A program made the translations under genes and the position numbers. Shown here piece after piece: positions 1 to 64,000 of a stretch of 64,000 bases of DNA. Within the stretch, counting starts at the first letter, position 1, and the number at the start of each line of letters is the position of its first letter. The DNA lies in contig JBMNFL010000001.1 in NCBI GenBank assembly GCA_050949315.1, positions 96,001-160,000 on the forward strand. The letters run 5' to 3'. The notes under the pieces are model-generated. The model worked only from the letters and a program-made list of their open reading frames with translations, was not told the origin of the DNA and made no database searches. This stretch comes from Bacilli bacterium. Lineage in GTDB: Bacteria > Bacillota_I > Bacilli_A > RFN20 > UBA1709.

Positions 1-2
1 AT

Positions 3-560
3 GTGGAGCATAAAACCTTCGCAATTCCCAATAAGGTGAGTTTTCAAGATTTAGAAACCTGTGTCAACATTATTAACGATCGGGTGGTTGGCACCCCAAT
101 TAATAAAATTTTAGATAAGGTTGAGGCTTTAAAACCCTTGTTGGCCGAAAAAGTCAACAACTTTGAATTGGTTTTCAAGTCCTTTTTAGAAGCTTTCTTA
201 AAATTCACTTATGATAGGATTTCCATTTATGGCACCTCAAATATTCTCAATCAACCAGAGTTTACTAACGACATTGAAAAATTGAAAAAGTTTGTGCGTT
301 TGATTGAAAATGATGAGACTTGGGCCAAGTTGGATACGGCTGAAGGTGTCTGTGTTCAAATCGGTTCTGAGAATTCTCTAACTGAACTAGATGATCTAAG
401 TGTTATAAGTGCCGAGATTAAAGTCGATGATAGTCAGAAAGGGCGGGTGGTTTTACTAGGACCAACGCGCATGGATTATCAAAAAGTTTTAACTGCTGTT
501 GAATATTTACAGCAGCAATTAAATGAATTCTTTAGAACAAAAAAAGATAAGGAGGATTAG
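3..560 (+). CDS. hrcA: Heat-inducible transcription repressor HrcA, C-terminal part (5' end outside window)
   Basis: C-terminal motif LLGPTRMDY and G.SNILNQPEF; directly upstream of grpE-dnaK-dnaJ. Confidence 0.93.
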   Translation: MEHKTFAIPNKVSFQDLETCVNIINDRVVGTPINKILDKVEALKPLLAEKVNNFELVFKSFLEAFLKFTYDRISIYGTSNILNQPEFTNDIEKLKKFVRLIENDETWAKLDTAEGVCVQIGSENSLTELDDLSVISAEIKVDDSQKGRVVLLGPTRMDYQKVLTAVEYLQQQLNEFFRTKKDKED

Positions 561-562
561 CT

Positions 563-3002
<2,440 letters not shown>

Positions 3003-3055
3003 GAGAGAACAGGAGCTAGACTCCTGCTTCGCTCTTTCTAAGAAAGGCGGTTAAT

Positions 3056-4213
3056 ATGGCTAGCAAAAGAGATTATTATGAAGTGCTTGGCGTTAGCAAA
3101 TCCGCCACGGCTGATGAAATAAAAAAAGCCTATCGAAGTCTGGCTAAAAAATATCATCCTGATGTCAATAAGGCGGCGAATGCTGAAGAAAAATTCAAAG
3201 AAGTCCAAGAAGCCTACGATATCTTGTCTGATGATAAGAAAAAGAGCATGTATGACCAATTCGGCTTTGCCGGTGTGGATCCCAATGCCGCGGGTCCTGG
3301 TGGAGCTGGGGGCTTTGGAGGCTTTAGCGGTTTCGGTGGCTTTGGCGGTTTTGGTGATGAAGGTGGCATTGATTTAGGCGATATCTTTAATTCCATGTTC
3401 GGCACTGGTCGTCGCAGTAGCACGCGTGATACCACAGGTCCCCGCAAAGGTAACGATAAATTTGTTAAATTGCGGATTGATTTCATGGATGCCGTCTTTG
3501 GTAAAAAAGCGGATATAACTCTAAATGTAGATGTTGAATGCGAGCATTGTCATGGTAGTGGTGCGAATAGTCCTAGCGATATTCAGACCTGCTCTCGTTG
3601 TCATGGAAGTGGGAAGATAAGAACGGTCCAAAACACCATTTTTGGTCAAATGGAAAGTCAAACTATTTGTCCTGACTGTCATGGTTCAGGGAAAACCATT
3701 AAGAAAAAGTGCTCTAGTTGTGGAGGTAGTGGTTACAAAAGCCAACGCACAACGGTGGAATTAAAAATCCCAGCTGGCATTGCCTCACATCAGCAGTTGC
3801 GTGTGGCAGGTAAGGGTGATCGCGGTTATAATGGCGGACCCAATGGTGACCTCTATGTGGAAATTTTAGTAAATGATCATAAAGATTTCCGCCGTGAGGG
3901 TAGTGATATTCATATCACGGTTCCCATTGGCTTTGCCGATGCGGCCTTAGGCTGTACTTTAGATGTTCCAACAGTTTATGGTGATGTGGAATTAAAAATT
4001 CCGGAAGGAATCCAAGATGATCAAATCCTAAGGATACGCGGGAAGGGTCTTAAAGAGTTGCGTGGTTCAGGGACAGGTGATCAATATGTGCATGTCAAGG
4101 TTCAAACACCTACACGATTGTCTAAGGATCAAAAAGCCCTGTATGAAAAACTGCGAGAGCTAGAGCGGGGCAACAGCACCTTTAATAAATTTAAGAATAC
4201 TTTCAAAAAGTAG
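3056..4213 (+). CDS. dnaJ: Chaperone DnaJ
   Basis: J domain with HPD, G/F-rich linker, four CxxCxGxG repeats. Confidence 0.99.
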
Positions 4214-4259
4214 AAACAAAAGTGTTAGCAAATAACACTTTTAAATAACAGATTTTTAG

Positions 4260-4286
4260 TTGTCACTCCACACAGTGGAGTGCTAA
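4260..4286 (+). promoter_or_regulatory. CIRCE element (HrcA operator) upstream of clpB
   Basis: TTGTCACTC-N9-GAGTGCTAA versus consensus TTAGCACTC-N9-GAGTGCTAA; right arm perfect, abuts the clpB RBS. Confidence 0.88.
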
Positions 4287-4301
4287 AAAGGAGGGTAAAT
4301 T

Positions 4302-6851
4302 ATGAATGCTAATGAATATACGGAAAGATTGCAACAGGCCTTAGTTAAAGCTTATCAATTAGCCGGTGAGAAAAAACATCCGCAAGTTGATGTTGTTCAT
4401 CTATTGTCAGCCCTTTTGTCTGATGGCGATGGCTTATTAGTTCGCGTTTTAGAAAAACTAAAAGTTGATTTTAATAAGGCTCAAGATCTAGTCAGTAAAA
4501 ACTTGCAAACTTTGCCTCAGGTCAGTGGGCACAATGAGATTACAGTCAGCAAAGATTTAAATCAGCTCTTAATTAGAGCCGATGCCTTAAGAGCGGAGTG
4601 GAAAGATGACTATATCAGTGTTGAACACGCTATTTTAGCTTTAACGGATAGCAAAAATTCTTTCGCTCGCCAATTTTTAACGAGTTTAGATTTAAAAAGC
4701 AATGATTTAGAAAAAGCAATTCAAGAGATTCGTGGAGGTCAATCGGTGCGTTCTCAAACTCCTGAAAACAATTACGAGGTTTTAACTAAATATGGTCGTG
4801 ATTTGGTTGATGATGTGCGGGCTGGCAAGATTGATCCCATTATTGGTCGTGATGAAGAAATCCGGCGCGTGATTCAAATCTTAAGTCGCAAAACTAAGAA
4901 CAACCCCATTTTAATTGGGGAAGCTGGCGTGGGAAAGACCGCTATTGTCGAAGGTCTTGCCTGGCGTATTTTTAAAGGAGATGTGCCCTTTTCTTTAAAG
5001 GACAAGACGATTTTTGAGTTGGATTTAGGCGCTTTGGTAGCAGGAGCTAAGTACCGTGGTGAATTTGAAGAGCGTTTGAAGGCGGTCTTAAATGAAGTTA
5101 AGAAATCGGCCGGTCATATTATTATGTTCATCGATGAAATCCATCAATTAGTTGGGGCTGGTAGGACCGAAGGCGCTATGGATGCTTCAAACTTACTAAA
5201 GCCTATGCTAGCTCGTGGTGAACTACACTGTGTCGGGGCGACAACCCTTGACGAACACCGTAAATATATTGAATCCGACCCTGCTTTGGAACGGCGTATG
5301 CAGAAGGTTTTGGTTTCTGAACCCAGCGTTGAGGACACGATTTCTATTCTCCGCGGTTTAAAGGAGCGTTATGAAATCCATCACGGTGTTCGTATTAATG
5401 ACCAAGCTTTAGTCAGCGCTGCCGTCTTATCTAATCGCTATATCAATGATCGTTTCTTACCAGATAAGGCCATTGACTTAGTGGATGAGGCCTGTGCTGC
5501 CGTACGGATGGCCATTGATTCAATGCCTGTTGAACTGGACGAAATCATTCGGAAAATCATGCAGTTAGATATTGAAATCGCCGCTCTTAAAAAAGAAAGT
5601 GATAAACGTTCACTGAAGCGTTTAGAAGCTATTAAAAAAGAAAAAGCTGATTTAGAAGAAAAGAAAAATGTTTTATCGGCCAAGTGGCAAAAGGAAAAAA
5701 GTGAGCTCCAAAAAGCTAAGGCTTGGAAGAGTGAATTAGATAAGGCTAGAATGGATTTAGAAAAAGCCCAGAATGATGCCGACTATGAAAAGGCAGCGCG
5801 GCTGCAGTATCAACTGATTCCTTCACTTGAGAAGCAAATCAAGGAATATAATGAAACAGTAGGCCAAGATCGCTTGCTCAATGAGGTGGTTACGGAGGAT
5901 GAAATTAGAAAAGTTGTGGCTAAATGGACGCACATTCCAGTCAGTAAAATGCAACAGTCAGAAGCCGATAAATTGCTAAATCTAGCCTCTAAGATTAAAG
6001 AGCGGGTTATTGGTCAAGATCGAGCAGTTGATGATGTCTGTGATGCTATTTTACGTTCAAGAGCCGGCATAAATGATGCCACTCGTCCGATTGGCTCCTT
6101 CATCTTTTTGGGGCCAACTGGCGTTGGTAAGACCGAGGTGGCCAGAGCTTTAGCCGCCGAACTCTTTGATAATGAACACAATATGGTGCGCATTGATATG
6201 TCAGAGTACATGGAAAAATTCAGTGTCTCGCGTTTAATTGGGGCTCCACCAGGTTATGTTGGTTATGATGAAGGTGGTCAACTAAGCGAAGCTGTCCGCC
6301 GTAATCCTTATTCCATCGTCCTGCTTGATGAGATTGAAAAGGCTCACCCTGATGTCTTTAATATCTTACTTCAGGTTTTAGATGATGGGAGAATTACGGA
6401 TAATAAAGGCAATGTCGTAGATTTTAAAAACACCATTATTATCATGACTTCAAATATTGGCTCTCAATATCTTTTGGATGCCGGTTTTGAAGAAGGCAGT
6501 AAAAAGGTTATGGCCGAATTAAAAGCCCATTTTAAGCCCGAGTTTCTCAATCGTGTTGATGAGATAATTGTCTTTAATCCTTTAGAAGGGGCGGTTGTTC
6601 TCAAGGTTATTGATAAATTCTTAAAAGAATTAGAACATCGTTTAGAAAACTTGAATGTTAAATTAACGGTAACTAAGGAAGCTAAGGAAGCGATTAGAAC
6701 ACTAGGTTATGATAAGCACTATGGTGCTAGACCATTAAGACGGCTGATTCAAAAGAATATCGAAACCTTAATTGCTAAGGCCTTATTAAAAGGAGAATTA
6801 GCTTCCCAGATTACGGTCGATTATCAAAACGGTTTTCTTATTAAGGAGTAG
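4302..6851 (+). CDS. clpB: ATP-dependent chaperone ClpB
   Basis: Two AAA+ domains ([16 protein letters not shown]), long coiled-coil middle domain, [10 protein letters not shown]. Confidence 0.96.
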
Positions 6852-6869
6852 AAATAAAGAGTATAAAAG

Positions 6870-6911
6870 AGAAGTGGTAGTAAGAAGCTGCCACTTCTTT
6901 ACTTTTTTTTT
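6870..6911 (+). terminator. Rho-independent terminator after clpB
   Basis: AGAAGTGGTAG-loop-CTGCCACTTCT hairpin followed by a T run. Confidence 0.8.
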
Positions 6912-6977
6912 ACATTAAAAAGATGGAAGTTAAATCAGTTAATAAGGTATAATCAAAAAGAAAGAAAGAGAGGCAAT

Positions 6978-7892
6978 ATGGAAAGTATTATTGAAATCAA
7001 AAATTTAAACAAGGCTTTTGGTTCGATAAAAGCGGTTCAAGATCTTAGTTTCAAAGTTAAAAAAGGTGATTTGTTTGCTTTTTTAGGCGTCAATGGTGCG
7101 GGTAAATCTACGACCATTAACATCATGTGTGGTCAACTAGCCAAGGATAGTGGCCAGGTTGTAATTGATAACTATGATTTAGATAAACAAGTTTTAGAAA
7201 TCAAACAGCGAATTGGTGTGGTTTTTCAAACTTCCGTTTTAGATCAGGGCCTAAATGTTTATGACAATTTACGTAGTCGAGCCGCTCTATATGGCATAAG
7301 TGGCCCGGCTTTTAAGACAAGATTAGCTGAATTAAGTAAACTTTTAGATTTGGATTCCCTTTTGAAAAGGGAAGTTTCTAAGCTTTCAGGTGGACAAAGA
7401 CGTCGGGTTGATATTGCGCGCGCTTTGCTCCATAAACCTAAAATCTTAATTTTAGATGAACCGACTACCGGTTTAGATCCCAAGACCCGGCGAATTATTT
7501 GGCGAGTTATCAATGATTCGCGTAGCAAAAGGGGCACTACTGTTTTTTTAACCACCCACTATATGGAAGAAGCTAGCGAAGCTGATTATATTGTAATTAT
7601 TGATAATGGTAAAACGGCAGCTGAAGGACGACCCATCGATTTAAAGAACCGTTATACTGGCGATTTTATAACTCTCTATGATACCGAGGAAGCCTTGGTA
7701 AACAAATTGGGTCTTGAATATCAAACTTTGCGTGATTCTTACCGCATTGAAGTAAAAGATACGACTCAGGCAACAGAACTTATTCTTAAGCATCCCGAGA
7801 TTTTTAAAGATTATGAGATTATAAAAGGTAAGATGGATGATGTCTTCTTAACGGTTACTGGGAAGAAATTGCCGGAGGGTAATGACAAATGA
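6978..7892 (+). CDS. ABC-2 type exporter ATP-binding protein
   Basis: Walker A GVNGAGKST, signature LSGGQ, Walker B LILDEPT. Confidence 0.95.
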   Translation: MESIIEIKNLNKAFGSIKAVQDLSFKVKKGDLFAFLGVNGAGKSTTINIMCGQLAKDSGQVVIDNYDLDKQVLEIKQRIGVVFQTSVLDQGLNVYDNLRSRAALYGISGPAFKTRLAELSKLLDLDSLLKREVSKLSGGQRRRVDIARALLHKPKILILDEPTTGLDPKTRRIIWRVINDSRSKRGTTVFLTTHYMEEASEADYIVIIDNGKTAAEGRPIDLKNRYTGDFITLYDTEEALVNKLGLEYQTLRDSYRIEVKDTTQATELILKHPEIFKDYEIIKGKMDDVFLTVTGKKLPEGNDK

Positions 7893-8779
7893 AAATCATA
7901 TTAGCTCTTGTTCGTCGAAATACGAAAGTTTTCTTTAAAGATAAGGTAATGTTTTTTAGTTCCCTTATCACCCCTATTATTTTATTAGTTCTCTATGGCA
8001 CTTTTTTAGCCAGTCTCTATCGTATGAGTGTTGAGGCTGCTTTTCCTCCTGGTTTTGGTTTACCTGATAGTATTTTAGATGGTTTTGTCGGTGGGCAATT
8101 AGTCTCTTCAATTTTAGCTGTCTCCTGTGTAACTGTGGCTTTTAGTTCGAATTTTTTGATGGTTCAAGACAAGGTAGTGGGGAGTATCCATGATTTAAAA
8201 ATAGCCCCTATCAAGAATTCACAGTTAGCCTTAAGTTATTATTTATCTTCTTTATTAGCGACAATGATTGTTTGTTTAAGTGCCATGGCAATTTTCTTAG
8301 TTTATTTAGCAATTGTCGGTTGGTATTTAAGTTTTGTTGATGTATTATTGTTGATTTTTGATGTATTTATCTTAGTGTTTTTTGGAACAGCACTTTCTTC
8401 AATTATCAACACCTTCCTATCAACGCAGGGGCAAATTTCAGCAGTTGCCACCATCATCAGTGCTGGTTATGGCTTCATTTGTGGCGCTTATATGCCTATT
8501 TCTACTTTTGGCAGTGGCTTACAAAAAGTTCTTATGTTCTTACCCGGCACCTATGGCACTTCTTTATTACGCTTCCATGCTTTAAGAGGGGTCTTTAAAC
8601 AGATGGCTTTAGAACAGGCTCCAGCTGAGGCAATCATAGGACTGCAAAATGGTGTTGATTATAATGTCTACTTTTTTGATCAACAAGTTTCAGTTCATGC
8701 GATGTATTTAATTTTAATTGGCAGTATTGTACTTTTCTTAGCTATCTATATTTTGATTAATAAACTTAGGAAACGTTAA
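7889..8779 (+). CDS. ABC-2 type exporter permease
   Basis: About 6 hydrophobic segments; ATGA overlap with the ATPase gene. Confidence 0.88.
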   Translation: MKIILALVRRNTKVFFKDKVMFFSSLITPIILLVLYGTFLASLYRMSVEAAFPPGFGLPDSILDGFVGGQLVSSILAVSCVTVAFSSNFLMVQDKVVGSIHDLKIAPIKNSQLALSYYLSSLLATMIVCLSAMAIFLVYLAIVGWYLSFVDVLLLIFDVFILVFFGTALSSIINTFLSTQGQISAVATIISAGYGFICGAYMPISTFGSGLQKVLMFLPGTYGTSLLRFHALRGVFKQMALEQAPAEAIIGLQNGVDYNVYFFDQQVSVHAMYLILIGSIVLFLAIYILINKLRKR

Positions 8780-8809
8780 TTGTTTCTTTATCCATTAAGT
8801 ATAGAGTTT

Positions 8810-8842
8810 GAAGCCTTCATTTAAATAGTTGAAGGCTTTTTT
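8810..8842 (+). terminator. Rho-independent terminator after ABC permease
   Basis: AAGCCTTCA-loop-TGAAGGCTT plus T run. Confidence 0.8.
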
Positions 8843-8927
8843 AAATTAAACTTATTGTAAAGCACTTCTTTCGTTGAAATAAGGCTTCAAAAAATGTTAA
8901 AATAACATATGGAAATTGAGGGATTTT

Positions 8928-10037
8928 ATGACAAAAGTGATGCTTGGTTTAAGCGGAGGCGTTGATAGCGCTGTCGCGGCTTATCTTTTAAAAAAGCAGG
9001 GCTATGAAGTAGTAGCAGCTTTTATGCGGAATTGGGATTCTTTAGTCAACAATGATATTTTAGGGAACCCTAATTTTGGTGGTATCTGTCCGCAGGAGCA
9101 GGATTATAATGATGCGAAAAGAGTAGCTGAGCAATTAGGCATTTCTTTATTGAGAGCCGATTTTGTTGAGGAGTATTGGCAACAGGTCTTTCAGTATTTT
9201 ATTGAAGAATATCGTGAAGGTCGTACACCTAATCCCGATGTTTTCTGTAATAAATATATTAAATTTGATGCTTTTTTAAACTTTGCTAAAGAGCAAGGAG
9301 CCGAGTTAATTGCTACTGGACATTATGCAAAAAGAGTAGGAAATAAACTGTATAAGGCCTTAGATAAGAATAAGGATCAAACATATTTTTTAGCACTTTT
9401 AAGTGAAGAACAAATCAAGTCTTGCCTCTTTCCTTTGGGTGATATTGAGAAGAGTGAGGTTCGCAAAATCGCTAAGGAGTTAGGTTTAGAAGTGGCTAGT
9501 AAGAAAGATTCAACTGGTGTTTGTTTTATTGGAGAACGCAATTTTCGCGAGTTTTTAAAGAACTATATTCCAGCTAAACCAGGGGCGATTATTGAAAAGG
9601 AAACTGGTTTAAAACTTGGCGAACATCAGGGTGTTATGTATTATACCATCGGCCAAAGGAGAGGTTTAGGAATCGGGGGTATTTCTAAGCATAAAGCCGG
9701 CAGTTATTATGTCTGTGATAAGGATTTAGAGCGCGCGATATTATATGTAACCCAAGGTGAAGAAAGTAAATATTTATATCATGATAGACTTGTAGTAAAG
9801 GAAGTAAATTGGCTTGGGCCTAAGCCTGCTTCTAGTTTTAAATGTCAGGCGAAGTTTCGCTATCGACAAAAGGATCAAGCGGTAGAAATAAGTTTTTTAG
9901 ATAAGAGTACAGTAGAAGTAAAATGTATGGAAAAAGTCCGTGCAATTACGCTTGGTCAAATCTGCGTTTTCTATGATGGAGAGCTTCTGCTTGGTGGCGG
10001 GATCATCGCCAAGGTTTGGCAAAATGACGAGTATTAA
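8928..10037 (+). CDS. mnmA: tRNA 2-thiouridine(34) synthase MnmA
   Basis: SGGVDS, TPNPDVFCN, ATGHYA, KDQTYFL, DSTGVCFIGER. Confidence 0.97.
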   Translation: MTKVMLGLSGGVDSAVAAYLLKKQGYEVVAAFMRNWDSLVNNDILGNPNFGGICPQEQDYNDAKRVAEQLGISLLRADFVEEYWQQVFQYFIEEYREGRTPNPDVFCNKYIKFDAFLNFAKEQGAELIATGHYAKRVGNKLYKALDKNKDQTYFLALLSEEQIKSCLFPLGDIEKSEVRKIAKELGLEVASKKDSTGVCFIGERNFREFLKNYIPAKPGAIIEKETGLKLGEHQGVMYYTIGQRRGLGIGGISKHKAGSYYVCDKDLERAILYVTQGEESKYLYHDRLVVKEVNWLGPKPASSFKCQAKFRYRQKDQAVEISFLDKSTVEVKCMEKVRAITLGQICVFYDGELLLGGGIIAKVWQNDEY

Positions 10038-12183
10038 AGCCTATGTGCAATCCGTGATTTTTTATAATGAGAGCAACAATTATGCGGTTGTGCGGGTTAA
10101 GTTAGATCAGAAGAAAGATGAGCGCATAGTCTGCGTTGGTTATTTTCCTATACCCAATAAAGAAGAGCTTTGTTTATTTACAGGTGAATATGTCGATCAT
10201 CCAAGTTTTGGGCGCCAGTTTAAGGTAGAAAGTTTAGAGAAAATTCTGCCCGATGGGGCTGAAGCGATTATTCGCTACTTATCGAGTTCGCTTTTTGCGG
10301 GTGTAGGAGTTAAAACCGCCGAGAAAGTTTATGCTGCTCTTGGTGATGATTGCTTGAACATTATTAAAGATAATCCTGAGCGTATTAAAGAAGTCAATAT
10401 TAAAGAAGAACTTCAATCTACTATTGTTAGAGGCATTGCTGCTAGCACCCGCCTTGATGAGGCGATTAAACTCTTTGTCGGTCACGGTATTCAGATGAAG
10501 TATTTAATCAAGATGGATGCCTTATATGGGAAGGATTTAATTCCCATTGTTTTAGAAAACCCTTATATTTTGATTAAGGATATTGATGGTCTAAATTTTA
10601 AAACTGTTGATCGAGTGGCAAAGAGTTTGGGGATTACAGAATGCGATAGTCGGCGACTTGATGCCTTGTTAATTTACATCAGTAAAAAGTTATGTTACCA
10701 AAGTCAAGACACCTATATTTCCCAAAATGATTTATACCGTTTTGCATCCCTAGAGGTTGGTCATTTGACCGAAGAGGATTTTCTTTCCTCTTTTCATCAT
10801 CTTTTATTAGAGGGTGAACTTATCGATGAAGAAGGACGTATTTATTATGCTGACCTTTATCAGGCTGAAAAAGGTATTGCTAAATACTTAAAGCCTTATA
10901 TCCTTAAGCGTGAAGGAAAACTTCCTGAAACCCTTATTGACCAAGAGATAAGCAGCATTGAACTACAAGAAAACATAGAATACTCTTGGGAGCAAAAAGA
11001 GACCATTAAAAAATGTTTGAATAATGGACTCAGTATCATAACTGGGGGACCAGGAACTGGTAAAACAACGGTGGTCAACGCCATCATTAAAGTTTATCAA
11101 GCCCTTTTTAAGGATGATGCTGTTGTTTTATGTGCACCGACAGGGCGAGCGGCGAAGCGGCTGAGCGAACTAAGCAATCAAGAGGCAACTACCATCCATC
11201 GCTTATTAAAGTGGGATTTAGACACGAATAAATTCGCCAAAAACTTTGATGATCCCTTGTTTGGCGGCCTTTTAATTATTGATGAATTTTCCATGGTTGA
11301 TTGTCAATTGTTCTATCACTTGTTAGACGCGACCTATCCTTTTAAAAAGATTTTATTGATCGGTGATGATAAACAATTACCACCGGTTTCCCCTGGCGAT
11401 GTCTTACGTGATTTATTGGAACTCCAGCGCATTCCAACCACCGAATTAGTGCAAATTCATCGTCAAAAAGAGGACTCGGGTATTATTCCCCTTTGTTATG
11501 ATATTCGCAAAGGTAGTTTAAATAAAGAAAACCTTAAAAAAAGTGATGTCCATTTCTATAGTTGTGAAAGTCGTAAAGTACGAGAAATGATTTTGACTTT
11601 GGTTAAAGAAGCGGTTAGTGAAGGCTTAAATCAGGCGGATATTCAAGTTTTAGCCCCAATGTATGCGGGGACAGGAGGGATTGATAGTTTAAACGACTTA
11701 CTGCGTGATTATTTTAATCCAGAATCTTCTGATAAAAAGGAAGTGGCTATTGGGCGCACGACCTATCGCATTGGTGACAAAATTTTGCAACTAAAAAACC
11801 AACCTGATGACAATGTTTATAATGGCGATATCGGTTGGTTAGAAGAGATTATTGAAGATGGCAGAACTTTAAAACTTTTGATAAATTTTGATGATAATTT
11901 AGTGCAGTATGTCAGTGGTGATTTTATGAACATCACTCATGCTTACTGTATTTCGGTTCATAAATCACAGGGTAGTGAGTATTCTTATGTCATTATGCCG
12001 ATTTTGCCAGAGCATAGAATTATGTTAAAAAGAAAACTCATTTATACTGGGGTCAGCAGAGCTAAAAAACGTTTAAGTTTAATTGGTGATTTACTAACTT
12101 TTGAACGCGGTCTTAAAAGAGTGGAACAAAATGTTCGAAAAACGAGTTTAAAAGAGCGAATGTTGGAATATTTAGAAGGATAA
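10024..12183 (+). CDS. recD2: ATP-dependent RecD-like helicase RecD2
   Basis: GGPGTGKT, APTGRAAKR, IIDEFSM, SVHKSQGSE; follows mnmA as in Firmicutes. Confidence 0.93.
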   Translation: MTSIKAYVQSVIFYNESNNYAVVRVKLDQKKDERIVCVGYFPIPNKEELCLFTGEYVDHPSFGRQFKVESLEKILPDGAEAIIRYLSSSLFAGVGVKTAEKVYAALGDDCLNIIKDNPERIKEVNIKEELQSTIVRGIAASTRLDEAIKLFVGHGIQMKYLIKMDALYGKDLIPIVLENPYILIKDIDGLNFKTVDRVAKSLGITECDSRRLDALLIYISKKLCYQSQDTYISQNDLYRFASLEVGHLTEEDFLSSFHHLLLEGELIDEEGRIYYADLYQAEKGIAKYLKPYILKREGKLPETLIDQEISSIELQENIEYSWEQKETIKKCLNNGLSIITGGPGTGKTTVVNAIIKVYQALFKDDAVVLCAPTGRAAKRLSELSNQEATTIHRLLKWDLDTNKFAKNFDDPLFGGLLIIDEFSMVDCQLFYHLLDATYPFKKILLIGDDKQLPPVSPGDVLRDLLELQRIPTTELVQIHRQKEDSGIIPLCYDIRKGSLNKENLKKSDVHFYSCESRKVREMILTLVKEAVSEGLNQADIQVLAPMYAGTGGIDSLNDLLRDYFNPESSDKKEVAIGRTTYRIGDKILQLKNQPDDNVYNGDIGWLEEIIEDGRTLKLLINFDDNLVQYVSGDFMNITHAYCISVHKSQGSEYSYVIMPILPEHRIMLKRKLIYTGVSRAKKRLSLIGDLLTFERGLKRVEQNVRKTSLKERMLEYLEG

Positions 12184-12187
12184 AATT

Positions 12188-12212
12188 AAAAACGAGCCTG
12201 TGGCTCGCTTTT
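12188..12212. terminator. Bidirectional terminator between recD2 and the YitT gene
   Basis: AAAAA-CGAGC-ctgtg-GCTCG-CTTTT between convergent genes. Confidence 0.7.
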
Positions 12213-13128
12213 ATTTATAACTAGGAACACGAAAACGCCCTTTTATAAATCGAATAGGAGAAACCATTGTAAAAGCTTGTTCATCAACTTGTTCGATTAG
12301 TTTAACTAGGTTGCGAACCTCATTTTCTAAAACAATGGTACGAAGTTCGTAACGCTTATTTCCGGTATAGGCCCCTTCACATTCATAGATGGTCACACCG
12401 TGATGGGAGGTGCTAAAAAGCATATTAGACATTTCCTCTTTTTTATTAGTAATTATAGAAATCATCATTTTATTGTTACGAATATAAAGGACATTGATCA
12501 TGACACTACTTACATACATAAAGACAATGGTATAGAGCATAGCTGTCCATTCTTGGAAGATAATGCCGCCGACAATTAAGATACAAGCGTTGATGATAAA
12601 ACTATAAATACCAACTTTACGACCTTTTTTAATACCGATTAGGGTGATGATAATATCCACTCCACCCCCAGAAGCCCCAGAATTTAGGGAAATACCGGTA
12701 CTAGTACCTCCTAAAACTCCACCAGCAAGGGCAATCAACAATAAGTCGTTTTGTGAATTTAGACCGACAAAACTGAAAAAGTCTTGGGGAATGATAGAGA
12801 TTAAAATTGAAGTTAAAGCGACAGTGATAATAGAGAATAGAGCATAGAAACGCCCGATTTTTTTATAGGCAATAATGGCTAGTGGTAAGTTTAAAACAAA
12901 ATAAAAAATAGAATACCAAAGCGCTTGATTGCCACCTGCTTGATGAATAACTTTGGCAATGATTAAGGCAACCCCTGAAACGCCACCAGCTAACAAATGA
13001 GAACCAGGTGCTTGAATGAAGCAGCGAATTGCAATAGCGTAAAGTACAGCCGCCGCTATCGAAGATAAAGACATCCGCAACCAGTCTTTTTTAGTTAAAT
13101 TTGGTCTAGCAACTTTACTCATTTTCAT
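12211..13128 (-). CDS. YitT family membrane protein (DUF161/DUF2179)
   Basis: GGVSGVA, ASGGGVDII, C-terminal HGVT...GAYTG...D.QAF domain. Confidence 0.9.
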   Translation of the reverse strand: MKMSKVARPNLTKKDWLRMSLSSIAAAVLYAIAIRCFIQAPGSHLLAGGVSGVALIIAKVIHQAGGNQALWYSIFYFVLNLPLAIIAYKKIGRFYALFSIITVALTSILISIIPQDFFSFVGLNSQNDLLLIALAGGVLGGTSTGISLNSGASGGGVDIIITLIGIKKGRKVGIYSFIINACILIVGGIIFQEWTAMLYTIVFMYVSSVMINVLYIRNNKMMISIITNKKEEMSNMLFSTSHHGVTIYECEGAYTGNKRYELRTIVLENEVRNLVKLIEQVDEQAFTMVSPIRFIKGRFRVPSYK

Positions 13129-13294
13129 TTAATTCCCTTCATTGTATAAATATGGTAGCCTACGCCCCCAAAAAAGTAAAGATGGAATCAATCTAAAAAC
13201 TTCAAAAAAGTTTAAAGAGGGCTTCAATTTTGGTAAGCATGATTTTTTTGGGTTTTTATTGCTATTTTCTTGACTATCTTTTATAATTTACACT

Positions 13295-13503
13295 GTAAAT
13301 CGTTGATTAAGCAAAGTACTTGAACTTTAGATAGAGACTTAGTGTTTGGTGAAAACTAAGAAAGTGAAAGTATCGGCCACTTAGGAGAGGGTCTAACCAA
13401 CCACGTCTAACCGCGTTAAGGTCAATCAAGGGCATAGGTTTTCCTATGAACTAGGATGGTACCGCGAGCAATCGTTCCTAGAACTGTTTTAGGAACTTTT
13501 TTC
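13295..13503 (+). promoter_or_regulatory. T-box riboswitch leader of alaS
   Basis: T-box AGGATGGTACCGCG (13453-13466), terminator GTTCCTAGAA..TTTTAGGAAC-T7, AGAGA and GGTGAA stem I motifs, candidate Ala specifier GCC at 13376-13378; promoter TTGCTA-17-TATAAT at 13259-13287. Confidence 0.9.
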
Positions 13504-13522
13504 ATAAGGAAGGATGATTTTT

Positions 13523-16135
13523 ATGCGCAAGATGACAAGTACTGAAATTCGCAACACTTGGTTAAACTTTTGGGCCTCAAAAGGGCATATGATTGAACCA
13601 GGCGCTTCTTTAGTGCCGGTCAATGATCCAACATTACTATGGATTAATGCTGGAGTTGCGGCCTTAAAGAAATATTTTGATGGTTCATCTAAACCAAGTA
13701 GTAACAGAATTGCTAATGTTCAAAAGTGTTTACGAACTAATGATATTGATAATGTCGGTTTGACGGCGCGTCATCACACCTTTTTTGAGATGCTGGGGAA
13801 CTTTTCCATTGGCGATTATTTTCGTAAAGAAGCCATCGCTTGGGCTTATGAGTTATTGACTTCGGAAAAGTGGTTTGCTCTTGATAAGGATAAACTTTAT
13901 TTTACAGTTCATCCAGATGATCATGAGAGTAGAGAGTTTTGGTTAGCTCAAGGTGTTAAGGAAGATCATGTAATCAGCTGTGCAGGCAATTTCTGGGAAA
14001 TTGGTCCTGGACCTTGCGGCCCTGATAGCGAGGTTTTCTATGATCGCGGTGAGAAATACGATCCTAAAAAGCTTGGTCTTCGTTTGATAAGTGAAGAAAT
14101 TGAAAATGATCGTTATATTGAAATTTGGAACATCGTCTTTAGTCAATATAATTCTAAAGAAGGGCTTAAGCGTTCAGAATATCCCGAACTACCGCAGAAA
14201 AATATTGATACGGGAGCCGGTTTAGAGCGTTTTGCCTGTGTTTTACAAGGTACGGAAACTAATTTTGGAACCGATTTATTTTTACCAATTATCAAGAAAG
14301 TAGAAAAGTTTGCCAAATTAAAATATAATAAGAAAAATGAACTTTCCTATCATGTGATTGCCGATCATATTAGAACTTGCACCTTTGCTTTAGCCGATGG
14401 GGCCCTGTTTTCTAATGAGGGGCGTGGCTATGTTTTAAGGCGCTTGTTGAGAAGGGCGGTCCGCCATGCCAAAAATTTAGGTATTGAAGAAAACTTTATG
14501 GCTGAGTTATGCCCTGTCGTGGTGGAGATTATGCAAGAATCCTATCCATACTTAAAAGAACGCTTAGAACAGGTACAAAAATTGATTAAGGCGGAGGAAG
14601 AAAAGTTTGAGAAAACTCTTAATGCCGGGGAACAATTGTTGTTGAGTTATCTAGAAACTAAACCTGAAAGAATAAGTAAAGACGTAGCCTTTAAACTCTA
14701 TGATACTTATGGCTTTCCACTAGAATTAACCGAAGAAATCGCTAAGGAAAGAAAACTAGAAGTTGATAAGGAGGGCTTTAAAGAAGAGATGGCTAAACAG
14801 AAAGAAAGAGCAAGAAATGCTCGTCTTAAAGCTAGTTCCATGCATCTACAGTCTAAAGATTTATTAGAGTTTGTCACGCCCTCAGAGTTTATCTATGATG
14901 GCAAACCTATAAAAGCGAAAATTATCGCTTTGTTTAAGGATGGCAAACTGGTTGATAAATTGGTTGATAATGGTGAAGTTGTTTTTGATCGCACCATCTT
15001 TTATGCCGAAAGTGGTGGTGAGGTCGCTGATTCAGGTTATATCAAGGCCAGTGGTGGAGAAATACTAGTAGAGGCGGTTAATAAGGCGCCTAATCATCAA
15101 CATTTACACAGTGTTGACACTCAGGGCTGTGTGTTAAGTGTTGGTGAAGAAGTTGAACTAGAAATTGATATGTTAAAGCGGCAAAGAATCATGCGTAATC
15201 ACTCCGCCTGTCATTTGTTACAGAAGGCTTTACAAGAAGTACTTGGTTCACATGTTAGCCAAGCCGGTTCTTACGTTGATGATCAAAAACTCCGTTTTGA
15301 CTTTAATCACTATGAGAAAATAAGCAATGCACAACTAAGAAAAGTTGAAGAGCGGGTAAATGAGATTATTGATCAAGCTTTGATGTCGGATATTCGTTAT
15401 TTACCTATTGAAGAAGCCCAAAAAATGGGGGCGATGGCTTTATTTGGTGAGAAATATGGTTCAGTCGTTCGGGTGGTAAATTTTGGTGATTGGTCCATTG
15501 AACTGTGCGGTGGCTGTCATGTTCAAAATACTGCCGATATTGGCGTTTTTGCCATTGAATTTGAAGAGAGTATCAGTTCAGGGGTGAGGCGAATTCAGGC
15601 TGAAACAGGACTTGGAGCCTATCACTTGTTAAAGTCACGCGAGGATCTTTTACAAGAAGTAGCAAATAAACTAGAGGCCTCTTCACTACTAGAGGTCAAT
15701 GATCGTTTAGATGGTAAATTGCGTGAATTAAAAGAGAGTAAGGCGGAGATCGAAAAACTCGATCAAGAAATTGCCCACAATCTAGCAAGGGAATTAGAAA
15801 GTCAGGCTCTTTATCCTAAAGGCTATCCAGTGATTATCGGCCTTTTAGATGATGTTGATAAGAGCTTACCACTTAAAATTTTAGATTTGTTAAAATCTAG
15901 GCATTCGCAATATTTTATTTATTTGATAAATAAGAATGAAGAACGTTTGGCCCTGTTAGCCGCTTGTAGCCGTGACTTAGCTCGCCAAGGCTTGCATTGT
16001 GGCAAGATTATTCAAGCGACGGCCAAACTCTGTCAGGGTAATGGGGGAGGGCGGCCTGAAATGGCCCAAGCCGGTGGCAAAGATATCAGTAAAGTTGACG
16101 AGATTATTGATTATGTAAAGGAACTTTTTAAGTAA
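13523..16135 (+). CDS. alaS: Alanine--tRNA ligase
   Basis: DPTLLWINAG, RHHTFFEMLGNFS, HSACHLL, ELCGGCH, GGGRPEMAQAGG; start could alternatively be 13514. Confidence 0.98.
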   Translation: MRKMTSTEIRNTWLNFWASKGHMIEPGASLVPVNDPTLLWINAGVAALKKYFDGSSKPSSNRIANVQKCLRTNDIDNVGLTARHHTFFEMLGNFSIGDYFRKEAIAWAYELLTSEKWFALDKDKLYFTVHPDDHESREFWLAQGVKEDHVISCAGNFWEIGPGPCGPDSEVFYDRGEKYDPKKLGLRLISEEIENDRYIEIWNIVFSQYNSKEGLKRSEYPELPQKNIDTGAGLERFACVLQGTETNFGTDLFLPIIKKVEKFAKLKYNKKNELSYHVIADHIRTCTFALADGALFSNEGRGYVLRRLLRRAVRHAKNLGIEENFMAELCPVVVEIMQESYPYLKERLEQVQKLIKAEEEKFEKTLNAGEQLLLSYLETKPERISKDVAFKLYDTYGFPLELTEEIAKERKLEVDKEGFKEEMAKQKERARNARLKASSMHLQSKDLLEFVTPSEFIYDGKPIKAKIIALFKDGKLVDKLVDNGEVVFDRTIFYAESGGEVADSGYIKASGGEILVEAVNKAPNHQHLHSVDTQGCVLSVGEEVELEIDMLKRQRIMRNHSACHLLQKALQEVLGSHVSQAGSYVDDQKLRFDFNHYEKISNAQLRKVEERVNEIIDQALMSDIRYLPIEEAQKMGAMALFGEKYGSVVRVVNFGDWSIELCGGCHVQNTADIGVFAIEFEESISSGVRRIQAETGLGAYHLLKSREDLLQEVANKLEASSLLEVNDRLDGKLRELKESKAEIEKLDQEIAHNLARELESQALYPKGYPVIIGLLDDVDKSLPLKILDLLKSRHSQYFIYLINKNEERLALLAACSRDLARQGLHCGKIIQATAKLCQGNGGGRPEMAQAGGKDISKVDEIIDYVKELFK

Positions 16136-16566
16136 TGCGCATTTTAGGTTTGGATTTAGGGACAAAAACCTTAGGGATCGCTATTTCCGATGAGCGAGAG
16201 ATTATCGCAACCGGTTTAGAGAATTTTGAATTTAAACCTTTTGACTTTAAAGCCGCTTACCAGCGGGTCCAAGAGATAGTAGAACTTTATAAAGTCCAAG
16301 AGATTGTCATCGGTTTACCCTATCATTTGCATGGAGAACAGAGCAAAGGGGTTGAGATGGTCCTGCGCTTTAAGGCCCAGTTAGAAGAAGAACTTAAGTT
16401 GCCAGTTGTCACTTTTGATGAACGCTGGACTACTAAAATCGCTACTTCCTATCTTTTGGAAGCGGATGTTTCGCGCAAGAAACGTAAAAAAGTTATTGAT
16501 AAATTAGCGGCAGTGGTTATTCTCCAAGATTATTTAGATCGAAAGGGGCGAAAAAAAGATGGTTGA
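16135..16566 (+). CDS. ruvX: Holliday junction resolvase-like / pre-16S rRNA nuclease YqgF
   Basis: LGLDLGTKTLGIA, DERWTT, IDKLAAVVILQ. Confidence 0.95.
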   Translation: MRILGLDLGTKTLGIAISDEREIIATGLENFEFKPFDFKAAYQRVQEIVELYKVQEIVIGLPYHLHGEQSKGVEMVLRFKAQLEEELKLPVVTFDERWTTKIATSYLLEADVSRKKRKKVIDKLAAVVILQDYLDRKGRKKDG

Positions 16567-16828
16567 TGAAGAACGTAAACTAACAGTCGTATTAGATGAC
16601 GGCAGTGAAAAGGACATGGAAATCATTTTAACTTTTAGGGAAAATGGTAAAGACTATGTCGTTTATTACGATCCAGACGATCCTAACGAAGAGACAGATA
16701 TTTATGTAGCGACTTATGATGATGAATGGAATCTATACCCTTTAGAAAGTGAAGAAGAGTGGGATATGGTTGAAGAAGTTATCAACGCTTATTTTGATGA
16801 AATTCAAGATAAAGAGAGCGATCTTTAA
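16559..16828 (+). CDS. DUF1292 family acidic protein (YrzB-like)
   Basis: Acidic 89 aa protein, LESEEEWDMVEEV motif, follows ruvX. Confidence 0.85.
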   Translation: MVDEERKLTVVLDDGSEKDMEIILTFRENGKDYVVYYDPDDPNEETDIYVATYDDEWNLYPLESEEEWDMVEEVINAYFDEIQDKESDL

Positions 16829-17017
16829 ATAGTGTTTATTCAGGGGTTCGGTCAAGATATACCAAATTGTTGAACCTTTGAAGTGTGCTGTTATTTTAAT
16901 TATTCCTTGTGGCGATTGAAACCCAATTGTTATTGATTTTATTTCCACAAAAATTTGTAGTATTATTGGCAAGAAAATGCTATAATCTACAAGGTCAAGA
17001 GAAATGAGGTTGTTTAG

Positions 17018-17488
17018 ATGGATAAAGAATTTATATTGACTAAAGAAGGGGTTGAACAACTCCAAGACGAATTAAAGAGACTTAAAGAGGTTGAACGGGC
17101 CGAAGTTGTTCAGCAATTAAGAGAGGCCCGTGCCCAGGGCGATTTATCCGAAAATGCTGAATATGATGCCGCTAGGAATAAGCAGGCGCAAATTGAGGGC
17201 CGGATTATTGAACTCGAAAATATGCTTTCTAATGCCCGCATTATTCATCCTAAAAATGGCGGAGTTAGAGTTGTGCGTTTAGGGGCGACGGTTGTCATTA
17301 AAAACCATAAGACGGGTAAAGAAAGTGAGTTTATCATTGTTGGTTCAGTGGAAGCCGATCCACGGCAGGGTAAAATTTCCAATGAATCTGCTTTAGCTAA
17401 GGCCATTTTAAATCACGGTCAGAACGAAACGGTAACCGTCAAAGCGGTTGAGCCTTATGAAGTTACAATCTTGAGTATTAAAAGATAA
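17018..17488 (+). CDS. greA: Transcription elongation factor GreA
   Basis: ARAQGDLSENAEYDAA, IVGSVEADP..GKISNES. Confidence 0.98.
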   Translation: MDKEFILTKEGVEQLQDELKRLKEVERAEVVQQLREARAQGDLSENAEYDAARNKQAQIEGRIIELENMLSNARIIHPKNGGVRVVRLGATVVIKNHKTGKESEFIIVGSVEADPRQGKISNESALAKAILNHGQNETVTVKAVEPYEVTILSIKR

Positions 17489-17514
17489 ATTTATAATAAA
17501 TAGGACTAATAAAT

Positions 17515-17540
17515 AGAACGCTGAGCGTTCTTTTTATTTT
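17515..17540 (+). terminator. Rho-independent terminator after greA
   Basis: AGAACGC-TGA-GCGTTCT plus T run. Confidence 0.8.
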
Positions 17541-17588
17541 TTAGGAATCTTTTTAGTTTATCTCTATGTTATTAATAGAGGTGATAAT

Positions 17589-18197
17589 ATGAAAACAATT
17601 TTTGTGGTAGTTGCTCTGACGGTCATTTTTATAATCGGTATGGTCGCTATTGAGAAAAATCGAACTCAGGGTCTAAATGAGGTTGAAATTTCTTATCAAC
17701 AGGCCTTAAAAGATTTAGAAATTGAAGATCGAAGGGCTACAGATGAGGAAAAGAGCAAGGAAACTGAAGAAGGTAGAGAGAAAAGTCAAGAAGAAAGTAA
17801 AGAGGAAAGCAAATTAGAAATTCAAGCCTCTATTAGTGGTGCTGTTAAAAAAGAGGGCACATACACTCTGACTGAAGATTCTTGTCTAGCAGATTTATTG
17901 GAGTTAGCTGGCGGCTTAAAAAAAGATGCTGATGAAAGTTGCTTTAATCTTGATTATCTTGTCCAAGACGACGATGATATTTATATTTCCAGTGTTAATT
18001 CCTTTGAAAAGATTTCTATCAATGAGGCGGATGCAAAAGAGTTAGATGAGTTGCCGACCATAGGAGCTACTTTAGCTAATCGGATTATTGAATATAGGGA
18101 GCAAAATGGTGACTTCACCTGTTTAGAACAGATTAAAAATGTCGAGGGTATCGGCGACAGTAAATTTGAAAAACTAAAAGATCGCATTTGCTTATGA
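17589..18197 (+). CDS. comEA: Competence DNA receptor ComEA
   Basis: N-terminal TM, SLBB (ISGAVKKEG), C-terminal HhH (ISINEA..EL..LPTIG...A.RII.YR..NG.F). Confidence 0.92.
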   Translation: MKTIFVVVALTVIFIIGMVAIEKNRTQGLNEVEISYQQALKDLEIEDRRATDEEKSKETEEGREKSQEESKEESKLEIQASISGAVKKEGTYTLTEDSCLADLLELAGGLKKDADESCFNLDYLVQDDDDIYISSVNSFEKISINEADAKELDELPTIGATLANRIIEYREQNGDFTCLEQIKNVEGIGDSKFEKLKDRICL

Positions 18198-20215
18198 GCG
18201 AGGGGCTCTTTTTAGCACTAGCAGCGGGAATTTTAACCATCACCTTGAAGGCTAATTTCAATATTATTAGCCTTTTTTTGCTTGCTTTAATTTTACTATA
18301 TGCTTTATTTAAGAAACGTAAACTCTTACCACTGATTAGTTTGTTTATCTTGTTTTTCGCCCTTGTCTCCACTTTTGAAGTAGCATCTATCCCTCAAAAT
18401 TTAAAAGGGGATTTTAAAGTTTACGCGGTGCAGGAAAAATATTACTTACTTAAAGGTTTTAATCAGAAATTTGTTTGTTATAGTAAGGAGAAATTTAATT
18501 ATGGCAGCACAATTAGACTTGAGGGGAAAACAAAAAGTTTATCTGTTAAAAGGAGCTCATCTACTAGTAGTTTTAATGATTATCTTGCTAGTCAAGGCGT
18601 AAATTATGAGTTAGAAATAATAAATTATAAACTTTTAAATAAGGGGGATAACTTGCGTCCTAAGATAAAAAGTTTTCTAACTAGCAATCTAAGTGAAGAT
18701 TCAAGCAAGATGATTAGTCTTTTGTTACTGGGTGATAAAAAAGATCTGACTGATTTTTATAATAATTTAGTTGATTTGTCTATTGTTCAACTCTTTGTTA
18801 TCTCCGGCTTTCATTTAAATATTCTAAGTGCTTTATTTGAAAAGGCTTTCTATAAAAAAACGAAGTTACTCCTTTTTACACCTCTACTTTTGCTTCCCTA
18901 TCTTTGGTTGTTAAATTTTACTATTCCCGTGCTACGAGCCTTTCTTTTTTTAAGTCTGTGGCGCTTAATTAAATATTTTAATATCAATTGTAGTCGTCTG
19001 AGTTTACTGCTTTTAATTGCCACGGCTTTTTTGGTTTTTGACTACCATTTGATCTATAACCTTTCTTTTCAATTGAGTTTTAGTGTTTGTTTAATGATTG
19101 AACTTTTAAATTTAAATTCTCGCAGGACTTTAACTTTTAAATATCTAATTCGTCCCTTGCTTTTGCAGTTAGCAATTTGGCCTTTGTTAATGCGCATCAA
19201 TTATCAAGTAGCACCGCTGGCCTTTATTACCAATATTTTAATGACTTTACCTATTTCTCTACTTTATGTACTTTCTTTATTAACCTCAGTTTTTAAATTC
19301 TTGGATGCCATTTATTTTCCTTTTGTAAAAGGGATTATCAGCATTATTGAAGGGCTTACCAAAGTTAGTCCTGTTTTGATAACAGGTAGGCCGTATCCAC
19401 TGCTGGTTTTACTCTTCTATTTTACTCTTGCCCTTTTCCTTTATTTTTATAGTATAAATTATCATAAAAGGACTACTGTTTGCTTTGTTTTGCTTTTACT
19501 TACGATGACTTTGAACTGCTTTTATTATGATATTTTTAGTGTTGATCGGGTAGTCTTTTTAGATGTTGGGCAGGGTGATGCCACTCTTATTTGCAGTCGT
19601 CATAATAAAACAAAAGTCTTGATTGATACTGGTGGAAGTCTTTATTATGATGTTGCCAAAACGCGTTTAATTCCCTATTTGAAAGCTAATGGAATTAGGA
19701 GTTTAGATTTAGTGATAATAAGTCATCATGATGTTGATCACGATGGGGCATTAACATCTTTAATGGCTAGGTATCAAGTCAAGAAGACTTGTTATGGACC
19801 GGCGCATGAACATATTCGTTGTGACGAACTCCTTTTCAAGAATTTAAATCAATTTTATTCAAGTACCAGCCCTGATAATGAGAAGAGTGCGGTTCTTTAT
19901 TTTAAACACGCCGATCAAAACTTTTTAATAATGGGTGATGCTCCTATTAAGATTGAACATAAAATTTGTGAGAATTATAGTCTAGAGATTGATGTTTTAA
20001 GAATAGGTCATCACGGTAGTAAAACTTCCTCTTCAAAGGAGTTTTTAACAGTTTTAAAACCGAAAATTGCCATTATAAGTGTTGGTGTCAATTACTATGG
20101 TCATCCACATGCCGACTGTTTAAATAATTTAAGAAAAGCCCAAATTCCTTATTATCGAACTGATCAGGTGGGAAATATATTGATATCTAGCAAAGGAATG
20201 CAACTTAGAGTATAA
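18194..20215 (+). CDS. comEC: Competence DNA channel ComEC/Rec2
   Basis: LFVISGFH, SFQLSF, MBL domain FLDVGQGD, SHHDVDHDG, GHHGS. Confidence 0.93.
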   Translation: MSEGLFLALAAGILTITLKANFNIISLFLLALILLYALFKKRKLLPLISLFILFFALVSTFEVASIPQNLKGDFKVYAVQEKYYLLKGFNQKFVCYSKEKFNYGSTIRLEGKTKSLSVKRSSSTSSFNDYLASQGVNYELEIINYKLLNKGDNLRPKIKSFLTSNLSEDSSKMISLLLLGDKKDLTDFYNNLVDLSIVQLFVISGFHLNILSALFEKAFYKKTKLLLFTPLLLLPYLWLLNFTIPVLRAFLFLSLWRLIKYFNINCSRLSLLLLIATAFLVFDYHLIYNLSFQLSFSVCLMIELLNLNSRRTLTFKYLIRPLLLQLAIWPLLMRINYQVAPLAFITNILMTLPISLLYVLSLLTSVFKFLDAIYFPFVKGIISIIEGLTKVSPVLITGRPYPLLVLLFYFTLALFLYFYSINYHKRTTVCFVLLLLTMTLNCFYYDIFSVDRVVFLDVGQGDATLICSRHNKTKVLIDTGGSLYYDVAKTRLIPYLKANGIRSLDLVIISHHDVDHDGALTSLMARYQVKKTCYGPAHEHIRCDELLFKNLNQFYSSTSPDNEKSAVLYFKHADQNFLIMGDAPIKIEHKICENYSLEIDVLRIGHHGSKTSSSKEFLTVLKPKIAIISVGVNYYGHPHADCLNNLRKAQIPYYRTDQVGNILISSKGMQLRV

Positions 20216-20234
20216 TTATCACCGAGGTGATAAG

Positions 20235-21197
20235 GTGATTTATTTAATCCACGGGAGCCAAGAAGCGGTAATTGATCAAGAGGTTAAGAGAATAGTTAAC
20301 GAGAACCTGAAAGTTATTGATGATTTTTCCTTAATTCGTTTTGATTTGACTGCGACGCTTTTACAAGATGTCATCAGTGATGCGGAAACCATGCCTTTTG
20401 GTTTAGAAAAAAAAGTCATCGTCGTTAAGAATAGTTATATTTTCACCACTAATATCCTTAAAAAAGATAAATTAGAACACGACCCAAATAGTCTTATAGA
20501 TTATCTTGAACACGAAAATCCTGCCACCATTTTGATTTTTACCGTTTGCGCTGATCGGCTTGATAATCGCTCAAAATTAGTAGAGGCGCTTAAGGGAAAG
20601 GCTGAAATTAAAAAAACAGCCGACGTTAGCAAAGAAGATTGGCCAACGGTCATTCAAAAGTTGGCTAATAAGCGGGAGCTTAAATTTGAGAATAAAGCAT
20701 TAGAGGAGTTTATTAAAAGAACCCAAGGTGATATTAACACAGTCGTCAATGAATTAGAAAAACTTAAGACCTATGGTGGTCGGATAAGTTTAGAAGTTGT
20801 AGAAAGTTTAGTGGCCAGACCTTTAGAAGATAAAATGTTTGGTATGGTTGATGCTCTTTTAGCAAATCGTCCTGAACAAGCCACCGCTATCTATGATGAT
20901 TTAAGATGTCAAAATACCGACCCCGCCCAACTTGTTACGGCTTTGGCTAACCAATTTCGTTTTCTTTATAAAGTTCTCTATCTCAACGAGTCTGGTTTAA
21001 ATGTCAAGGAAATAGTGAAGGAATTAAATGTTGTCAACCCCTATCGTGTCAATATTTCGCTTAGAAAAACCAGAAACAAAACCAGCGTGGATATTTTAAA
21101 AATATTGGCGGAATTGGCTGAAATAGATTATCACACCAAAACAGGACAAGTCGATCGCTTTCAGGCTTTAGAATTGTTTTTGGTCAAGGAGCATTAA
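20235..21197 (+). CDS. holA: DNA polymerase III delta subunit
   Basis: ETMPFG..KKVIVV, NELEKL, follows comEC. Confidence 0.92.
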   Translation: MIYLIHGSQEAVIDQEVKRIVNENLKVIDDFSLIRFDLTATLLQDVISDAETMPFGLEKKVIVVKNSYIFTTNILKKDKLEHDPNSLIDYLEHENPATILIFTVCADRLDNRSKLVEALKGKAEIKKTADVSKEDWPTVIQKLANKRELKFENKALEEFIKRTQGDINTVVNELEKLKTYGGRISLEVVESLVARPLEDKMFGMVDALLANRPEQATAIYDDLRCQNTDPAQLVTALANQFRFLYKVLYLNESGLNVKEIVKELNVVNPYRVNISLRKTRNKTSVDILKILAELAEIDYHTKTGQVDRFQALELFLVKEH

Positions 21198-21209
21198 GGA
21201 GGGAAATGT

Positions 21210-22160
21210 ATGGAAAAAGTCCGGATTATTTTTATGGGGACACCGAAGTTTGCTACTACGGTTTTTCAAGGACTCATTGATGCTAATTATCAAATAATAG
21301 CCTTAATTTCGCAGCCTGATCGCCCAGTAGGTCGCAAGCAAATAGTAAAGCCAACGCCGACTAAAGCGATAGCGCTGGCTAATAATATTCCTGTGTATCA
21401 GCCAGAAAAGATTCGTCATGACTACGCCTTTGTTAAAGACTTAAAACCCGATTTAATTGTCACCTGTGCTTATGGTCAAATAATACCTCAAGCTCTTTTA
21501 GATATTCCGCGTTTGGGTTGTATCAATGTTCATGCTTCTTTACTGCCAAAGTTAAGGGGTGGGGCACCAATCCAACGCGCCATTATGGAAGGTTTAGACA
21601 AAACTGGTGTCACCATCATGGAAATGATTGATAAGATGGATGCTGGTAAAATGTATCTACAGGCCGAAACGCCGATAAATGATGATGACGATTATGCCAG
21701 TTTAGCAGCCCGTTTGGAAGTTCTTGGCCGCGATTTACTATTAAAATTTTTACCTTTGTACTTAGAAGGGAAAATTCAAGGTAAAGTACAGAACGAAGAA
21801 GAGGTTACTTTTGCTTGGAATATAAAAAAAGAAGAGGAAGAGATTGATTGGCGTAAAGATGCGCGAACTATCTTTAACCATATTCGAGCTTTGTCCCCTA
21901 AGCCTGGGGCTTATAGTTTGTTAAATGGTGATATCTTCAAGATATATCAATCAGAAGTAGTGGAGAATGAAAGTTTAAATAACCCGGGATCAATTTTAAA
22001 GTGCCACAAGGAACTTGTTGTCGCCTGTGGTAAGGGGAGTTTACGCTTATTAGAAGTTCAACCAGCTGGTAAGAAAAGCATGACGGCTAGCCAGTATGTC
22101 AATGGTTTTAAGCGCCAGTTAGAAAATAATAGATTTAGACGAGTTGAGGAAAAAGTATGA
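21210..22160 (+). CDS. fmt: Methionyl-tRNA formyltransferase
   Basis: [34 protein letters not shown]. Confidence 0.97.
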
Positions 22161-23971
22161 GTTTTGATCAGAGTAAAATCCGCAATTTTTCTATCATCGC
22201 CCATATCGATCACGGTAAATCAACGCTGGCTGATCGTCTTTTAGAGTTGACAGGAACTATTGAAAAACGTTCGATGAAGTCACAACATTTAGACTCCATG
22301 GATTTAGAGCGGGAACGGGGGATAACCATTAAATTAAATGCGGTCCAGTTGCGCTATCAAGCAAAAGATGGACAGGATTATATTTTTAATTTAATTGATA
22401 CTCCAGGACATGTTGACTTTACTTATGAGGTTTCTCGTTCCTTAGCCGCCTGTGAAGGCGCTTTGCTGGTGGTTGATGCCACTCAAGGAGTTGAAGCTCA
22501 AACCTTGGCCAATCTTTATTTGGCTTTAGATAATGATTTAGAAATTTTACCAATTATCAACAAGATTGATCTACCGAGTGCTAATGTTGAATTAGTAAAG
22601 AAAGAAATTGAAAATGATATTGGTTTACCCTGTGACTATGCCCCAGCAGTAAGTGCTAAAACCGGTGAAAATGTCGAGTCAATTTTAGAGGCGATTATTC
22701 AGCATATCCCAGCTCCTAAAGGTGATGTGCATGCCCCTTTAAAAGCTTTGATTTTTGATTCTTACTACGATTCTTATCGGGGCGTGATCTTATTTATTAG
22801 AATAAAAGAAGGCGAAGTTAAACTTGGCGATAAAATTTTATTAATGGCTGATAATGCTAGCTATGAAGTTTTAGAACTAGGGATTCGTAATCCCAAAGAA
22901 GTAAAGACGACATCTTTAAAAGCGGGGGAAGTTGGTTATTTAGCGGCTGGTATCAAAAACATTAAGGATGTTGAAGTTGGAGATACTATAACTTTAGCGA
23001 ATAGACCAGCAAAAGAACGTCTAGCTGGTTATCGTAAATTAAATCCCATGGTTTACTGTGGCTTGTTTCCCGTTGATAACGACCGTTACAGCGATTTAAA
23101 AGAAGCACTTGAAAAGTTGAGTTTAAATGATTCTTCCTTAGTATATGAAGCAGAAACTTCCCAAGCCTTGGGCTTTGGTTTCCGTTGTGGCTTTCTAGGA
23201 CTTTTACATATGGATGTCGTTCAGGAACGCTTAGAACGTGAATATAATTTAAATCTGATTGCAACGGCACCTTCAGTTATTTATCATGTTCATATGACTA
23301 ATGGGGAGATTATCAAACTTGATAACCCTGCCAAAATGCCGGATATGTCTAAGGTTGATCATCTAGAAGAGCCCTTTGTGCGGGCGACGATTATGACACC
23401 TCCAGATTATATCGGGCCTTTGATGGAACTTTGTCAAAATAAACGTGGTGTTTTTGTCAATATGGATTATTTGGATGCGAATCGCAACGCTTTGATTTAC
23501 GATATTCCTTTAGCAGAAGTTATTTTCAATTTCTTTGATAATTTAAAGTCAGTTAGTCGTGGTTATGCCTCCTTAGATTATGAACTCAAGGGTTATTTTG
23601 CTTCCAATTTAGTCAAGATGGATATTCTTTTAAATGGGGAAGCAATTGATGCCTTAGCTATCATTGTGCACCGCGAATCCGCTTTTAATCGAGGTCAAAA
23701 AATCACTTCTAAATTAAAGAAAATCATCCCGCGCCAGCAGTTTGAAATTCCCGTTCAAGCAGCGATTGGTGGCAAGGTTATTGCAAGAACAAATATCAAG
23801 TCCGTGCGGAAGGATGTTTTAGCCAAGTGTTATGGTGGGGATATTAGTCGGAAAAAGAAATTATTAGAAAAACAAAAAGAAGGTAAAAAACGGATGAAGG
23901 CGATTGGCAGTGTCGAAGTACCGCAGGAAGCTTTTATGGCCGTTTTGAATATGAATGATGAGGGGGATTAA
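22157..23971 (+). CDS. lepA: Translation elongation factor 4 LepA
   Basis: [41 protein letters not shown]. Confidence 0.99.
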
Positions 23972-23972
23972 G

Positions 23973-25745
23973 ATGATCAATAAGAGAATTCAGAGTTTAC
24001 AAAAAGAATTAGTAGCCAAGAACATTGGTGTTTACATCATTCCTACGGCGGATTATCACGGCTCAGAGTATATCAGCGACTTTTTTAAGGTTCGCCAGTA
24101 TATGAGTGGTTTTACTGGTTCAGCTGGGACTTTGCTTGTGACCAAAACAAAAGCCTATCTGTTTGCGGATGGCCGTTATTTCTTACAAGCGGAAGCCGAA
24201 CTTAAAGGCAGTAACATTGAGTTGATTAAAATGGGTCTAGCGGGAATGCCGACCTTAAGTGAATTGATTCAAAAAGAGTTAGGTGAGGGGGAAAACATTG
24301 GCTTTGATGCCGCTTTGATTTCCACTAGGCAAGCTAGGGAACTAGAAAAAATTGCCAAAGCCAAAGCAGGTCGAGTGGTATCAGAAGATCTTGTCGCTAA
24401 AATTTGGCAAGACCGTCCCAGTTTACCTAAAGGAAAACTTTGGATCTTAGAAAAGCAATATAGTGGTGAAAGCACGAAGAGTAAAATTAAAAGACTGCGG
24501 AGCAAAATGCGCGAAAAGCATTGTAGTAACCACATTATTTCTTCTTTGTGTGATATCGCGTGGCTTTTGAATCTACGGGGTAGTGATGTTGAGTGTACAC
24601 CAGTCTTTTTAGCTTACTTAGTTTTGATGGGCCGTCACTGCACGCTTTTTGTTGATCGCACAAAACTCACCATTGAGGTCAAAAGATATCTTGCCGAAAA
24701 CGGAGTAGAAGTTGAAGACTACACCAGCGCCCAAGATTATTGTTCGCAGTTAAGAGGCACAACTCTAATTGATCCCAACAATCTCAATTATGCCATTTAC
24801 CGCGTTCTTACTTGTAAAAAGGTGGAAGCCCAATATCCCAGTGTCTTAATGCGGGCTATTAAAAACAAAACCGAAATCAAGAATATTAAAGAGGCCCATA
24901 TTAAAGATGCCGTGGCCATGTGTAAATTTATGTATTGGTTGAAGACCAACATCGGTAAGCAAGAAATGAGCGAACTCAGCGTTCAAGATTATCTTTACCA
25001 ACTGCGGGCCGAGCAAAAGGATTATGTTGGTCCTTCTTTTGGCACCATTTGTGCCTATAAAGAACATGCAGCTTTGATGCATTATAGTTCAAGTGAGAAG
25101 ACAAATGTCGCTTTGAAGCCCGAAGGTTTATTATTAATTGATTCTGGTGGTCACTATTTACAAGGTACCACCGACATAACAAGAACCTTTGCTTTAGGTA
25201 AACTCAGTGCTGAAGAAAAGATGCATTTTACCACAGTTGTAGAAGCGGTTATTAATCTAGCATCGACCCAGTTTTTAAAGGGTTGCCGAGGGATTAATCT
25301 CGATGTTCTCTGTCGTGAACCTTTTTGGAAGTTAGGTATGGATTATAAATGCGGAACTGGCCATGGTGTGGGCTATCTTCTAAGTGTTCACGAAGGACCA
25401 CAGAGTTTTAGGTGGCAACCAATACCGGGCATAGAGTCGGCAGTTTTAGAGCCAGGTATGGTCACAACCGATGAACCAGGAATTTATCTAGGCGGGAAAT
25501 ATGGTATTAGGATTGAAAACGAATTGCTCTGTAAAGAAATTCTAACCAATGCCGATGGAACCTTCTTAGGCTTTGAAGATATAACCTATGTCCCAATTGA
25601 TTTAGATGCCATTGATAAAACTTATCTTTCAGCACCTAACATCGCTTATTTAAATAATTACCATAAGCAGGTATATCGTTTAATCTCGCCGTATCTGAAT
25701 GAAGAAGAAAAGAAGTTTTTAAAGACTTATACAAGAGCTATTTAA
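23973..25745 (+). CDS. Xaa-Pro aminopeptidase (M24B)
   Basis: SGFTGSAG, DGRYFLQA, DSGGHY.QGTTDITRT, GHGVG..L.VHEGP, EPGIY, GIRIEN. Confidence 0.93.
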   Translation: MINKRIQSLQKELVAKNIGVYIIPTADYHGSEYISDFFKVRQYMSGFTGSAGTLLVTKTKAYLFADGRYFLQAEAELKGSNIELIKMGLAGMPTLSELIQKELGEGENIGFDAALISTRQARELEKIAKAKAGRVVSEDLVAKIWQDRPSLPKGKLWILEKQYSGESTKSKIKRLRSKMREKHCSNHIISSLCDIAWLLNLRGSDVECTPVFLAYLVLMGRHCTLFVDRTKLTIEVKRYLAENGVEVEDYTSAQDYCSQLRGTTLIDPNNLNYAIYRVLTCKKVEAQYPSVLMRAIKNKTEIKNIKEAHIKDAVAMCKFMYWLKTNIGKQEMSELSVQDYLYQLRAEQKDYVGPSFGTICAYKEHAALMHYSSSEKTNVALKPEGLLLIDSGGHYLQGTTDITRTFALGKLSAEEKMHFTTVVEAVINLASTQFLKGCRGINLDVLCREPFWKLGMDYKCGTGHGVGYLLSVHEGPQSFRWQPIPGIESAVLEPGMVTTDEPGIYLGGKYGIRIENELLCKEILTNADGTFLGFEDITYVPIDLDAIDKTYLSAPNIAYLNNYHKQVYRLISPYLNEEEKKFLKTYTRAI

Positions 25746-25756
25746 AAAAGCAAAAT

Positions 25757-25789
25757 AAAAAGAGAGGCTTTCTACTAGACCTCTCTTTT
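25757..25789. terminator. Bidirectional terminator
   Basis: AAAAAGAGAGG-loop-CCTCTCTTTT between convergent genes. Confidence 0.75.
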
Positions 25790-25810
25790 ATTATCAAAAC
25801 TTTATAAATT

Positions 25811-26191
25811 TTAGAAAAGATAAAGACTAATTAAGGCACTTGCGGTGCTACTAGTATTCGCAGTATTATCTTTAGGATTGATAACGCTAAAGGTGGCAAC
25901 GCCTAAAACGATGATTGCTAATATTATGATTAAAGAAATAAAACGTAAAACTTTATTGAAACCTTTAAAACCGAGGCCCAAGAAAATAAGTGTGAAAAGC
26001 CCACCAATGGCTTCAAAGATAAAGCCCAGAGCTGTGGCTGTCCCACCAACTATTAAGCCAATGATGCATTCACCTAGATTTTCCGCACTAATGGTGAACT
26101 CAACTGTTGAAAAAAGCAAGACTGCACCAAACACAGTTAAGGCTGTGCTTAGACAACCGAGTAAAAATAAAACAATAAAGCCTTTTCTCAT
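25811..26191 (-). CDS. Hypothetical small membrane protein (about 3 TM)
   Basis: Hydrophobic 126 aa ORF starting 3 nt after the recA stop and ending at the terminator. Confidence 0.7.
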   Translation of the reverse strand: MRKGFIVLFLLGCLSTALTVFGAVLLFSTVEFTISAENLGECIIGLIVGGTATALGFIFEAIGGLFTLIFLGLGFKGFNKVLRFISLIIILAIIVLGVATFSVINPKDNTANTSSTASALISLYLF

Positions 26192-26194
26192 AGG

Positions 26195-27211
26195 TTATTT
26201 TTCCTTGTTGAAGATTTTTTGACGAACACTTTGTTCCAAAACCTCAAAGATTTCGGGGTGCTCACTAAAATAGGCTTTGACATTATCAATGCCTTGTCCA
26301 ATTCGCGAACCATCATAATCATACCAAGAACCGGCTTTCGTGATTATACCGTGTTCTACTGCTAGGTCAATTACGTTATGCATTTGCGAAATGCCTTCTC
26401 CGTAAATCAAAACAACGTTAGCGACCTTAAAGGGTGGCGCCACTTTGTTTTTGACTATTTTTAATTGAAGGCGATGTCCGTAGGGAATGGCATTCTTTTT
26501 CAAGGTCTCTGTCCGTCGCACATCAACCCTTATTGAAGAGTAGAATTTTAAAGCGCGACCCCCTGAGGTTGTCTCCCCACCTGCCGGTCCAAAGCCTAAA
26601 GACATCTTATCTCTTAATTGGTTGATAAAGATGATAGAACATTTTGAGCGACTGAGATTGCCGGTTATTTTTCTAAGAGCCTTAGACATCAGTCGCGCCT
26701 GCAAGCCCATCTGGGCATCGCCCATTTCTCCTTCTAGTTCGGCTTGAGGTACTAAAGCAGCAACCGAATCAACGACAATTAGATCGATGGCGTTGCTGCG
26801 GATTAATAAATCAGCGATTTGTAAAGCTTCTTCGCCATTATCGGGTTGTGAGAGAATCAGTTCATCGACAATGACGCCTAAATTTTTAGCATAGGCAGGA
26901 TCAATGGCATGTTCGGCATCGATGTAGGCTACCTTACCACCAGCTTTTTGACAGGCAGCGACCGCGTGTAAAGCAACAGTGGTTTTACCGCTAGCTTCAG
27001 GGCCAAAAATCTCAATAACGCGGCCTTTTGGGTATCCGCCAATGCCTAGGGCATAGTCAAGTGATAAACAGCCCGAGGGTAGGACATCAACACTTAGGTT
27101 GGCTTGTTCTCCAAGACGCATGACGGAGCCTTTACCGAATTGCTTTTGAATGACGCGTAAAGTCTCATCTAGAGTTTCATTCACATTAGTTTTTTTCTTT
27201 TCTTCGGCCAT
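26195..27211 (-). CDS. recA: Recombinase RecA
   Basis: [50 protein letters not shown]. Confidence 0.99.
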
Positions 27212-27263
27212 TTAGTTCTTCCTTTCTAGTGTGATAGTGACACTTATATATAACATAGGTAAA

Positions 27264-27725
27264 TTAACTTAAAGTTCCTAAATAATTTTCAAGTTTTTTT
27301 AAAGCGATTTGAATAGCTTGTTTTTTAATTTGTTGGCGTGTGCCTTTTAATTCCAAGCGTTCTACTTCTACCTGCTTATCGGTTGCTAGGCCAATATAGA
27401 CAAGTCCTACGGCTTTTCCTTCAATGGAAGAGGGGCCAGCGTTGCCTGTAAAACTAAGGGCTAAATCACTATGCATAAGCAAACGACAATTAATAGCCAT
27501 CTTTCTAGCACATTCTTCGGAAACGGTTCCAAACTTCTCAATAATCTTAGTAGGGACCTGTAAGATTTTTTCCTTAACTAAGGGGCTATAGCTAACGATG
27601 CCACCCATAAAAACTTCGCTAGCATGGGGGATATTAGTAATAAAATTACTAAAGCCACCACCAGTAAAGCTTTCGGCTACCGCTAATGTCAGACCTTTTT
27701 TACGCAACAACTGAACAATATTCAT
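27264..27725 (-). CDS. cinA: CinA C-terminal domain protein (NMN deamidase, PncC-like)
   Basis: LAVAESFTGG, GTVSEECA..MA, TGNAGP, VGLVYIG; lacks the MocF domain. Confidence 0.88.
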   Translation of the reverse strand: MNIVQLLRKKGLTLAVAESFTGGGFSNFITNIPHASEVFMGGIVSYSPLVKEKILQVPTKIIEKFGTVSEECARKMAINCRLLMHSDLALSFTGNAGPSSIEGKAVGLVYIGLATDKQVEVERLELKGTRQQIKKQAIQIALKKLENYLGTLS

Positions 27726-28339
27726 TATTTTTCATTGGCTCCTTCAAAGACCATTTTAGCGTTTTTAACTAGATAATCAATACCAGAGATCAAAGAGATT
27801 AAAGCCGAGATATAGGCTAGGATTTGACCGATAGAAATGCTCCAATTTAATGGGGCAGCTTGGAAAATAAGAACCACGATTAAGGCAATCATCTGCGAGA
27901 TGGTCTTAGCCTTACCGAGTTTAGAGGCGGCGATAACCACTTTCTTCTGAGCGGCAATAAAACGAATGGCATCAACGATGGTATCGCGCATGATATAGAT
28001 GACGATGACGATAACATTTATCTCCCCCATAACTACTAGGAATAGAGTTAGGGTGTTAACTAATAGTTTATCGGCGATGGGATCAAGAAATTTTCCAAAA
28101 GTGGTAATTAAATTGCGACTGCGAGCAATCTTGCCATCAAAATAATCGGTTAGCGAACCGAAGACAAATAAAAAAATTAAGACGAGGCGAATCCAAGTAA
28201 AGTTTAAACCGGCGATATTAAAAGACCAGGGATCTGGTATGTATAAAGCTAACATTCCAAAAACAATCAGTAGGAGCACACAAAACATGCGAATTACTGT
28301 AAGCTTATTGGGGGTGTTAAGTTTGGTGAACCAACTCAT
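27725..28339 (-). CDS. pgsA: CDP-diacylglycerol--glycerol-3-phosphate 3-phosphatidyltransferase
   Basis: PNKLT..R, TDYFDGKIAR...ITTFGKFLDPIADK; start moved to 28339 because the upstream extension overlaps rnpB. Confidence 0.95.
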   Translation of the reverse strand: MSWFTKLNTPNKLTVIRMFCVLLLIVFGMLALYIPDPWSFNIAGLNFTWIRLVLIFLFVFGSLTDYFDGKIARSRNLITTFGKFLDPIADKLLVNTLTLFLVVMGEINVIVIVIYIMRDTIVDAIRFIAAQKKVVIAASKLGKAKTISQMIALIVVLIFQAAPLNWSISIGQILAYISALISLISGIDYLVKNAKMVFEGANEK

Positions 28340-28363
28340 AGTTTTTGCCTTTCCAAAGTGAGT

Positions 28364-28700
28364 GTCAATTCTGTAAGCCATGTTCTGTATTAAGCAACCA
28401 TTTATCTATGCTTAAGCATCCCCTCAAAGATTCATTTCTCTTATCGGAGTTCCTCTACCAAATTTGAGTTTCTCGCTTGTGGGGTTTACCGCGTTCCATT
28501 CCAACTTTTTCAAGAAGGACTGCGTCACTGTGGCACTTTTATAGGCGCCGACCATATCCGAAGACTTAGGTTTTTGCCAGCCGTTAGATGCTCCCATCTA
28601 CCCCGATTTATTTTTTCATCGGGCACAAACACTACCACCATCGCAGGTGGTGCGAGCATGGACTTTCCTCTACCTTGCGGCAGCGGTTGCTAAAATTGAC
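28364..28700 (-). ncRNA. rnpB: RNase P RNA, bacterial type B
   Basis: Reverse complement contains GAGGAAAGTCCATGCTCGCAC, AAAGTGCCACAGTGAC, GGAACGCGGTAAACCCC, ACAGAACATGGCTTAC; P1 formed by GTCAATT/AATTGAC ends. Confidence 0.96.
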
Positions 28701-28814
28701 CGTATATATTATCGCAAATATGTTATAAAAAAGCAATCTTTATACAATAATTATTCAAACATAAATTTGAATAAAGGTGGACTTGTGCTATAATGACAAA
28801 AAGGAGAAATTGCT

Positions 28815-29393
28815 ATGATCAAGTACCCTAATGGAACGCGAAAAACTCGACCAAAGACCACCCCAAAATCTATGGTTAATTACGCAGATCGCGGAATGAA
28901 TTTTGAAAGTGAAATCGATCAGAGCAATGAGTATTATCGTAAGGTAAACCGCGCTCTAATTTATAAGAAGCCAACGCCTATCAAGGTTGTAAAAGCCTCT
29001 AAAAATGAAACTGGTTCTTACCAGATAAATGAGGCCTATTTTATGCAGCCGAGCACCACCGATTATAATGGAATATATCGTGAAAAATATATTGATTTTG
29101 AGGCAAAAGAAACCAAAAATAGCAATTTGTTTCCTTTATCTAATATTCATAAGCACCAATTAGAGCATCTTTTTGCTGTCCAAAGACATGGTGGCATCGC
29201 CTTTATCTTGGTGCGTTTTGTCAAGCATAATGAAGTTTACTTATTAGATGCCAGTTTTTTAGAAAGTGCCATCAGTCAAAATCTAAAATCGCTGCGCTAT
29301 GAGTTTTTTAAAGAAAAAGCGCTTTTGGTTCCTTTTGGTTATCAAGTTCCCATTGATTATTTACGGGTTGTTGATGACTATTATTTCCAATAA
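28815..29393 (+). CDS. recU: Holliday junction resolvase RecU
   Basis: YADRGMNFE, KKPTPI, STTDYNGIY..KYIDFEAKET, HQLEHL. Confidence 0.97.
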   Translation: MIKYPNGTRKTRPKTTPKSMVNYADRGMNFESEIDQSNEYYRKVNRALIYKKPTPIKVVKASKNETGSYQINEAYFMQPSTTDYNGIYREKYIDFEAKETKNSNLFPLSNIHKHQLEHLFAVQRHGGIAFILVRFVKHNEVYLLDASFLESAISQNLKSLRYEFFKEKALLVPFGYQVPIDYLRVVDDYYFQ

Positions 29394-29472
29394 TAAAAAC
29401 AATTTAAAGGGGTTGACAAACAAAAAAAACAGGAGCATAGTAGGGGTATAAAGAGATGGGGGGAATAATAAA

Positions 29473-30066
29473 ATGAAATATTGTACCAAGTGCAGTCATC
29501 TTTTAAATGATGAAGATCAAGTTTGTTCAAAATGTGGTGAGCAGCAAATTATTCCTAAGCCAGAAAATGAAGAAACAAAGCATTGCACTAAGTGTGGAAC
29601 CGTTGTTTCTCTTTCAACCGCCTTTTGTCCTAAATGCGGTTTTCCAGTGGGGTCCAAATACATAAAAACAACAACTACTGAAAAGGTCTATAAGGGATGG
29701 TGTGGTATTGCATCCATTGTTTTTGGCTTGCTAGCTTTGGCGGCTCTAATTCTTTCTTTAGTCAGATGGGAAAGCGAAAGTGCTTGGGCCGCAGTTGTTT
29801 CAGCGGTGCTAGGTTTGGCATTCTTTTTCTATGGTCGGTTATATTCTCGACAATTGGCCTATGGTAAATTTCAAAAATTATGGGAAGAAAGAAGTCCGTT
29901 TCAGGGGGAATATGTTACCAATCCTAATAAAGTTGATACTTTAACAGATGAACAATTCAAGTTTAAAAACGATTACTCAACAAAGCCTTTGAAAATCGGC
30001 GCTTTTTTGAACACAATCATTGTCTCCGTCGCCCTTGTGATGGCAGTTATTATGAAATTAAGTTAG
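29473..30066 (+). CDS. Double zinc-ribbon membrane protein
   Basis: Four CxxC motifs (CTKC, CSKCG, CTKCG, FCPKCG) followed by 3 TM segments; own TTGACA promoter upstream. Confidence 0.8.
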   Translation: MKYCTKCSHLLNDEDQVCSKCGEQQIIPKPENEETKHCTKCGTVVSLSTAFCPKCGFPVGSKYIKTTTTEKVYKGWCGIASIVFGLLALAALILSLVRWESESAWAAVVSAVLGLAFFFYGRLYSRQLAYGKFQKLWEERSPFQGEYVTNPNKVDTLTDEQFKFKNDYSTKPLKIGAFLNTIIVSVALVMAVIMKLS

Positions 30067-30689
30067 TTCTTAGTAAAATATTTACAATCGTCTTGAAGTT
30101 TACATGCCTGGCAGTTAGGATTTCTTGCCTTGCAAAAATAACGTCCAAAATGAATGAGTTGGTGGTGGATTTTACCCCAACTCTTTTTGTTGAACAGTTT
30201 TTTAAGTTTTTGTTCAATTATCAAAATACTATCATTTTCTTGGACTAGATTTAGACGTTTAGAAACTCTAGCTACATGAGTGTCCACAGGAAAGGCTGGT
30301 AGTTTAAACCCTTCGACTAGGACCACCGAGGCAGTTTTACGGCCAACACCGGGAAGTTTAGTTAACTCTTCTAAAGAATTGGGAACGACATTATCATAGT
30401 TGTTTGTTAAGACCTTAGCGGTGGCGATGATGTTTTTAGTTTTGTTTTTATAAAGACCAATTGGCTTAATTATTTGTTCAACTTCTTCTTGTTTAGCCAT
30501 GGCTAATAGTTCAGGACTTGGATATTTCTCAAAGAGTTCTTTTGTGACTTTGTTGACGGCGATATCAGTGGTTTGCGCCGATAAAATAACGGCGATTAAT
30601 AACTCAAAAAGGCTGTGATAGTTTAATTCACAGCGCGCATTAGGGTAGAGTTCATCAAGATAATTGCTTATTTTTTCTTTATTTGCCAT
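30063..30689 (-). CDS. nth: Endonuclease III
   Basis: LSAQTTD, LPGVGRKTA, VDTHV, C-x6-C-x2-C-x5-C Fe-S motif. Confidence 0.97.
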   Translation of the reverse strand: MANKEKISNYLDELYPNARCELNYHSLFELLIAVILSAQTTDIAVNKVTKELFEKYPSPELLAMAKQEEVEQIIKPIGLYKNKTKNIIATAKVLTNNYDNVVPNSLEELTKLPGVGRKTASVVLVEGFKLPAFPVDTHVARVSKRLNLVQENDSILIIEQKLKKLFNKKSWGKIHHQLIHFGRYFCKARNPNCQACKLQDDCKYFTKN

Positions 30690-31326
30690 GCTTGTCAACC
30701 CAATCAAGATTGGCTATTTTTATGGATTCTTCCATATCTTTGCGCCAATCTTCCGAAATGGTCGTGTAGCCTTCTTTACGCCTTTCTTCCTGCTGTTGCC
30801 AGTTTAAAAGAATGCGATCGATATAACGAAAGTTCTTAACCTTAGCGGCCACGGCTTCTTTAAGCGCTAAGACAATTTTATCTTCACCATAACCGAGTTC
30901 AAACCAACTTTTTAATGTTTCAATTTCCGTGTAGGTTAGGGGACGACCAAACTCGTTTTCAAAGATGCTATAGATATGTTGAGTGTCGGGTTTGGACTTT
31001 TCATCTTTTTGACCTTGTTTAAGAAACTCGGCTACAAGTAACTGTTTGATACCTCTTAGAGAAGTACAGAGTTTGCCGTTTTCTTCTTCTACGAAAATCA
31101 GACTTTTATTGACTAATTGTGTTAGTATTTCACTGATTTTTTTATAATCTAAATTCATTTTTAAGGCCAGTAATTCCGGACTTATGAGGTTTTCACCTTG
31201 CTCAATGCAATAATCGGCAACCAAAAGAACCATAACTTCATCTTCACTTAAAGTCAGGCTTTTATAAGTAGAAATTAGAACGCTTTTCCAATCGATTTGT
31301 TTAGCTAATTTGTCATAATTGTTCAT
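30679..31326 (-). CDS. dnaD: DnaD domain primosomal protein
   Basis: FENEFGRPL, ALKEAV, RYIDRILLNW; upstream of nth. Confidence 0.9.
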   Translation of the reverse strand: MNNYDKLAKQIDWKSVLISTYKSLTLSEDEVMVLLVADYCIEQGENLISPELLALKMNLDYKKISEILTQLVNKSLIFVEEENGKLCTSLRGIKQLLVAEFLKQGQKDEKSKPDTQHIYSIFENEFGRPLTYTEIETLKSWFELGYGEDKIVLALKEAVAAKVKNFRYIDRILLNWQQQEERRKEGYTTISEDWRKDMEESIKIANLDWVDKHGK

Positions 31327-31409
31327 AAGAAATACCTCAAGCATCACAATAGCATAATTTTTATATATTTGCAAAAAAATCTGCCCTAAAAGACAGATTG
31401 ATTTTAAAG

Positions 31410-31486
31410 TGGTGCGCCCGACACGAATCGAACGTGCGGCCCCAACCTTCGGAGGGTTGTGCTCTAATCCCCTGAGCTACGGGCGC
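31410..31486 (-). tRNA. tRNA-Arg(CCG)
   Basis: Reverse complement GCGCCCG TAGCTCAG...CAACC-CT-CCG-AA-GGTTG...GTTCGATTC...CGGGCGC ACCA. Confidence 0.95.
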
Positions 31487-31556
31487 GCTTTAGTTGCGAT
31501 ATAAGTATAATCCAAATGGGCAGGGAATTAAAGATTTTTTATTTTACAGCGCAGGT

Positions 31557-32846
31557 TTAATCTTTTAAAGAAGTGATAGGAATAATATAAACACCATCAG
31601 TGTTTTTATATGCCATATTTCCAACACCATATATCACGCATTTTATTAGTGGTTCTTTGCCGCCACTATTAACGATGCTTTCACAAATTTTTATCAAGTT
31701 TTCAGCACCTTCTTCGGCCTTATCAAGACCCAGTTTTATTTCAAACGCACACCAATTGCCATCATCTAATTCTAAAACAGCATCAATTTCATTGCCTCGA
31801 TAATCTTGATAATGAAATAGTTTTGCATTCATAGCCTGGGCATATATTGATAGATCTCTTTCCACTAGTGCTTCAAACATGAAACCAAAGGTGTTTAAAT
31901 CACCCATCATTTTTTTAGGCGTTAACTTTAACATTGCACAGGCCATTGCTGGATCAGAAAAATGCCTTTTTTCCATTTGTTTAACTCTTAAGGATGATCT
32001 TATGTTAAGCGAAAATGGTTCTTGATTATTAAACAAAAACATTCTATCAAAGGCGTTCAAATATTTGGTTAAGGTGTTTTTGCTAATTGAATCGGCATCG
32101 TTTTCTATAATATCTCTTAAAATGCTCTGATTAGATGCTGTTGTTGTTTCGTTTCTAGCTAATGATTTGAGAATTAATTTTGCTTTATGTTCGTTATAAT
32201 CTATGTCTTTGTCCAATTTTTTTAGGTCGGTTTTTGCTATATTTTCCATATAACTAATGGCAAGTTCACCACAGTCATCTTCAAGAGCATCAATATTTCC
32301 GGGCCAACCACCGCGAATTATTAAGTATGCTAATCTTTCAAGTTTTGTTTCTTCTAGAAGTTTTGATTCAAATTTGTTTTCACATAAATCCTTTAAAGAT
32401 ATTAGGCCAGTAGAATCACCTGATTCATATAAAGACATCGTGTTCATTCTGATGCTTTTAATTCTTCCTGTACCACTATGCAAAATGCCCTTATCTACAG
32501 GAGTTGATGAGCCAGTTAAAATAATTTGTCCCTTTTCGCCACTTTTATCTACGAAAGACCTTACGGCATCCCATAGTGCTGGCACTTCCTGCCATTCATC
32601 AATTAAGCGTGGCTTGTTGCCTTGGAGTACTGTATAAGGCTCGGTTTCAGCTAACAATCTATTAGAAAAGTTACCCGAGGGATCACCAACAAGAAATTCA
32701 CTATTGGCATGATATGAAGAGGTCCATGTTTTCCCACACCATTTAGGTCCCTCAATGCAAATCGCTCCAAATATTCTTAAGTTTTTCTTAACTAAGGAAT
32801 CAACTATCCTTGATTTGTATTTTGATTTGTTAACCACTTTTTTCAT
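31557..32846 (-). CDS. AAA_14 + DUF4143 ATP-binding protein
   Basis: GPKWCGKT, LIDEWQ, LTGSS, RGGWP, FSDPA, C-terminal EIDAV...AFEIK PD-(D/E)xK-like motif; GAGGTG RBS before ATG 32846. Confidence 0.9.
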   Translation of the reverse strand: MKKVVNKSKYKSRIVDSLVKKNLRIFGAICIEGPKWCGKTWTSSYHANSEFLVGDPSGNFSNRLLAETEPYTVLQGNKPRLIDEWQEVPALWDAVRSFVDKSGEKGQIILTGSSTPVDKGILHSGTGRIKSIRMNTMSLYESGDSTGLISLKDLCENKFESKLLEETKLERLAYLIIRGGWPGNIDALEDDCGELAISYMENIAKTDLKKLDKDIDYNEHKAKLILKSLARNETTTASNQSILRDIIENDADSISKNTLTKYLNAFDRMFLFNNQEPFSLNIRSSLRVKQMEKRHFSDPAMACAMLKLTPKKMMGDLNTFGFMFEALVERDLSIYAQAMNAKLFHYQDYRGNEIDAVLELDDGNWCAFEIKLGLDKAEEGAENLIKICESIVNSGGKEPLIKCVIYGVGNMAYKNTDGVYIIPITSLKD

Positions 32847-32905
32847 AGTATTCACCTCATCGCAAGCTGATAGTAGTATAGCATAAAGATAAACATTAAT
32901 CAACC

Positions 32906-32968
32906 AAACTGACCAACATTTCGGGTTAAAACTGACCAACATTTCAGACTAAAACTGACCAACATTTC
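32906..32968. repeat. Three direct repeats AAACTGACCAACATTTC with 23-bp period
   Basis: Identical 17-mers at 32906, 32929 and 32952; degenerate AAAATCGACCAAT at 32981. Confidence 0.95.
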
Positions 32969-33074
32969 ATAAAACAGGAGAAAATCGACCAATTTGTGAT
33001 AGTAATAAAATGAACAAAAATGTCTTTTTATATTAAAAAGTTCTGACATATTATCAGAATTCTACTTTATTAAG

Positions 33075-33151
33075 TGGCGTCGCCGAGCAGATTCGAACTG
33101 CTGACCTTCCGCTTAGGAGGCGGACGCTCTATCCAGCTGAGCTACGGCGAC
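33075..33151 (-). tRNA. tRNA-Arg(CCT)
   Basis: Reverse complement GTCGCCG TAGCTCAGCTGGATAGAGC..TCCGC-CT-CCT-AA-GCGGA...GTTCGAATC...CGGCGAC GCCA. Confidence 0.95.
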
Positions 33152-33268
33152 ATCCGCTCAAAAATATAGCATGTAATCAGTAAAAAATCAATTGTTTAAA
33201 ATAAGGGGTCTGAGTCTTTATTTTCTTAAAAATTAATGCTACAATGGAATGGATTTGGAGGAAGTGCT

Positions 33269-33730
33269 ATGAAGAAATTATTTAAAGAGTTCAAGGACTT
33301 CATTAATCGTGGAAATGCTTTAGCTTTGGCTATTGGTGTTATCATCGGTGGCGCCTTTTCGTCGGTTGTTGGTGCGATAAATAGCAAAATTATCTCACCA
33401 TTGATCGGCTTACTTATCGGTGATGCTGATCTGAGCAATTCTTTGATTACGGTTTTAAAAACAGATGCTGAGGGCAATGTGACTAACGCCATCTATTGGG
33501 GTGCTTTTTTACAAGCGGTCATTGATTTTATTCTCATCGCTTTAATTCTATTTATTATCAGTAAGATTGTTTTGACAGTGGTTGCTAAGGCTAAAGAAGT
33601 TGTTGATAAGGGGCATGATGAAGAAGTAGTTGTGGCTTCTGAACCAGAACCTGAGCCGGTTAAACCAGCCACGGAAGTTTTACTAGAAGAGATTAGAGAT
33701 TTATTAAAGGAAGAAAAGAACGCAAAATAA
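33269..33730 (+). CDS. mscL: Large-conductance mechanosensitive channel
   Basis: FKEFKDFINRGN...LAIGVIIGGAF, WGAFLQAVIDF, LLEEIRDLL. Confidence 0.96.
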   Translation: MKKLFKEFKDFINRGNALALAIGVIIGGAFSSVVGAINSKIISPLIGLLIGDADLSNSLITVLKTDAEGNVTNAIYWGAFLQAVIDFILIALILFIISKIVLTVVAKAKEVVDKGHDEEVVVASEPEPEPVKPATEVLLEEIRDLLKEEKNAK

Positions 33731-33738
33731 AGAACAAG

Positions 33739-34050
33739 TTATTGCTTGTTCCTTAGGATATAGTTGTAGATATTACGAATGTTTTCCCAGTCTTGTTTGA
33801 AGGTGTCAACCCGTTTGATGCCTTTTTCCTTAATGCGATAGTAATTGCGGATACGACCATTGACTTCAACGTTATAGGTTTCTAATTCCCCAGCAGCTTC
33901 TAGACGTCTAAGAATAGGGTAGAGGGTGGATTCAGAAATTTTAACAATAGGGGAAAGACGAGCGATTATTTTATAGCCATAAGAAGGCGTGCTTCGTAAA
34001 ATGGTCAAAACAAAAATTTCCAGATTATCTTTTTCCAGTTTTGTTAACAC
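33739..34050 (-). CDS. PadR family transcriptional regulator
   Basis: SYGY.I, ESTLYPILRRLE, GR.R.YY.I. Confidence 0.92.
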   Translation of the reverse strand: MLTKLEKDNLEIFVLTILRSTPSYGYKIIARLSPIVKISESTLYPILRRLEAAGELETYNVEVNGRIRNYYRIKEKGIKRVDTFKQDWENIRNIYNYILRNKQ

Positions 34051-34074
34051 AGTTTCGCCCCCTTATTTTTTGAT

Positions 34075-34103
34075 ATTATACAATGCGTAGTATAAGCTTT
34101 CAA
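34075..34103 (-). promoter_or_regulatory. padR promoter with overlapping palindromic operator
   Basis: Minus-strand TTGAAA-17-TATAAT; palindrome TTATAC-N8-GTATAA at 34076-34095. Confidence 0.6.
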
Positions 34104-34168
34104 GCCTTAAAATATAAAAATCTATTTTATTTTAAAAATCTTAGGTATAATAAGACAAGGTGATGTTG

Positions 34169-35293
34169 ATGAAGAAATATATTTTTGCCGATTATAACAA
34201 TTCTTTGGTCAATCTTATCGCTTCAATTGGCAAGAGTTATGGCTTAGAAATGACAGCCACTAGTCTTGAACTTTTAGATAGGGAACTGGCCAAAAATTAT
34301 CGCAGTGTTGTCCTGTTACTGCTCGATGGCATGGGCTCTTTTATCATGGATAAACATCTTAGTAAAGATAGTTTCCTACAAAGGAAAAAAGTAGCCGATT
34401 ATTCATCGGTTTTTCCATCGACAACAGCCGCGGCAACTACCGTTTTAACTTCGGGAAAATCGCCAATTGAAACGGGCTGGCTTGGCTGGCACCAATATTT
34501 TCCTCAGGTGGATCATGATGTCATTTTATTTACCGGACGCGGTTATTATGATGAGCGACTAGAAGAACCAAACCCCGCTTATAAATATTTAAGTTACGAA
34601 ACTTTTGTTCAGCGCTTGAGAAATAAAGGGATAGAAGCGACAACACTTTATCCGAAGTGGTCAAAAGAGAATCCCACGCGTAGTAAAGGTGCTTTTTTTC
34701 GGCAAATTAAACGCTTTGTAAAAAGGGGTCAAAATCGCCAATATCTATATGCCTATTGGGATAACCCTGACCATTTGATGCATGAGTTTGGAACTGATGA
34801 TTTACGTGTTAAAAAAATGCTTAGGGATGTAGATAAACGAATTGAAAGGTTATCTAAAAAACTACCGGCTGATGCCCTGTTAATTGTTACAGCCGATCAT
34901 GGGCATCACGATGTAAAAAGCTTATATTTAAACGAGTATCCTGATTTTTTGAAAACGCTTGTTCGCTTGCCAAGTATTGATTCTCGCAACTCCACTTTTT
35001 TCGTGCGCGAGGATAAAAATAAGGAGTTTGAAGCCTTATTTGAAGAATATTTTGCTTCCTATTTTTTACTGATTAAGAAGGAAGATGTTCTCAAACAAAA
35101 GCTGTTTGGTTTAGGTAGTCCCCATCCCTTAGCTTTAGACTTTATCGGTGATTATCAGGCCGTGGCTATCGATGACTATCAATTCTCTTATAAGAGTGAA
35201 GATGATAAAGCCAACTCTTTTGAAATGAAGGCAGCCCATGCCGGGATTTTAGAAGATGAGATGATTATTCCGCTTATTTTAATTCATCGCTAG
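34169..35293 (+). CDS. Alkaline phosphatase superfamily / nucleotide pyrophosphatase-phosphodiesterase
   Basis: LLLLDGMG, SVFPSTTAAA, D..MHEFG, VTADHG, HAG. Confidence 0.9.
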   Translation: MKKYIFADYNNSLVNLIASIGKSYGLEMTATSLELLDRELAKNYRSVVLLLLDGMGSFIMDKHLSKDSFLQRKKVADYSSVFPSTTAAATTVLTSGKSPIETGWLGWHQYFPQVDHDVILFTGRGYYDERLEEPNPAYKYLSYETFVQRLRNKGIEATTLYPKWSKENPTRSKGAFFRQIKRFVKRGQNRQYLYAYWDNPDHLMHEFGTDDLRVKKMLRDVDKRIERLSKKLPADALLIVTADHGHHDVKSLYLNEYPDFLKTLVRLPSIDSRNSTFFVREDKNKEFEALFEEYFASYFLLIKKEDVLKQKLFGLGSPHPLALDFIGDYQAVAIDDYQFSYKSEDDKANSFEMKAAHAGILEDEMIIPLILIHR

Positions 35294-35367
35294 ATTCAAG
35301 GTGTATTTATTGCTATTTAGTTTTTATTGAACTAGAATTACTCAATATAGAAAGGTGGTAATATCAA

Positions 35368-36792
35368 GTGCCTAAACAATTTTCAACTTATCTACAAGCC
35401 AAGTTACCTTTACTAGAAAAATTGCTGGCCAAACTGGCTGAAAGATATGCCTATTGTTCAATTTTGGGCTGTGATTCGCAGGGGAAGTCTATCGCGGTCC
35501 TTACTAATTCTACTATTATTAATGACAATCCTTTTGCCGAACGCGGTTTTGTTATTCGTGTTCATAACGGTCTCAATTATGCGGAATATTCATTTAACGA
35601 ACTCAGTGAAGAAAATATAGCAACCATCCTTAAGAAAGTTGCAACTGAGTTAGAGTTAAGCGAAGAATATAAACAGTCAAAAGCTATCAAATTAGAAGAA
35701 TACAAACTCTTTGAAGAAGAAAAGATTCGTCAAGATTTCAAGCGGGTTTATCAAGGAGAGAAACCGCCACTTGCTACTGTTGTCAATAGACTAAGCGCAG
35801 TTAAAGATCACTTACAAAAAAGAGAAAATGTCCTCAATGCCACTGTTAATTATCAACAATTAGATATCAGCAAATGTTTTCTTTCCAAAGATAAACACTT
35901 AACCCAGTTTTATAGTTGGGCGGTAGGTGTTGTCGCGGCCTTAGTTAAAAAGGAAGAGGATGTGCGCTATTCTTATGTTTCAAGTTCCGGTGTTGAGCCC
36001 AATCAAGTCTTGAAGGAGTTGGATGATTTAGAAGCTAAGGCCTATCAGGATGCTATGGATTTGCTGGGAAGTTTACCGCCTAAAGCTGGTGTTTATGATA
36101 TTATCGCTTGTCCGGATATCACCGGTTTAATCGCCCATGAGGCCTTTGGTCATGGGGTTGAGATGGATATGTTTGTTAAAGGCCGGGCCAAAGGTCAGGA
36201 GTATCTTAATAAAAGGGTGGCCTCTGATTTAGTGACTATGCATGAGGGGGCCAAGGGCGAACAATTACAAGTATCCTCATATTTCTTTGATGATGAGGGA
36301 AACTTAGCCCAAGACACGATTGAAATCTCTAAAGGTATTCTCAAAACTGGAGTCAGTGATGCTTTATCGGCTTTAATTTTAGGGACGAAACCAACAGGGA
36401 ATGGTAAGCGTCAATCCTTTGAACGCAAGGCCTACGCAAGAATGACGGCCACGTATTTTGAAGCAGGTAAACACAGTTTAGAAGAGATGATTGCCTCAAT
36501 TAAGGAGGGCTTTTTGATCAGTGTTGGTTATAGCGGTATGGAGGATCCCAAAAATTGGGGTATCCAACTGGCGGCCTTGATAGGACGGGAGATCAAAGAT
36601 GGTAAATTAACCGGTAAAGTAGTCTCACCGATTATGATGACTGGTTATGTCCCTGATTTATTGGGTTCTATTTCTATGCTCAGTGACTCGGTTGAACTTT
36701 TTGGGTCGGGAATGTGTGGTAAAGGTTATAAAGAATGGGTCAAAGTCTCCGATGGTGGACCCTATTTGAAAGCGCGGGTGAATATAGGATGA
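35368..36792 (+). CDS. tldD: TldD family metalloprotease
   Basis: HEAFGH (HExxGH), FDDEG, GNGKR, RMT.TY, CGKG...VSDGGP. Confidence 0.9.
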   Translation: MPKQFSTYLQAKLPLLEKLLAKLAERYAYCSILGCDSQGKSIAVLTNSTIINDNPFAERGFVIRVHNGLNYAEYSFNELSEENIATILKKVATELELSEEYKQSKAIKLEEYKLFEEEKIRQDFKRVYQGEKPPLATVVNRLSAVKDHLQKRENVLNATVNYQQLDISKCFLSKDKHLTQFYSWAVGVVAALVKKEEDVRYSYVSSSGVEPNQVLKELDDLEAKAYQDAMDLLGSLPPKAGVYDIIACPDITGLIAHEAFGHGVEMDMFVKGRAKGQEYLNKRVASDLVTMHEGAKGEQLQVSSYFFDDEGNLAQDTIEISKGILKTGVSDALSALILGTKPTGNGKRQSFERKAYARMTATYFEAGKHSLEEMIASIKEGFLISVGYSGMEDPKNWGIQLAALIGREIKDGKLTGKVVSPIMMTGYVPDLLGSISMLSDSVELFGSGMCGKGYKEWVKVSDGGPYLKARVNIG

Positions 36793-38078
36793 TTGAACTT
36801 ATTAAAAAGGTTTTAGCCACTTATCCTCAGGTTGAGTGGACAATCAATGAGGAGAGTGTTTCTTCTTATGAGTTATTTTTTGTTCGGCGTTTACTGCAGA
36901 TGAATAGGGCTAAAGATGTTAAACACTATAGGCTCAGTGTCTATGTTGAACAAGCTGGTTTTAAGGGAACGGCTGATTTTGCAATTCATCCTGGTGCGAA
37001 AGAAGAGGAAGTAAAAAGATTGATCGAGGAAGGTGTCTACGCTGCCTCTTTAGCTAAGAACAAGACTTTTGTCTTGCCTAGCCCAAAAAAGCTTAAACTT
37101 AAGAGCCGAGTGTCAAATATGGATGAGCAAGAACTTTCTGTGTTGGCTTTAAGGATTGCCGAGGCGGTTTTTAAAAATGATACCGAAGAAAAAGGTTTCT
37201 TAAATGCCACAGAGGTCTTTGTCAACCGCAAGTCTTTGCGGGTCTATAATTCTAACGGAATTGATTATAGTAAGACCTCCACTGAGGGACAGGTAGAATA
37301 TATAACAACCTATAGGGGTTCTAAAGAAGAGATTGAACTCTATCGTTTCTTAGAGTTTACCGATTTCTCGGCCGCAAGAATTGCCGCTGATGTCAAAGAA
37401 CAGTTTAGGATTGCTAAATATCGGGCGGAAGCTAAGGAAATGAAGAATTTCACCAATATCAATGTCGTCTTTAATGCCGCGGACATCCGCGAGTTAATGA
37501 ATTACTATTATTGTATGCGTAGCAATGTGCGAAACATCTATAATCATAGTTCTGATTGGCAGGTAGGCGTGGCGGTTCAAGATTTAGACGCCAAAGGCGA
37601 TAAGTTAAATCTTAGCCTTAACCCTGATCAAAAAGGCTCGACTGGAAACTGTCCTTTTGATCGTCTGGGTTCTAGCAATGAAAAGGTGGAGATAATTAAA
37701 GATGGCAAGGTCGCGGCTCTTTGGGGTTCTAGTATTTATGGACAATATCTTGGTTATGAGACCAAGGTTAATACCAATAACGTGGAACTTGGTTTAGGAA
37801 GTTTAAGTGATGAAGACTTAGAAAAAGAGCCTTATTTAGAGTTGTTATCCCTGTCGGGTTTACAGGTTGATGATGTGACAGGTAGTTTTGGTAGTGAAAT
37901 TCGTCTAGCACTCTATCATGAAAAGGGTAAGATCACGCCTTATTATGGCAGTTCAATCAACGGCTTTTTAAAGGAAGTCAGTTCTTCTTGGCAGTTCAGC
38001 CAGCAAAAAGTCCAAATAAACCATTATCATGGTCCGAAAAAACTTCTAATAAAAGGTGTTAATATTTTCGGAAAGTAA
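36789..38078 (+). CDS. TldE/PmbA-like metallopeptidase partner
   Basis: Coupled to tldD, PFD..G motif, no HExxH, similar length. Confidence 0.78.
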   Translation: MIELIKKVLATYPQVEWTINEESVSSYELFFVRRLLQMNRAKDVKHYRLSVYVEQAGFKGTADFAIHPGAKEEEVKRLIEEGVYAASLAKNKTFVLPSPKKLKLKSRVSNMDEQELSVLALRIAEAVFKNDTEEKGFLNATEVFVNRKSLRVYNSNGIDYSKTSTEGQVEYITTYRGSKEEIELYRFLEFTDFSAARIAADVKEQFRIAKYRAEAKEMKNFTNINVVFNAADIRELMNYYYCMRSNVRNIYNHSSDWQVGVAVQDLDAKGDKLNLSLNPDQKGSTGNCPFDRLGSSNEKVEIIKDGKVAALWGSSIYGQYLGYETKVNTNNVELGLGSLSDEDLEKEPYLELLSLSGLQVDDVTGSFGSEIRLALYHEKGKITPYYGSSINGFLKEVSSSWQFSQQKVQINHYHGPKKLLIKGVNIFGK

Positions 38079-38181
38079 GCATAAGAGTTTTCTTGAGGGA
38101 GTGGAGATAATTCTACTCCTTTTTATTTTGATAAAAATGGTTTATTTTATAGAAATTTGTTATACTAAAAAAGGTGATCTT

Positions 38182-38685
38182 ATGCTCAATTTTATTGCGC
38201 AGCGCCGCCACGATGAATGTGGTCTTGCCTGCATGTTAATGATTTTGCAGTATTATGATTGTCCTTTAAATTATTTAGCTCTGCGTTTTTTAAGCCCTAA
38301 GCAGCCATCTTTTTATGACATGCATTATCTCTTTTGTTTATTAGGATTAACATCAAGTTCCTATTTGGTGAAGGATTGTGCTTTAAAAAGAATTGATACT
38401 CTACCGGTAATTCTGCACTTGCGGGGCTTTTTTGCTTGTCATTATGTGGTTTTAGAAAAGATAGAAGGAAAGAAGGCCTTGGTAGCAAATCCTGCTGCTT
38501 TTGGCAAGCGCTTTATGAGTTTAAAGAAATTACAAAGAGTTTGGACGGGTTATTATTTAGTGGTCAAAGGGCCGAAAATAAGTTCAAAAAAGTTGCCAGC
38601 ATCTTTGGCTTATCCCTGGCGTTTTTTGGCTAGCACACTTTTACTTACGGCTTTGTTCTTCTTTTTATTTTGTTGGCTTTTTTAA
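38182..38685 (+). CDS. Stand-alone C39 cysteine peptidase domain protein with C-terminal TM
   Basis: Q.....CGLACM.MIL.YY, LPVILH, HYVVL, ANPA, WTG. Confidence 0.8.
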   Translation: MLNFIAQRRHDECGLACMLMILQYYDCPLNYLALRFLSPKQPSFYDMHYLFCLLGLTSSSYLVKDCALKRIDTLPVILHLRGFFACHYVVLEKIEGKKALVANPAAFGKRFMSLKKLQRVWTGYYLVVKGPKISSKKLPASLAYPWRFLASTLLLTALFFFLFCWLF

Positions 38686-38712
38686 GCAAGAAAAAGGTGT
38701 TATAATTAAACT

Positions 38713-39189
38713 ATGAGAATTAAGATTCATTATCAGAATGAGTTAGAACAAAAACTCGTTGGCTACCAGAAACTTTTTCGGCAAATTTCTCTTGTCGTTT
38801 TTGCCCATGAAAGAATGGGTGGCAGTTATGAATTATCGCTTAGTATTGTGAGCGAAGAAAAGATCAGGGAATTTAATAGGACTTATCGAGCAATTGATGA
38901 GGTTACTGATGTTTTGAGCTTTGCTCAACTAGAGGGGGTAAACTATACCTTACCTAAGGATATGCCCTTACCTTTAGGGGATATTTTAATATGTTATAAT
39001 CAGGCTAAAAAGCAGGCTAGCGCCTATGGCCATAGTATCCGTCGCGAGATGGCTTTCCTTTTCACTCACGGCCTTTTACACCTTTTAGGCTATGATCATA
39101 TGAATGAGAAAGATGAGAAAAAAATGTTTACTCTTCAAGAAAGAATTTTGAATAAGTTGGGTATTAGGAAACAAGAAAGATATGTTTAA
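38713..39189 (+). CDS. ybeY: rRNA maturation RNase YbeY
   Basis: TDVLSF, LGDI.I, HGLLHLLGYDH. Confidence 0.97.
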   Translation: MRIKIHYQNELEQKLVGYQKLFRQISLVVFAHERMGGSYELSLSIVSEEKIREFNRTYRAIDEVTDVLSFAQLEGVNYTLPKDMPLPLGDILICYNQAKKQASAYGHSIRREMAFLFTHGLLHLLGYDHMNEKDEKKMFTLQERILNKLGIRKQERYV

Positions 39190-39313
39190 AAAAACTAAAA
39201 TCCTTATTTAAAAAACGCAAAAATACTTATCTTTTATTACATGCGTGGCTACTGCAAACTAAAATATAATAAAAGATATTGAGATTTGTTTAGCCCAATT
39301 TGTTTTGTGTTTA

Positions 39314-39349
39314 TACAGTGACATTTACAGTGACATTTACAGTGACATA
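39314..39349 (+). repeat. Three tandem 12-bp repeats TACAGTGACATT overlapping the -35 of the promoter GTGACA-17-TATAAT
   Basis: Units at 39314, 39326 and 39338; -35 GTGACA 39330-39335, -10 TATAAT 39353-39358. Confidence 0.93.
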
Positions 39350-39383
39350 TTGTATAATAACAATTAGAAAAGGAGTGGTTTAT

Positions 39384-40724
39384 ATGAACTTAGGAATCGA
39401 GAATGAAACACTAGAATTCAAAAAATCCACAAGTGAATTAAAAGCTGCTATGAATGATATATGTGCAATGTTAAATAAGCACGGTTATGGCACATTATAT
39501 TTTGGTGTAAAACCTAATGGTCAAGTTTGCGGTCAAGAGATAAGCGCAAGTTCGCTCAATGATGTTGCTAGATGTATTAAATCAGCAATTAAACCCATGA
39601 TATATCCTCAAATTGATAGGGTTAATTTAGGTGGATTAGATGTGATAAAAGTAGAAGTCAAAGGAAATGAAAGACCTTATTCGTCCTATGGAAAATACTT
39701 CAAAAGAGTTCATGATAGGGCAGAAGATATTACTCCAGACGAATTAAAACATATGATGTTAAATAATGACTTTACTTCAATATGGGAAAATAATCTAACT
39801 CCATATGGATTAGATGATGTTGATTCAAATGCCCTTGAAAGTTTTTATAATAAATCAGTTGATTGTGGCAGATTGGAGCCATTAGAGAAATATAATGAAG
39901 AAGAATTGCTTGCAATTTTAGGCTTGTATAAAGATGGCAAACTAAATAATGCGGGTTATTTTTTATTCTCATCAAAAGAACCGGTTGTTTTAAAAATGGC
40001 TGTTTATGTTACTGATGCTAGACTCAATTTTTCGGATATAAATAGAGTTCATGGTAATATCTACAATTTAATTGATGTTGCAACTAAATATGTTATTAAC
40101 CATATGAATTGGAGAGTAGAATTTGATAGCAAAAGCACATCTAGAATTGAAATTCCAGAAGTACCAATTGTGGCGATAAGAGAAGCTGTGGTTAATGCTT
40201 TTGCTCATGCCAATTATCGTTCATTTACTGAACATGAAATTACCATTACACCAACTTTAATTGAAATATACAATCCCGGAGAATTTCCAGTGAATTACAA
40301 GCCAGAAGATTTCGCAACTAAAAGGATAGGTTCAATGCCCAGAAACAAAAAAATATTGGATGTATTATACAAGTCAAAGAATGTTGAAGTTCAAGGAAGT
40401 GGGTTGCGAAAAATATTCAATGAATGTAAAGAAAACGATACAAAATATGAATATGTCTTAAATGATTATGGATTTAGATTTGTATTCCATAGAAAAAATG
40501 TCACTGTAAACGTCACTCAAGATGTCACTGTAAAACTAATTAGAACCGACTATGAAGTTTTGAATTTATTGAAACAAAATCCTGAAAGCACGCGGGATGT
40601 AATGGCGCGGAAAATTGGCAAAACCGTTAGAACAATTCAAAGGTCATTAAACAGATTAACAAAAGCCGGGAAAATTGTTAGAATAGGTGGTGACAAGACT
40701 GGCTATTGGGAGATAATAGTCTAG
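39384..40724 (+). CDS. AlbA_2 (Schlafen-like) + HATPase_c_4 + C-terminal HTH protein
   Basis: ENETLEFKKS, ICAMLN..GTLYFGV, REAVVNAFAH.NY, I.NPG, PRN..I...L, GSG, C-terminal HTH ending G.WEI; AGGAG RBS; visibly AT-rich. Confidence 0.88.
   Translation: MNLGIENETLEFKKSTSELKAAMNDICAMLNKHGYGTLYFGVKPNGQVCGQEISASSLNDVARCIKSAIKPMIYPQIDRVNLGGLDVIKVEVKGNERPYSSYGKYFKRVHDRAEDITPDELKHMMLNNDFTSIWENNLTPYGLDDVDSNALESFYNKSVDCGRLEPLEKYNEEELLAILGLYKDGKLNNAGYFLFSSKEPVVLKMAVYVTDARLNFSDINRVHGNIYNLIDVATKYVINHMNWRVEFDSKSTSRIEIPEVPIVAIREAVVNAFAHANYRSFTEHEITITPTLIEIYNPGEFPVNYKPEDFATKRIGSMPRNKKILDVLYKSKNVEVQGSGLRKIFNECKENDTKYEYVLNDYGFRFVFHRKNVTVNVTQDVTVKLIRTDYEVLNLLKQNPESTRDVMARKIGKTVRTIQRSLNRLTKAGKIVRIGGDKTGYWEIIV
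40497..40532 (-). repeat. Three intragenic 12-bp repeats (AATGTCACTGTA, AACGTCACTCAA, GATGTCACTGTA), inverted copies of the promoter array
   Basis: Reverse complement of TACAGTGACATT is AATGTCACTGTA; 0, 3 and 1 mismatches; encodes NVTV-NVTQ-DVTV. Confidence 0.9.
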
Positions 40725-40780
40725 AAGGGAGAAAGTTATTCAGTAATCAAGGTGGACTCCACTGAATAATAGATAAAAAA

Positions 40781-41188
40781 ATGATAAAACACTTAGATGA
40801 ATTAGTTAGGCAGGCTAAGCTTGCTCAAGCCAAGGCTTATGCGCCTTATTCAAAATTTAAAGTAGGGGCAGCTCTTATGTTAAGTGACCATAATTATATC
40901 CAAGGAGTTAATTGTGAAAATGCCTCTTATGGTTTAACTTGCTGTGCGGAGCGAGTGGCAATTTATAATGCCATCACCCAGGGTTATAGCAAGAAAGATA
41001 TTTTGGCTTTGGCTATCGTTAGTGATTCTACTGGCGATACTAGTCCTTGTGGGGCTTGCCGGCAGGTGATGTTTGAACTCTTAGATCCTAAAACCCCAGT
41101 TTATTGTGTCAATGCTAAGAATGAAGTTAAAGAATATCAGGTTGAGGATTTCTTGCCCCAGCCTTTTAATGCCGAGGGTTTGAAATAA
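40781..41188 (+). CDS. cdd: Cytidine deaminase
   Basis: AYAPYSKFKVGAA, ENASYGLTCCAER, SPCGACRQ. Confidence 0.97.
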   Translation: MIKHLDELVRQAKLAQAKAYAPYSKFKVGAALMLSDHNYIQGVNCENASYGLTCCAERVAIYNAITQGYSKKDILALAIVSDSTGDTSPCGACRQVMFELLDPKTPVYCVNAKNEVKEYQVEDFLPQPFNAEGLK

Positions 41189-41189
41189 A

Positions 41190-42074
41190 ATGGCTTTTAA
41201 ATCCGGCTTTGTCGCCTTGATTGGTCGACCAAATGTTGGCAAATCAACTTTGCTGAACAGTTTACTTGGTCAAAAAGTTGCGATTGTGTCGCCTAAAGCG
41301 CAAACGACGAGGAATGTTATTCGGGGCGTTTATAGTAATAGTGAGCTACAGATTGTTTTTCTAGATACCCCAGGACTGCACCAAGCGAGCAATGTTTTAG
41401 GCAAATACATGAATCAAAAAGCCAAGGCTTCTTGTTATGAAGTAGAGGCCATTTTACTAGTTGCTGATGCCAGCAAGGATCACGCTGAGGATTATGAGAC
41501 CTTAATCAGGGACATCAAAGATTTTAATTGTCCGCTTTTTTTAGTCTTAAATAAAATTGATTTAATAAGTAAAAATCAACTTTTAACTCTCACCGCTTCT
41601 TTTGCCGAAAAGTTTACTTTTGCCGGCATCATTCCCGTTTCAGCCCGCAAAAAAGATAATTTAGAACAGATATTAGTGGCTCTTAAGGAAGTTTTGCCAG
41701 AGGGTCCAAAGTATTATCCTGAGTCCACACTCAGTGATAATCCTGAAAGTTTTATTGTAAGTGAGATTATTCGGGAGAAGATTCTTTCTTTTACCCGTGA
41801 GGAAATACCGCATTCGGTAGCGGTTATCGTTGAGAAGATGACAACTACTAGTAAGGCTTTGAATATTTTTGCGACCATTATTGTTGAGCGCGAATCGCAA
41901 AAAGGGATTTTAATTGGTAAAAACGGTCAAATGCTCCGTAAAATTGGCACCAGTGCTCGCCAAGAATTAAGTAGGATTTTAGCAACGCCCATTCATTTAG
42001 AAACCTTTGTTAGAGTAGAGAAGGATTGGCGTAATTCTCTTCGTTATCTCAAAGAATTTGGTTATAGAGATTAG
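41190..42074 (+). CDS. era: GTPase Era
   Basis: GRPNVGKST, QTTR, DTPG, NKID, KH domain ERESQKGILIG. Confidence 0.98.
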   Translation: MAFKSGFVALIGRPNVGKSTLLNSLLGQKVAIVSPKAQTTRNVIRGVYSNSELQIVFLDTPGLHQASNVLGKYMNQKAKASCYEVEAILLVADASKDHAEDYETLIRDIKDFNCPLFLVLNKIDLISKNQLLTLTASFAEKFTFAGIIPVSARKKDNLEQILVALKEVLPEGPKYYPESTLSDNPESFIVSEIIREKILSFTREEIPHSVAVIVEKMTTTSKALNIFATIIVERESQKGILIGKNGQMLRKIGTSARQELSRILATPIHLETFVRVEKDWRNSLRYLKEFGYRD

Positions 42075-42076
42075 TT

Positions 42077-42799
42077 ATGGAAGAGATAGTTAAGGGTTAT
42101 ATTTTAAGAGCAGTTCCTTACCGCGAGAATCATTTGATTGTCGATCTTTTGACAGCGGATGGCTTAGTGAGTTTTAAGGCCCGGGGGGCTTTAAAAAGCC
42201 CTAGCAAGAGTCTTTCAGCAGTTCAACTCTATAACTATGGAGAGTATCAGTTATATGCGCCACGAGAAGGAGCGAATAAAACTTTGGTAGCGGCTGAGGT
42301 TAAGGAGCGTTTACCTAGCCTTTTCAGCGATCTACAAGTCCATGTCTTACTAGCCTTACTGACAGAGACGATTTATAAGAATAAAGAGAGTGAAAACTGG
42401 TATGATGTTTTTACTTTTTTCTTTCAAAAACTTAAGGAAAAGCGGAATTTAAATGCGGTTTTTCTCGTTCTTTTAAAATACAATACCATCTATGCGGGCA
42501 GTTATCTTGGTGCCGATGGCTGTTTAGTTTGTGGGACCAGCAAAGATATCGTCAGTGTTTCTTTCCAAGATGGTGGTTTTTTGTGTGCCACTTGTTGTGA
42601 AAAACTTCGGCGTTATCGCCAAGATGCCTTATATTTACAAAATTTTCGCTATGTCGTGAAGGCCAATTATCAACAAGCCTTTACTTTTAAAGTCCCTTCA
42701 GCTGTGGCTAAGTCTTTAGCAAGTGATTTTTTTAAGCACTTAGAGAATAATTGTGGTCTTACTTTTAAATGCCGCGAATTAGTTGAAGATTGCCTATAA
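42077..42799 (+). CDS. recO: DNA repair protein RecO
   Basis: N-terminal OB fold (YRE, ARGA), Zn motif C..CG...GGFLC..C; follows era. Confidence 0.9.
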   Translation: MEEIVKGYILRAVPYRENHLIVDLLTADGLVSFKARGALKSPSKSLSAVQLYNYGEYQLYAPREGANKTLVAAEVKERLPSLFSDLQVHVLLALLTETIYKNKESENWYDVFTFFFQKLKEKRNLNAVFLVLLKYNTIYAGSYLGADGCLVCGTSKDIVSVSFQDGGFLCATCCEKLRRYRQDALYLQNFRYVVKANYQQAFTFKVPSAVAKSLASDFFKHLENNCGLTFKCRELVEDCL

Positions 42800-42874
42800 T
42801 ACACTTATAGTAGGTTGACAACCTCGCGCGCCCATCCGTATGATGGGGGATGTGCAAATGAGGTGCTTTTTATT

Positions 42875-44242
42875 ATGGAAAAAAATTTTGACAAGATTGT
42901 CAACCATGTGACAAATTCTGGTTTTCTTTATCAGGGTTCGGCCATTTATGGCGGCCTTGCTAATTCTTGGGACTATGGGCCCTTAGGTACGCATTTAAAG
43001 ATGAATATCAAAAAGCTCTGGTGGCAGAAGTTTGTTCAGGAGCAGGAACTGAATGTGGGTCTTGACAGTGCCATTTTGATGAATCCCAAGGTTTGGGAGG
43101 CTAGTGGTCATCTGGCGAATTTTGCCGATCCTTTGATGGACTGTAAAAACTGTAAAGCCCGTTTTCGGGCCGATAAATTAATTGAGGAACATGATCCAAC
43201 TATTGTCTCTGATGGTTGGTCAAATGAAAAACTTTTTGATTATATTCAAAGTCATGATATCAAATGTCCAAAGTGTGGTTCTAAAAACTTCACCGATATT
43301 CGGAAATTCCAATTGATGTTTAAAACGCATCAAGGGGTGGTTGAAGATTCTAAAAGTGAGGTTTATCTGCGTCCAGAAACCGCCCAGGGCATCTTTGTTA
43401 ATTTTAAAAATATCTTAAGGACAACACGCAAAAAAATACCCTTTGGTGTTTGCCAAATCGGTAAGGCCTTTCGTAACGAAATCACGCCAGGTAACTTTAT
43501 CTTCCGTACGCGGGAATTTGAGCAGATGGAATTAGAGTTCTTCTGTGCTCCGGGCACGGATTTAGACTGGTATCGCTACTGGAAAGATTATTGTTGGTCA
43601 TTCCTAAATTCACTGGGAATTTCCAATGAAAAATTAAGAATTCGCGAACATAGTAAAGAAGAACTGGCCCACTATTCTAAGGGAACCAGTGATATTGAAT
43701 ATCTTTTCCCCTTTGGTTGGGGTGAGGTCTGGGGTATTTCGGATCGCGGTGATTACGATTTGAGCCAGCACAGCAAGTTTTCAGGTGAAAAATTAGATTA
43801 CTTGTCCAGTGAAACTAATGAGCGTTTTGTTCCCTACGTTGTTGAACCCTCTTTAGGGGTTGATCGCTTATTATTAACCCTTTTAGTTGATGCTTATGAG
43901 GAAGAAGAATTAGAAAAAGATATGCGGATAGTGATGCGTTTCCATCCCTTGGTCGCCCCAGTTCAAGTGGCGGTTTTCCCACTTTCTAGGCAACTGAGTG
44001 AAGGCGCCAAAGAGGTTTTTAACGCCTTAACCAAACTCTATCACTGTGAATATGATGAAAGTGGTAGCATAGGCAAGCGTTATCGCCGTCAAGATGCTAT
44101 TGGAACACCCTTTTGTGTTACTTATGATTTTGAGAGTAAAGAAGATGAGGCGGTTACTGTAAGAGAAAGAGATTCGATGAAACAGGAGCGCGTTGCCATT
44201 AAAGATTTAAAAACCTATTTAGGTGAACGTTTAGTATTTTAA
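42875..44242 (+). CDS. glyQS: Glycine--tRNA ligase (alpha2, eukaryotic-type)
   Basis: YLRPETAQGIF, FRNEITPGNFIFRTREFEQME, IGKRYRRQDAIGTP. Confidence 0.97.
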   Translation: MEKNFDKIVNHVTNSGFLYQGSAIYGGLANSWDYGPLGTHLKMNIKKLWWQKFVQEQELNVGLDSAILMNPKVWEASGHLANFADPLMDCKNCKARFRADKLIEEHDPTIVSDGWSNEKLFDYIQSHDIKCPKCGSKNFTDIRKFQLMFKTHQGVVEDSKSEVYLRPETAQGIFVNFKNILRTTRKKIPFGVCQIGKAFRNEITPGNFIFRTREFEQMELEFFCAPGTDLDWYRYWKDYCWSFLNSLGISNEKLRIREHSKEELAHYSKGTSDIEYLFPFGWGEVWGISDRGDYDLSQHSKFSGEKLDYLSSETNERFVPYVVEPSLGVDRLLLTLLVDAYEEEELEKDMRIVMRFHPLVAPVQVAVFPLSRQLSEGAKEVFNALTKLYHCEYDESGSIGKRYRRQDAIGTPFCVTYDFESKEDEAVTVRERDSMKQERVAIKDLKTYLGERLVF

Positions 44243-44256
44243 GAAGGAGTGAATTG

Positions 44257-46050
44257 ATGGGCAAGGTTGATTTTGATCAAATTAGACGGCAGGTAAACAT
44301 CGTCCAAATTATCAATAATTATGTGCCTTTAGCTCGGCATGGAAGTGGCTATGTTGGGCTTTGCCCCTTTCATAATGATAAAAATCCCTCGCTTCAGGTT
44401 TCTCAAGAAAAACAAATTTATAAATGCTTCTCCTGTGGAGCAGCGGGGAATGTCTTTACTTTTGTCCAGAATTACGAAAAGATTCCCTTTATCAATGCCG
44501 TTAAGAAAGTTTGTGATATCGCCGGTCTTAAGGTTGAAGGTTTGGAAGAGAAAGAAGAAGGGCCTAGTTTTAGTCGCTTAGAAACTAAACTTATGCAACT
44601 GCTTCAAGATTTGACCATTTATTATAACTACCAGTTGAAGGTCGATATTGGAAGCGAGGCCCTAAGTTATCTTCACTCTCGCGGTTTAACTGATAAAGAA
44701 ATTGAGGATTTTAAAATTGGTTTTGCGCCCTCTGATGGCCATCTTACGGTTAAGTTTTTGCAGAGCAAAGCTTACAGCCTTGATGAGATTATCAGTGCTG
44801 GTGTTGGGGTGGAGATTAGTCCAGGTGAAGTGGTTGATCGCTTAAGAGGACGTCTTATTTTCCCACTAACAGATACTTATGGTCGCCCTATTGCTTACAG
44901 TGGTCGCCGCTTAAAGAAAGAAGATAGCGAGCAGAAATATATCAATACACCTGAAACTTTACTGTTTCATAAGAGCGATGTCCTTTATAACTATCAGCAA
45001 GCCCTTAATCATGCTCGTCAGGAAGAAGCGGTCTATGTGGTTGAGGGGTTTATGGATGCTATCACTCTAACAAGGGTGGGTTTAAAGGCCGTGGTGGCCA
45101 CGATGGGCACGGCTTTAACTAATGAACACTTGCGATTGTTGCAGTCCTTAAGAAGCGAGATTCGTCTTTTCTTTGATGCTGATAAAGCGGGAGCAACGGC
45201 TACTTATCGCACATTAGAGGCTCTGAGTCGTACGCGCTTGAAGGTAAGGGTTGTTAAACCTTTAGTGGGAGTTAAAGATATTGATGAACTCTATCAAACT
45301 AAAGGTGCGGCTGCCGTTACTAAGGCTGCTAAAGAGACGATGGGTGCCATTGATTTTGTCCTTTACTATTTAGAAGGACAGCATAACTTAGAAAATCATG
45401 AGGATTGCAAGCGATACCTTAATAAAGCGAGCACTTATCTAGCCGGTTCCCAGATTGATGATCTGGATCGTGAACATTATATTAATTTACTGAGTCAGAA
45501 GACCAAGTTTAGTAAAACTTTGATTCAACGTTTAGTTAAGGGGGTCCTTTCCAAAGCGGATAGTAAGATGGAGAAGGTCTTAACTAGCAATAGAATTAAA
45601 AGTCAAAGGCAGAGCAAGAATCTCAATCGTTTTGAACAGGCCGATCATCAGATTATTCAATTACTACTAACTGATGGTTGGAATATTGTAAAGTTTGATA
45701 GTCTTGGCATTTCTTTGTATTCTAAGATGTGTCGCGATTTAGCCTCATTGATTGTCCAAAAATATTGTGAGTCAAAAGGTGATAAAAAGGTGGAACTAGC
45801 GGATCTTTATAGCGCGATGCCCCAAGAGATGATCACCTTAGTAAACCAAATTATGAGTGAATCTTATCCCCCCTCAAGCTTAGATGAATTAGCTAAAGTG
45901 GTGGTGGATGATTTGGCCTCTAAACGCCATGAAAAGAGTTTAGAACAGCAGATTTTAGAAGTTGATGATTTAAAAAAGCAGACGGAATTAGCCGAAGAAC
46001 TAATTAATAAACGTCGGCTTAAAAGTAGAAGAATTAATAAGGAGGATTAA
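44257..46050 (+). CDS. dnaG: DNA primase
   Basis: CPFH..K.PS, CFSCG, KYINTPET, VEGFMD, FDADKAG. Confidence 0.98.
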   Translation: MGKVDFDQIRRQVNIVQIINNYVPLARHGSGYVGLCPFHNDKNPSLQVSQEKQIYKCFSCGAAGNVFTFVQNYEKIPFINAVKKVCDIAGLKVEGLEEKEEGPSFSRLETKLMQLLQDLTIYYNYQLKVDIGSEALSYLHSRGLTDKEIEDFKIGFAPSDGHLTVKFLQSKAYSLDEIISAGVGVEISPGEVVDRLRGRLIFPLTDTYGRPIAYSGRRLKKEDSEQKYINTPETLLFHKSDVLYNYQQALNHARQEEAVYVVEGFMDAITLTRVGLKAVVATMGTALTNEHLRLLQSLRSEIRLFFDADKAGATATYRTLEALSRTRLKVRVVKPLVGVKDIDELYQTKGAAAVTKAAKETMGAIDFVLYYLEGQHNLENHEDCKRYLNKASTYLAGSQIDDLDREHYINLLSQKTKFSKTLIQRLVKGVLSKADSKMEKVLTSNRIKSQRQSKNLNRFEQADHQIIQLLLTDGWNIVKFDSLGISLYSKMCRDLASLIVQKYCESKGDKKVELADLYSAMPQEMITLVNQIMSESYPPSSLDELAKVVVDDLASKRHEKSLEQQILEVDDLKKQTELAEELINKRRLKSRRINKED

Positions 46051-46056
46051 AAGAAT

Positions 46057-47289
46057 ATGGCAGAGTTAACAAAACGTGATTATGATGATGAGGTTGAGAG
46101 TTTAGAAGAGATTATTAAGCGCTTTGATAAACTGGCCAAACTCAAGGGGAATGAGATTATTTTAAGTGACTTAAACGAGGCGGTCGCCCAGTTTGATTTG
46201 ACTGACGAGGAAAATGATGAGCTTTTAAAACACTTCACCGATCAAGGTATAACCATCGTGAACGATGATTTAGATGAAGAGACATCCTTGGATGATATTG
46301 ATGCTGATTTAGCCAATCTAGATGATATCCCTGAAGCCGATGTTGATGATGATCTTGACGACCAAGCCCTTGAAGATAAGGAGCGTCTTTCCTATATTGA
46401 GGAGGTCTTAATTGATCCGGTTTCCTCTTCCTTGCAAACCGATGTTAAGATCAATGATCCTGTTAAGATGTATTTGAAAGAAATTGGTCGTGTTCCTTTA
46501 CTTGACAAGGAAAGTGAGGTCGCCTTAGCTGAAAGAGTGGCGCAGGGCGATGAAGAGGCCAAAAATATTTTGATTTCCTCCAACCTGCGTTTAGTGGTTT
46601 CCATTGCTAAACATTATATTGGTCGCGGAATGTTGTTTTTGGACTTAATCCAAGAAGGAAATCTTGGTCTAATCAAAGCCAGTGAGAAGTTTGATCCATC
46701 TAAGGGTTTTAAGTTTTCAACTTATGCGACTTGGTGGATTCGTCAAGCGATAACTAGAGCGATTGCTGATCAGGCAAGAACCATTCGGATTCCCGTTCAC
46801 ATGGTTGAAACAATTAACAAGATGACTAAGGTTCAACGGGCTTTGGTTCAAGAATTAGGTCGGGATCCAACTGCGGAAGAAATCGCTGAAAAAATGGGCT
46901 CAGGCACTACACCTGAGCGGGTGCGGGAGATTCAAAGAATTGCTTTAGAACCTGTCTCTTTAGAAACCCCAATTGGTGAAGAAGATGATTCGCATCTAGG
47001 TGATTTTATTGAAGATAAGGATGCGATTTCCCCAGCCGAATATGCAACTAATGAATTATTAAAAGATGAACTCTATAAGGTCATGGGCGATTTAACCGAT
47101 CGGGAAGAACGAGTCTTACGTTTACGCTATGGTCTAGACGATGGTAGACCTCGGACTTTAGAAGAGGTTGGCAAAGAATTTGGTGTTACTAGAGAAAGAA
47201 TTCGGCAGATTGAAGCCAAGGCTTTGCGCAAGTTACGTCATCCCTTACGGAAACCGCGTTTAAGTGATTATTATCGGGGGAGTCGTTAA
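46057..47289 (+). CDS. rpoD: RNA polymerase sigma factor RpoD/SigA
   Basis: [51 protein letters not shown]. Confidence 0.99.
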
Positions 47290-47954
47290 TGCTTTTATCT
47301 TTGCGCCTGCAAAGAGCCTATGAATTTTTAGAGCCCGAACTGGTTTTAGCTGATGTGGGCTGTGATCATGCTTTTTTAGCTATAGAGGCGGTTTTGCGTT
47401 CCAAAATTACTAAAGCTTATGCGATTGATAATAAAAAAGAACCGCTTAAAAGAGCCGAGCAAAATATTCGCTTCGCAGGCTTGGAAAATCAAGTTTTCCC
47501 CTTGTTAAATGATGGTTTAGAGAATTTACCCAAGGATGTTAGACAACTCAGTATCTGTGGTCTTGGTGGCGGCCTTATCGCCAGCATTCTTGATCATGAA
47601 AAAATCAAACAAATACAAGTTCTTGTTTTAGGCACTAATAAGGATGCCTTATTAATTAGAAAGAAATTAGAGGAACTGAAGTTTCAAATTATTGATGAAG
47701 ATATAGTTTATGAAGATGGTGTTTTTTATGAACTTATCAAGGCGATTCCGGGAGAAAGCAGGCTTGATGAACGCGAACTTTATTTTGGACCGATTTTACG
47801 AAAAACCAAGAGCAAAGTTTTTGTTTCAAAATGGAAAAAGTATCTAGATTATCTTGAAAAAATCTATTCCAAAGTTCCTGAAAAACATCAAGAAAAACGT
47901 TTTAGTTTGGCTCAAGAAATCCAATTAATAGAAGAGGAGATTAATGATTTATAA
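47289..47954 (+). CDS. trmK: tRNA (adenine(22)-N1)-methyltransferase
   Basis: ADVGCDHA, DGL, ICGLGG.LI, FGP; follows rpoD. Confidence 0.92.
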   Translation: MLLSLRLQRAYEFLEPELVLADVGCDHAFLAIEAVLRSKITKAYAIDNKKEPLKRAEQNIRFAGLENQVFPLLNDGLENLPKDVRQLSICGLGGGLIASILDHEKIKQIQVLVLGTNKDALLIRKKLEELKFQIIDEDIVYEDGVFYELIKAIPGESRLDERELYFGPILRKTKSKVFVSKWKKYLDYLEKIYSKVPEKHQEKRFSLAQEIQLIEEEINDL

Positions 47955-47956
47955 AA

Positions 47957-49321
47957 ATGAATTTCCAAGATTTAAAGTTATGTAAAACGAGTTTAGAATG
48001 TTTAGAAGACTTAGGTTTTAAGGTGCCCACTGCTATACAAAGCACAGTTATTCCTTTGGTATTAAAAGGCCAAAATATCTGTGGACGCAGTCCAACGGGC
48101 TCCGGTAAAACCCATGCTTTTCTGTTGCCGATTTTGGAAAAAATCGACCTTAATAGTTCGACTTTACAGGCTTTGATTTTGGTGCCTACTAGGGAACTTG
48201 CTCGGCAGATTTTTGAGATGCTAAAACCCTTTTGCAAAGCTTTTACTGACTTAAGAGTACAGTTGCTTGTAAGTGGTAGCGATAGGCAGAAGAGTATTGA
48301 GGAACTTAAGAAGAATCCTCACATAATTATTGGAACACCAGGAAGAGTTACGGATCTAGCCTTTGATGCCGCCCTTTTTGCTTTTACCAATTTAAAAATC
48401 TGTGTCCTTGATGAAGCCGATATGATTTTAGAGAGTGGTTTTTTACCAGAACTCGGTCAAATTTTAGGGGTCTTAAAAGAGACAACGCAAATTCTCTGTT
48501 TTAGCGCCTCATTGCCTGAACAATTACTACATTTTTTAAATAAATATGTAAGACATCTTCAATATATCAATTTAGCGGGCGAGGCCATTACTGCTCCTAA
48601 CGTTTCACATATCGCCTATCCTACACGTCACCGTGATCGTTTGGAAATCTTGGATACATTATTAAAACAAATCAATCCCTATCTAGCCTTAATTTTCGCT
48701 AGTCGGAAAGAAAATGTCGTTAAGATTTATCAATATCTTTTAAATAAGAACTATGATGTGGCGATGATTCATGGCGACTTAAGTGCCACCAGTCGACGGA
48801 CAACGATGAAACGCATTCGGGCTGGGCGCTATCCGATTGTGGTTGCTAGTGATATGGCAGCTCGCGGTTTAGATCTAGAAGGGGTGAGCCAGGTTATCAA
48901 CTATGATTTACCTTATGAGGAAGATTTTTATTTCCATCGGGCGGGTAGGACAGGACGTCATCAAGCCACGGGGCTCTGTTATACTCTTTATGATAAAGAT
49001 GATCTTGATAAGTTGCTTTCCCTTAGCAAAAGGGGTGTGGATTTTCTCCATCAAGAACTAGTTGAAGGTCGTTGGCAGGAACTTAAACCCCTGGTTAAGA
49101 AAAGACCGACCAAGCGAATAACTATGGATAGTGAGATACAAAAAGTCATTAGTCGTCATAAGAAGGGTGTCGTTAAACCAAATTATAAGAAAAAACTTAA
49201 GCAGGAAATTGATGAAATTAAAAGGAAACAAAGACGAGCAATTATTAAAAAAGACATACAACGGCAAAAAAATGAACGTTATCGACAGGTAGCTAAGCAG
49301 AAAAAAGAAAGCCAATTATAA
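47957..49321 (+). CDS. cshB: DEAD-box RNA helicase (CshB-like)
   Basis: TGSGKT, PTRELA, DEAD, ARGLD, HRAGRTGR, C-terminal VKPNYKKK. Confidence 0.85.
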   Translation: MNFQDLKLCKTSLECLEDLGFKVPTAIQSTVIPLVLKGQNICGRSPTGSGKTHAFLLPILEKIDLNSSTLQALILVPTRELARQIFEMLKPFCKAFTDLRVQLLVSGSDRQKSIEELKKNPHIIIGTPGRVTDLAFDAALFAFTNLKICVLDEADMILESGFLPELGQILGVLKETTQILCFSASLPEQLLHFLNKYVRHLQYINLAGEAITAPNVSHIAYPTRHRDRLEILDTLLKQINPYLALIFASRKENVVKIYQYLLNKNYDVAMIHGDLSATSRRTTMKRIRAGRYPIVVASDMAARGLDLEGVSQVINYDLPYEEDFYFHRAGRTGRHQATGLCYTLYDKDDLDKLLSLSKRGVDFLHQELVEGRWQELKPLVKKRPTKRITMDSEIQKVISRHKKGVVKPNYKKKLKQEIDEIKRKQRRAIIKKDIQRQKNERYRQVAKQKKESQL

Positions 49322-49408
49322 CTATAAACCAGTGATTATAATGGCTTTTTTTGTTAAAAACACGAATACTCATTCACAATGTTCCGCGTGCGTACGCGAT
49401 AGTTTTGT

Positions 49409-49456
49409 TTGACAATGTCAATTTTTATTGTAAAATAATAGTTGTAAACGCTTTCG
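49409..49456 (+). promoter_or_regulatory. ato operon promoter and cre (CcpA) site
   Basis: TTGACA (49409)...TAAAAT (49431); TGTAAACGCTTTCG at 49443-49456 matches the cre consensus TGWAANCGNTNWCA. Confidence 0.75.
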
Positions 49457-49496
49457 TTAGTTTATTCCAAAAGTGCTTGTAGAAGGAGGGTAAAAA

Positions 49497-50207
49497 ATGA
49501 AAAACAAGATTATTACTAAGGAAGAAGCTAGCAAACTATTCAAAGATGGTATGACAGTTATGATTGGTGGTTTCTTAGCCGCTGGTTCTTCAAAGGTTGT
49601 TGTTGAAGCCTGTAGAATGTCCGGTGCTAAGAATTTGACAGTCATCTGCAACGATGGCGGTCAGGGTGCTGGTGGGCCCAACGGACCCGAAGGCGCTGGC
49701 GTCTTAATTGCAAGTGGCCAAGTCAAAAAACTAATCGCAACCCATATCGGTTTGAATCCAACTGTTGGCCAAATGATGAATGAAGGTACAATGGAAGTTG
49801 AATTATCACCCCAAGGTACCATGGCCGAAAGAATCAGAGCCGGTGGTTCAGGTCTCGGCGGTGTTCTAACACCAACAGGACTAGGAACCTGGGTCGAAAA
49901 CGATGGTTTACTAACATCGCATGGCGTTGTTGGTCCAAAGAAACCAGTCGTTGAAGTCAATGGAGTCAAGTATCTACTTGAGAAACCACTACATGCCGAT
50001 GTCGCAATACTCCATGGTGGTAAAGTTGATGAAATTGGTAACGTTATTTATAACAAAACCAACCGTAACTTCAACCCCTTAATGGCTTTTGCCGCGGATG
50101 TCGTCATTGTCGGAGCTAAGGAGCTCTATAAACGTGGTGAACTCGATCCCGATGCTATCGTTACTCCAAGCGTCTTAGTTGATTATATCGTAAAGGAGGA
50201 AGAATAA
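49497..50207 (+). CDS. atoD: Acetate/acetoacetate CoA-transferase subunit A
   Basis: DGMTVMIGGF, SPQGTMAERIRAGGSG, RNFNPLMA. Confidence 0.9.
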   Translation: MKNKIITKEEASKLFKDGMTVMIGGFLAAGSSKVVVEACRMSGAKNLTVICNDGGQGAGGPNGPEGAGVLIASGQVKKLIATHIGLNPTVGQMMNEGTMEVELSPQGTMAERIRAGGSGLGGVLTPTGLGTWVENDGLLTSHGVVGPKKPVVEVNGVKYLLEKPLHADVAILHGGKVDEIGNVIYNKTNRNFNPLMAFAADVVIVGAKELYKRGELDPDAIVTPSVLVDYIVKEEE

Positions 50208-50209
50208 TT

Positions 50210-50857
50210 ATGACACCGAGAGAATTAATCGCGCGCAGAGTTGCTAAAATGCTGAGCGATGGGGATTTTGTCAACTTAGGTATTGGTTTACCAACCGATG
50301 TTGCCAACTATATTCCAGAAGGTACTGAAGTTATTTTCCAATCCGAAAATGGTATGGTCGGTTTGGGTCCAAAAGATCCAGACAACATTGATCCTGAGCT
50401 CTGTAACGCTGGCGGTCAACCTGTCACCATGGTCACAGGTGGTTGCTTCTTTGATTCCGCTACATCCTTTGCTCTCATCAGAGGTGGACACGTTGACTAC
50501 ACAGTCTTAGGTGCCCTCGAAGTTGATGAGCATGGAAATCTATCTAACTGGGTTGTCCCCGGCAAGATGGTTCCAGGTATGGGCGGCGCTATGGATTTAG
50601 TTATTGGTGCCAAAACGGTTGTTATCGCTATGACACACACCCAAAAAGGCGCTCACAAAATCCTAGCAAAGTGTACACTACCTTATACGGCTCTTGCTCA
50701 AGTCGACGTTATTGTCACCGAGCTTGGCTTTATGAGAGTTACACCCAAGGGCATTGTCGTTGAAGAGTTAGCAGAAGGTGTCACGAGAGAACAAATTCAA
50801 GAGGCTACCGGCTGCAAATTACACTTTGCCGACAAGGTCAAAGTCATGAAAGTCTAA
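50210..50857 (+). CDS. atoA: Acetate/acetoacetate CoA-transferase subunit B
   Basis: VNLGIGLPT, catalytic QSENG, GMGGAMDL. Confidence 0.9.
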   Translation: MTPRELIARRVAKMLSDGDFVNLGIGLPTDVANYIPEGTEVIFQSENGMVGLGPKDPDNIDPELCNAGGQPVTMVTGGCFFDSATSFALIRGGHVDYTVLGALEVDEHGNLSNWVVPGKMVPGMGGAMDLVIGAKTVVIAMTHTQKGAHKILAKCTLPYTALAQVDVIVTELGFMRVTPKGIVVEELAEGVTREQIQEATGCKLHFADKVKVMKV

Positions 50858-51041
50858 AAAATTAGATTTCTGATTGCTTGAGTCTAGGGAATGTTTCCCA
50901 TAATTAGGGCTGGAACTCGCTTTTATATCTCACTGGCGCGTTTGCTGGCTGGTAATTCTACCGCTCAAGCACATAACTAATCACATTCTTGATGATTAGA
51001 AATACTAAATTATTTAATTAATTTACAAGGGAGAAAAATTT

Positions 51042-52523
51042 ATGAGAAAATTTATCGATAAGTTTGTCGATGGTGCTGTAGGACTCGTCAATAAGTTTTT
51101 ACCAGACGCGTTTATTTTCGCATCCATCTTGACATTCGTCTGTATGCTTTTCGCAATCATAGTGATGTTTAGCTTTGAAACTCCTTCCAAAAACCTTAAG
51201 GGAGACGGCGAGGCTACCTTCTTAGGTAAGTTCACCGCTTTAATCTTCCACGGTTGGTATGGTGGTTTCTGGAGCTTACTAGGCTTCTCAATGCAGATGT
51301 CTCTAATTATCGTCACTGGTGACATTTTTGCGAACACACCACAAATGAAGAAAGTTATGACAGCCCTTGCCAGAATTCCAAAGAACCCTGGTCAAGCCGT
51401 TGCTTTTGAAGCTTTCTTCTCAATCTTTGTCGCCTTCTTCCAATGGGGTGCGGCCTTGATTATGTCAGCCATGCTTGCTAAAGACATTGCAAGGAACGTT
51501 CCTGGAACACACTTCGCTCTGTTGGTCGCTTGTGGATACCTCGGTTTGGGTATGTGGCACGGTGGCTTCTCTGGTTCAATTCCACTACAATTGCCAGATG
51601 CTGAATATATCACTCTAGATCCTGCCCACCCCCCAATGCAGATTCCATTTAAGTACACCTTATTCGCTGGATACAACCTATTCAACTACATTGGTGGTAT
51701 GATTATTCTTCCATTGATGTTCTTAGGTCTCCATCCGAAAGCCGATAAGACAGTTGTCTGTGATCCTGCAATTTTAGTTGAAGAAGAAGAAGTTGTCGAA
51801 AAAGAAGTACCAAAAGAGGAGCAATATATTAACTACAAGTTAAATAGAGCCTATTGGGTTAACTATGGTATGGTCGTTATCGGCTTCATTGCAATTATCT
51901 GCTACTTTGTCAGATTAATTGGAAGACCCTTTAGCCTTGATATCAGCTTTGTTAACGCACTCTTCCTCTTTATCGCTATGGCCTTACACGGTAGACCCAA
52001 TAAGGTCATCGAGGCAGTTGGAAAAGCTGTTCCAGGTGCCGCTGGTGTTATTCTCCAATTCCCCTTCTACGGTGGAATTGCTGGTTTGATGGTCTACGAA
52101 GGTGGCTATGCCACTAACGATTCTCTAGCCGAAGTTGTCTCCAACTTCTTCGTTGAGATTTCCACCCCCACCACCTATACGTTATTGACCTTCTTCTCAG
52201 CTGGTCTAATTAACTTCTTTATTCCATCTGGTGGTAGCCAATGGAAGGTCCAAGGTCCAATTGTCATGCCTGCTGCTAACAAGATGGCCTTAACCGAGTA
52301 CAAGGGTGGCGTCGCTTACGGTTCTGAAGACTACAAAGCCTACTTAGGAAAATCAGCCTTAGCGCTTGCTTGGGGTGACTCCTGGACGAACTTAATTCAA
52401 CCGTTCTGGGCCTTACCACTATTAGCCATTGCTCACTTAGAAGCTAAAGACATCATGGGTTACTGTGTACTTGCCTTGATTGTCTTGGGTGTCTGGGTTA
52501 GTATCGGTTTCTTAATTCTCTAA
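51042..52523 (+). CDS. atoE: Short-chain fatty acid transporter
   Basis: LPDAFIFA, GFWSLLGFSMQM, WHGGFSGS.PL, QFPFYGGI, PSGGSQW.VQGP, WTNLIQPFWALP. Confidence 0.93.
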   Translation: MRKFIDKFVDGAVGLVNKFLPDAFIFASILTFVCMLFAIIVMFSFETPSKNLKGDGEATFLGKFTALIFHGWYGGFWSLLGFSMQMSLIIVTGDIFANTPQMKKVMTALARIPKNPGQAVAFEAFFSIFVAFFQWGAALIMSAMLAKDIARNVPGTHFALLVACGYLGLGMWHGGFSGSIPLQLPDAEYITLDPAHPPMQIPFKYTLFAGYNLFNYIGGMIILPLMFLGLHPKADKTVVCDPAILVEEEEVVEKEVPKEEQYINYKLNRAYWVNYGMVVIGFIAIICYFVRLIGRPFSLDISFVNALFLFIAMALHGRPNKVIEAVGKAVPGAAGVILQFPFYGGIAGLMVYEGGYATNDSLAEVVSNFFVEISTPTTYTLLTFFSAGLINFFIPSGGSQWKVQGPIVMPAANKMALTEYKGGVAYGSEDYKAYLGKSALALAWGDSWTNLIQPFWALPLLAIAHLEAKDIMGYCVLALIVLGVWVSIGFLIL

Positions 52524-52624
52524 TTTTTAGAAGAATCAAAAAAACTATTATTAAATTTAGGTTTGCCCAGTTAATTGCAAACTGGGCAAGCCTTTAACAA
52601 AACTAAAGGAGATGCAATAGATTT

Positions 52625-53839
52625 ATGAGTAAAGTTTATGTCGTATCTGCTAAAAGAACTCCAACTGGCGTTCAATTAGGAACACTGAAAGATATTTCAG
52701 CACCAAAATTAGGCGCCATTGCTTCTAAAGCAGCGATGGAACAAGCAAACGTCGATCCAAAGAACATTGAAGAGGTTTTCACTGGTCAAATCTTTGTCGC
52801 TGGATCTGGTGGGGGCCCGGGCCGTCAAACAGCCATCTATGCGGGTGTCCCAAGTGAAGTTACAGCTTCTAACACAAATATGCTTTGCGCCTCAGCTATG
52901 AAGGCCTTAATCCATGGATACGTTTACCTCAAAGCAGGTTATCGTCATCTAGTTCTTGTTGCTGGACAAGAATCTATGACCCAAGCTCCATATCTAATTC
53001 CTTATAAAGCACGTGCTGGAATTAAAATGGGCGAATTCAAGGTTCAAGACCATATGCTATATGATGGTTTAGTTGATATCTTCTACAACTATCATATGGG
53101 CGTTACTGCAGAAAATGTTGCCAAGATGTATAACATCACTCGTGAGCAACAGGATGAATTCGCTTGGAATTCAATCTGTAAAGCTCTCAAAGCTATCGAT
53201 TCTGGTGTCTTTGACCCCGAAATTGTTCCAGTTACTATCAGTACCAGAAAGGGCGACGTTGTTTTCGCCCGTGATGAAACAGTCAATAGAACGACTAGCT
53301 TAGAAAAGATGTCGAAACTAAGACCCTGTTTCTTAAAAGATGGTACGGTTACCGCTGCGAGTTCTTCCAGTATTAACGATGGCGCTTCCGCTGTTGTTCT
53401 TGCTGATGAAGAAGCAGTCAAGAAATACAAACTCAAACCAATGGTCGAAATTATCGGCTTTGGTCAAGGTGGCGTTGATCCTTCCATTATGGGTTTAGGA
53501 CCAACACCGGCCGTTAGAGAAGTCATGAAACAAACTGGCTTAACTCTCAAAGACATGGATTTAATTGAACTAAACGAAGCGTTTGCGGCTCAATCATTAG
53601 GTGTCATTAAAGAGTTATGCGAAGAGTGGAAGGTCTCTAAAGAATGGATTATGGAGAGAACTAACGTCAATGGTGGCGCAATTGCTCTCGGACATGCTGT
53701 CGGTCAATCCGGCGTTAGAATTTTGATCACCTTAATTTACGAAATGCTTCGTAGAGGTGTCAAATACGGTTTAGCCACACTTTGTGTTGGCGGCGGTATG
53801 GGTGCCGCAGTCATCGTCAAGAATCCAAAATTTGACTAA
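52625..53839 (+). CDS. atoB: Acetyl-CoA C-acetyltransferase (thiolase)
   Basis: [34 protein letters not shown]. Confidence 0.92.
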
Positions 53840-53894
53840 TTACTAAATTATCGACTACGTTTACATTTGAATTACGATCACTATAAGCACTTTT

Positions 53895-53922
53895 CCTCCT
53901 GGTTTACCCCAGGAGGTTTTTT
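53895..53922 (+). terminator. Rho-independent terminator after thiolase
   Basis: CCTCCTGG-loop-CCAGGAGG plus T run. Confidence 0.85.
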
Positions 53923-54137
53923 ATTTTACTTTTAACTGGATTTATTAAAATTCTTGTAAAAAAACTGGAGAAAAGAGAAAAAACGTTCTACTTACTTGCC
54001 TTTTTTACAAAAAAATCTCACAACATTTTAAAGAGATAAATTTATCCCCTGGCTTTTTGCTAGCTTTATTGACAAAGGGGCGTTTTTATCTTAAAATCAG
54101 TTTAAGTTATTGCCATAACTTATTTAGGGGTGAAAGC

Positions 54138-55148
54138 ATGCAAAAGGGCAAAGATCCTAGTCGGGTGACAATCTATGATGTGGCCAAAGAAGCCAATGTC
54201 TCTTTAGCGACGGTATCGCGAGTTATCAATGGTGTCGGTAATGTCAGTAAAGAAACAAAAGAATTAGTAGAACAAACCATCGAGAAACTCGGCTATGTTC
54301 CCAGCGATTTAGCTCGCGGCTTAGCGAAACAAAAAACAACTAATGTCGCGATTGTTTTGCCTTCGCCAAATTATTCTTACATCAGCAGTATCATGGCTGG
54401 TATGATTGATGTTTGCAAAATCTATGGCTATAACTCAACTCTTTTTACCTACGAGGATCCTGAAGATGCCGCTAGAGTCGTAGATACGGTTATTTCATCT
54501 AGAGTTGAGGGCATCTGCTGCTTTAATTCAGAATTGAGTGAAGAAGATCTAAAAAAGATGATGATGATTCAACTACCGATGGTTTTAATTGGTACGGATA
54601 ATTTTGGCGATAACGCCTTAGTTGATATCAACTATTCTTCTTGTTTGGCTGAGATTATTGAGCGCGCAACCAAACGCGGAGTTAAAGAGTTTATTTACCT
54701 TAAAAACCCTAGAAAAGATTGGCACATGGTCAATGAATTTGAAAAGGCCATTACTAAAGTGCTTAAGGATAAACCTCATTGTCAACTTAAGTTTTTACCA
54801 ATCAGTGATTCTTATGTATCAATATATGATTATTTTTATCAACAGTTTAAAAAAGTGCCCCCGCATAATGAGATGTATATCACAACACGAGACTCCTTAG
54901 CTACCGCGATTGTCAACGCCGCCTGTGATTTGGGTTATCGGCCAGTTAAGGATTTTGAAGCTTTTGGCGTTATTGGAACCAAGCAAGCTAGAATGTCGCG
55001 TCCGACTATTTCCGCCATCGATGTTGATCTTTATGAAGTTGGTTCCATCGCGATGCGGATGCTAACTAAGATGCTTCAGGGGACTTTGAATAACAAATTT
55101 TTCACTTTCACGCCCGAATATCATGCGCGTGAATCAACTAAAGATTAG
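54138..55148 (+). CDS. ccpA: LacI family regulator, CcpA-like
   Basis: VTIYDVAKEANVSLATVSRV, ARGLA...T, YEVGSIAMRMLTK, RESTK. Confidence 0.85.
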   Translation: MQKGKDPSRVTIYDVAKEANVSLATVSRVINGVGNVSKETKELVEQTIEKLGYVPSDLARGLAKQKTTNVAIVLPSPNYSYISSIMAGMIDVCKIYGYNSTLFTYEDPEDAARVVDTVISSRVEGICCFNSELSEEDLKKMMMIQLPMVLIGTDNFGDNALVDINYSSCLAEIIERATKRGVKEFIYLKNPRKDWHMVNEFEKAITKVLKDKPHCQLKFLPISDSYVSIYDYFYQQFKKVPPHNEMYITTRDSLATAIVNAACDLGYRPVKDFEAFGVIGTKQARMSRPTISAIDVDLYEVGSIAMRMLTKMLQGTLNNKFFTFTPEYHARESTKD

Positions 55149-55158
55149 GAGCAAAAAA

Positions 55159-56406
55159 ATGGACTTATTAGAAGATATAAAATGGCGAGGTCTTTATAAG
55201 GATGTTACAGATTTCGACCAATTAGAAAAGTTAATGCATAAGAAAGCCACCATTTATTGTGGTTTTGATCCCACGGCGGCTTCTTTACATATTGGTCATT
55301 TGGTTCCAGTTTTGATGCTGAAGCGTTTTCATGATGCTGGTCATCGGGTGATTGTTCTGGTTGGTGGGGGCACAGGTTTGATTGGTGATCCCTCAGGTCG
55401 GAGTAGTGAAAGAAATCTTTTGGATTTAGAGACTTCTTTAACTAATGCCGCCGGTATTAAAAAACAATTAGGACGCTTTTTGAATTTTGATGATGCTAAG
55501 CGGGCAATTATGGTTAACAATTATGATTGGATTAGCAAGATTAATGTCATTGAGTTTTTACGCGATTATGGCAAGTGCTTTCCAGTTAATTATATGCTAG
55601 CAAAAGATACTATCGCTCGGCGTTTGGAAAGCGGCATTTCGTATACGGAGTTTTCCTATACGATTTTACAAGCCTTAGATTTTTATACTCTCTATAAAAA
55701 AGAAAACTGCCAAATTCAAATGGGTGGCAGCGATCAATGGGGTAATCTTACTTCAGGCACGGAACTTATTCGGCGTTTAGAAGGAAATGTGGATATTGTG
55801 GCTTTCACCCTGCCACTTATTCTTAAGGCCGATGGGACTAAATTTGGTAAATCGGCTGAGGGAACTTTATGGTTAGATGCTGATTTAACTTCCCCTTATG
55901 CCTTATATCAATATTTTTTAAATACCATGGATGAAGATATTATTCATTATCTCAAAGTCTTTACCTTTTTAAGTCAAAAAGAAATTATGAGTTATGAGCG
56001 TTTAGTTTTAGAAGAGCCACACTTAAGGGCGGCTCAAAAGCGTTTGGCTTATGAATTAGTGGCCATTATTCACGGTAAGGAAGCGGCCAATGAGGCGGTA
56101 AGGATGAGTGAGGTGCTTTTTGGTGGCACGATTAGAGAGCTCAGTTATCAACAACTAAAGATTTGTCTTAACGGTGTTCCTAGTCTTAAAATTGATGAAA
56201 GTAAAAGTTTAATTGATGTTCTGGTAGCTTTGCGGGCGGCCTCTTCAAAAAGGGAAGCTCGAGAATTGTTAGCGAAGGGAAGTTATAGTTTAAATGGTGA
56301 GAAAGTGAGTGACCCCGATTTACTTTTAGAACCATCTTTAGCCATTGAATCTAAACTTCTCGTTATTAGAAGAGGGAAAAAGAATTACTACCTTGTAGAA
56401 TTCTAA
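55159..56406 (+). CDS. tyrS: Tyrosine--tRNA ligase
   Basis: YCGFDPTA.SLHIGH, GGSDQWGN, KFGKS, C-terminal S4 domain RRGKK. Confidence 0.98.
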   Translation: MDLLEDIKWRGLYKDVTDFDQLEKLMHKKATIYCGFDPTAASLHIGHLVPVLMLKRFHDAGHRVIVLVGGGTGLIGDPSGRSSERNLLDLETSLTNAAGIKKQLGRFLNFDDAKRAIMVNNYDWISKINVIEFLRDYGKCFPVNYMLAKDTIARRLESGISYTEFSYTILQALDFYTLYKKENCQIQMGGSDQWGNLTSGTELIRRLEGNVDIVAFTLPLILKADGTKFGKSAEGTLWLDADLTSPYALYQYFLNTMDEDIIHYLKVFTFLSQKEIMSYERLVLEEPHLRAAQKRLAYELVAIIHGKEAANEAVRMSEVLFGGTIRELSYQQLKICLNGVPSLKIDESKSLIDVLVALRAASSKREARELLAKGSYSLNGEKVSDPDLLLEPSLAIESKLLVIRRGKKNYYLVEF

Positions 56407-56417
56407 GGAGGACTGTT

Positions 56418-56942
56418 ATGTCAAACAAAACCCGCTTAATTGCTCTTACTGCTATGTTTATTGCCCTTGTGTTTGTGGTCACCGCTTTTGTTAAGGTTCC
56501 TGTAAGTTTTACTAACGGTTATAAAAACTTAGGCGATGCGGTAATCTTTCTGAGTTCGCTGTTTTTTGGACCCTTCCTTGGCTTTTTTATTGGAGGAATG
56601 GGGAGTATGCTAGCGGATGTCTTTCTTGGTTATACGCATTATGCGATTCCTACTTTTATTGTTAAAGGAATTGAAGGTTTTATTGCGGCTCTGATCTATC
56701 GCACTTATTTTAAAAGGAAAGGCGATCATTTCGGTGCTTTCTTTTTAGCTTCTTTGGCGGCAGGTTTATGGATGTGCTTAGGTTATTTTTTAACCAACAC
56801 GCTTATTTTTGGTCGTTATGAAGCGGCTTTGATGGGAATACCTGGCAATTTAGCTCAGGCTGGCATTTCTTTAGTGGCTGCTTGCTTGATATATTTTGCT
56901 TTAAAGCCTATTTTAAACTATCTACGGCAAAAAATCAGTTAA
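56418..56942 (+). CDS. ECF transporter S component
   Basis: AMFIALV, GY.NLGD, GS.LAD...GY..YA..TF.VKG.EG. Confidence 0.88.
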   Translation: MSNKTRLIALTAMFIALVFVVTAFVKVPVSFTNGYKNLGDAVIFLSSLFFGPFLGFFIGGMGSMLADVFLGYTHYAIPTFIVKGIEGFIAALIYRTYFKRKGDHFGAFFLASLAAGLWMCLGYFLTNTLIFGRYEAALMGIPGNLAQAGISLVAACLIYFALKPILNYLRQKIS

Positions 56943-59109
56943 CCTTAAACAAGGATAGATTAACCCTTTTACGCTCTAAATCCACGCTTAAAACATAGGC
57001 TTCGACAATTTGCCCAAGCGCTAAGACATCTAGTGGATGAGCGTTACGATTATTAGGAAGTAATTTAGAACGATGTACAAGTGCATCGTTTTTTAAACCA
57101 ATATCTATAAAGGCTCCAAAATCAACGATGCTGCGTACTGTTCCTTCTAGTAGCATGCCTTCTTTTAAATCTTCAATTTGTAAAATGTCGCTTTTGAGTA
57201 AAGGCATAGGATAATCATCACGAATATCGCGTAAGGGACGACTTAATTCTTCAATAATGTCTTTAAGGGTATATTCATCAATGTCATTTTTTTGACAAAC
57301 TTCTTTTAGGTTAACAAGTTCAAGTTTTTCTTTTAATTCTTCTGTCCCAATAGCATCTAAACTCAGATTGAGTTTTTCTAAGAACTGCTCAACAAATTGA
57401 TAGTTATCAGGATGAATAAAAGTCTTATCTAAAGGGTTAGAACTTTCTAGAATTTTAAGAAAACCAACGGATTGTTCATAGGATTTTGGACCAATACCCT
57501 TGACTTTTTTAAGTTCATCACGTGAAGTGATTTGTCCGTTTTCTTGACGGTATTGAATGATGTTACTAGCACTGCTTTTATTAAGACCAGAGACATAACT
57601 TAGTAAACTTGGGGAGGCGCTATTGAGATTGACCCCGACATTATTGACAACTTTAGTAATAGCAAAATCTAAACTTTCGGCAAGTTTAGTTTGGTTAACA
57701 TCATGTTGATATTGACCAACGCCAATTGATTTAGGATCAATTTTTATAAGTTCGGACAGTGGATCAATCACTCGGCGTGCAATGGAAATAGCACTGCGTT
57801 CTTCGACTACTAAATCAGGGAATTCTTGCTTGGCAAGGTCACTAGCTGAATAAACACTAGCACCGGCCTCATTAACAATAATATATTTAGCATCTAACTT
57901 ATATTTTTTAATAGTTTTAGCAATAAATTCTTCACTCTCACGACTGGCGGTTCCATTACCGATAGCAATTAGTTCAATTTGGTATTCAGCAATTAAATCA
58001 GCAACCTTTTTTTCGGCTTGTTGATAGCGGGAAAGGGGGACGTTTTCACCAGGGAATTTTTGATGAGGGTAGATGACTTCTTTTTTAATAAAATCACCAT
58101 TAGGGTTAATAACAGCTAATTTACAACCCGTACGGAAAGCGGGGTCAAGACCCAGCATCCACTTACCTTTTAAAGGTGGTGTTAGCAATAATTGTTCAAG
58201 GTTAGTTTTGAAAATTTCAATGGCACCCTCGTGAGCTACTTCTGTTAAATCATTACGCGTTTCTCGCTCAATTGAGGGGAACAGTAGTCGCGAATAACCA
58301 TCTTTAATGGCTTCAATTACATATTTATTGGAACTGCAACCATCACGGGTGATGGTTTTTCTTTGATAAAAATTAAGGGCATCTTCATCATCGGTTAGGA
58401 TATCAACTTTTAAAATCTTTTCCTTTTCGCCGCGATTAATAGCGAGGACCTGATGGTTTAATAAATAGCGCAGGGGTTTTTGAAAATCATAGTAATCCAC
58501 ATAGACTTTGCGTTCGTCAACAGCATTCTTTCTAACTGTCGTTTTGATTTTTCCAAAACGTCTGAGATTTTTACGCAGATAGTTACGATAGTCATGGTTA
58601 TCGGAAATGATTTCTGCAATGATATCTTGGGCGCCTTTAATAGCTTCTTCAAGGCTTGGAACCTCATCATTGAGATATTTAGCGGCTTCTTTTTCGATAT
58701 CACCATCAAGATGACAAGCGAGCATCCAAGTGGCTAGACCTTCTAAACCCTTGGCCATGGCTTCGCTAGCTCGCGTTTTTTTCTTTTCTCGGTAGGGAAG
58801 ATAAAGGTCTTCAATTTCTTTAAGACTAGTAGCCTTTCTTAAACTCTCTTCTAATTCGGGCGTCATTTTTCCTTTTTCATTAATCAAGCGCAGAACTTCT
58901 TCACGTCTTGTATATATTTTATTTTCACTTTCGTAAGTTAAAACAATTTTTCTTAATTGTTCTTCATCTAGCCCCGCCGTCTTTTCTTTTCGATAACGGG
59001 CAATAAAGGGGATAGTTGCTCCTTCTTCTAGCAAATTTAAAACCGTAATTATATATTTTTCAGGGATATTAAGTTGTTGACTAACTTTTGGGGTGATATT
59101 AACATTCAT
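56935..59109 (-). CDS. tex: Tex family transcription accessory protein
   Basis: GATIPFIARYRKE.T, DPAFRTGCK, IGNGTASRE, IGVGQYQHD, C-terminal S1. Confidence 0.96.
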   Translation of the reverse strand: MNVNITPKVSQQLNIPEKYIITVLNLLEEGATIPFIARYRKEKTAGLDEEQLRKIVLTYESENKIYTRREEVLRLINEKGKMTPELEESLRKATSLKEIEDLYLPYREKKKTRASEAMAKGLEGLATWMLACHLDGDIEKEAAKYLNDEVPSLEEAIKGAQDIIAEIISDNHDYRNYLRKNLRRFGKIKTTVRKNAVDERKVYVDYYDFQKPLRYLLNHQVLAINRGEKEKILKVDILTDDEDALNFYQRKTITRDGCSSNKYVIEAIKDGYSRLLFPSIERETRNDLTEVAHEGAIEIFKTNLEQLLLTPPLKGKWMLGLDPAFRTGCKLAVINPNGDFIKKEVIYPHQKFPGENVPLSRYQQAEKKVADLIAEYQIELIAIGNGTASRESEEFIAKTIKKYKLDAKYIIVNEAGASVYSASDLAKQEFPDLVVEERSAISIARRVIDPLSELIKIDPKSIGVGQYQHDVNQTKLAESLDFAITKVVNNVGVNLNSASPSLLSYVSGLNKSSASNIIQYRQENGQITSRDELKKVKGIGPKSYEQSVGFLKILESSNPLDKTFIHPDNYQFVEQFLEKLNLSLDAIGTEELKEKLELVNLKEVCQKNDIDEYTLKDIIEELSRPLRDIRDDYPMPLLKSDILQIEDLKEGMLLEGTVRSIVDFGAFIDIGLKNDALVHRSKLLPNNRNAHPLDVLALGQIVEAYVLSVDLERKRVNLSLFKVN

Positions 59110-59277
59110 AAATTATTTGAACTCCTTTGACTATTTGATTATAGCATAATTATGATGTTTTTTCCTTAAATGAAGGAAAAAGCCTACAAAAAGATGAATA
59201 TTACTTGCAAAAGTAAGAAAATCTTCCTATAATAATAGGCGTAGTATTTTAGCTTCAGAAGGAGGGTAGTCAAATTC

Positions 59278-59451
59278 ATGCCAAAAACAGTTGTTAGAGA
59301 AAATGAAAGTTTGGACGATGCTTTACGTCGTTTCAAAAGACAGGTTTCTAAAGCTGGTACTCTTGCTGAGGCGCGGAAAAGAGAGTTCTATCTCAAACCA
59401 GGCGTTAAACGCAAATTAAAGTCTGAGATGGCTCGCCGTAAATCGTATTAG
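59278..59451 (+). CDS. rpsU: 30S ribosomal protein bS21 (not in ORF track, 57 aa)
   Basis: [57 protein letters not shown]; AAGGAGG RBS. Confidence 0.97.
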
Positions 59452-59536
59452 CCATTATGGAAAATCTCATGTTGTGAGGTTTTCCTTTTATTTATTATTC
59501 AAAAAGTACTATCATATAAATGTAGGGGGTTTGTTA

Positions 59537-60487
59537 ATGAAGAAAAAAATTGCCTTGAATGTGGATTTGGAGACACGGCGCTCTATTTTTGGACCAAATG
59601 ATAGTCATTTAAAATTGCTTGAATTACATTATAAAATTGAAATTAACCCTTCGGAAACCGAACTTTCGATTAACTACCGAGATGAAAAAACCTTTCAAAA
59701 GGTTGAATTAATTTTTTTGACGATTAATAAATTGATTACTTTAAATTATAATATTGATGAGCGTTTATTTACGCAGGTTATTAATTTAGCGGATAATAAC
59801 CAATTGGAACACTTTTTCAATTTACATAGTTTAGTGGTGGGACGGACTAAGAACGGTCGTTCAATTACCCCTAAAACACTAGGCCAACTCAATTATGTTG
59901 AGGCCCTAAAGAAATATGATATCGTGTTTGCAGTTGGTCCTGCGGGGACGGGCAAGACTTATCTAGCGGTAGTGGATGCCGTCACTCAGCTCAAAGAGGG
60001 AAAGGTAAAAAAGATTATTTTGACACGACCAGCGGTTGAAGCGGGCGAGAGTTTAGGTTATCTACCAGGGGATTTAAAAGAAAAGATTGATCCCTATTTG
60101 CGGCCTCTTTACGATGCCCTTTATGAGATGCTTGGTCCTGAAAATTGTGAACGCATGCTTGAAAAAGGTTTAATTGAAGTGGCCCCACTAGCCTATATGC
60201 GGGGGCGTACTCTAGAAGACGCTTATATTATTCTTGATGAGGCTCAAAACACCACCTTGTCCCAATTAAAAATGTTTTTAACCCGCCTTGGTTTTAATTC
60301 GCGAATGGTCATTACTGGTGATATTACCCAGATAGATCTTAGAGGTTCGCAATCGGGCTTGTTAAAAGTTCAGGATATTTTAGGAACAATTAAAAATATT
60401 GATTTTATCATTCTAAGCAGTAAGGATGTCAGTCGTCATCCCTTAGTCCAAGCTATTATTGAAGCCTTTGAGAAAGCGGGTTACTAA
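59537..60487 (+). CDS. phoH: PhoH family ATPase
   Basis: GPAGTGKTYLA, TRPAVEAGE.LG.LPG, LAYMRGRTL, DEAQN. Confidence 0.96.
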   Translation: MKKKIALNVDLETRRSIFGPNDSHLKLLELHYKIEINPSETELSINYRDEKTFQKVELIFLTINKLITLNYNIDERLFTQVINLADNNQLEHFFNLHSLVVGRTKNGRSITPKTLGQLNYVEALKKYDIVFAVGPAGTGKTYLAVVDAVTQLKEGKVKKIILTRPAVEAGESLGYLPGDLKEKIDPYLRPLYDALYEMLGPENCERMLEKGLIEVAPLAYMRGRTLEDAYIILDEAQNTTLSQLKMFLTRLGFNSRMVITGDITQIDLRGSQSGLLKVQDILGTIKNIDFIILSSKDVSRHPLVQAIIEAFEKAGY

Positions 60488-60491
60488 AAAG

Positions 60492-60520
60492 AAAACTCAG
60501 TTATAACAACTGAGTTTTTT
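60492..60520. terminator. Bidirectional terminator between phoH and cls
   Basis: AAAACTCAGTT-loop-AACTGAGTTTTTT. Confidence 0.85.
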
Positions 60521-62079
60521 TACATCAATGGCGAGACTAAGCGCAAGACCAGAACGATAAACCATTTGAAGATATTGTGGTGTTCGGCATCTTCTTTTTT
60601 GATTCTCTTACAGTTCTCTAAGGTTTTTAAAAAATCATTTCTCATATCGATAACTGTTAAGTTATTGGCCAGCAAAGTACCACATTCAAAGTGATGATAG
60701 AAACTACGATAGTCTAAGTTAACGGTACCAATTGAACTTATCACATCATCAACGATCATCTGCTTAGCATGGATAAAGCCTGGACTATATTCATAGATTT
60801 TTACCCCAGCCTCCAGTAAGGAACGATAATTGTCTTTAGTAAGGAAATTAACGATTTTTTTATCGGGATTACTCGGTGTGATGATACGGACATCAATCCC
60901 GTTTTTGGCAGCTAGTACAAGTGAGTCACGGGTTTCATTATCTAAAATCAAATAGGGAGTAGTGGCATAAATATACTTTTTAGCTTGGTTTATCATGTTG
61001 ACATAGACATTGCGACCAATCGCTTCGTGATTGAGCGGTGTACTGCCATAAGGAATGACCAAACCGCTTTCTTTTAATGGGGCTTTTAAACGAGGAGAAG
61101 GTCGATAAATTTCATAATCATCATCTTCGCGGCGGTGGATGTTCCAAGATTGGAGAAACATGACTGTTAGACCCCAAACTCCCGGACCAATTAATTTAAC
61201 AGCACTATCTTTCCAATGTCCGAATTTTTGTTCAACATTGACGTATTCATCGCCAATATTAACACCACCAGTAAAACCAACATCGCCATCAATAATAGCG
61301 ATTTTGCGGTGATCACGATTGTGGAGCTGAGTTGAGAAAAAGGGCGTTAACTTATTAAAGACTACCGTTTTAATGCCAAAACGTTCTAATTCAAGGTTAT
61401 AGCGTCTTTTTAAAGTCATGGCACAGCCAAAATCATCGTAGATGACGCGAACATCTAAACCTTCTTCGGCTTTTTGTTTTAGAATCGTTAGGATATCGGT
61501 CCAAAACTCGCCTTCTTTAATAATAAAATATTCTAAAAAAATAAAGTTTTTAGCTGCTCTGAGTTCATCTAAAAGTGCTTCTTTGAAAGCCTCACCACTG
61601 GGGTAAAATTCTGCTGCTGTTTCCCGATAGGCCGCAAAAAAGTTGTTTTTCAGGTAAGATACTTCTTTTTTTATCACTTCACAGCCCAATTCTTGATTAG
61701 AGTGGTCTATATTATCGTAGTAAAGTCGACTGGTTTCTTCGATTAGTCGCGTGTTTTTGCGAATGCGCAGATTTAGATGTCTTGAATTACCGAGCATGAT
61801 AAAAAGGCCGACGCCAATAATGGGAGCAGTCAAGATAAAAATAATCCATGACATTTTAAACCCGGCATCCATATTGACACCTAATAAAACAAAGACAATT
61901 ATAAAAGCAATCACCCGCACTGCCAGTGAAATATAGGGAGAATAATTTCCCAAATAAACAATTAAATAAATAACCCAAAAAAGCTGAAAGGCGATTAATA
62001 ATCCTAGGGCAAACAATCTTGAAAAGACAATTTTATAAAGAGCTTTAAACATTTTCAACCTCACGTCCGTGCCTAACAT
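60520..62079 (-). CDS. cls: Cardiolipin synthase
   Basis: Two HKD motifs (HRKIAIID, HAKQMIVD), N-terminal TMs. Confidence 0.95.
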   Translation of the reverse strand: MLGTDVRLKMFKALYKIVFSRLFALGLLIAFQLFWVIYLIVYLGNYSPYISLAVRVIAFIIVFVLLGVNMDAGFKMSWIIFILTAPIIGVGLFIMLGNSRHLNLRIRKNTRLIEETSRLYYDNIDHSNQELGCEVIKKEVSYLKNNFFAAYRETAAEFYPSGEAFKEALLDELRAAKNFIFLEYFIIKEGEFWTDILTILKQKAEEGLDVRVIYDDFGCAMTLKRRYNLELERFGIKTVVFNKLTPFFSTQLHNRDHRKIAIIDGDVGFTGGVNIGDEYVNVEQKFGHWKDSAVKLIGPGVWGLTVMFLQSWNIHRREDDDYEIYRPSPRLKAPLKESGLVIPYGSTPLNHEAIGRNVYVNMINQAKKYIYATTPYLILDNETRDSLVLAAKNGIDVRIITPSNPDKKIVNFLTKDNYRSLLEAGVKIYEYSPGFIHAKQMIVDDVISSIGTVNLDYRSFYHHFECGTLLANNLTVIDMRNDFLKTLENCKRIKKEDAEHHNIFKWFIVLVLRLVSPLM

Positions 62080-62176
62080 TATAACCTCTTTAATATCAAT
62101 AAACAAGATAATATTTGGGGTCTTACTATTGTTATATAGCATGTGCTATAATAACGCTGTCAAGGGAGGTGGGGTA

Positions 62177-63184
62177 ATGAAGAAACGCAACATTTTTGGA
62201 GCCATCGTTCTTACGCTTGGTTTTATCGCTTTGCTTTTTTGGCTCTATCTAAAAGTTATTGATATCGGAGATAAATTAACACTTACTTCGCCTTATTTAG
62301 CTTATGCTTTTTATGCCTTTGCTGGCATTTTTGTCCTTTATTTTATCGTTCGTCCTTTCTTTCAGGTCACTTTTGCCCCAACTTATACTTTAAAAAAGAT
62401 TCATTCCTTCAATGATCAAAAAGTGGCGGCTGCGAAGCAAAAAGAGAATTATCCTGAACTTGTTAAAGTCGCTAATCGTTTAATTTCTAAGAAGTTAATA
62501 AGCGATGAAAGCGCTAAGAATTTAAAAGCTGTACTCAAGCAAAAAGAATCCGATTTTTCTAAGAAATATGAATTGGTTCGTTTAGAAGTTAATAAGGTTA
62601 TTAAAGAAGACTTAAAGGGAGATATTAGAAAAATTATTATCAGTACAGCTCGAGATACTATGTATTTTACGGCGGTGTCTCAGAATGCCTTTGTTGATGT
62701 TATTATTGTTTTAGTTAATAATTTTAGACAGATAAAAAAGATTGTTATGCGCTGTGGTTTTCGTCCCCATTTCTTCCGTTTACTGCGCCTTTATGTCAAT
62801 GTGATGATTTCCTGTTTTGTGGCTGATGGGGCCCAAAATGTTGATTTCGGGAGCTTACTTGGTGGTAGCTTAAGAGGGGTTGATAAACCGATTATCAGTT
62901 CGGTTGTCAATGGTACGATTAATAGTTTCTTTATGTTAAGAGTGGGCTTTTTAACCCGCAATCTTATCTTTAATGAAGAGGATTTTGAAAGCAAAGAAAT
63001 CAATATTTTGAAATCTTCGTTTGTAGAAGCCGCGGCTGCCTTGCCTGAGTTAACAGTGGCGGCGATCATCAGTCCGATAATCAATGTTTTAAAAGGAACG
63101 ATTATTACTCCAACTAAGCAGCTGCTCAAAAAAGTCTTCAGTAAAGAAAGCCCTTATCCTGAATTTGAGGAAGGCAAGGGGTGA
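62177..63184 (+). CDS. DUF697/YcjF-like membrane protein
   Basis: Two N-terminal TMs, TAVSQN..VD, GFRP, G..N.F..LRVG pattern. Confidence 0.7.
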   Translation: MKKRNIFGAIVLTLGFIALLFWLYLKVIDIGDKLTLTSPYLAYAFYAFAGIFVLYFIVRPFFQVTFAPTYTLKKIHSFNDQKVAAAKQKENYPELVKVANRLISKKLISDESAKNLKAVLKQKESDFSKKYELVRLEVNKVIKEDLKGDIRKIIISTARDTMYFTAVSQNAFVDVIIVLVNNFRQIKKIVMRCGFRPHFFRLLRLYVNVMISCFVADGAQNVDFGSLLGGSLRGVDKPIISSVVNGTINSFFMLRVGFLTRNLIFNEEDFESKEINILKSSFVEAAAALPELTVAAIISPIINVLKGTIITPTKQLLKKVFSKESPYPEFEEGKG

Positions 63185-63188
63185 TAAA

Positions 63189-63746
63189 ATGCTTTACGAT
63201 AAACAATTACGGAAATTTCTGGAGCGTTATCCTGCCAGTCAATTACAAGATGTTTTCAAATTCTTCTATCAATCAATTCTGGGACCGGGGCATTTAATTG
63301 CCAGCTATCGGGATGCTTTAGAACTTTTAAAAGCCGAATGTCAAGACCTGCGTTTTATTTTCACCACACTTGAAGAGCCTTTGACTGAGGAGTTAGGTAA
63401 CGATACTATTCGGGTGAATCTTAGGCCTTATGCCTATAAAAAGTATCCCCTAGAAGTTTTGGCTCAGACTTTTTATGACTCTCAGCCTTTATATAGCACG
63501 AATCCACAGGATTTATTAGAGGCTTTGGAGGAAAATCGGGTGTCTATTTCTATCCTATTTGAGCGTTATAGCGATCAGGAGTTTGAAAGTCTTCTTCTAA
63601 CTTTAAAAGAATTTGGTTGTAAGCCATTTTCTCATTCCTTAAATTATCGCAATAATTATCAGCCACATTATCGTATTGTTAAAAAGAGTGTTTTTTTAAA
63701 ACACTTAGGAAAAGTTGAAGTTGTTAAACCAACAAATAAAATGTAG
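63189..63746 (+). CDS. Conserved hypothetical protein
   Basis: D..KF.YQ...GPGH, RVNL, HS..YR..Y.P.YR.V motifs; stop codon lies within the IS end. Confidence 0.7.
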   Translation: MLYDKQLRKFLERYPASQLQDVFKFFYQSILGPGHLIASYRDALELLKAECQDLRFIFTTLEEPLTEELGNDTIRVNLRPYAYKKYPLEVLAQTFYDSQPLYSTNPQDLLEALEENRVSISILFERYSDQEFESLLLTLKEFGCKPFSHSLNYRNNYQPHYRIVKKSVFLKHLGKVEVVKPTNKM

Positions 63747-64000
63747 TGTGATAAAACATATGTTACAGAAATAAATAAAAAAAGAGAGAGACTCTGGTAC
63801 AATAAGTTTATCCAAAAAAAGGTACCGAAAGGAGCTCTCTCATGACTAGTATAACCGAAGAAATGCGCTTTCGCCAGAAAATGTGTGAATATGCGCTCAA
63901 AAATGGTGTAACAAGAGCCGCAAGGCGTTATCACACCAACCGTCAGTTTGTTTATAGGCAATTAAACAAATATGATGGGGACATCAGAAGTCTTGCCTTA
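63742..64000 (+). mobile_element. IS481-family-like insertion sequence, left end (truncated by window)
   Basis: Begins 5'-TGT (TGTAGTGTGATAAAACATATGTTAC), followed by a transposase ORF with N-terminal HTH. Confidence 0.75.
63842..64000 (+). CDS. IS481-like DDE transposase, N-terminal fragment (not in ORF track)
   Basis: MTSITEEMRFRQKMCEYALKNGVTRAARRYHTNRQFVYRQLNKYDGDIRSLAL; AAAGGAG RBS. Confidence 0.8.
   Translation, partial: MTSITEEMRFRQKMCEYALKNGVTRAARRYHTNRQFVYRQLNKYDGDIRSLAL

Follow-up and report, generated by a model that had tools for sequence, protein, structure and literature searches.

The window analysed here, a 64,000-nt stretch of a Bacilli genome assembly (contig JBMNFL010000001.1), harbours a single-gene insertion between ybeY (38713-39189), which is co-directional with the inserted gene, and cdd (40781-41188). 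In 19 of 19 related genomes ybeY, cdd and era are immediate neighbours, with no insertion between them. The features of the locus are as follows.

39190-40780, plus strand: whole unit (promoter array, gene and 3' flank), inserted between ybeY and cdd
39314-39349, plus strand: promoter array of three direct 12-nt units, candidate operator; unit 1 TACAGTGACATT (39314-39325), unit 2 TACAGTGACATT (39326-39337), unit 3 TACAGTGACATA (39338-39349)
39330-39358, plus strand: sigma-70-like promoter, a consensus match only (11 of 12); -35 GTGACA (39330-39335) within unit 2 of the promoter array, -10 TATAAT (39353-39358)
39370-39375, plus strand: ribosome-binding site AAGGAG, read off the sequence, 8 nt 5' of the ATG at 39384
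39384-40724, plus strand: coding sequence, 446 aa, SLFN_AlbA_2, HATPase_c_4, linker and HTH_24
39399-39725, plus strand: SLFN_AlbA_2 (PF04326), aa 6-114, Pfam E 9.6e-21
39399-39422, plus strand: ENETLEFK, aa 6-13, fitting the Schlafen nuclease motif E(x)4(D/E)xK
40236-40445, plus strand: HATPase_c_4 (PF13749), GHKL-type, aa 285-354, Pfam E 4.9e-11
40497-40532, minus strand: linker array of three units, candidate auxiliary operator; on the minus strand TACAGTGACATT, TTGAGTGACGTT, TACAGTGACATC; encoded peptide NVTVNVTQDVTV
40542-40676, plus strand: HTH_24 (PF13412), winged HTH, aa 387-431, Pfam E 4.7e-08

The start of the coding sequence was set at ATG 39384 and not at TTG 39300 of the open reading frame list, M1 and N2 being invariant among 32 homologues; in an alignment of 32 sequences E6, E11 and K13 of ENETLEFK are invariant as well. 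The nuclease motif (worded as in the accessible text of 10.64898/2026.05.29.728809), the SLFN_AlbA_2 domain, the GHKL ATPase and the C-terminal HTH together make up the domain set by which Schlafen-ATPases ('Schlatpases') are recognised. According to the accessible text of that report (Kuzmenko et al. 2026, 10.64898/2026.05.29.728809), Schlatpase proteins are for the most part small and have either no further domain or a short C-terminal HTH, and the relative studied there, an Argonaute fusion, cleaves tRNA and tetramerises on ATP binding. The same two N-terminal domains (AlbA_2 and HATPase_c_4) are found in Photorhabdus TrlG, where, in the accessible part of the source, growth at 36 C is no longer restricted once the gene is lost (10.1101/2020.06.02.129163), which suggests a growth-limiting activity. 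Unlike the gene in the window, TrlG is encoded in a three-gene operon that also holds a putative regulator of 79 aa as a separate gene, and the same part of the source describes no repeats. By analogy with these relatives, the product of the inserted gene is probably a growth-restricting Schlafen-type nuclease/ATPase, for which the label 'toxic nuclease' would be borrowed from them, and its Schlafen-ATPase part may be expected, from a single relative, to oligomerise. We assume the linker to be disordered. PADLOC returned partial matches only (pAgo-associated PNTD regions, CARF/CasR-type HTHs) and assigned no defence family, every NCBIfam match fell below its cut-off, and the sole match in a PDB sequence search was 3lmm, an 'uncharacterized protein'. 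An RNA run yielded a single 186-nt contig at the gene (40094-40279).

The promoter at 39330-39358 is the top-scoring sigma-70-like site in the region searched (38600-41300), and a weak promoter-like site with 9 of 12 matches lies further upstream (39236-39265). The 17-nt spacer of the top-scoring site holds unit 3 of the promoter array; with unit 2 on the -35 box, the candidate sites overlap the core promoter. About 1.15 kb away, in the linker-coding part of the gene, the units 40497-40508, 40509-40520 and 40521-40532 are reverse complements differing from TACAGTGACATT at 0, 3 and 1 positions; read in frame on the plus strand they give NVTV NVTQ DVTV (aa 372-383). The initial annotation had described the promoter array as mirrored within the linker of its own gene, and its coordinates, mismatch counts and peptide were all re-derived here. 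A repeat finder places the two arms at 39311-39356 and 40490-40535, 46 nt long, 83% complementary and 1133 nt apart.

The promoter/linker match is not due to chance. When the coding sequence is compared with the 160 nt upstream, the top ungapped reverse-complement match scores 23, while 300 codon shuffles of the coding sequence gave a mean of 9.7 (sd 1.1) and a maximum of 13. The count of 12-mers with at most two mismatches in the window is by itself unremarkable (8 vs 4.5 expected; 10 of 100 shuffles reach 8), and five of these eight sit in the Schlafen-ATPase locus. Across the 1.01-Mb genome, GTGACA-N6-GTGACA with at most one mismatch occurs in five places, four of them at the locus and one, mismatched, elsewhere; a reversed-pattern control occurs in three. 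Exact paired units in this genome are confined to the promoter and linker of the paralogue to which they belong.

The same genome holds a paralogue, 45% identical, with another unit (TGGACA type) and an identical layout. Its upstream array consists of three copies of AAATGTCCACCC, and the reverse complement of this unit recurs in its coding sequence over 31 nt at 97%, encoding NVHPNVQPNV, with the arms again 1133 nt apart. Among 100 distinct homologous genes surveyed (36-84% identical; 160 nt upstream compared with the coding sequence at a threshold score of at least 12), an upstream-to-coding match was found in 47, and 44 of these 47 fall in the linker zone, which makes up ~10% of the coding sequence. 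At least ten unit classes can be told apart, the linker following the promoter unit in each: GTGACA; GTGCCA (linker GTINGTIN); GGGACA (NVPVNVS); TGGACA (NVQ/NVH); ACGACA (NVVN); GTATCA (DTLN); AGAGTGACA; TATCGATAAATG; ATGATAAGATAA (NDKI); ATGATAGAATAA; and ATGATACAATAA. Where a core is present in at least two copies on both sides, 25 of 27 genes are concordant, and not one GTGACA/TGGACA cross was seen. When linkers were ranked against upstream regions the result was not sharp, with the own upstream region first for 9 of 74 linkers and among the top five for 19; the AGTGACAT core is common to many loci, and longer perfect arrays elsewhere reach higher scores. Of 66 genes with at least two cores, 38 have one of them 16-18 nt 5' of a -10-like hexamer, and many homologue promoters have an inverted unit over the -10 too.

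The orientation of the linker array is variable, being inverted in 30 and direct in 14 of the 44 linker-zone matches. In L101, for instance, AATAGAGTGACA is direct and read as NRVT, whereas in its relatives L098 and L099 the array is inverted; direct linker arrays also occur in L109, L110, L114, L116 and L119, so that at least six genes read the array in another reading frame. A single unit can be translated as NVTx, NRVT or DVTL, according to orientation and frame. Codon use is skewed in the linker: in 45 genes, Val in linker [NDH]V is encoded by GTC in 99 of 110 cases, as against 146 of 1100 elsewhere in the same genes (90% vs 13%; Fisher p 1e-63), and Asn by AAT in 80 of 87 against 858 of 1201. 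A flanking consensus, TTAnA-GTGACA-TTT, is common to the coding and non-coding arrays. We conclude that the arrays co-vary, irrespective of orientation and frame, and are under nucleotide-level constraint. The earlier proposal that the linker DNA is selected at the nucleotide level and matched to the promoter array is thereby strongly supported, by the paralogue, by the 44 of 47 matches in the linker and by the codon bias, and its prediction of an upstream/internal match in homologues was borne out in 47 of 100 genes. The linker peptide (NVTx, NVQx, NGTx, NVVx, NDKI, NRVT and others) appears to be largely a by-product of the DNA site.

It may instead be that the tetrapeptide linker is selected at the protein level or born of slippage, that its internal copy has no function as DNA, and that the promoter array was copied from the linker or vice versa, with the likeness kept up by occasional gene conversion. 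We regard this as unlikely. The peptide changes wholly with orientation or frame (NRVT vs DVTL; NDKI; NVVN; GTIN) while the DNA unit is kept, the GTC bias is peculiar to the linker, and the match is retained in at least ten unit classes and across clades that are only 36-45% identical. Linker-specific variants (TTGAG..., TTCAG...) persist across orthologues while the upstream units remain TACAG..., which argues against frequent conversion and means that continuous conversion does not explain the likeness of the arrays.

There are, on the other side, many genes in which the match is missing. No match of score 12 or above was found in 53 of the 100 homologous genes, and 23 of 74 genes have repeats upstream only. 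Among nine close relatives (74-84% identical), the linker array has decayed in L191, an 84% orthologue, and in L192-L194 it has diverged to TTTAGCAACATC (DVAK x6-8), next to a promoter that still has many GTGACA units. The promoter/linker match is therefore not essential: some close relatives retain the gene but no longer the match, a pattern that a linker repeat carried along as a passenger would also produce. Linkers with a 12-nt period (x-x-[VIL]-N-like) are, moreover, general for the HTH module, including in genes where nothing matches them. No second array accompanies such linkers in distant plasmid-borne homologues (3 of 3, whole plasmid record searched), in chromosomal homologues of 24-29% identity (19 of 20), or in the 300 nt upstream at 10 of 10 Fic-HTH loci. 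The initial annotation had extended its check to Fic-HTH genes, and there the similar 12-nt periodic linker was found but the upstream match was not (0 of 10). Since periodic linkers exist without a second array, the linker repeat may have an older cause (the x-x-[VIL]-N peptide, slippage), in which case the promoter match would be a clade-specific gain. A word-based search with the linker and HTH region gave 10 matches, all in the same family; an exhaustive search with the HTH only, covering sequence matches and not their genomic context, gave 2592, among them stand-alone and multi-HTH proteins.

If the unit is read by the HTH, the two might be expected to change together, as the initial annotation had proposed. 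The recognition helix does differ between unit classes. Unit similarity is associated with helix identity, given N-terminal identity, at a partial r of 0.24, which 3 of 1000 permutations reach, compared with 0.13 (95 of 1000) for N-terminal identity given helix identity, although all these tests are confounded by descent. A cruder measure of upstream similarity showed no helix preference (partial r 0.15 for the helix vs 0.19 for the N-terminal domain, with the same confounding). In the pair L023 and L014, 79% identical in the N-terminal part and 40% in the HTH, the unit has switched from GTGACA to ACGACA.

A second explanation, which we likewise hold to be improbable, is that the arrays are a recombination substrate: inversion between inverted arrays, or deletion between direct ones, would detach the HTH from the Schlafen-ATPase part, and slippage in unit number would add phase or copy-number variation or allow exchange of N-terminal cassettes. 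Inverted repeats flanking a segment that holds a promoter or gene parts are well known from fimS and the hsdS shufflons. In the window, similarly, inverted arrays flank the -10 box, the ribosome-binding site and aa 1-371, and an inversion would re-form a -35 from the other array, with the frame AAT GTC ACT GTA TAA running into a stop. Further points in its favour are the fast variation in unit number among close relatives (3, 4, 5, 7 and at least 10 upstream units; 3-8 linker units), a relic, L120, that lacks the N-terminal part and has its -10 box joined straight to a linker-type array and HTH, a duplicated [linker + HTH] module in P0134, and an HTH that is often much less conserved than the N-terminal part, as in the 40% vs 79% pair above. 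Unlike in fimS and the shufflons, however, neither a recombinase nor a second orientation was found: no recombinase gene lies within ~8 kb (by Pfam, the open reading frames of 30679-49321 are housekeeping genes only), no inverted or split state occurs among the matches to 80 loci or among the listed matches of 399 genomes, where the four partial matches fetched were contig ends or relics, and no strand-changing joint appears in the contigs of four runs, which drop rare variants and so speak only weakly. The run contigs end at the promoter array. Further contigs have this 35-nt array in different surroundings, and one of them fits the upstream flank of L191. In many cases the arrays have drifted too far apart in sequence for homologous exchange (83% alike in the window), their orientation varies among relatives in a way that no single conserved rearrangement would explain, and the position of the units on the -35 box is left without a reason. 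The inversion switch put forward in the initial annotation is disfavoured by the absence of an inverted state and of a recombinase within ~8 kb, and by the direct-orientation homologues, of which there are at least six. By contrast, its suggestion that changes in repeat number tune promoter and linker is plausible; upstream and linker copy numbers were not significantly correlated in 44 genes (rho 0.25, p 0.11).

The arrays could also act as RNA, a read-through transcript from ybeY or from a weak upstream promoter forming a long-range duplex between the 5' array and the linker array and so controlling translation or decay. The complementarity of the arrays, which holds for the window and for 30 of the 44 matched genes, the weak site at 39236-39265 and the co-directional ybeY would fit. 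Yet the -10 box of the strong promoter lies downstream of the array and the array abuts the -10 in relatives, the upstream neighbour of the paralogue is divergent, the homologues sit in widely differing, unrelated genomic contexts, and the genes with direct arrays, at least six, would be unable to pair. The duplex, another of the earlier suggestions, is on these grounds disfavoured and to our minds highly improbable. Type III toxin-antitoxin systems (ToxIN-like) have a repeat array upstream of the toxin gene that is transcribed as an antitoxin RNA. This scheme was rejected here, the units being 12 nt and the best promoter having its -10 downstream of the array, not upstream as transcription of the repeats would require. 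Three further candidates were set aside: an antisense promoter in the linker array (no convincing -10 at the right spacing, with the direct-orientation cases speaking against it), RNA polymerase sigma as the reader of -35-like cores (the units co-vary, and several classes, GATAAGATA and TATCGATA, are not -35-like) and an iteron origin within an initiator gene of the lambda O or RepC type (a chromosomal single-gene insertion with no replication genes attached).

We suggest that both arrays are operators for the gene's own HTH, forming a private autorepression circuit with an auxiliary intragenic operator, and judge this reasonably probable from the comparison of sequences. Of the hypotheses in the initial annotation, binding of both arrays by the HTH has the most support. 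The HTH as reader, repression on binding and cooperation of the arrays are three steps that we infer. The 12-nt units would be iteron-like recognition sites of the self-encoded winged HTH. With the promoter array covering the -35 box and spacer, protein bound there would repress its own promoter, and the linker array would serve as an auxiliary operator that strengthens or sharpens repression. It may do so by being bridged to the promoter array in a DNA loop, which would be possible because the Schlafen-ATPase part is expected to oligomerise, an oligomer carrying several HTHs per particle; alternatively, the occupied linker array may be a roadblock to elongating RNA polymerase ahead of the HTH-coding part. 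With a different unit for every paralogue, the circuits would be private to the individual copies and free of cross-talk, and such a circuit would keep a probable growth-restricting Schlafen-type nuclease/ATPase at a low level.

A bolder extension, to which we give little credence, is that the arrays are the genome's only cognate 'parking sites' for a latent Schlafen-type tRNA nuclease, the DNA of the gene acting as antitoxin. An ATP-assembled oligomer would span both arrays by means of its HTHs, so that the enzyme is held inactive and its synthesis silenced together. Were it stripped from the DNA, or the locus destroyed, the nuclease would be set free and the gene de-repressed at the same time. 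Release could be triggered by phage-induced DNA degradation, by binding competition or by transcription through the site, and the operator-coding linker and the HTH would travel as one portable specificity cassette.

Autorepression through two operators has partial precedents. Lac O2 in lacZ and gal OI in galE are auxiliary operators in coding sequence that act through DNA looping. As proposed here, the repressor has a second site in downstream coding sequence that cooperates with the promoter-proximal one; in contrast to lac and gal, the second site in the window lies within the regulator's own gene, consists of tandem units that share the period of the promoter array and come close to its copy number, fills an interdomain linker, dictates its residues and co-varies over at least ten unit classes. 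Ori-lambda is located in the linker-coding part of gene O. The accessible text of one source states that lambda O binds four iterons at ori-lambda (PMC3017604). Lambda O and the present protein, with its putative sites, thus share an array embedded in their own coding sequence at an interdomain linker, but the lambda array is an origin, whereas here there is no sign of one and a second matching array lies on the promoter. Plasmid Rep proteins are winged-helix proteins that bind iterons and repress themselves through an inverted-repeat operator at the rep promoter. A winged-helix protein, direct repeat arrays and an overlapped own promoter (with autorepression here proposed) are common to both; the units in the window differ in being 12 nt rather than ~19-22 nt, in having no replication context and in one array lying in coding sequence.

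The initial annotation knew of no description of this arrangement, and our literature searches, which covered main texts and few subscription papers, found none either. In the accessible text of 10.64898/2026.05.29.728809 the terms 'tandem repeat', 'autoregul' and 'operator' have no occurrences, and repeat arrays are unmentioned there.

If the proposed circuit is true, it would be a clear natural case of a regulatory DNA site dictating the amino acids of a protein segment. The Schlafen-ATPase-HTH protein is the commonest prokaryotic Schlafen form, with a biology almost unstudied, and would gain a testable regulatory logic, namely one private operator pair per paralogue. The unit classes, at least ten in number, would provide a natural set of putative HTH-operator pairs for work on the divergence of DNA-binding specificity between paralogues. 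For annotation there is also a warning, in that 'low-complexity' tetrapeptide linkers can be DNA elements.

The window gene carries three 12-nt units in its promoter and three units close to their reverse complement inside its own coding sequence, in the linker between the HATPase_c_4 and HTH domains. The features of the locus are as follows.

Features of the window gene
39314-39349: promoter array read from the sequence, three direct 12-nt units, TACAGTGACATT twice and then TACAGTGACATA
39330-39335 and 39353-39358: best promoter-like site of the region, -35 GTGACA in unit 2 and TATAAT
39384-40724, plus strand: coding sequence (CDS), 446 aa, with SLFN_AlbA_2 (aa 6-114), HATPase_c_4 (aa 285-354) and winged HTH_24 (aa 387-431)
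40497-40532: linker array, three units, reverse complements differing from TACAGTGACATT by 0, 3 and 1 letters

The ATG at 39384 was taken as the start, and the TTG at 39300 from the ORF list set aside, because AAGGAG lies 8 nt ahead of the ATG and 32 homologues all share M1 and N2. The 17-nt promoter spacer contains unit 3, and the linker array reads in frame as NVTV NVTQ DVTV (aa 372-383), directly ahead of the HTH. A repeat finder returned arms of 46 nt each, 83% complementary, at a spacing of 1133 nt. The upstream-CDS match scored 23, whereas 300 codon-shuffled versions of the CDS averaged 9.7 and never exceeded 13. The match is far above chance, and the mirrored arrays reported in the initial annotation are borne out by both approaches and extend to relatives.

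In the window a 1.6-kb insertion carrying the gene separates ybeY from cdd; in 19/19 related genomes ybeY, cdd and era lie directly side by side. The single-gene insertion (39190-40780) includes the promoter array and has no transposase or integrase attached. Directly past the stop codon, an inverted repeat (TTATTCAGT ... ACTGAATAA, 16-nt loop, no T run, 40736-40769) may be the end of the inserted unit or a terminator. Immediately upstream of ybeY is a 209-aa Peptidase_C39 ORF (38056-38685, E 1.6e-20), which overlaps the end of a TldD/PmbA-like gene and has no ABC-transporter part. An AAA_14 + DUF4143 ATPase gene lies amid housekeeping genes at 31557-32942, minus strand.

The genome is a single 1.01-Mb contig and holds a second copy outside the window, 45% identical, on the minus strand between a glutamate-dehydrogenase-like gene and gmk (G000:C1:71020-72348, locus L010 1495-2856). 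Its upstream array is three copies of AAATGTCCACCC, of TGGACA type and unlike the window unit, and its CDS carries the reverse complement of that array (31 nt, 97% complementary), encoding NVHPNVQPNV at the same protein position; the arm spacing is also 1133 nt. A genome-wide search for exact pairs of units at 12-nt spacing gave each copy's own promoter and linker and no other site; further paired sites were few, each with a mismatch, and about as numerous as in a reversed-pattern control.

At E up to 0.001, a large protein collection contains 1267 relatives of the window protein, many with xNVTxNVT-like linkers. DNA was taken from a collection with one genome per species (best 80 of 141 relatives) and from 399 scored genomes of the same class, of which 109 had a match, often in several paralogues (30 loci listed, L091-L119 new). 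We kept near full-length matches with at least 120 nt upstream, 75 and 28 genes giving 100 distinct ones, and left out partial matches at contig ends and L039, whose upstream stretch is too short. Each gene's 160 nt upstream were compared with its complete CDS on both strands; the top ungapped match reached the threshold score of 12 in 47/100 genes, and in 44 of these 47 the CDS partner fell in a zone 55-100 aa from the C-terminal end, which makes up ~10% of the gene. The suggestion that homologues match their linker repeat to their own upstream repeat thus holds in these genes.

The 44 linker-zone matches comprise 30 inverted and 14 direct ones. Clear direct arrays are found in L101, L109, L110, L114, L116 and L119; L052, L069 and L107 look like chance AT-rich matches, and a lone inverted unit over the -10 box accounts for L028, L032 and L100. 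This bears on two proposals of the initial annotation. If the arrays served as sites of an inversion switch, one would expect them to be inverted in all genes, a recombinase to be present, or at the least both states to appear in the data. Orientation varies among relatives, no recombinase gene lies within ~8 kb of the window gene, no split state was seen among the loci and matches examined, and contigs of four runs (weak evidence, being contigs) contain no joint, so that phase variation by inversion is disfavoured. Pairing of the two arrays in a long-range RNA duplex is likewise unlikely: the promoter -10 lies downstream of the array, the paralogue's upstream neighbour is divergent, and direct arrays are unable to pair. 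In metagenome runs X9, X14 and X16, contigs break at the promoter array (39314-39348); the same 35-nt array stands in other contexts on separate contigs, so related organisms with a shared unit co-occur in those samples.

The units vary widely, the linker following the promoter.

Unit classes, with linker peptide and loci
GTGACA: NVT; window gene, L012
GTGCCA: GTINGTIN; L013, L199
GGGACA / GAGACA: NVPVNVS; L053
TGGACA: NVQ / NVH; whole 41-46% clade
ACGACA: NVVN; L095, L096
GTATCA: DTLN; L112
AGAGTGACA: peptide changes with orientation; L098, L099, L101
TATCGATAAATG: NVSI/NEPI; L109
ATGATACAATAA: NDTT; L110
ATGATAGAATAA: NDRT/NDRI; L114
ATGATAAGATAA: NDKI; L116, L119

Promoter and linker cores agree in 25 of the 27 genes with at least two core copies on both sides, none of which crosses GTGACA with TGGACA. 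The linker of L101 reads AAT AGA GTG ACA (NRVT), while its relatives L098 and L099 hold the unit inverted and read DVTL; the same unit is found both ways round and in different frames, so it is the DNA that is conserved and not the peptide. Codon choice was analysed in the 45/75 genes whose linker contains two or more [NDH]V. The valine of these is GTC in 99/110 cases, compared to 146/1100 for the remaining valines of these genes (Fisher p 1e-63); AAT encodes Asn in 80/87 (858/1201 elsewhere) and ACT encodes Thr in 36/48 (343/1024 elsewhere). The flanking consensus is identical in coding and non-coding arrays (TTAnA-GTGACA-TTT; TTATn-TGGACA-TTT). Close orthologues of the window gene keep the linker variants TTGAG... 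and TTCAG... while their upstream units remain TACAG..., and such lasting linker-specific variants argue that the likeness is maintained on the core rather than produced by continuous gene conversion.

What might read the units? A core stands 16-18 nt ahead of a -10-like hexamer in 38/66 genes with at least two cores, many relatives have an inverted unit over the -10, with the look of a classical operator, and the gene's own HTH is the sole DNA-binding domain that accompanies the arrays. The recognition helix of this HTH varies with unit class: (V)RTIQRSL with GTGACA, EKTVQR.ISSL with TGGACA, SRS[VI]QRI with ACGACA, TI[YS]RH with GATAAGATA and R[FS]T[YF][QK] with T[TC]TTGCAT. In the 39/100 genes whose upstream array is strictly periodic (period of 12 nt in 32, 11 in 6, 10 in 1), unit similarity followed helix identity with N-terminal identity fixed (partial r 0.24, reached by 3/1000 permutations), compared to 0.13 (95/1000) for N-terminal identity with helix identity fixed. 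The co-variation with recognition residues was seen by this measure, but a cruder one gave no helix preference (0.15 vs 0.19), and as all such tests are confounded by descent the support is modest. Two pairs are natural experiments: L023 and L014 share 79% identity over the N-terminal 360 aa and 40% in the HTH, the unit of L023 having switched to ACGACA, and L022, with (G/A)TGCCA units, is 72% identical to the window protein N-terminally and 35% in the HTH. Taken from sequence comparison, the likeliest reading, which we hold with somewhat better than even confidence, is that the units are self-operators read by the gene's own HTH.

There was no match at score 12 in 53/100 genes, and 23/74 have upstream repeats only. 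Of nine close relatives (74-84% identical), five (L195-L199) retain the match; in L191 seven promoter units accompany a decayed linker array, and L192-L194 have at least ten promoter units and a linker array diverged to TTTAGCAACATC (DVAK x6-8). Both arrays are expanded in the 82%-identical orthologue lineage (L011/L192/L194; promoter at least 10, linker 6-8 units), and the count differs again in L193. Among 20 sampled homologues at 24-29% identity a matched array was found in L190 alone. The linker repeats of three distant homologues carried on plasmids (Parabacteroides, Arcobacter, Runella) are perfect 12-nt ones, with no second array copy anywhere in the plasmid record, and Fic-HTH genes, with a related HTH, gave no match in the 300 nt upstream at any of 10 loci, despite like linkers (NDPV, NLPV, NVPV, FGVK). 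The 12-nt periodic linker thus belongs to this HTH module in general, and mirroring by a promoter array marks a clade of stand-alone genes that each have a promoter of their own. One member of this clade, L157, from a Mycoplasmopsis arginini record and 69% identical, has matched arrays in a gene between hsdS and hsdR. Type I restriction-modification loci hold L157, L159 (Arcobacter plasmid) and L156 (Shewanella baltica plasmid) just ahead of hsdR, after hsdS in L157 and L156 and after a DUF87 gene in L159; residents of these loci are homologues of the window gene, plus a Fic-HTH gene. A tyrosine recombinase gene lies near the L157 gene.

Recombination at units does happen now and then. In L120 (3200-3475, G105:C12), beside a tRNA gene, a relic has TATAAT joined directly to a ATGTCACTGTA... 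linker-type array and a 67%-identical HTH, with neither N-terminal part nor start codon, and looks like a deletion between direct units. In protein P0134 the GGQK-repeat linker and HTH occur twice as an exact duplicate, suggesting that the module may duplicate as a unit. Unit numbers change fast among close relatives, so copy-number tuning is plausible. HTHs of this type, 8-9 in tandem, are found in proteins P0124, P0125, P0126 and P0134.

Known precedents are operators of an auxiliary kind within coding DNA (lac O2, gal OI), Rep-iteron autoregulation, and binding-site arrays inside the binder's own gene, as in RepC and lambda O, whose array lies in the linker-coding part of gene O. Lambda O binds four iterons at ori-lambda (PMC3017604). 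Unlike in these systems, the auxiliary array here occupies the linker between the domains of the regulator itself, matches the promoter array in period and unit number, dictates the peptide, and co-varies over many specificity classes and across paralogues. We found no description of this arrangement in the literature searched, mostly non-subscription articles without supplements, including a term search of the preprint on 'Schlatpases' (Kuzmenko et al. 2026, 10.64898/2026.05.29.728809).

That preprint gives this name to the Schlafen + GHKL ATPase pair and describes the proteins as mostly small, carrying either nothing more or a short HTH at the C-terminus. In a fusion to Argonaute, tetramers form upon ATP binding through the GHKL domain, and during abortive infection tRNA is cut by the Schlafen domain (10.64898/2026.05.29.728809). 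The E(x)4(D/E)xK motif is present in the window protein as ENETLEFK, with E6, E11 and K13 invariant. Losing TrlG, a two-domain relative, enables Photorhabdus to grow at 36 C (10.1101/2020.06.02.129163). Given such relatives, it is plausible that a protein oligomer would bridge the two arrays, and tight, private autorepression of a harmful enzyme would be a sensible purpose for them.
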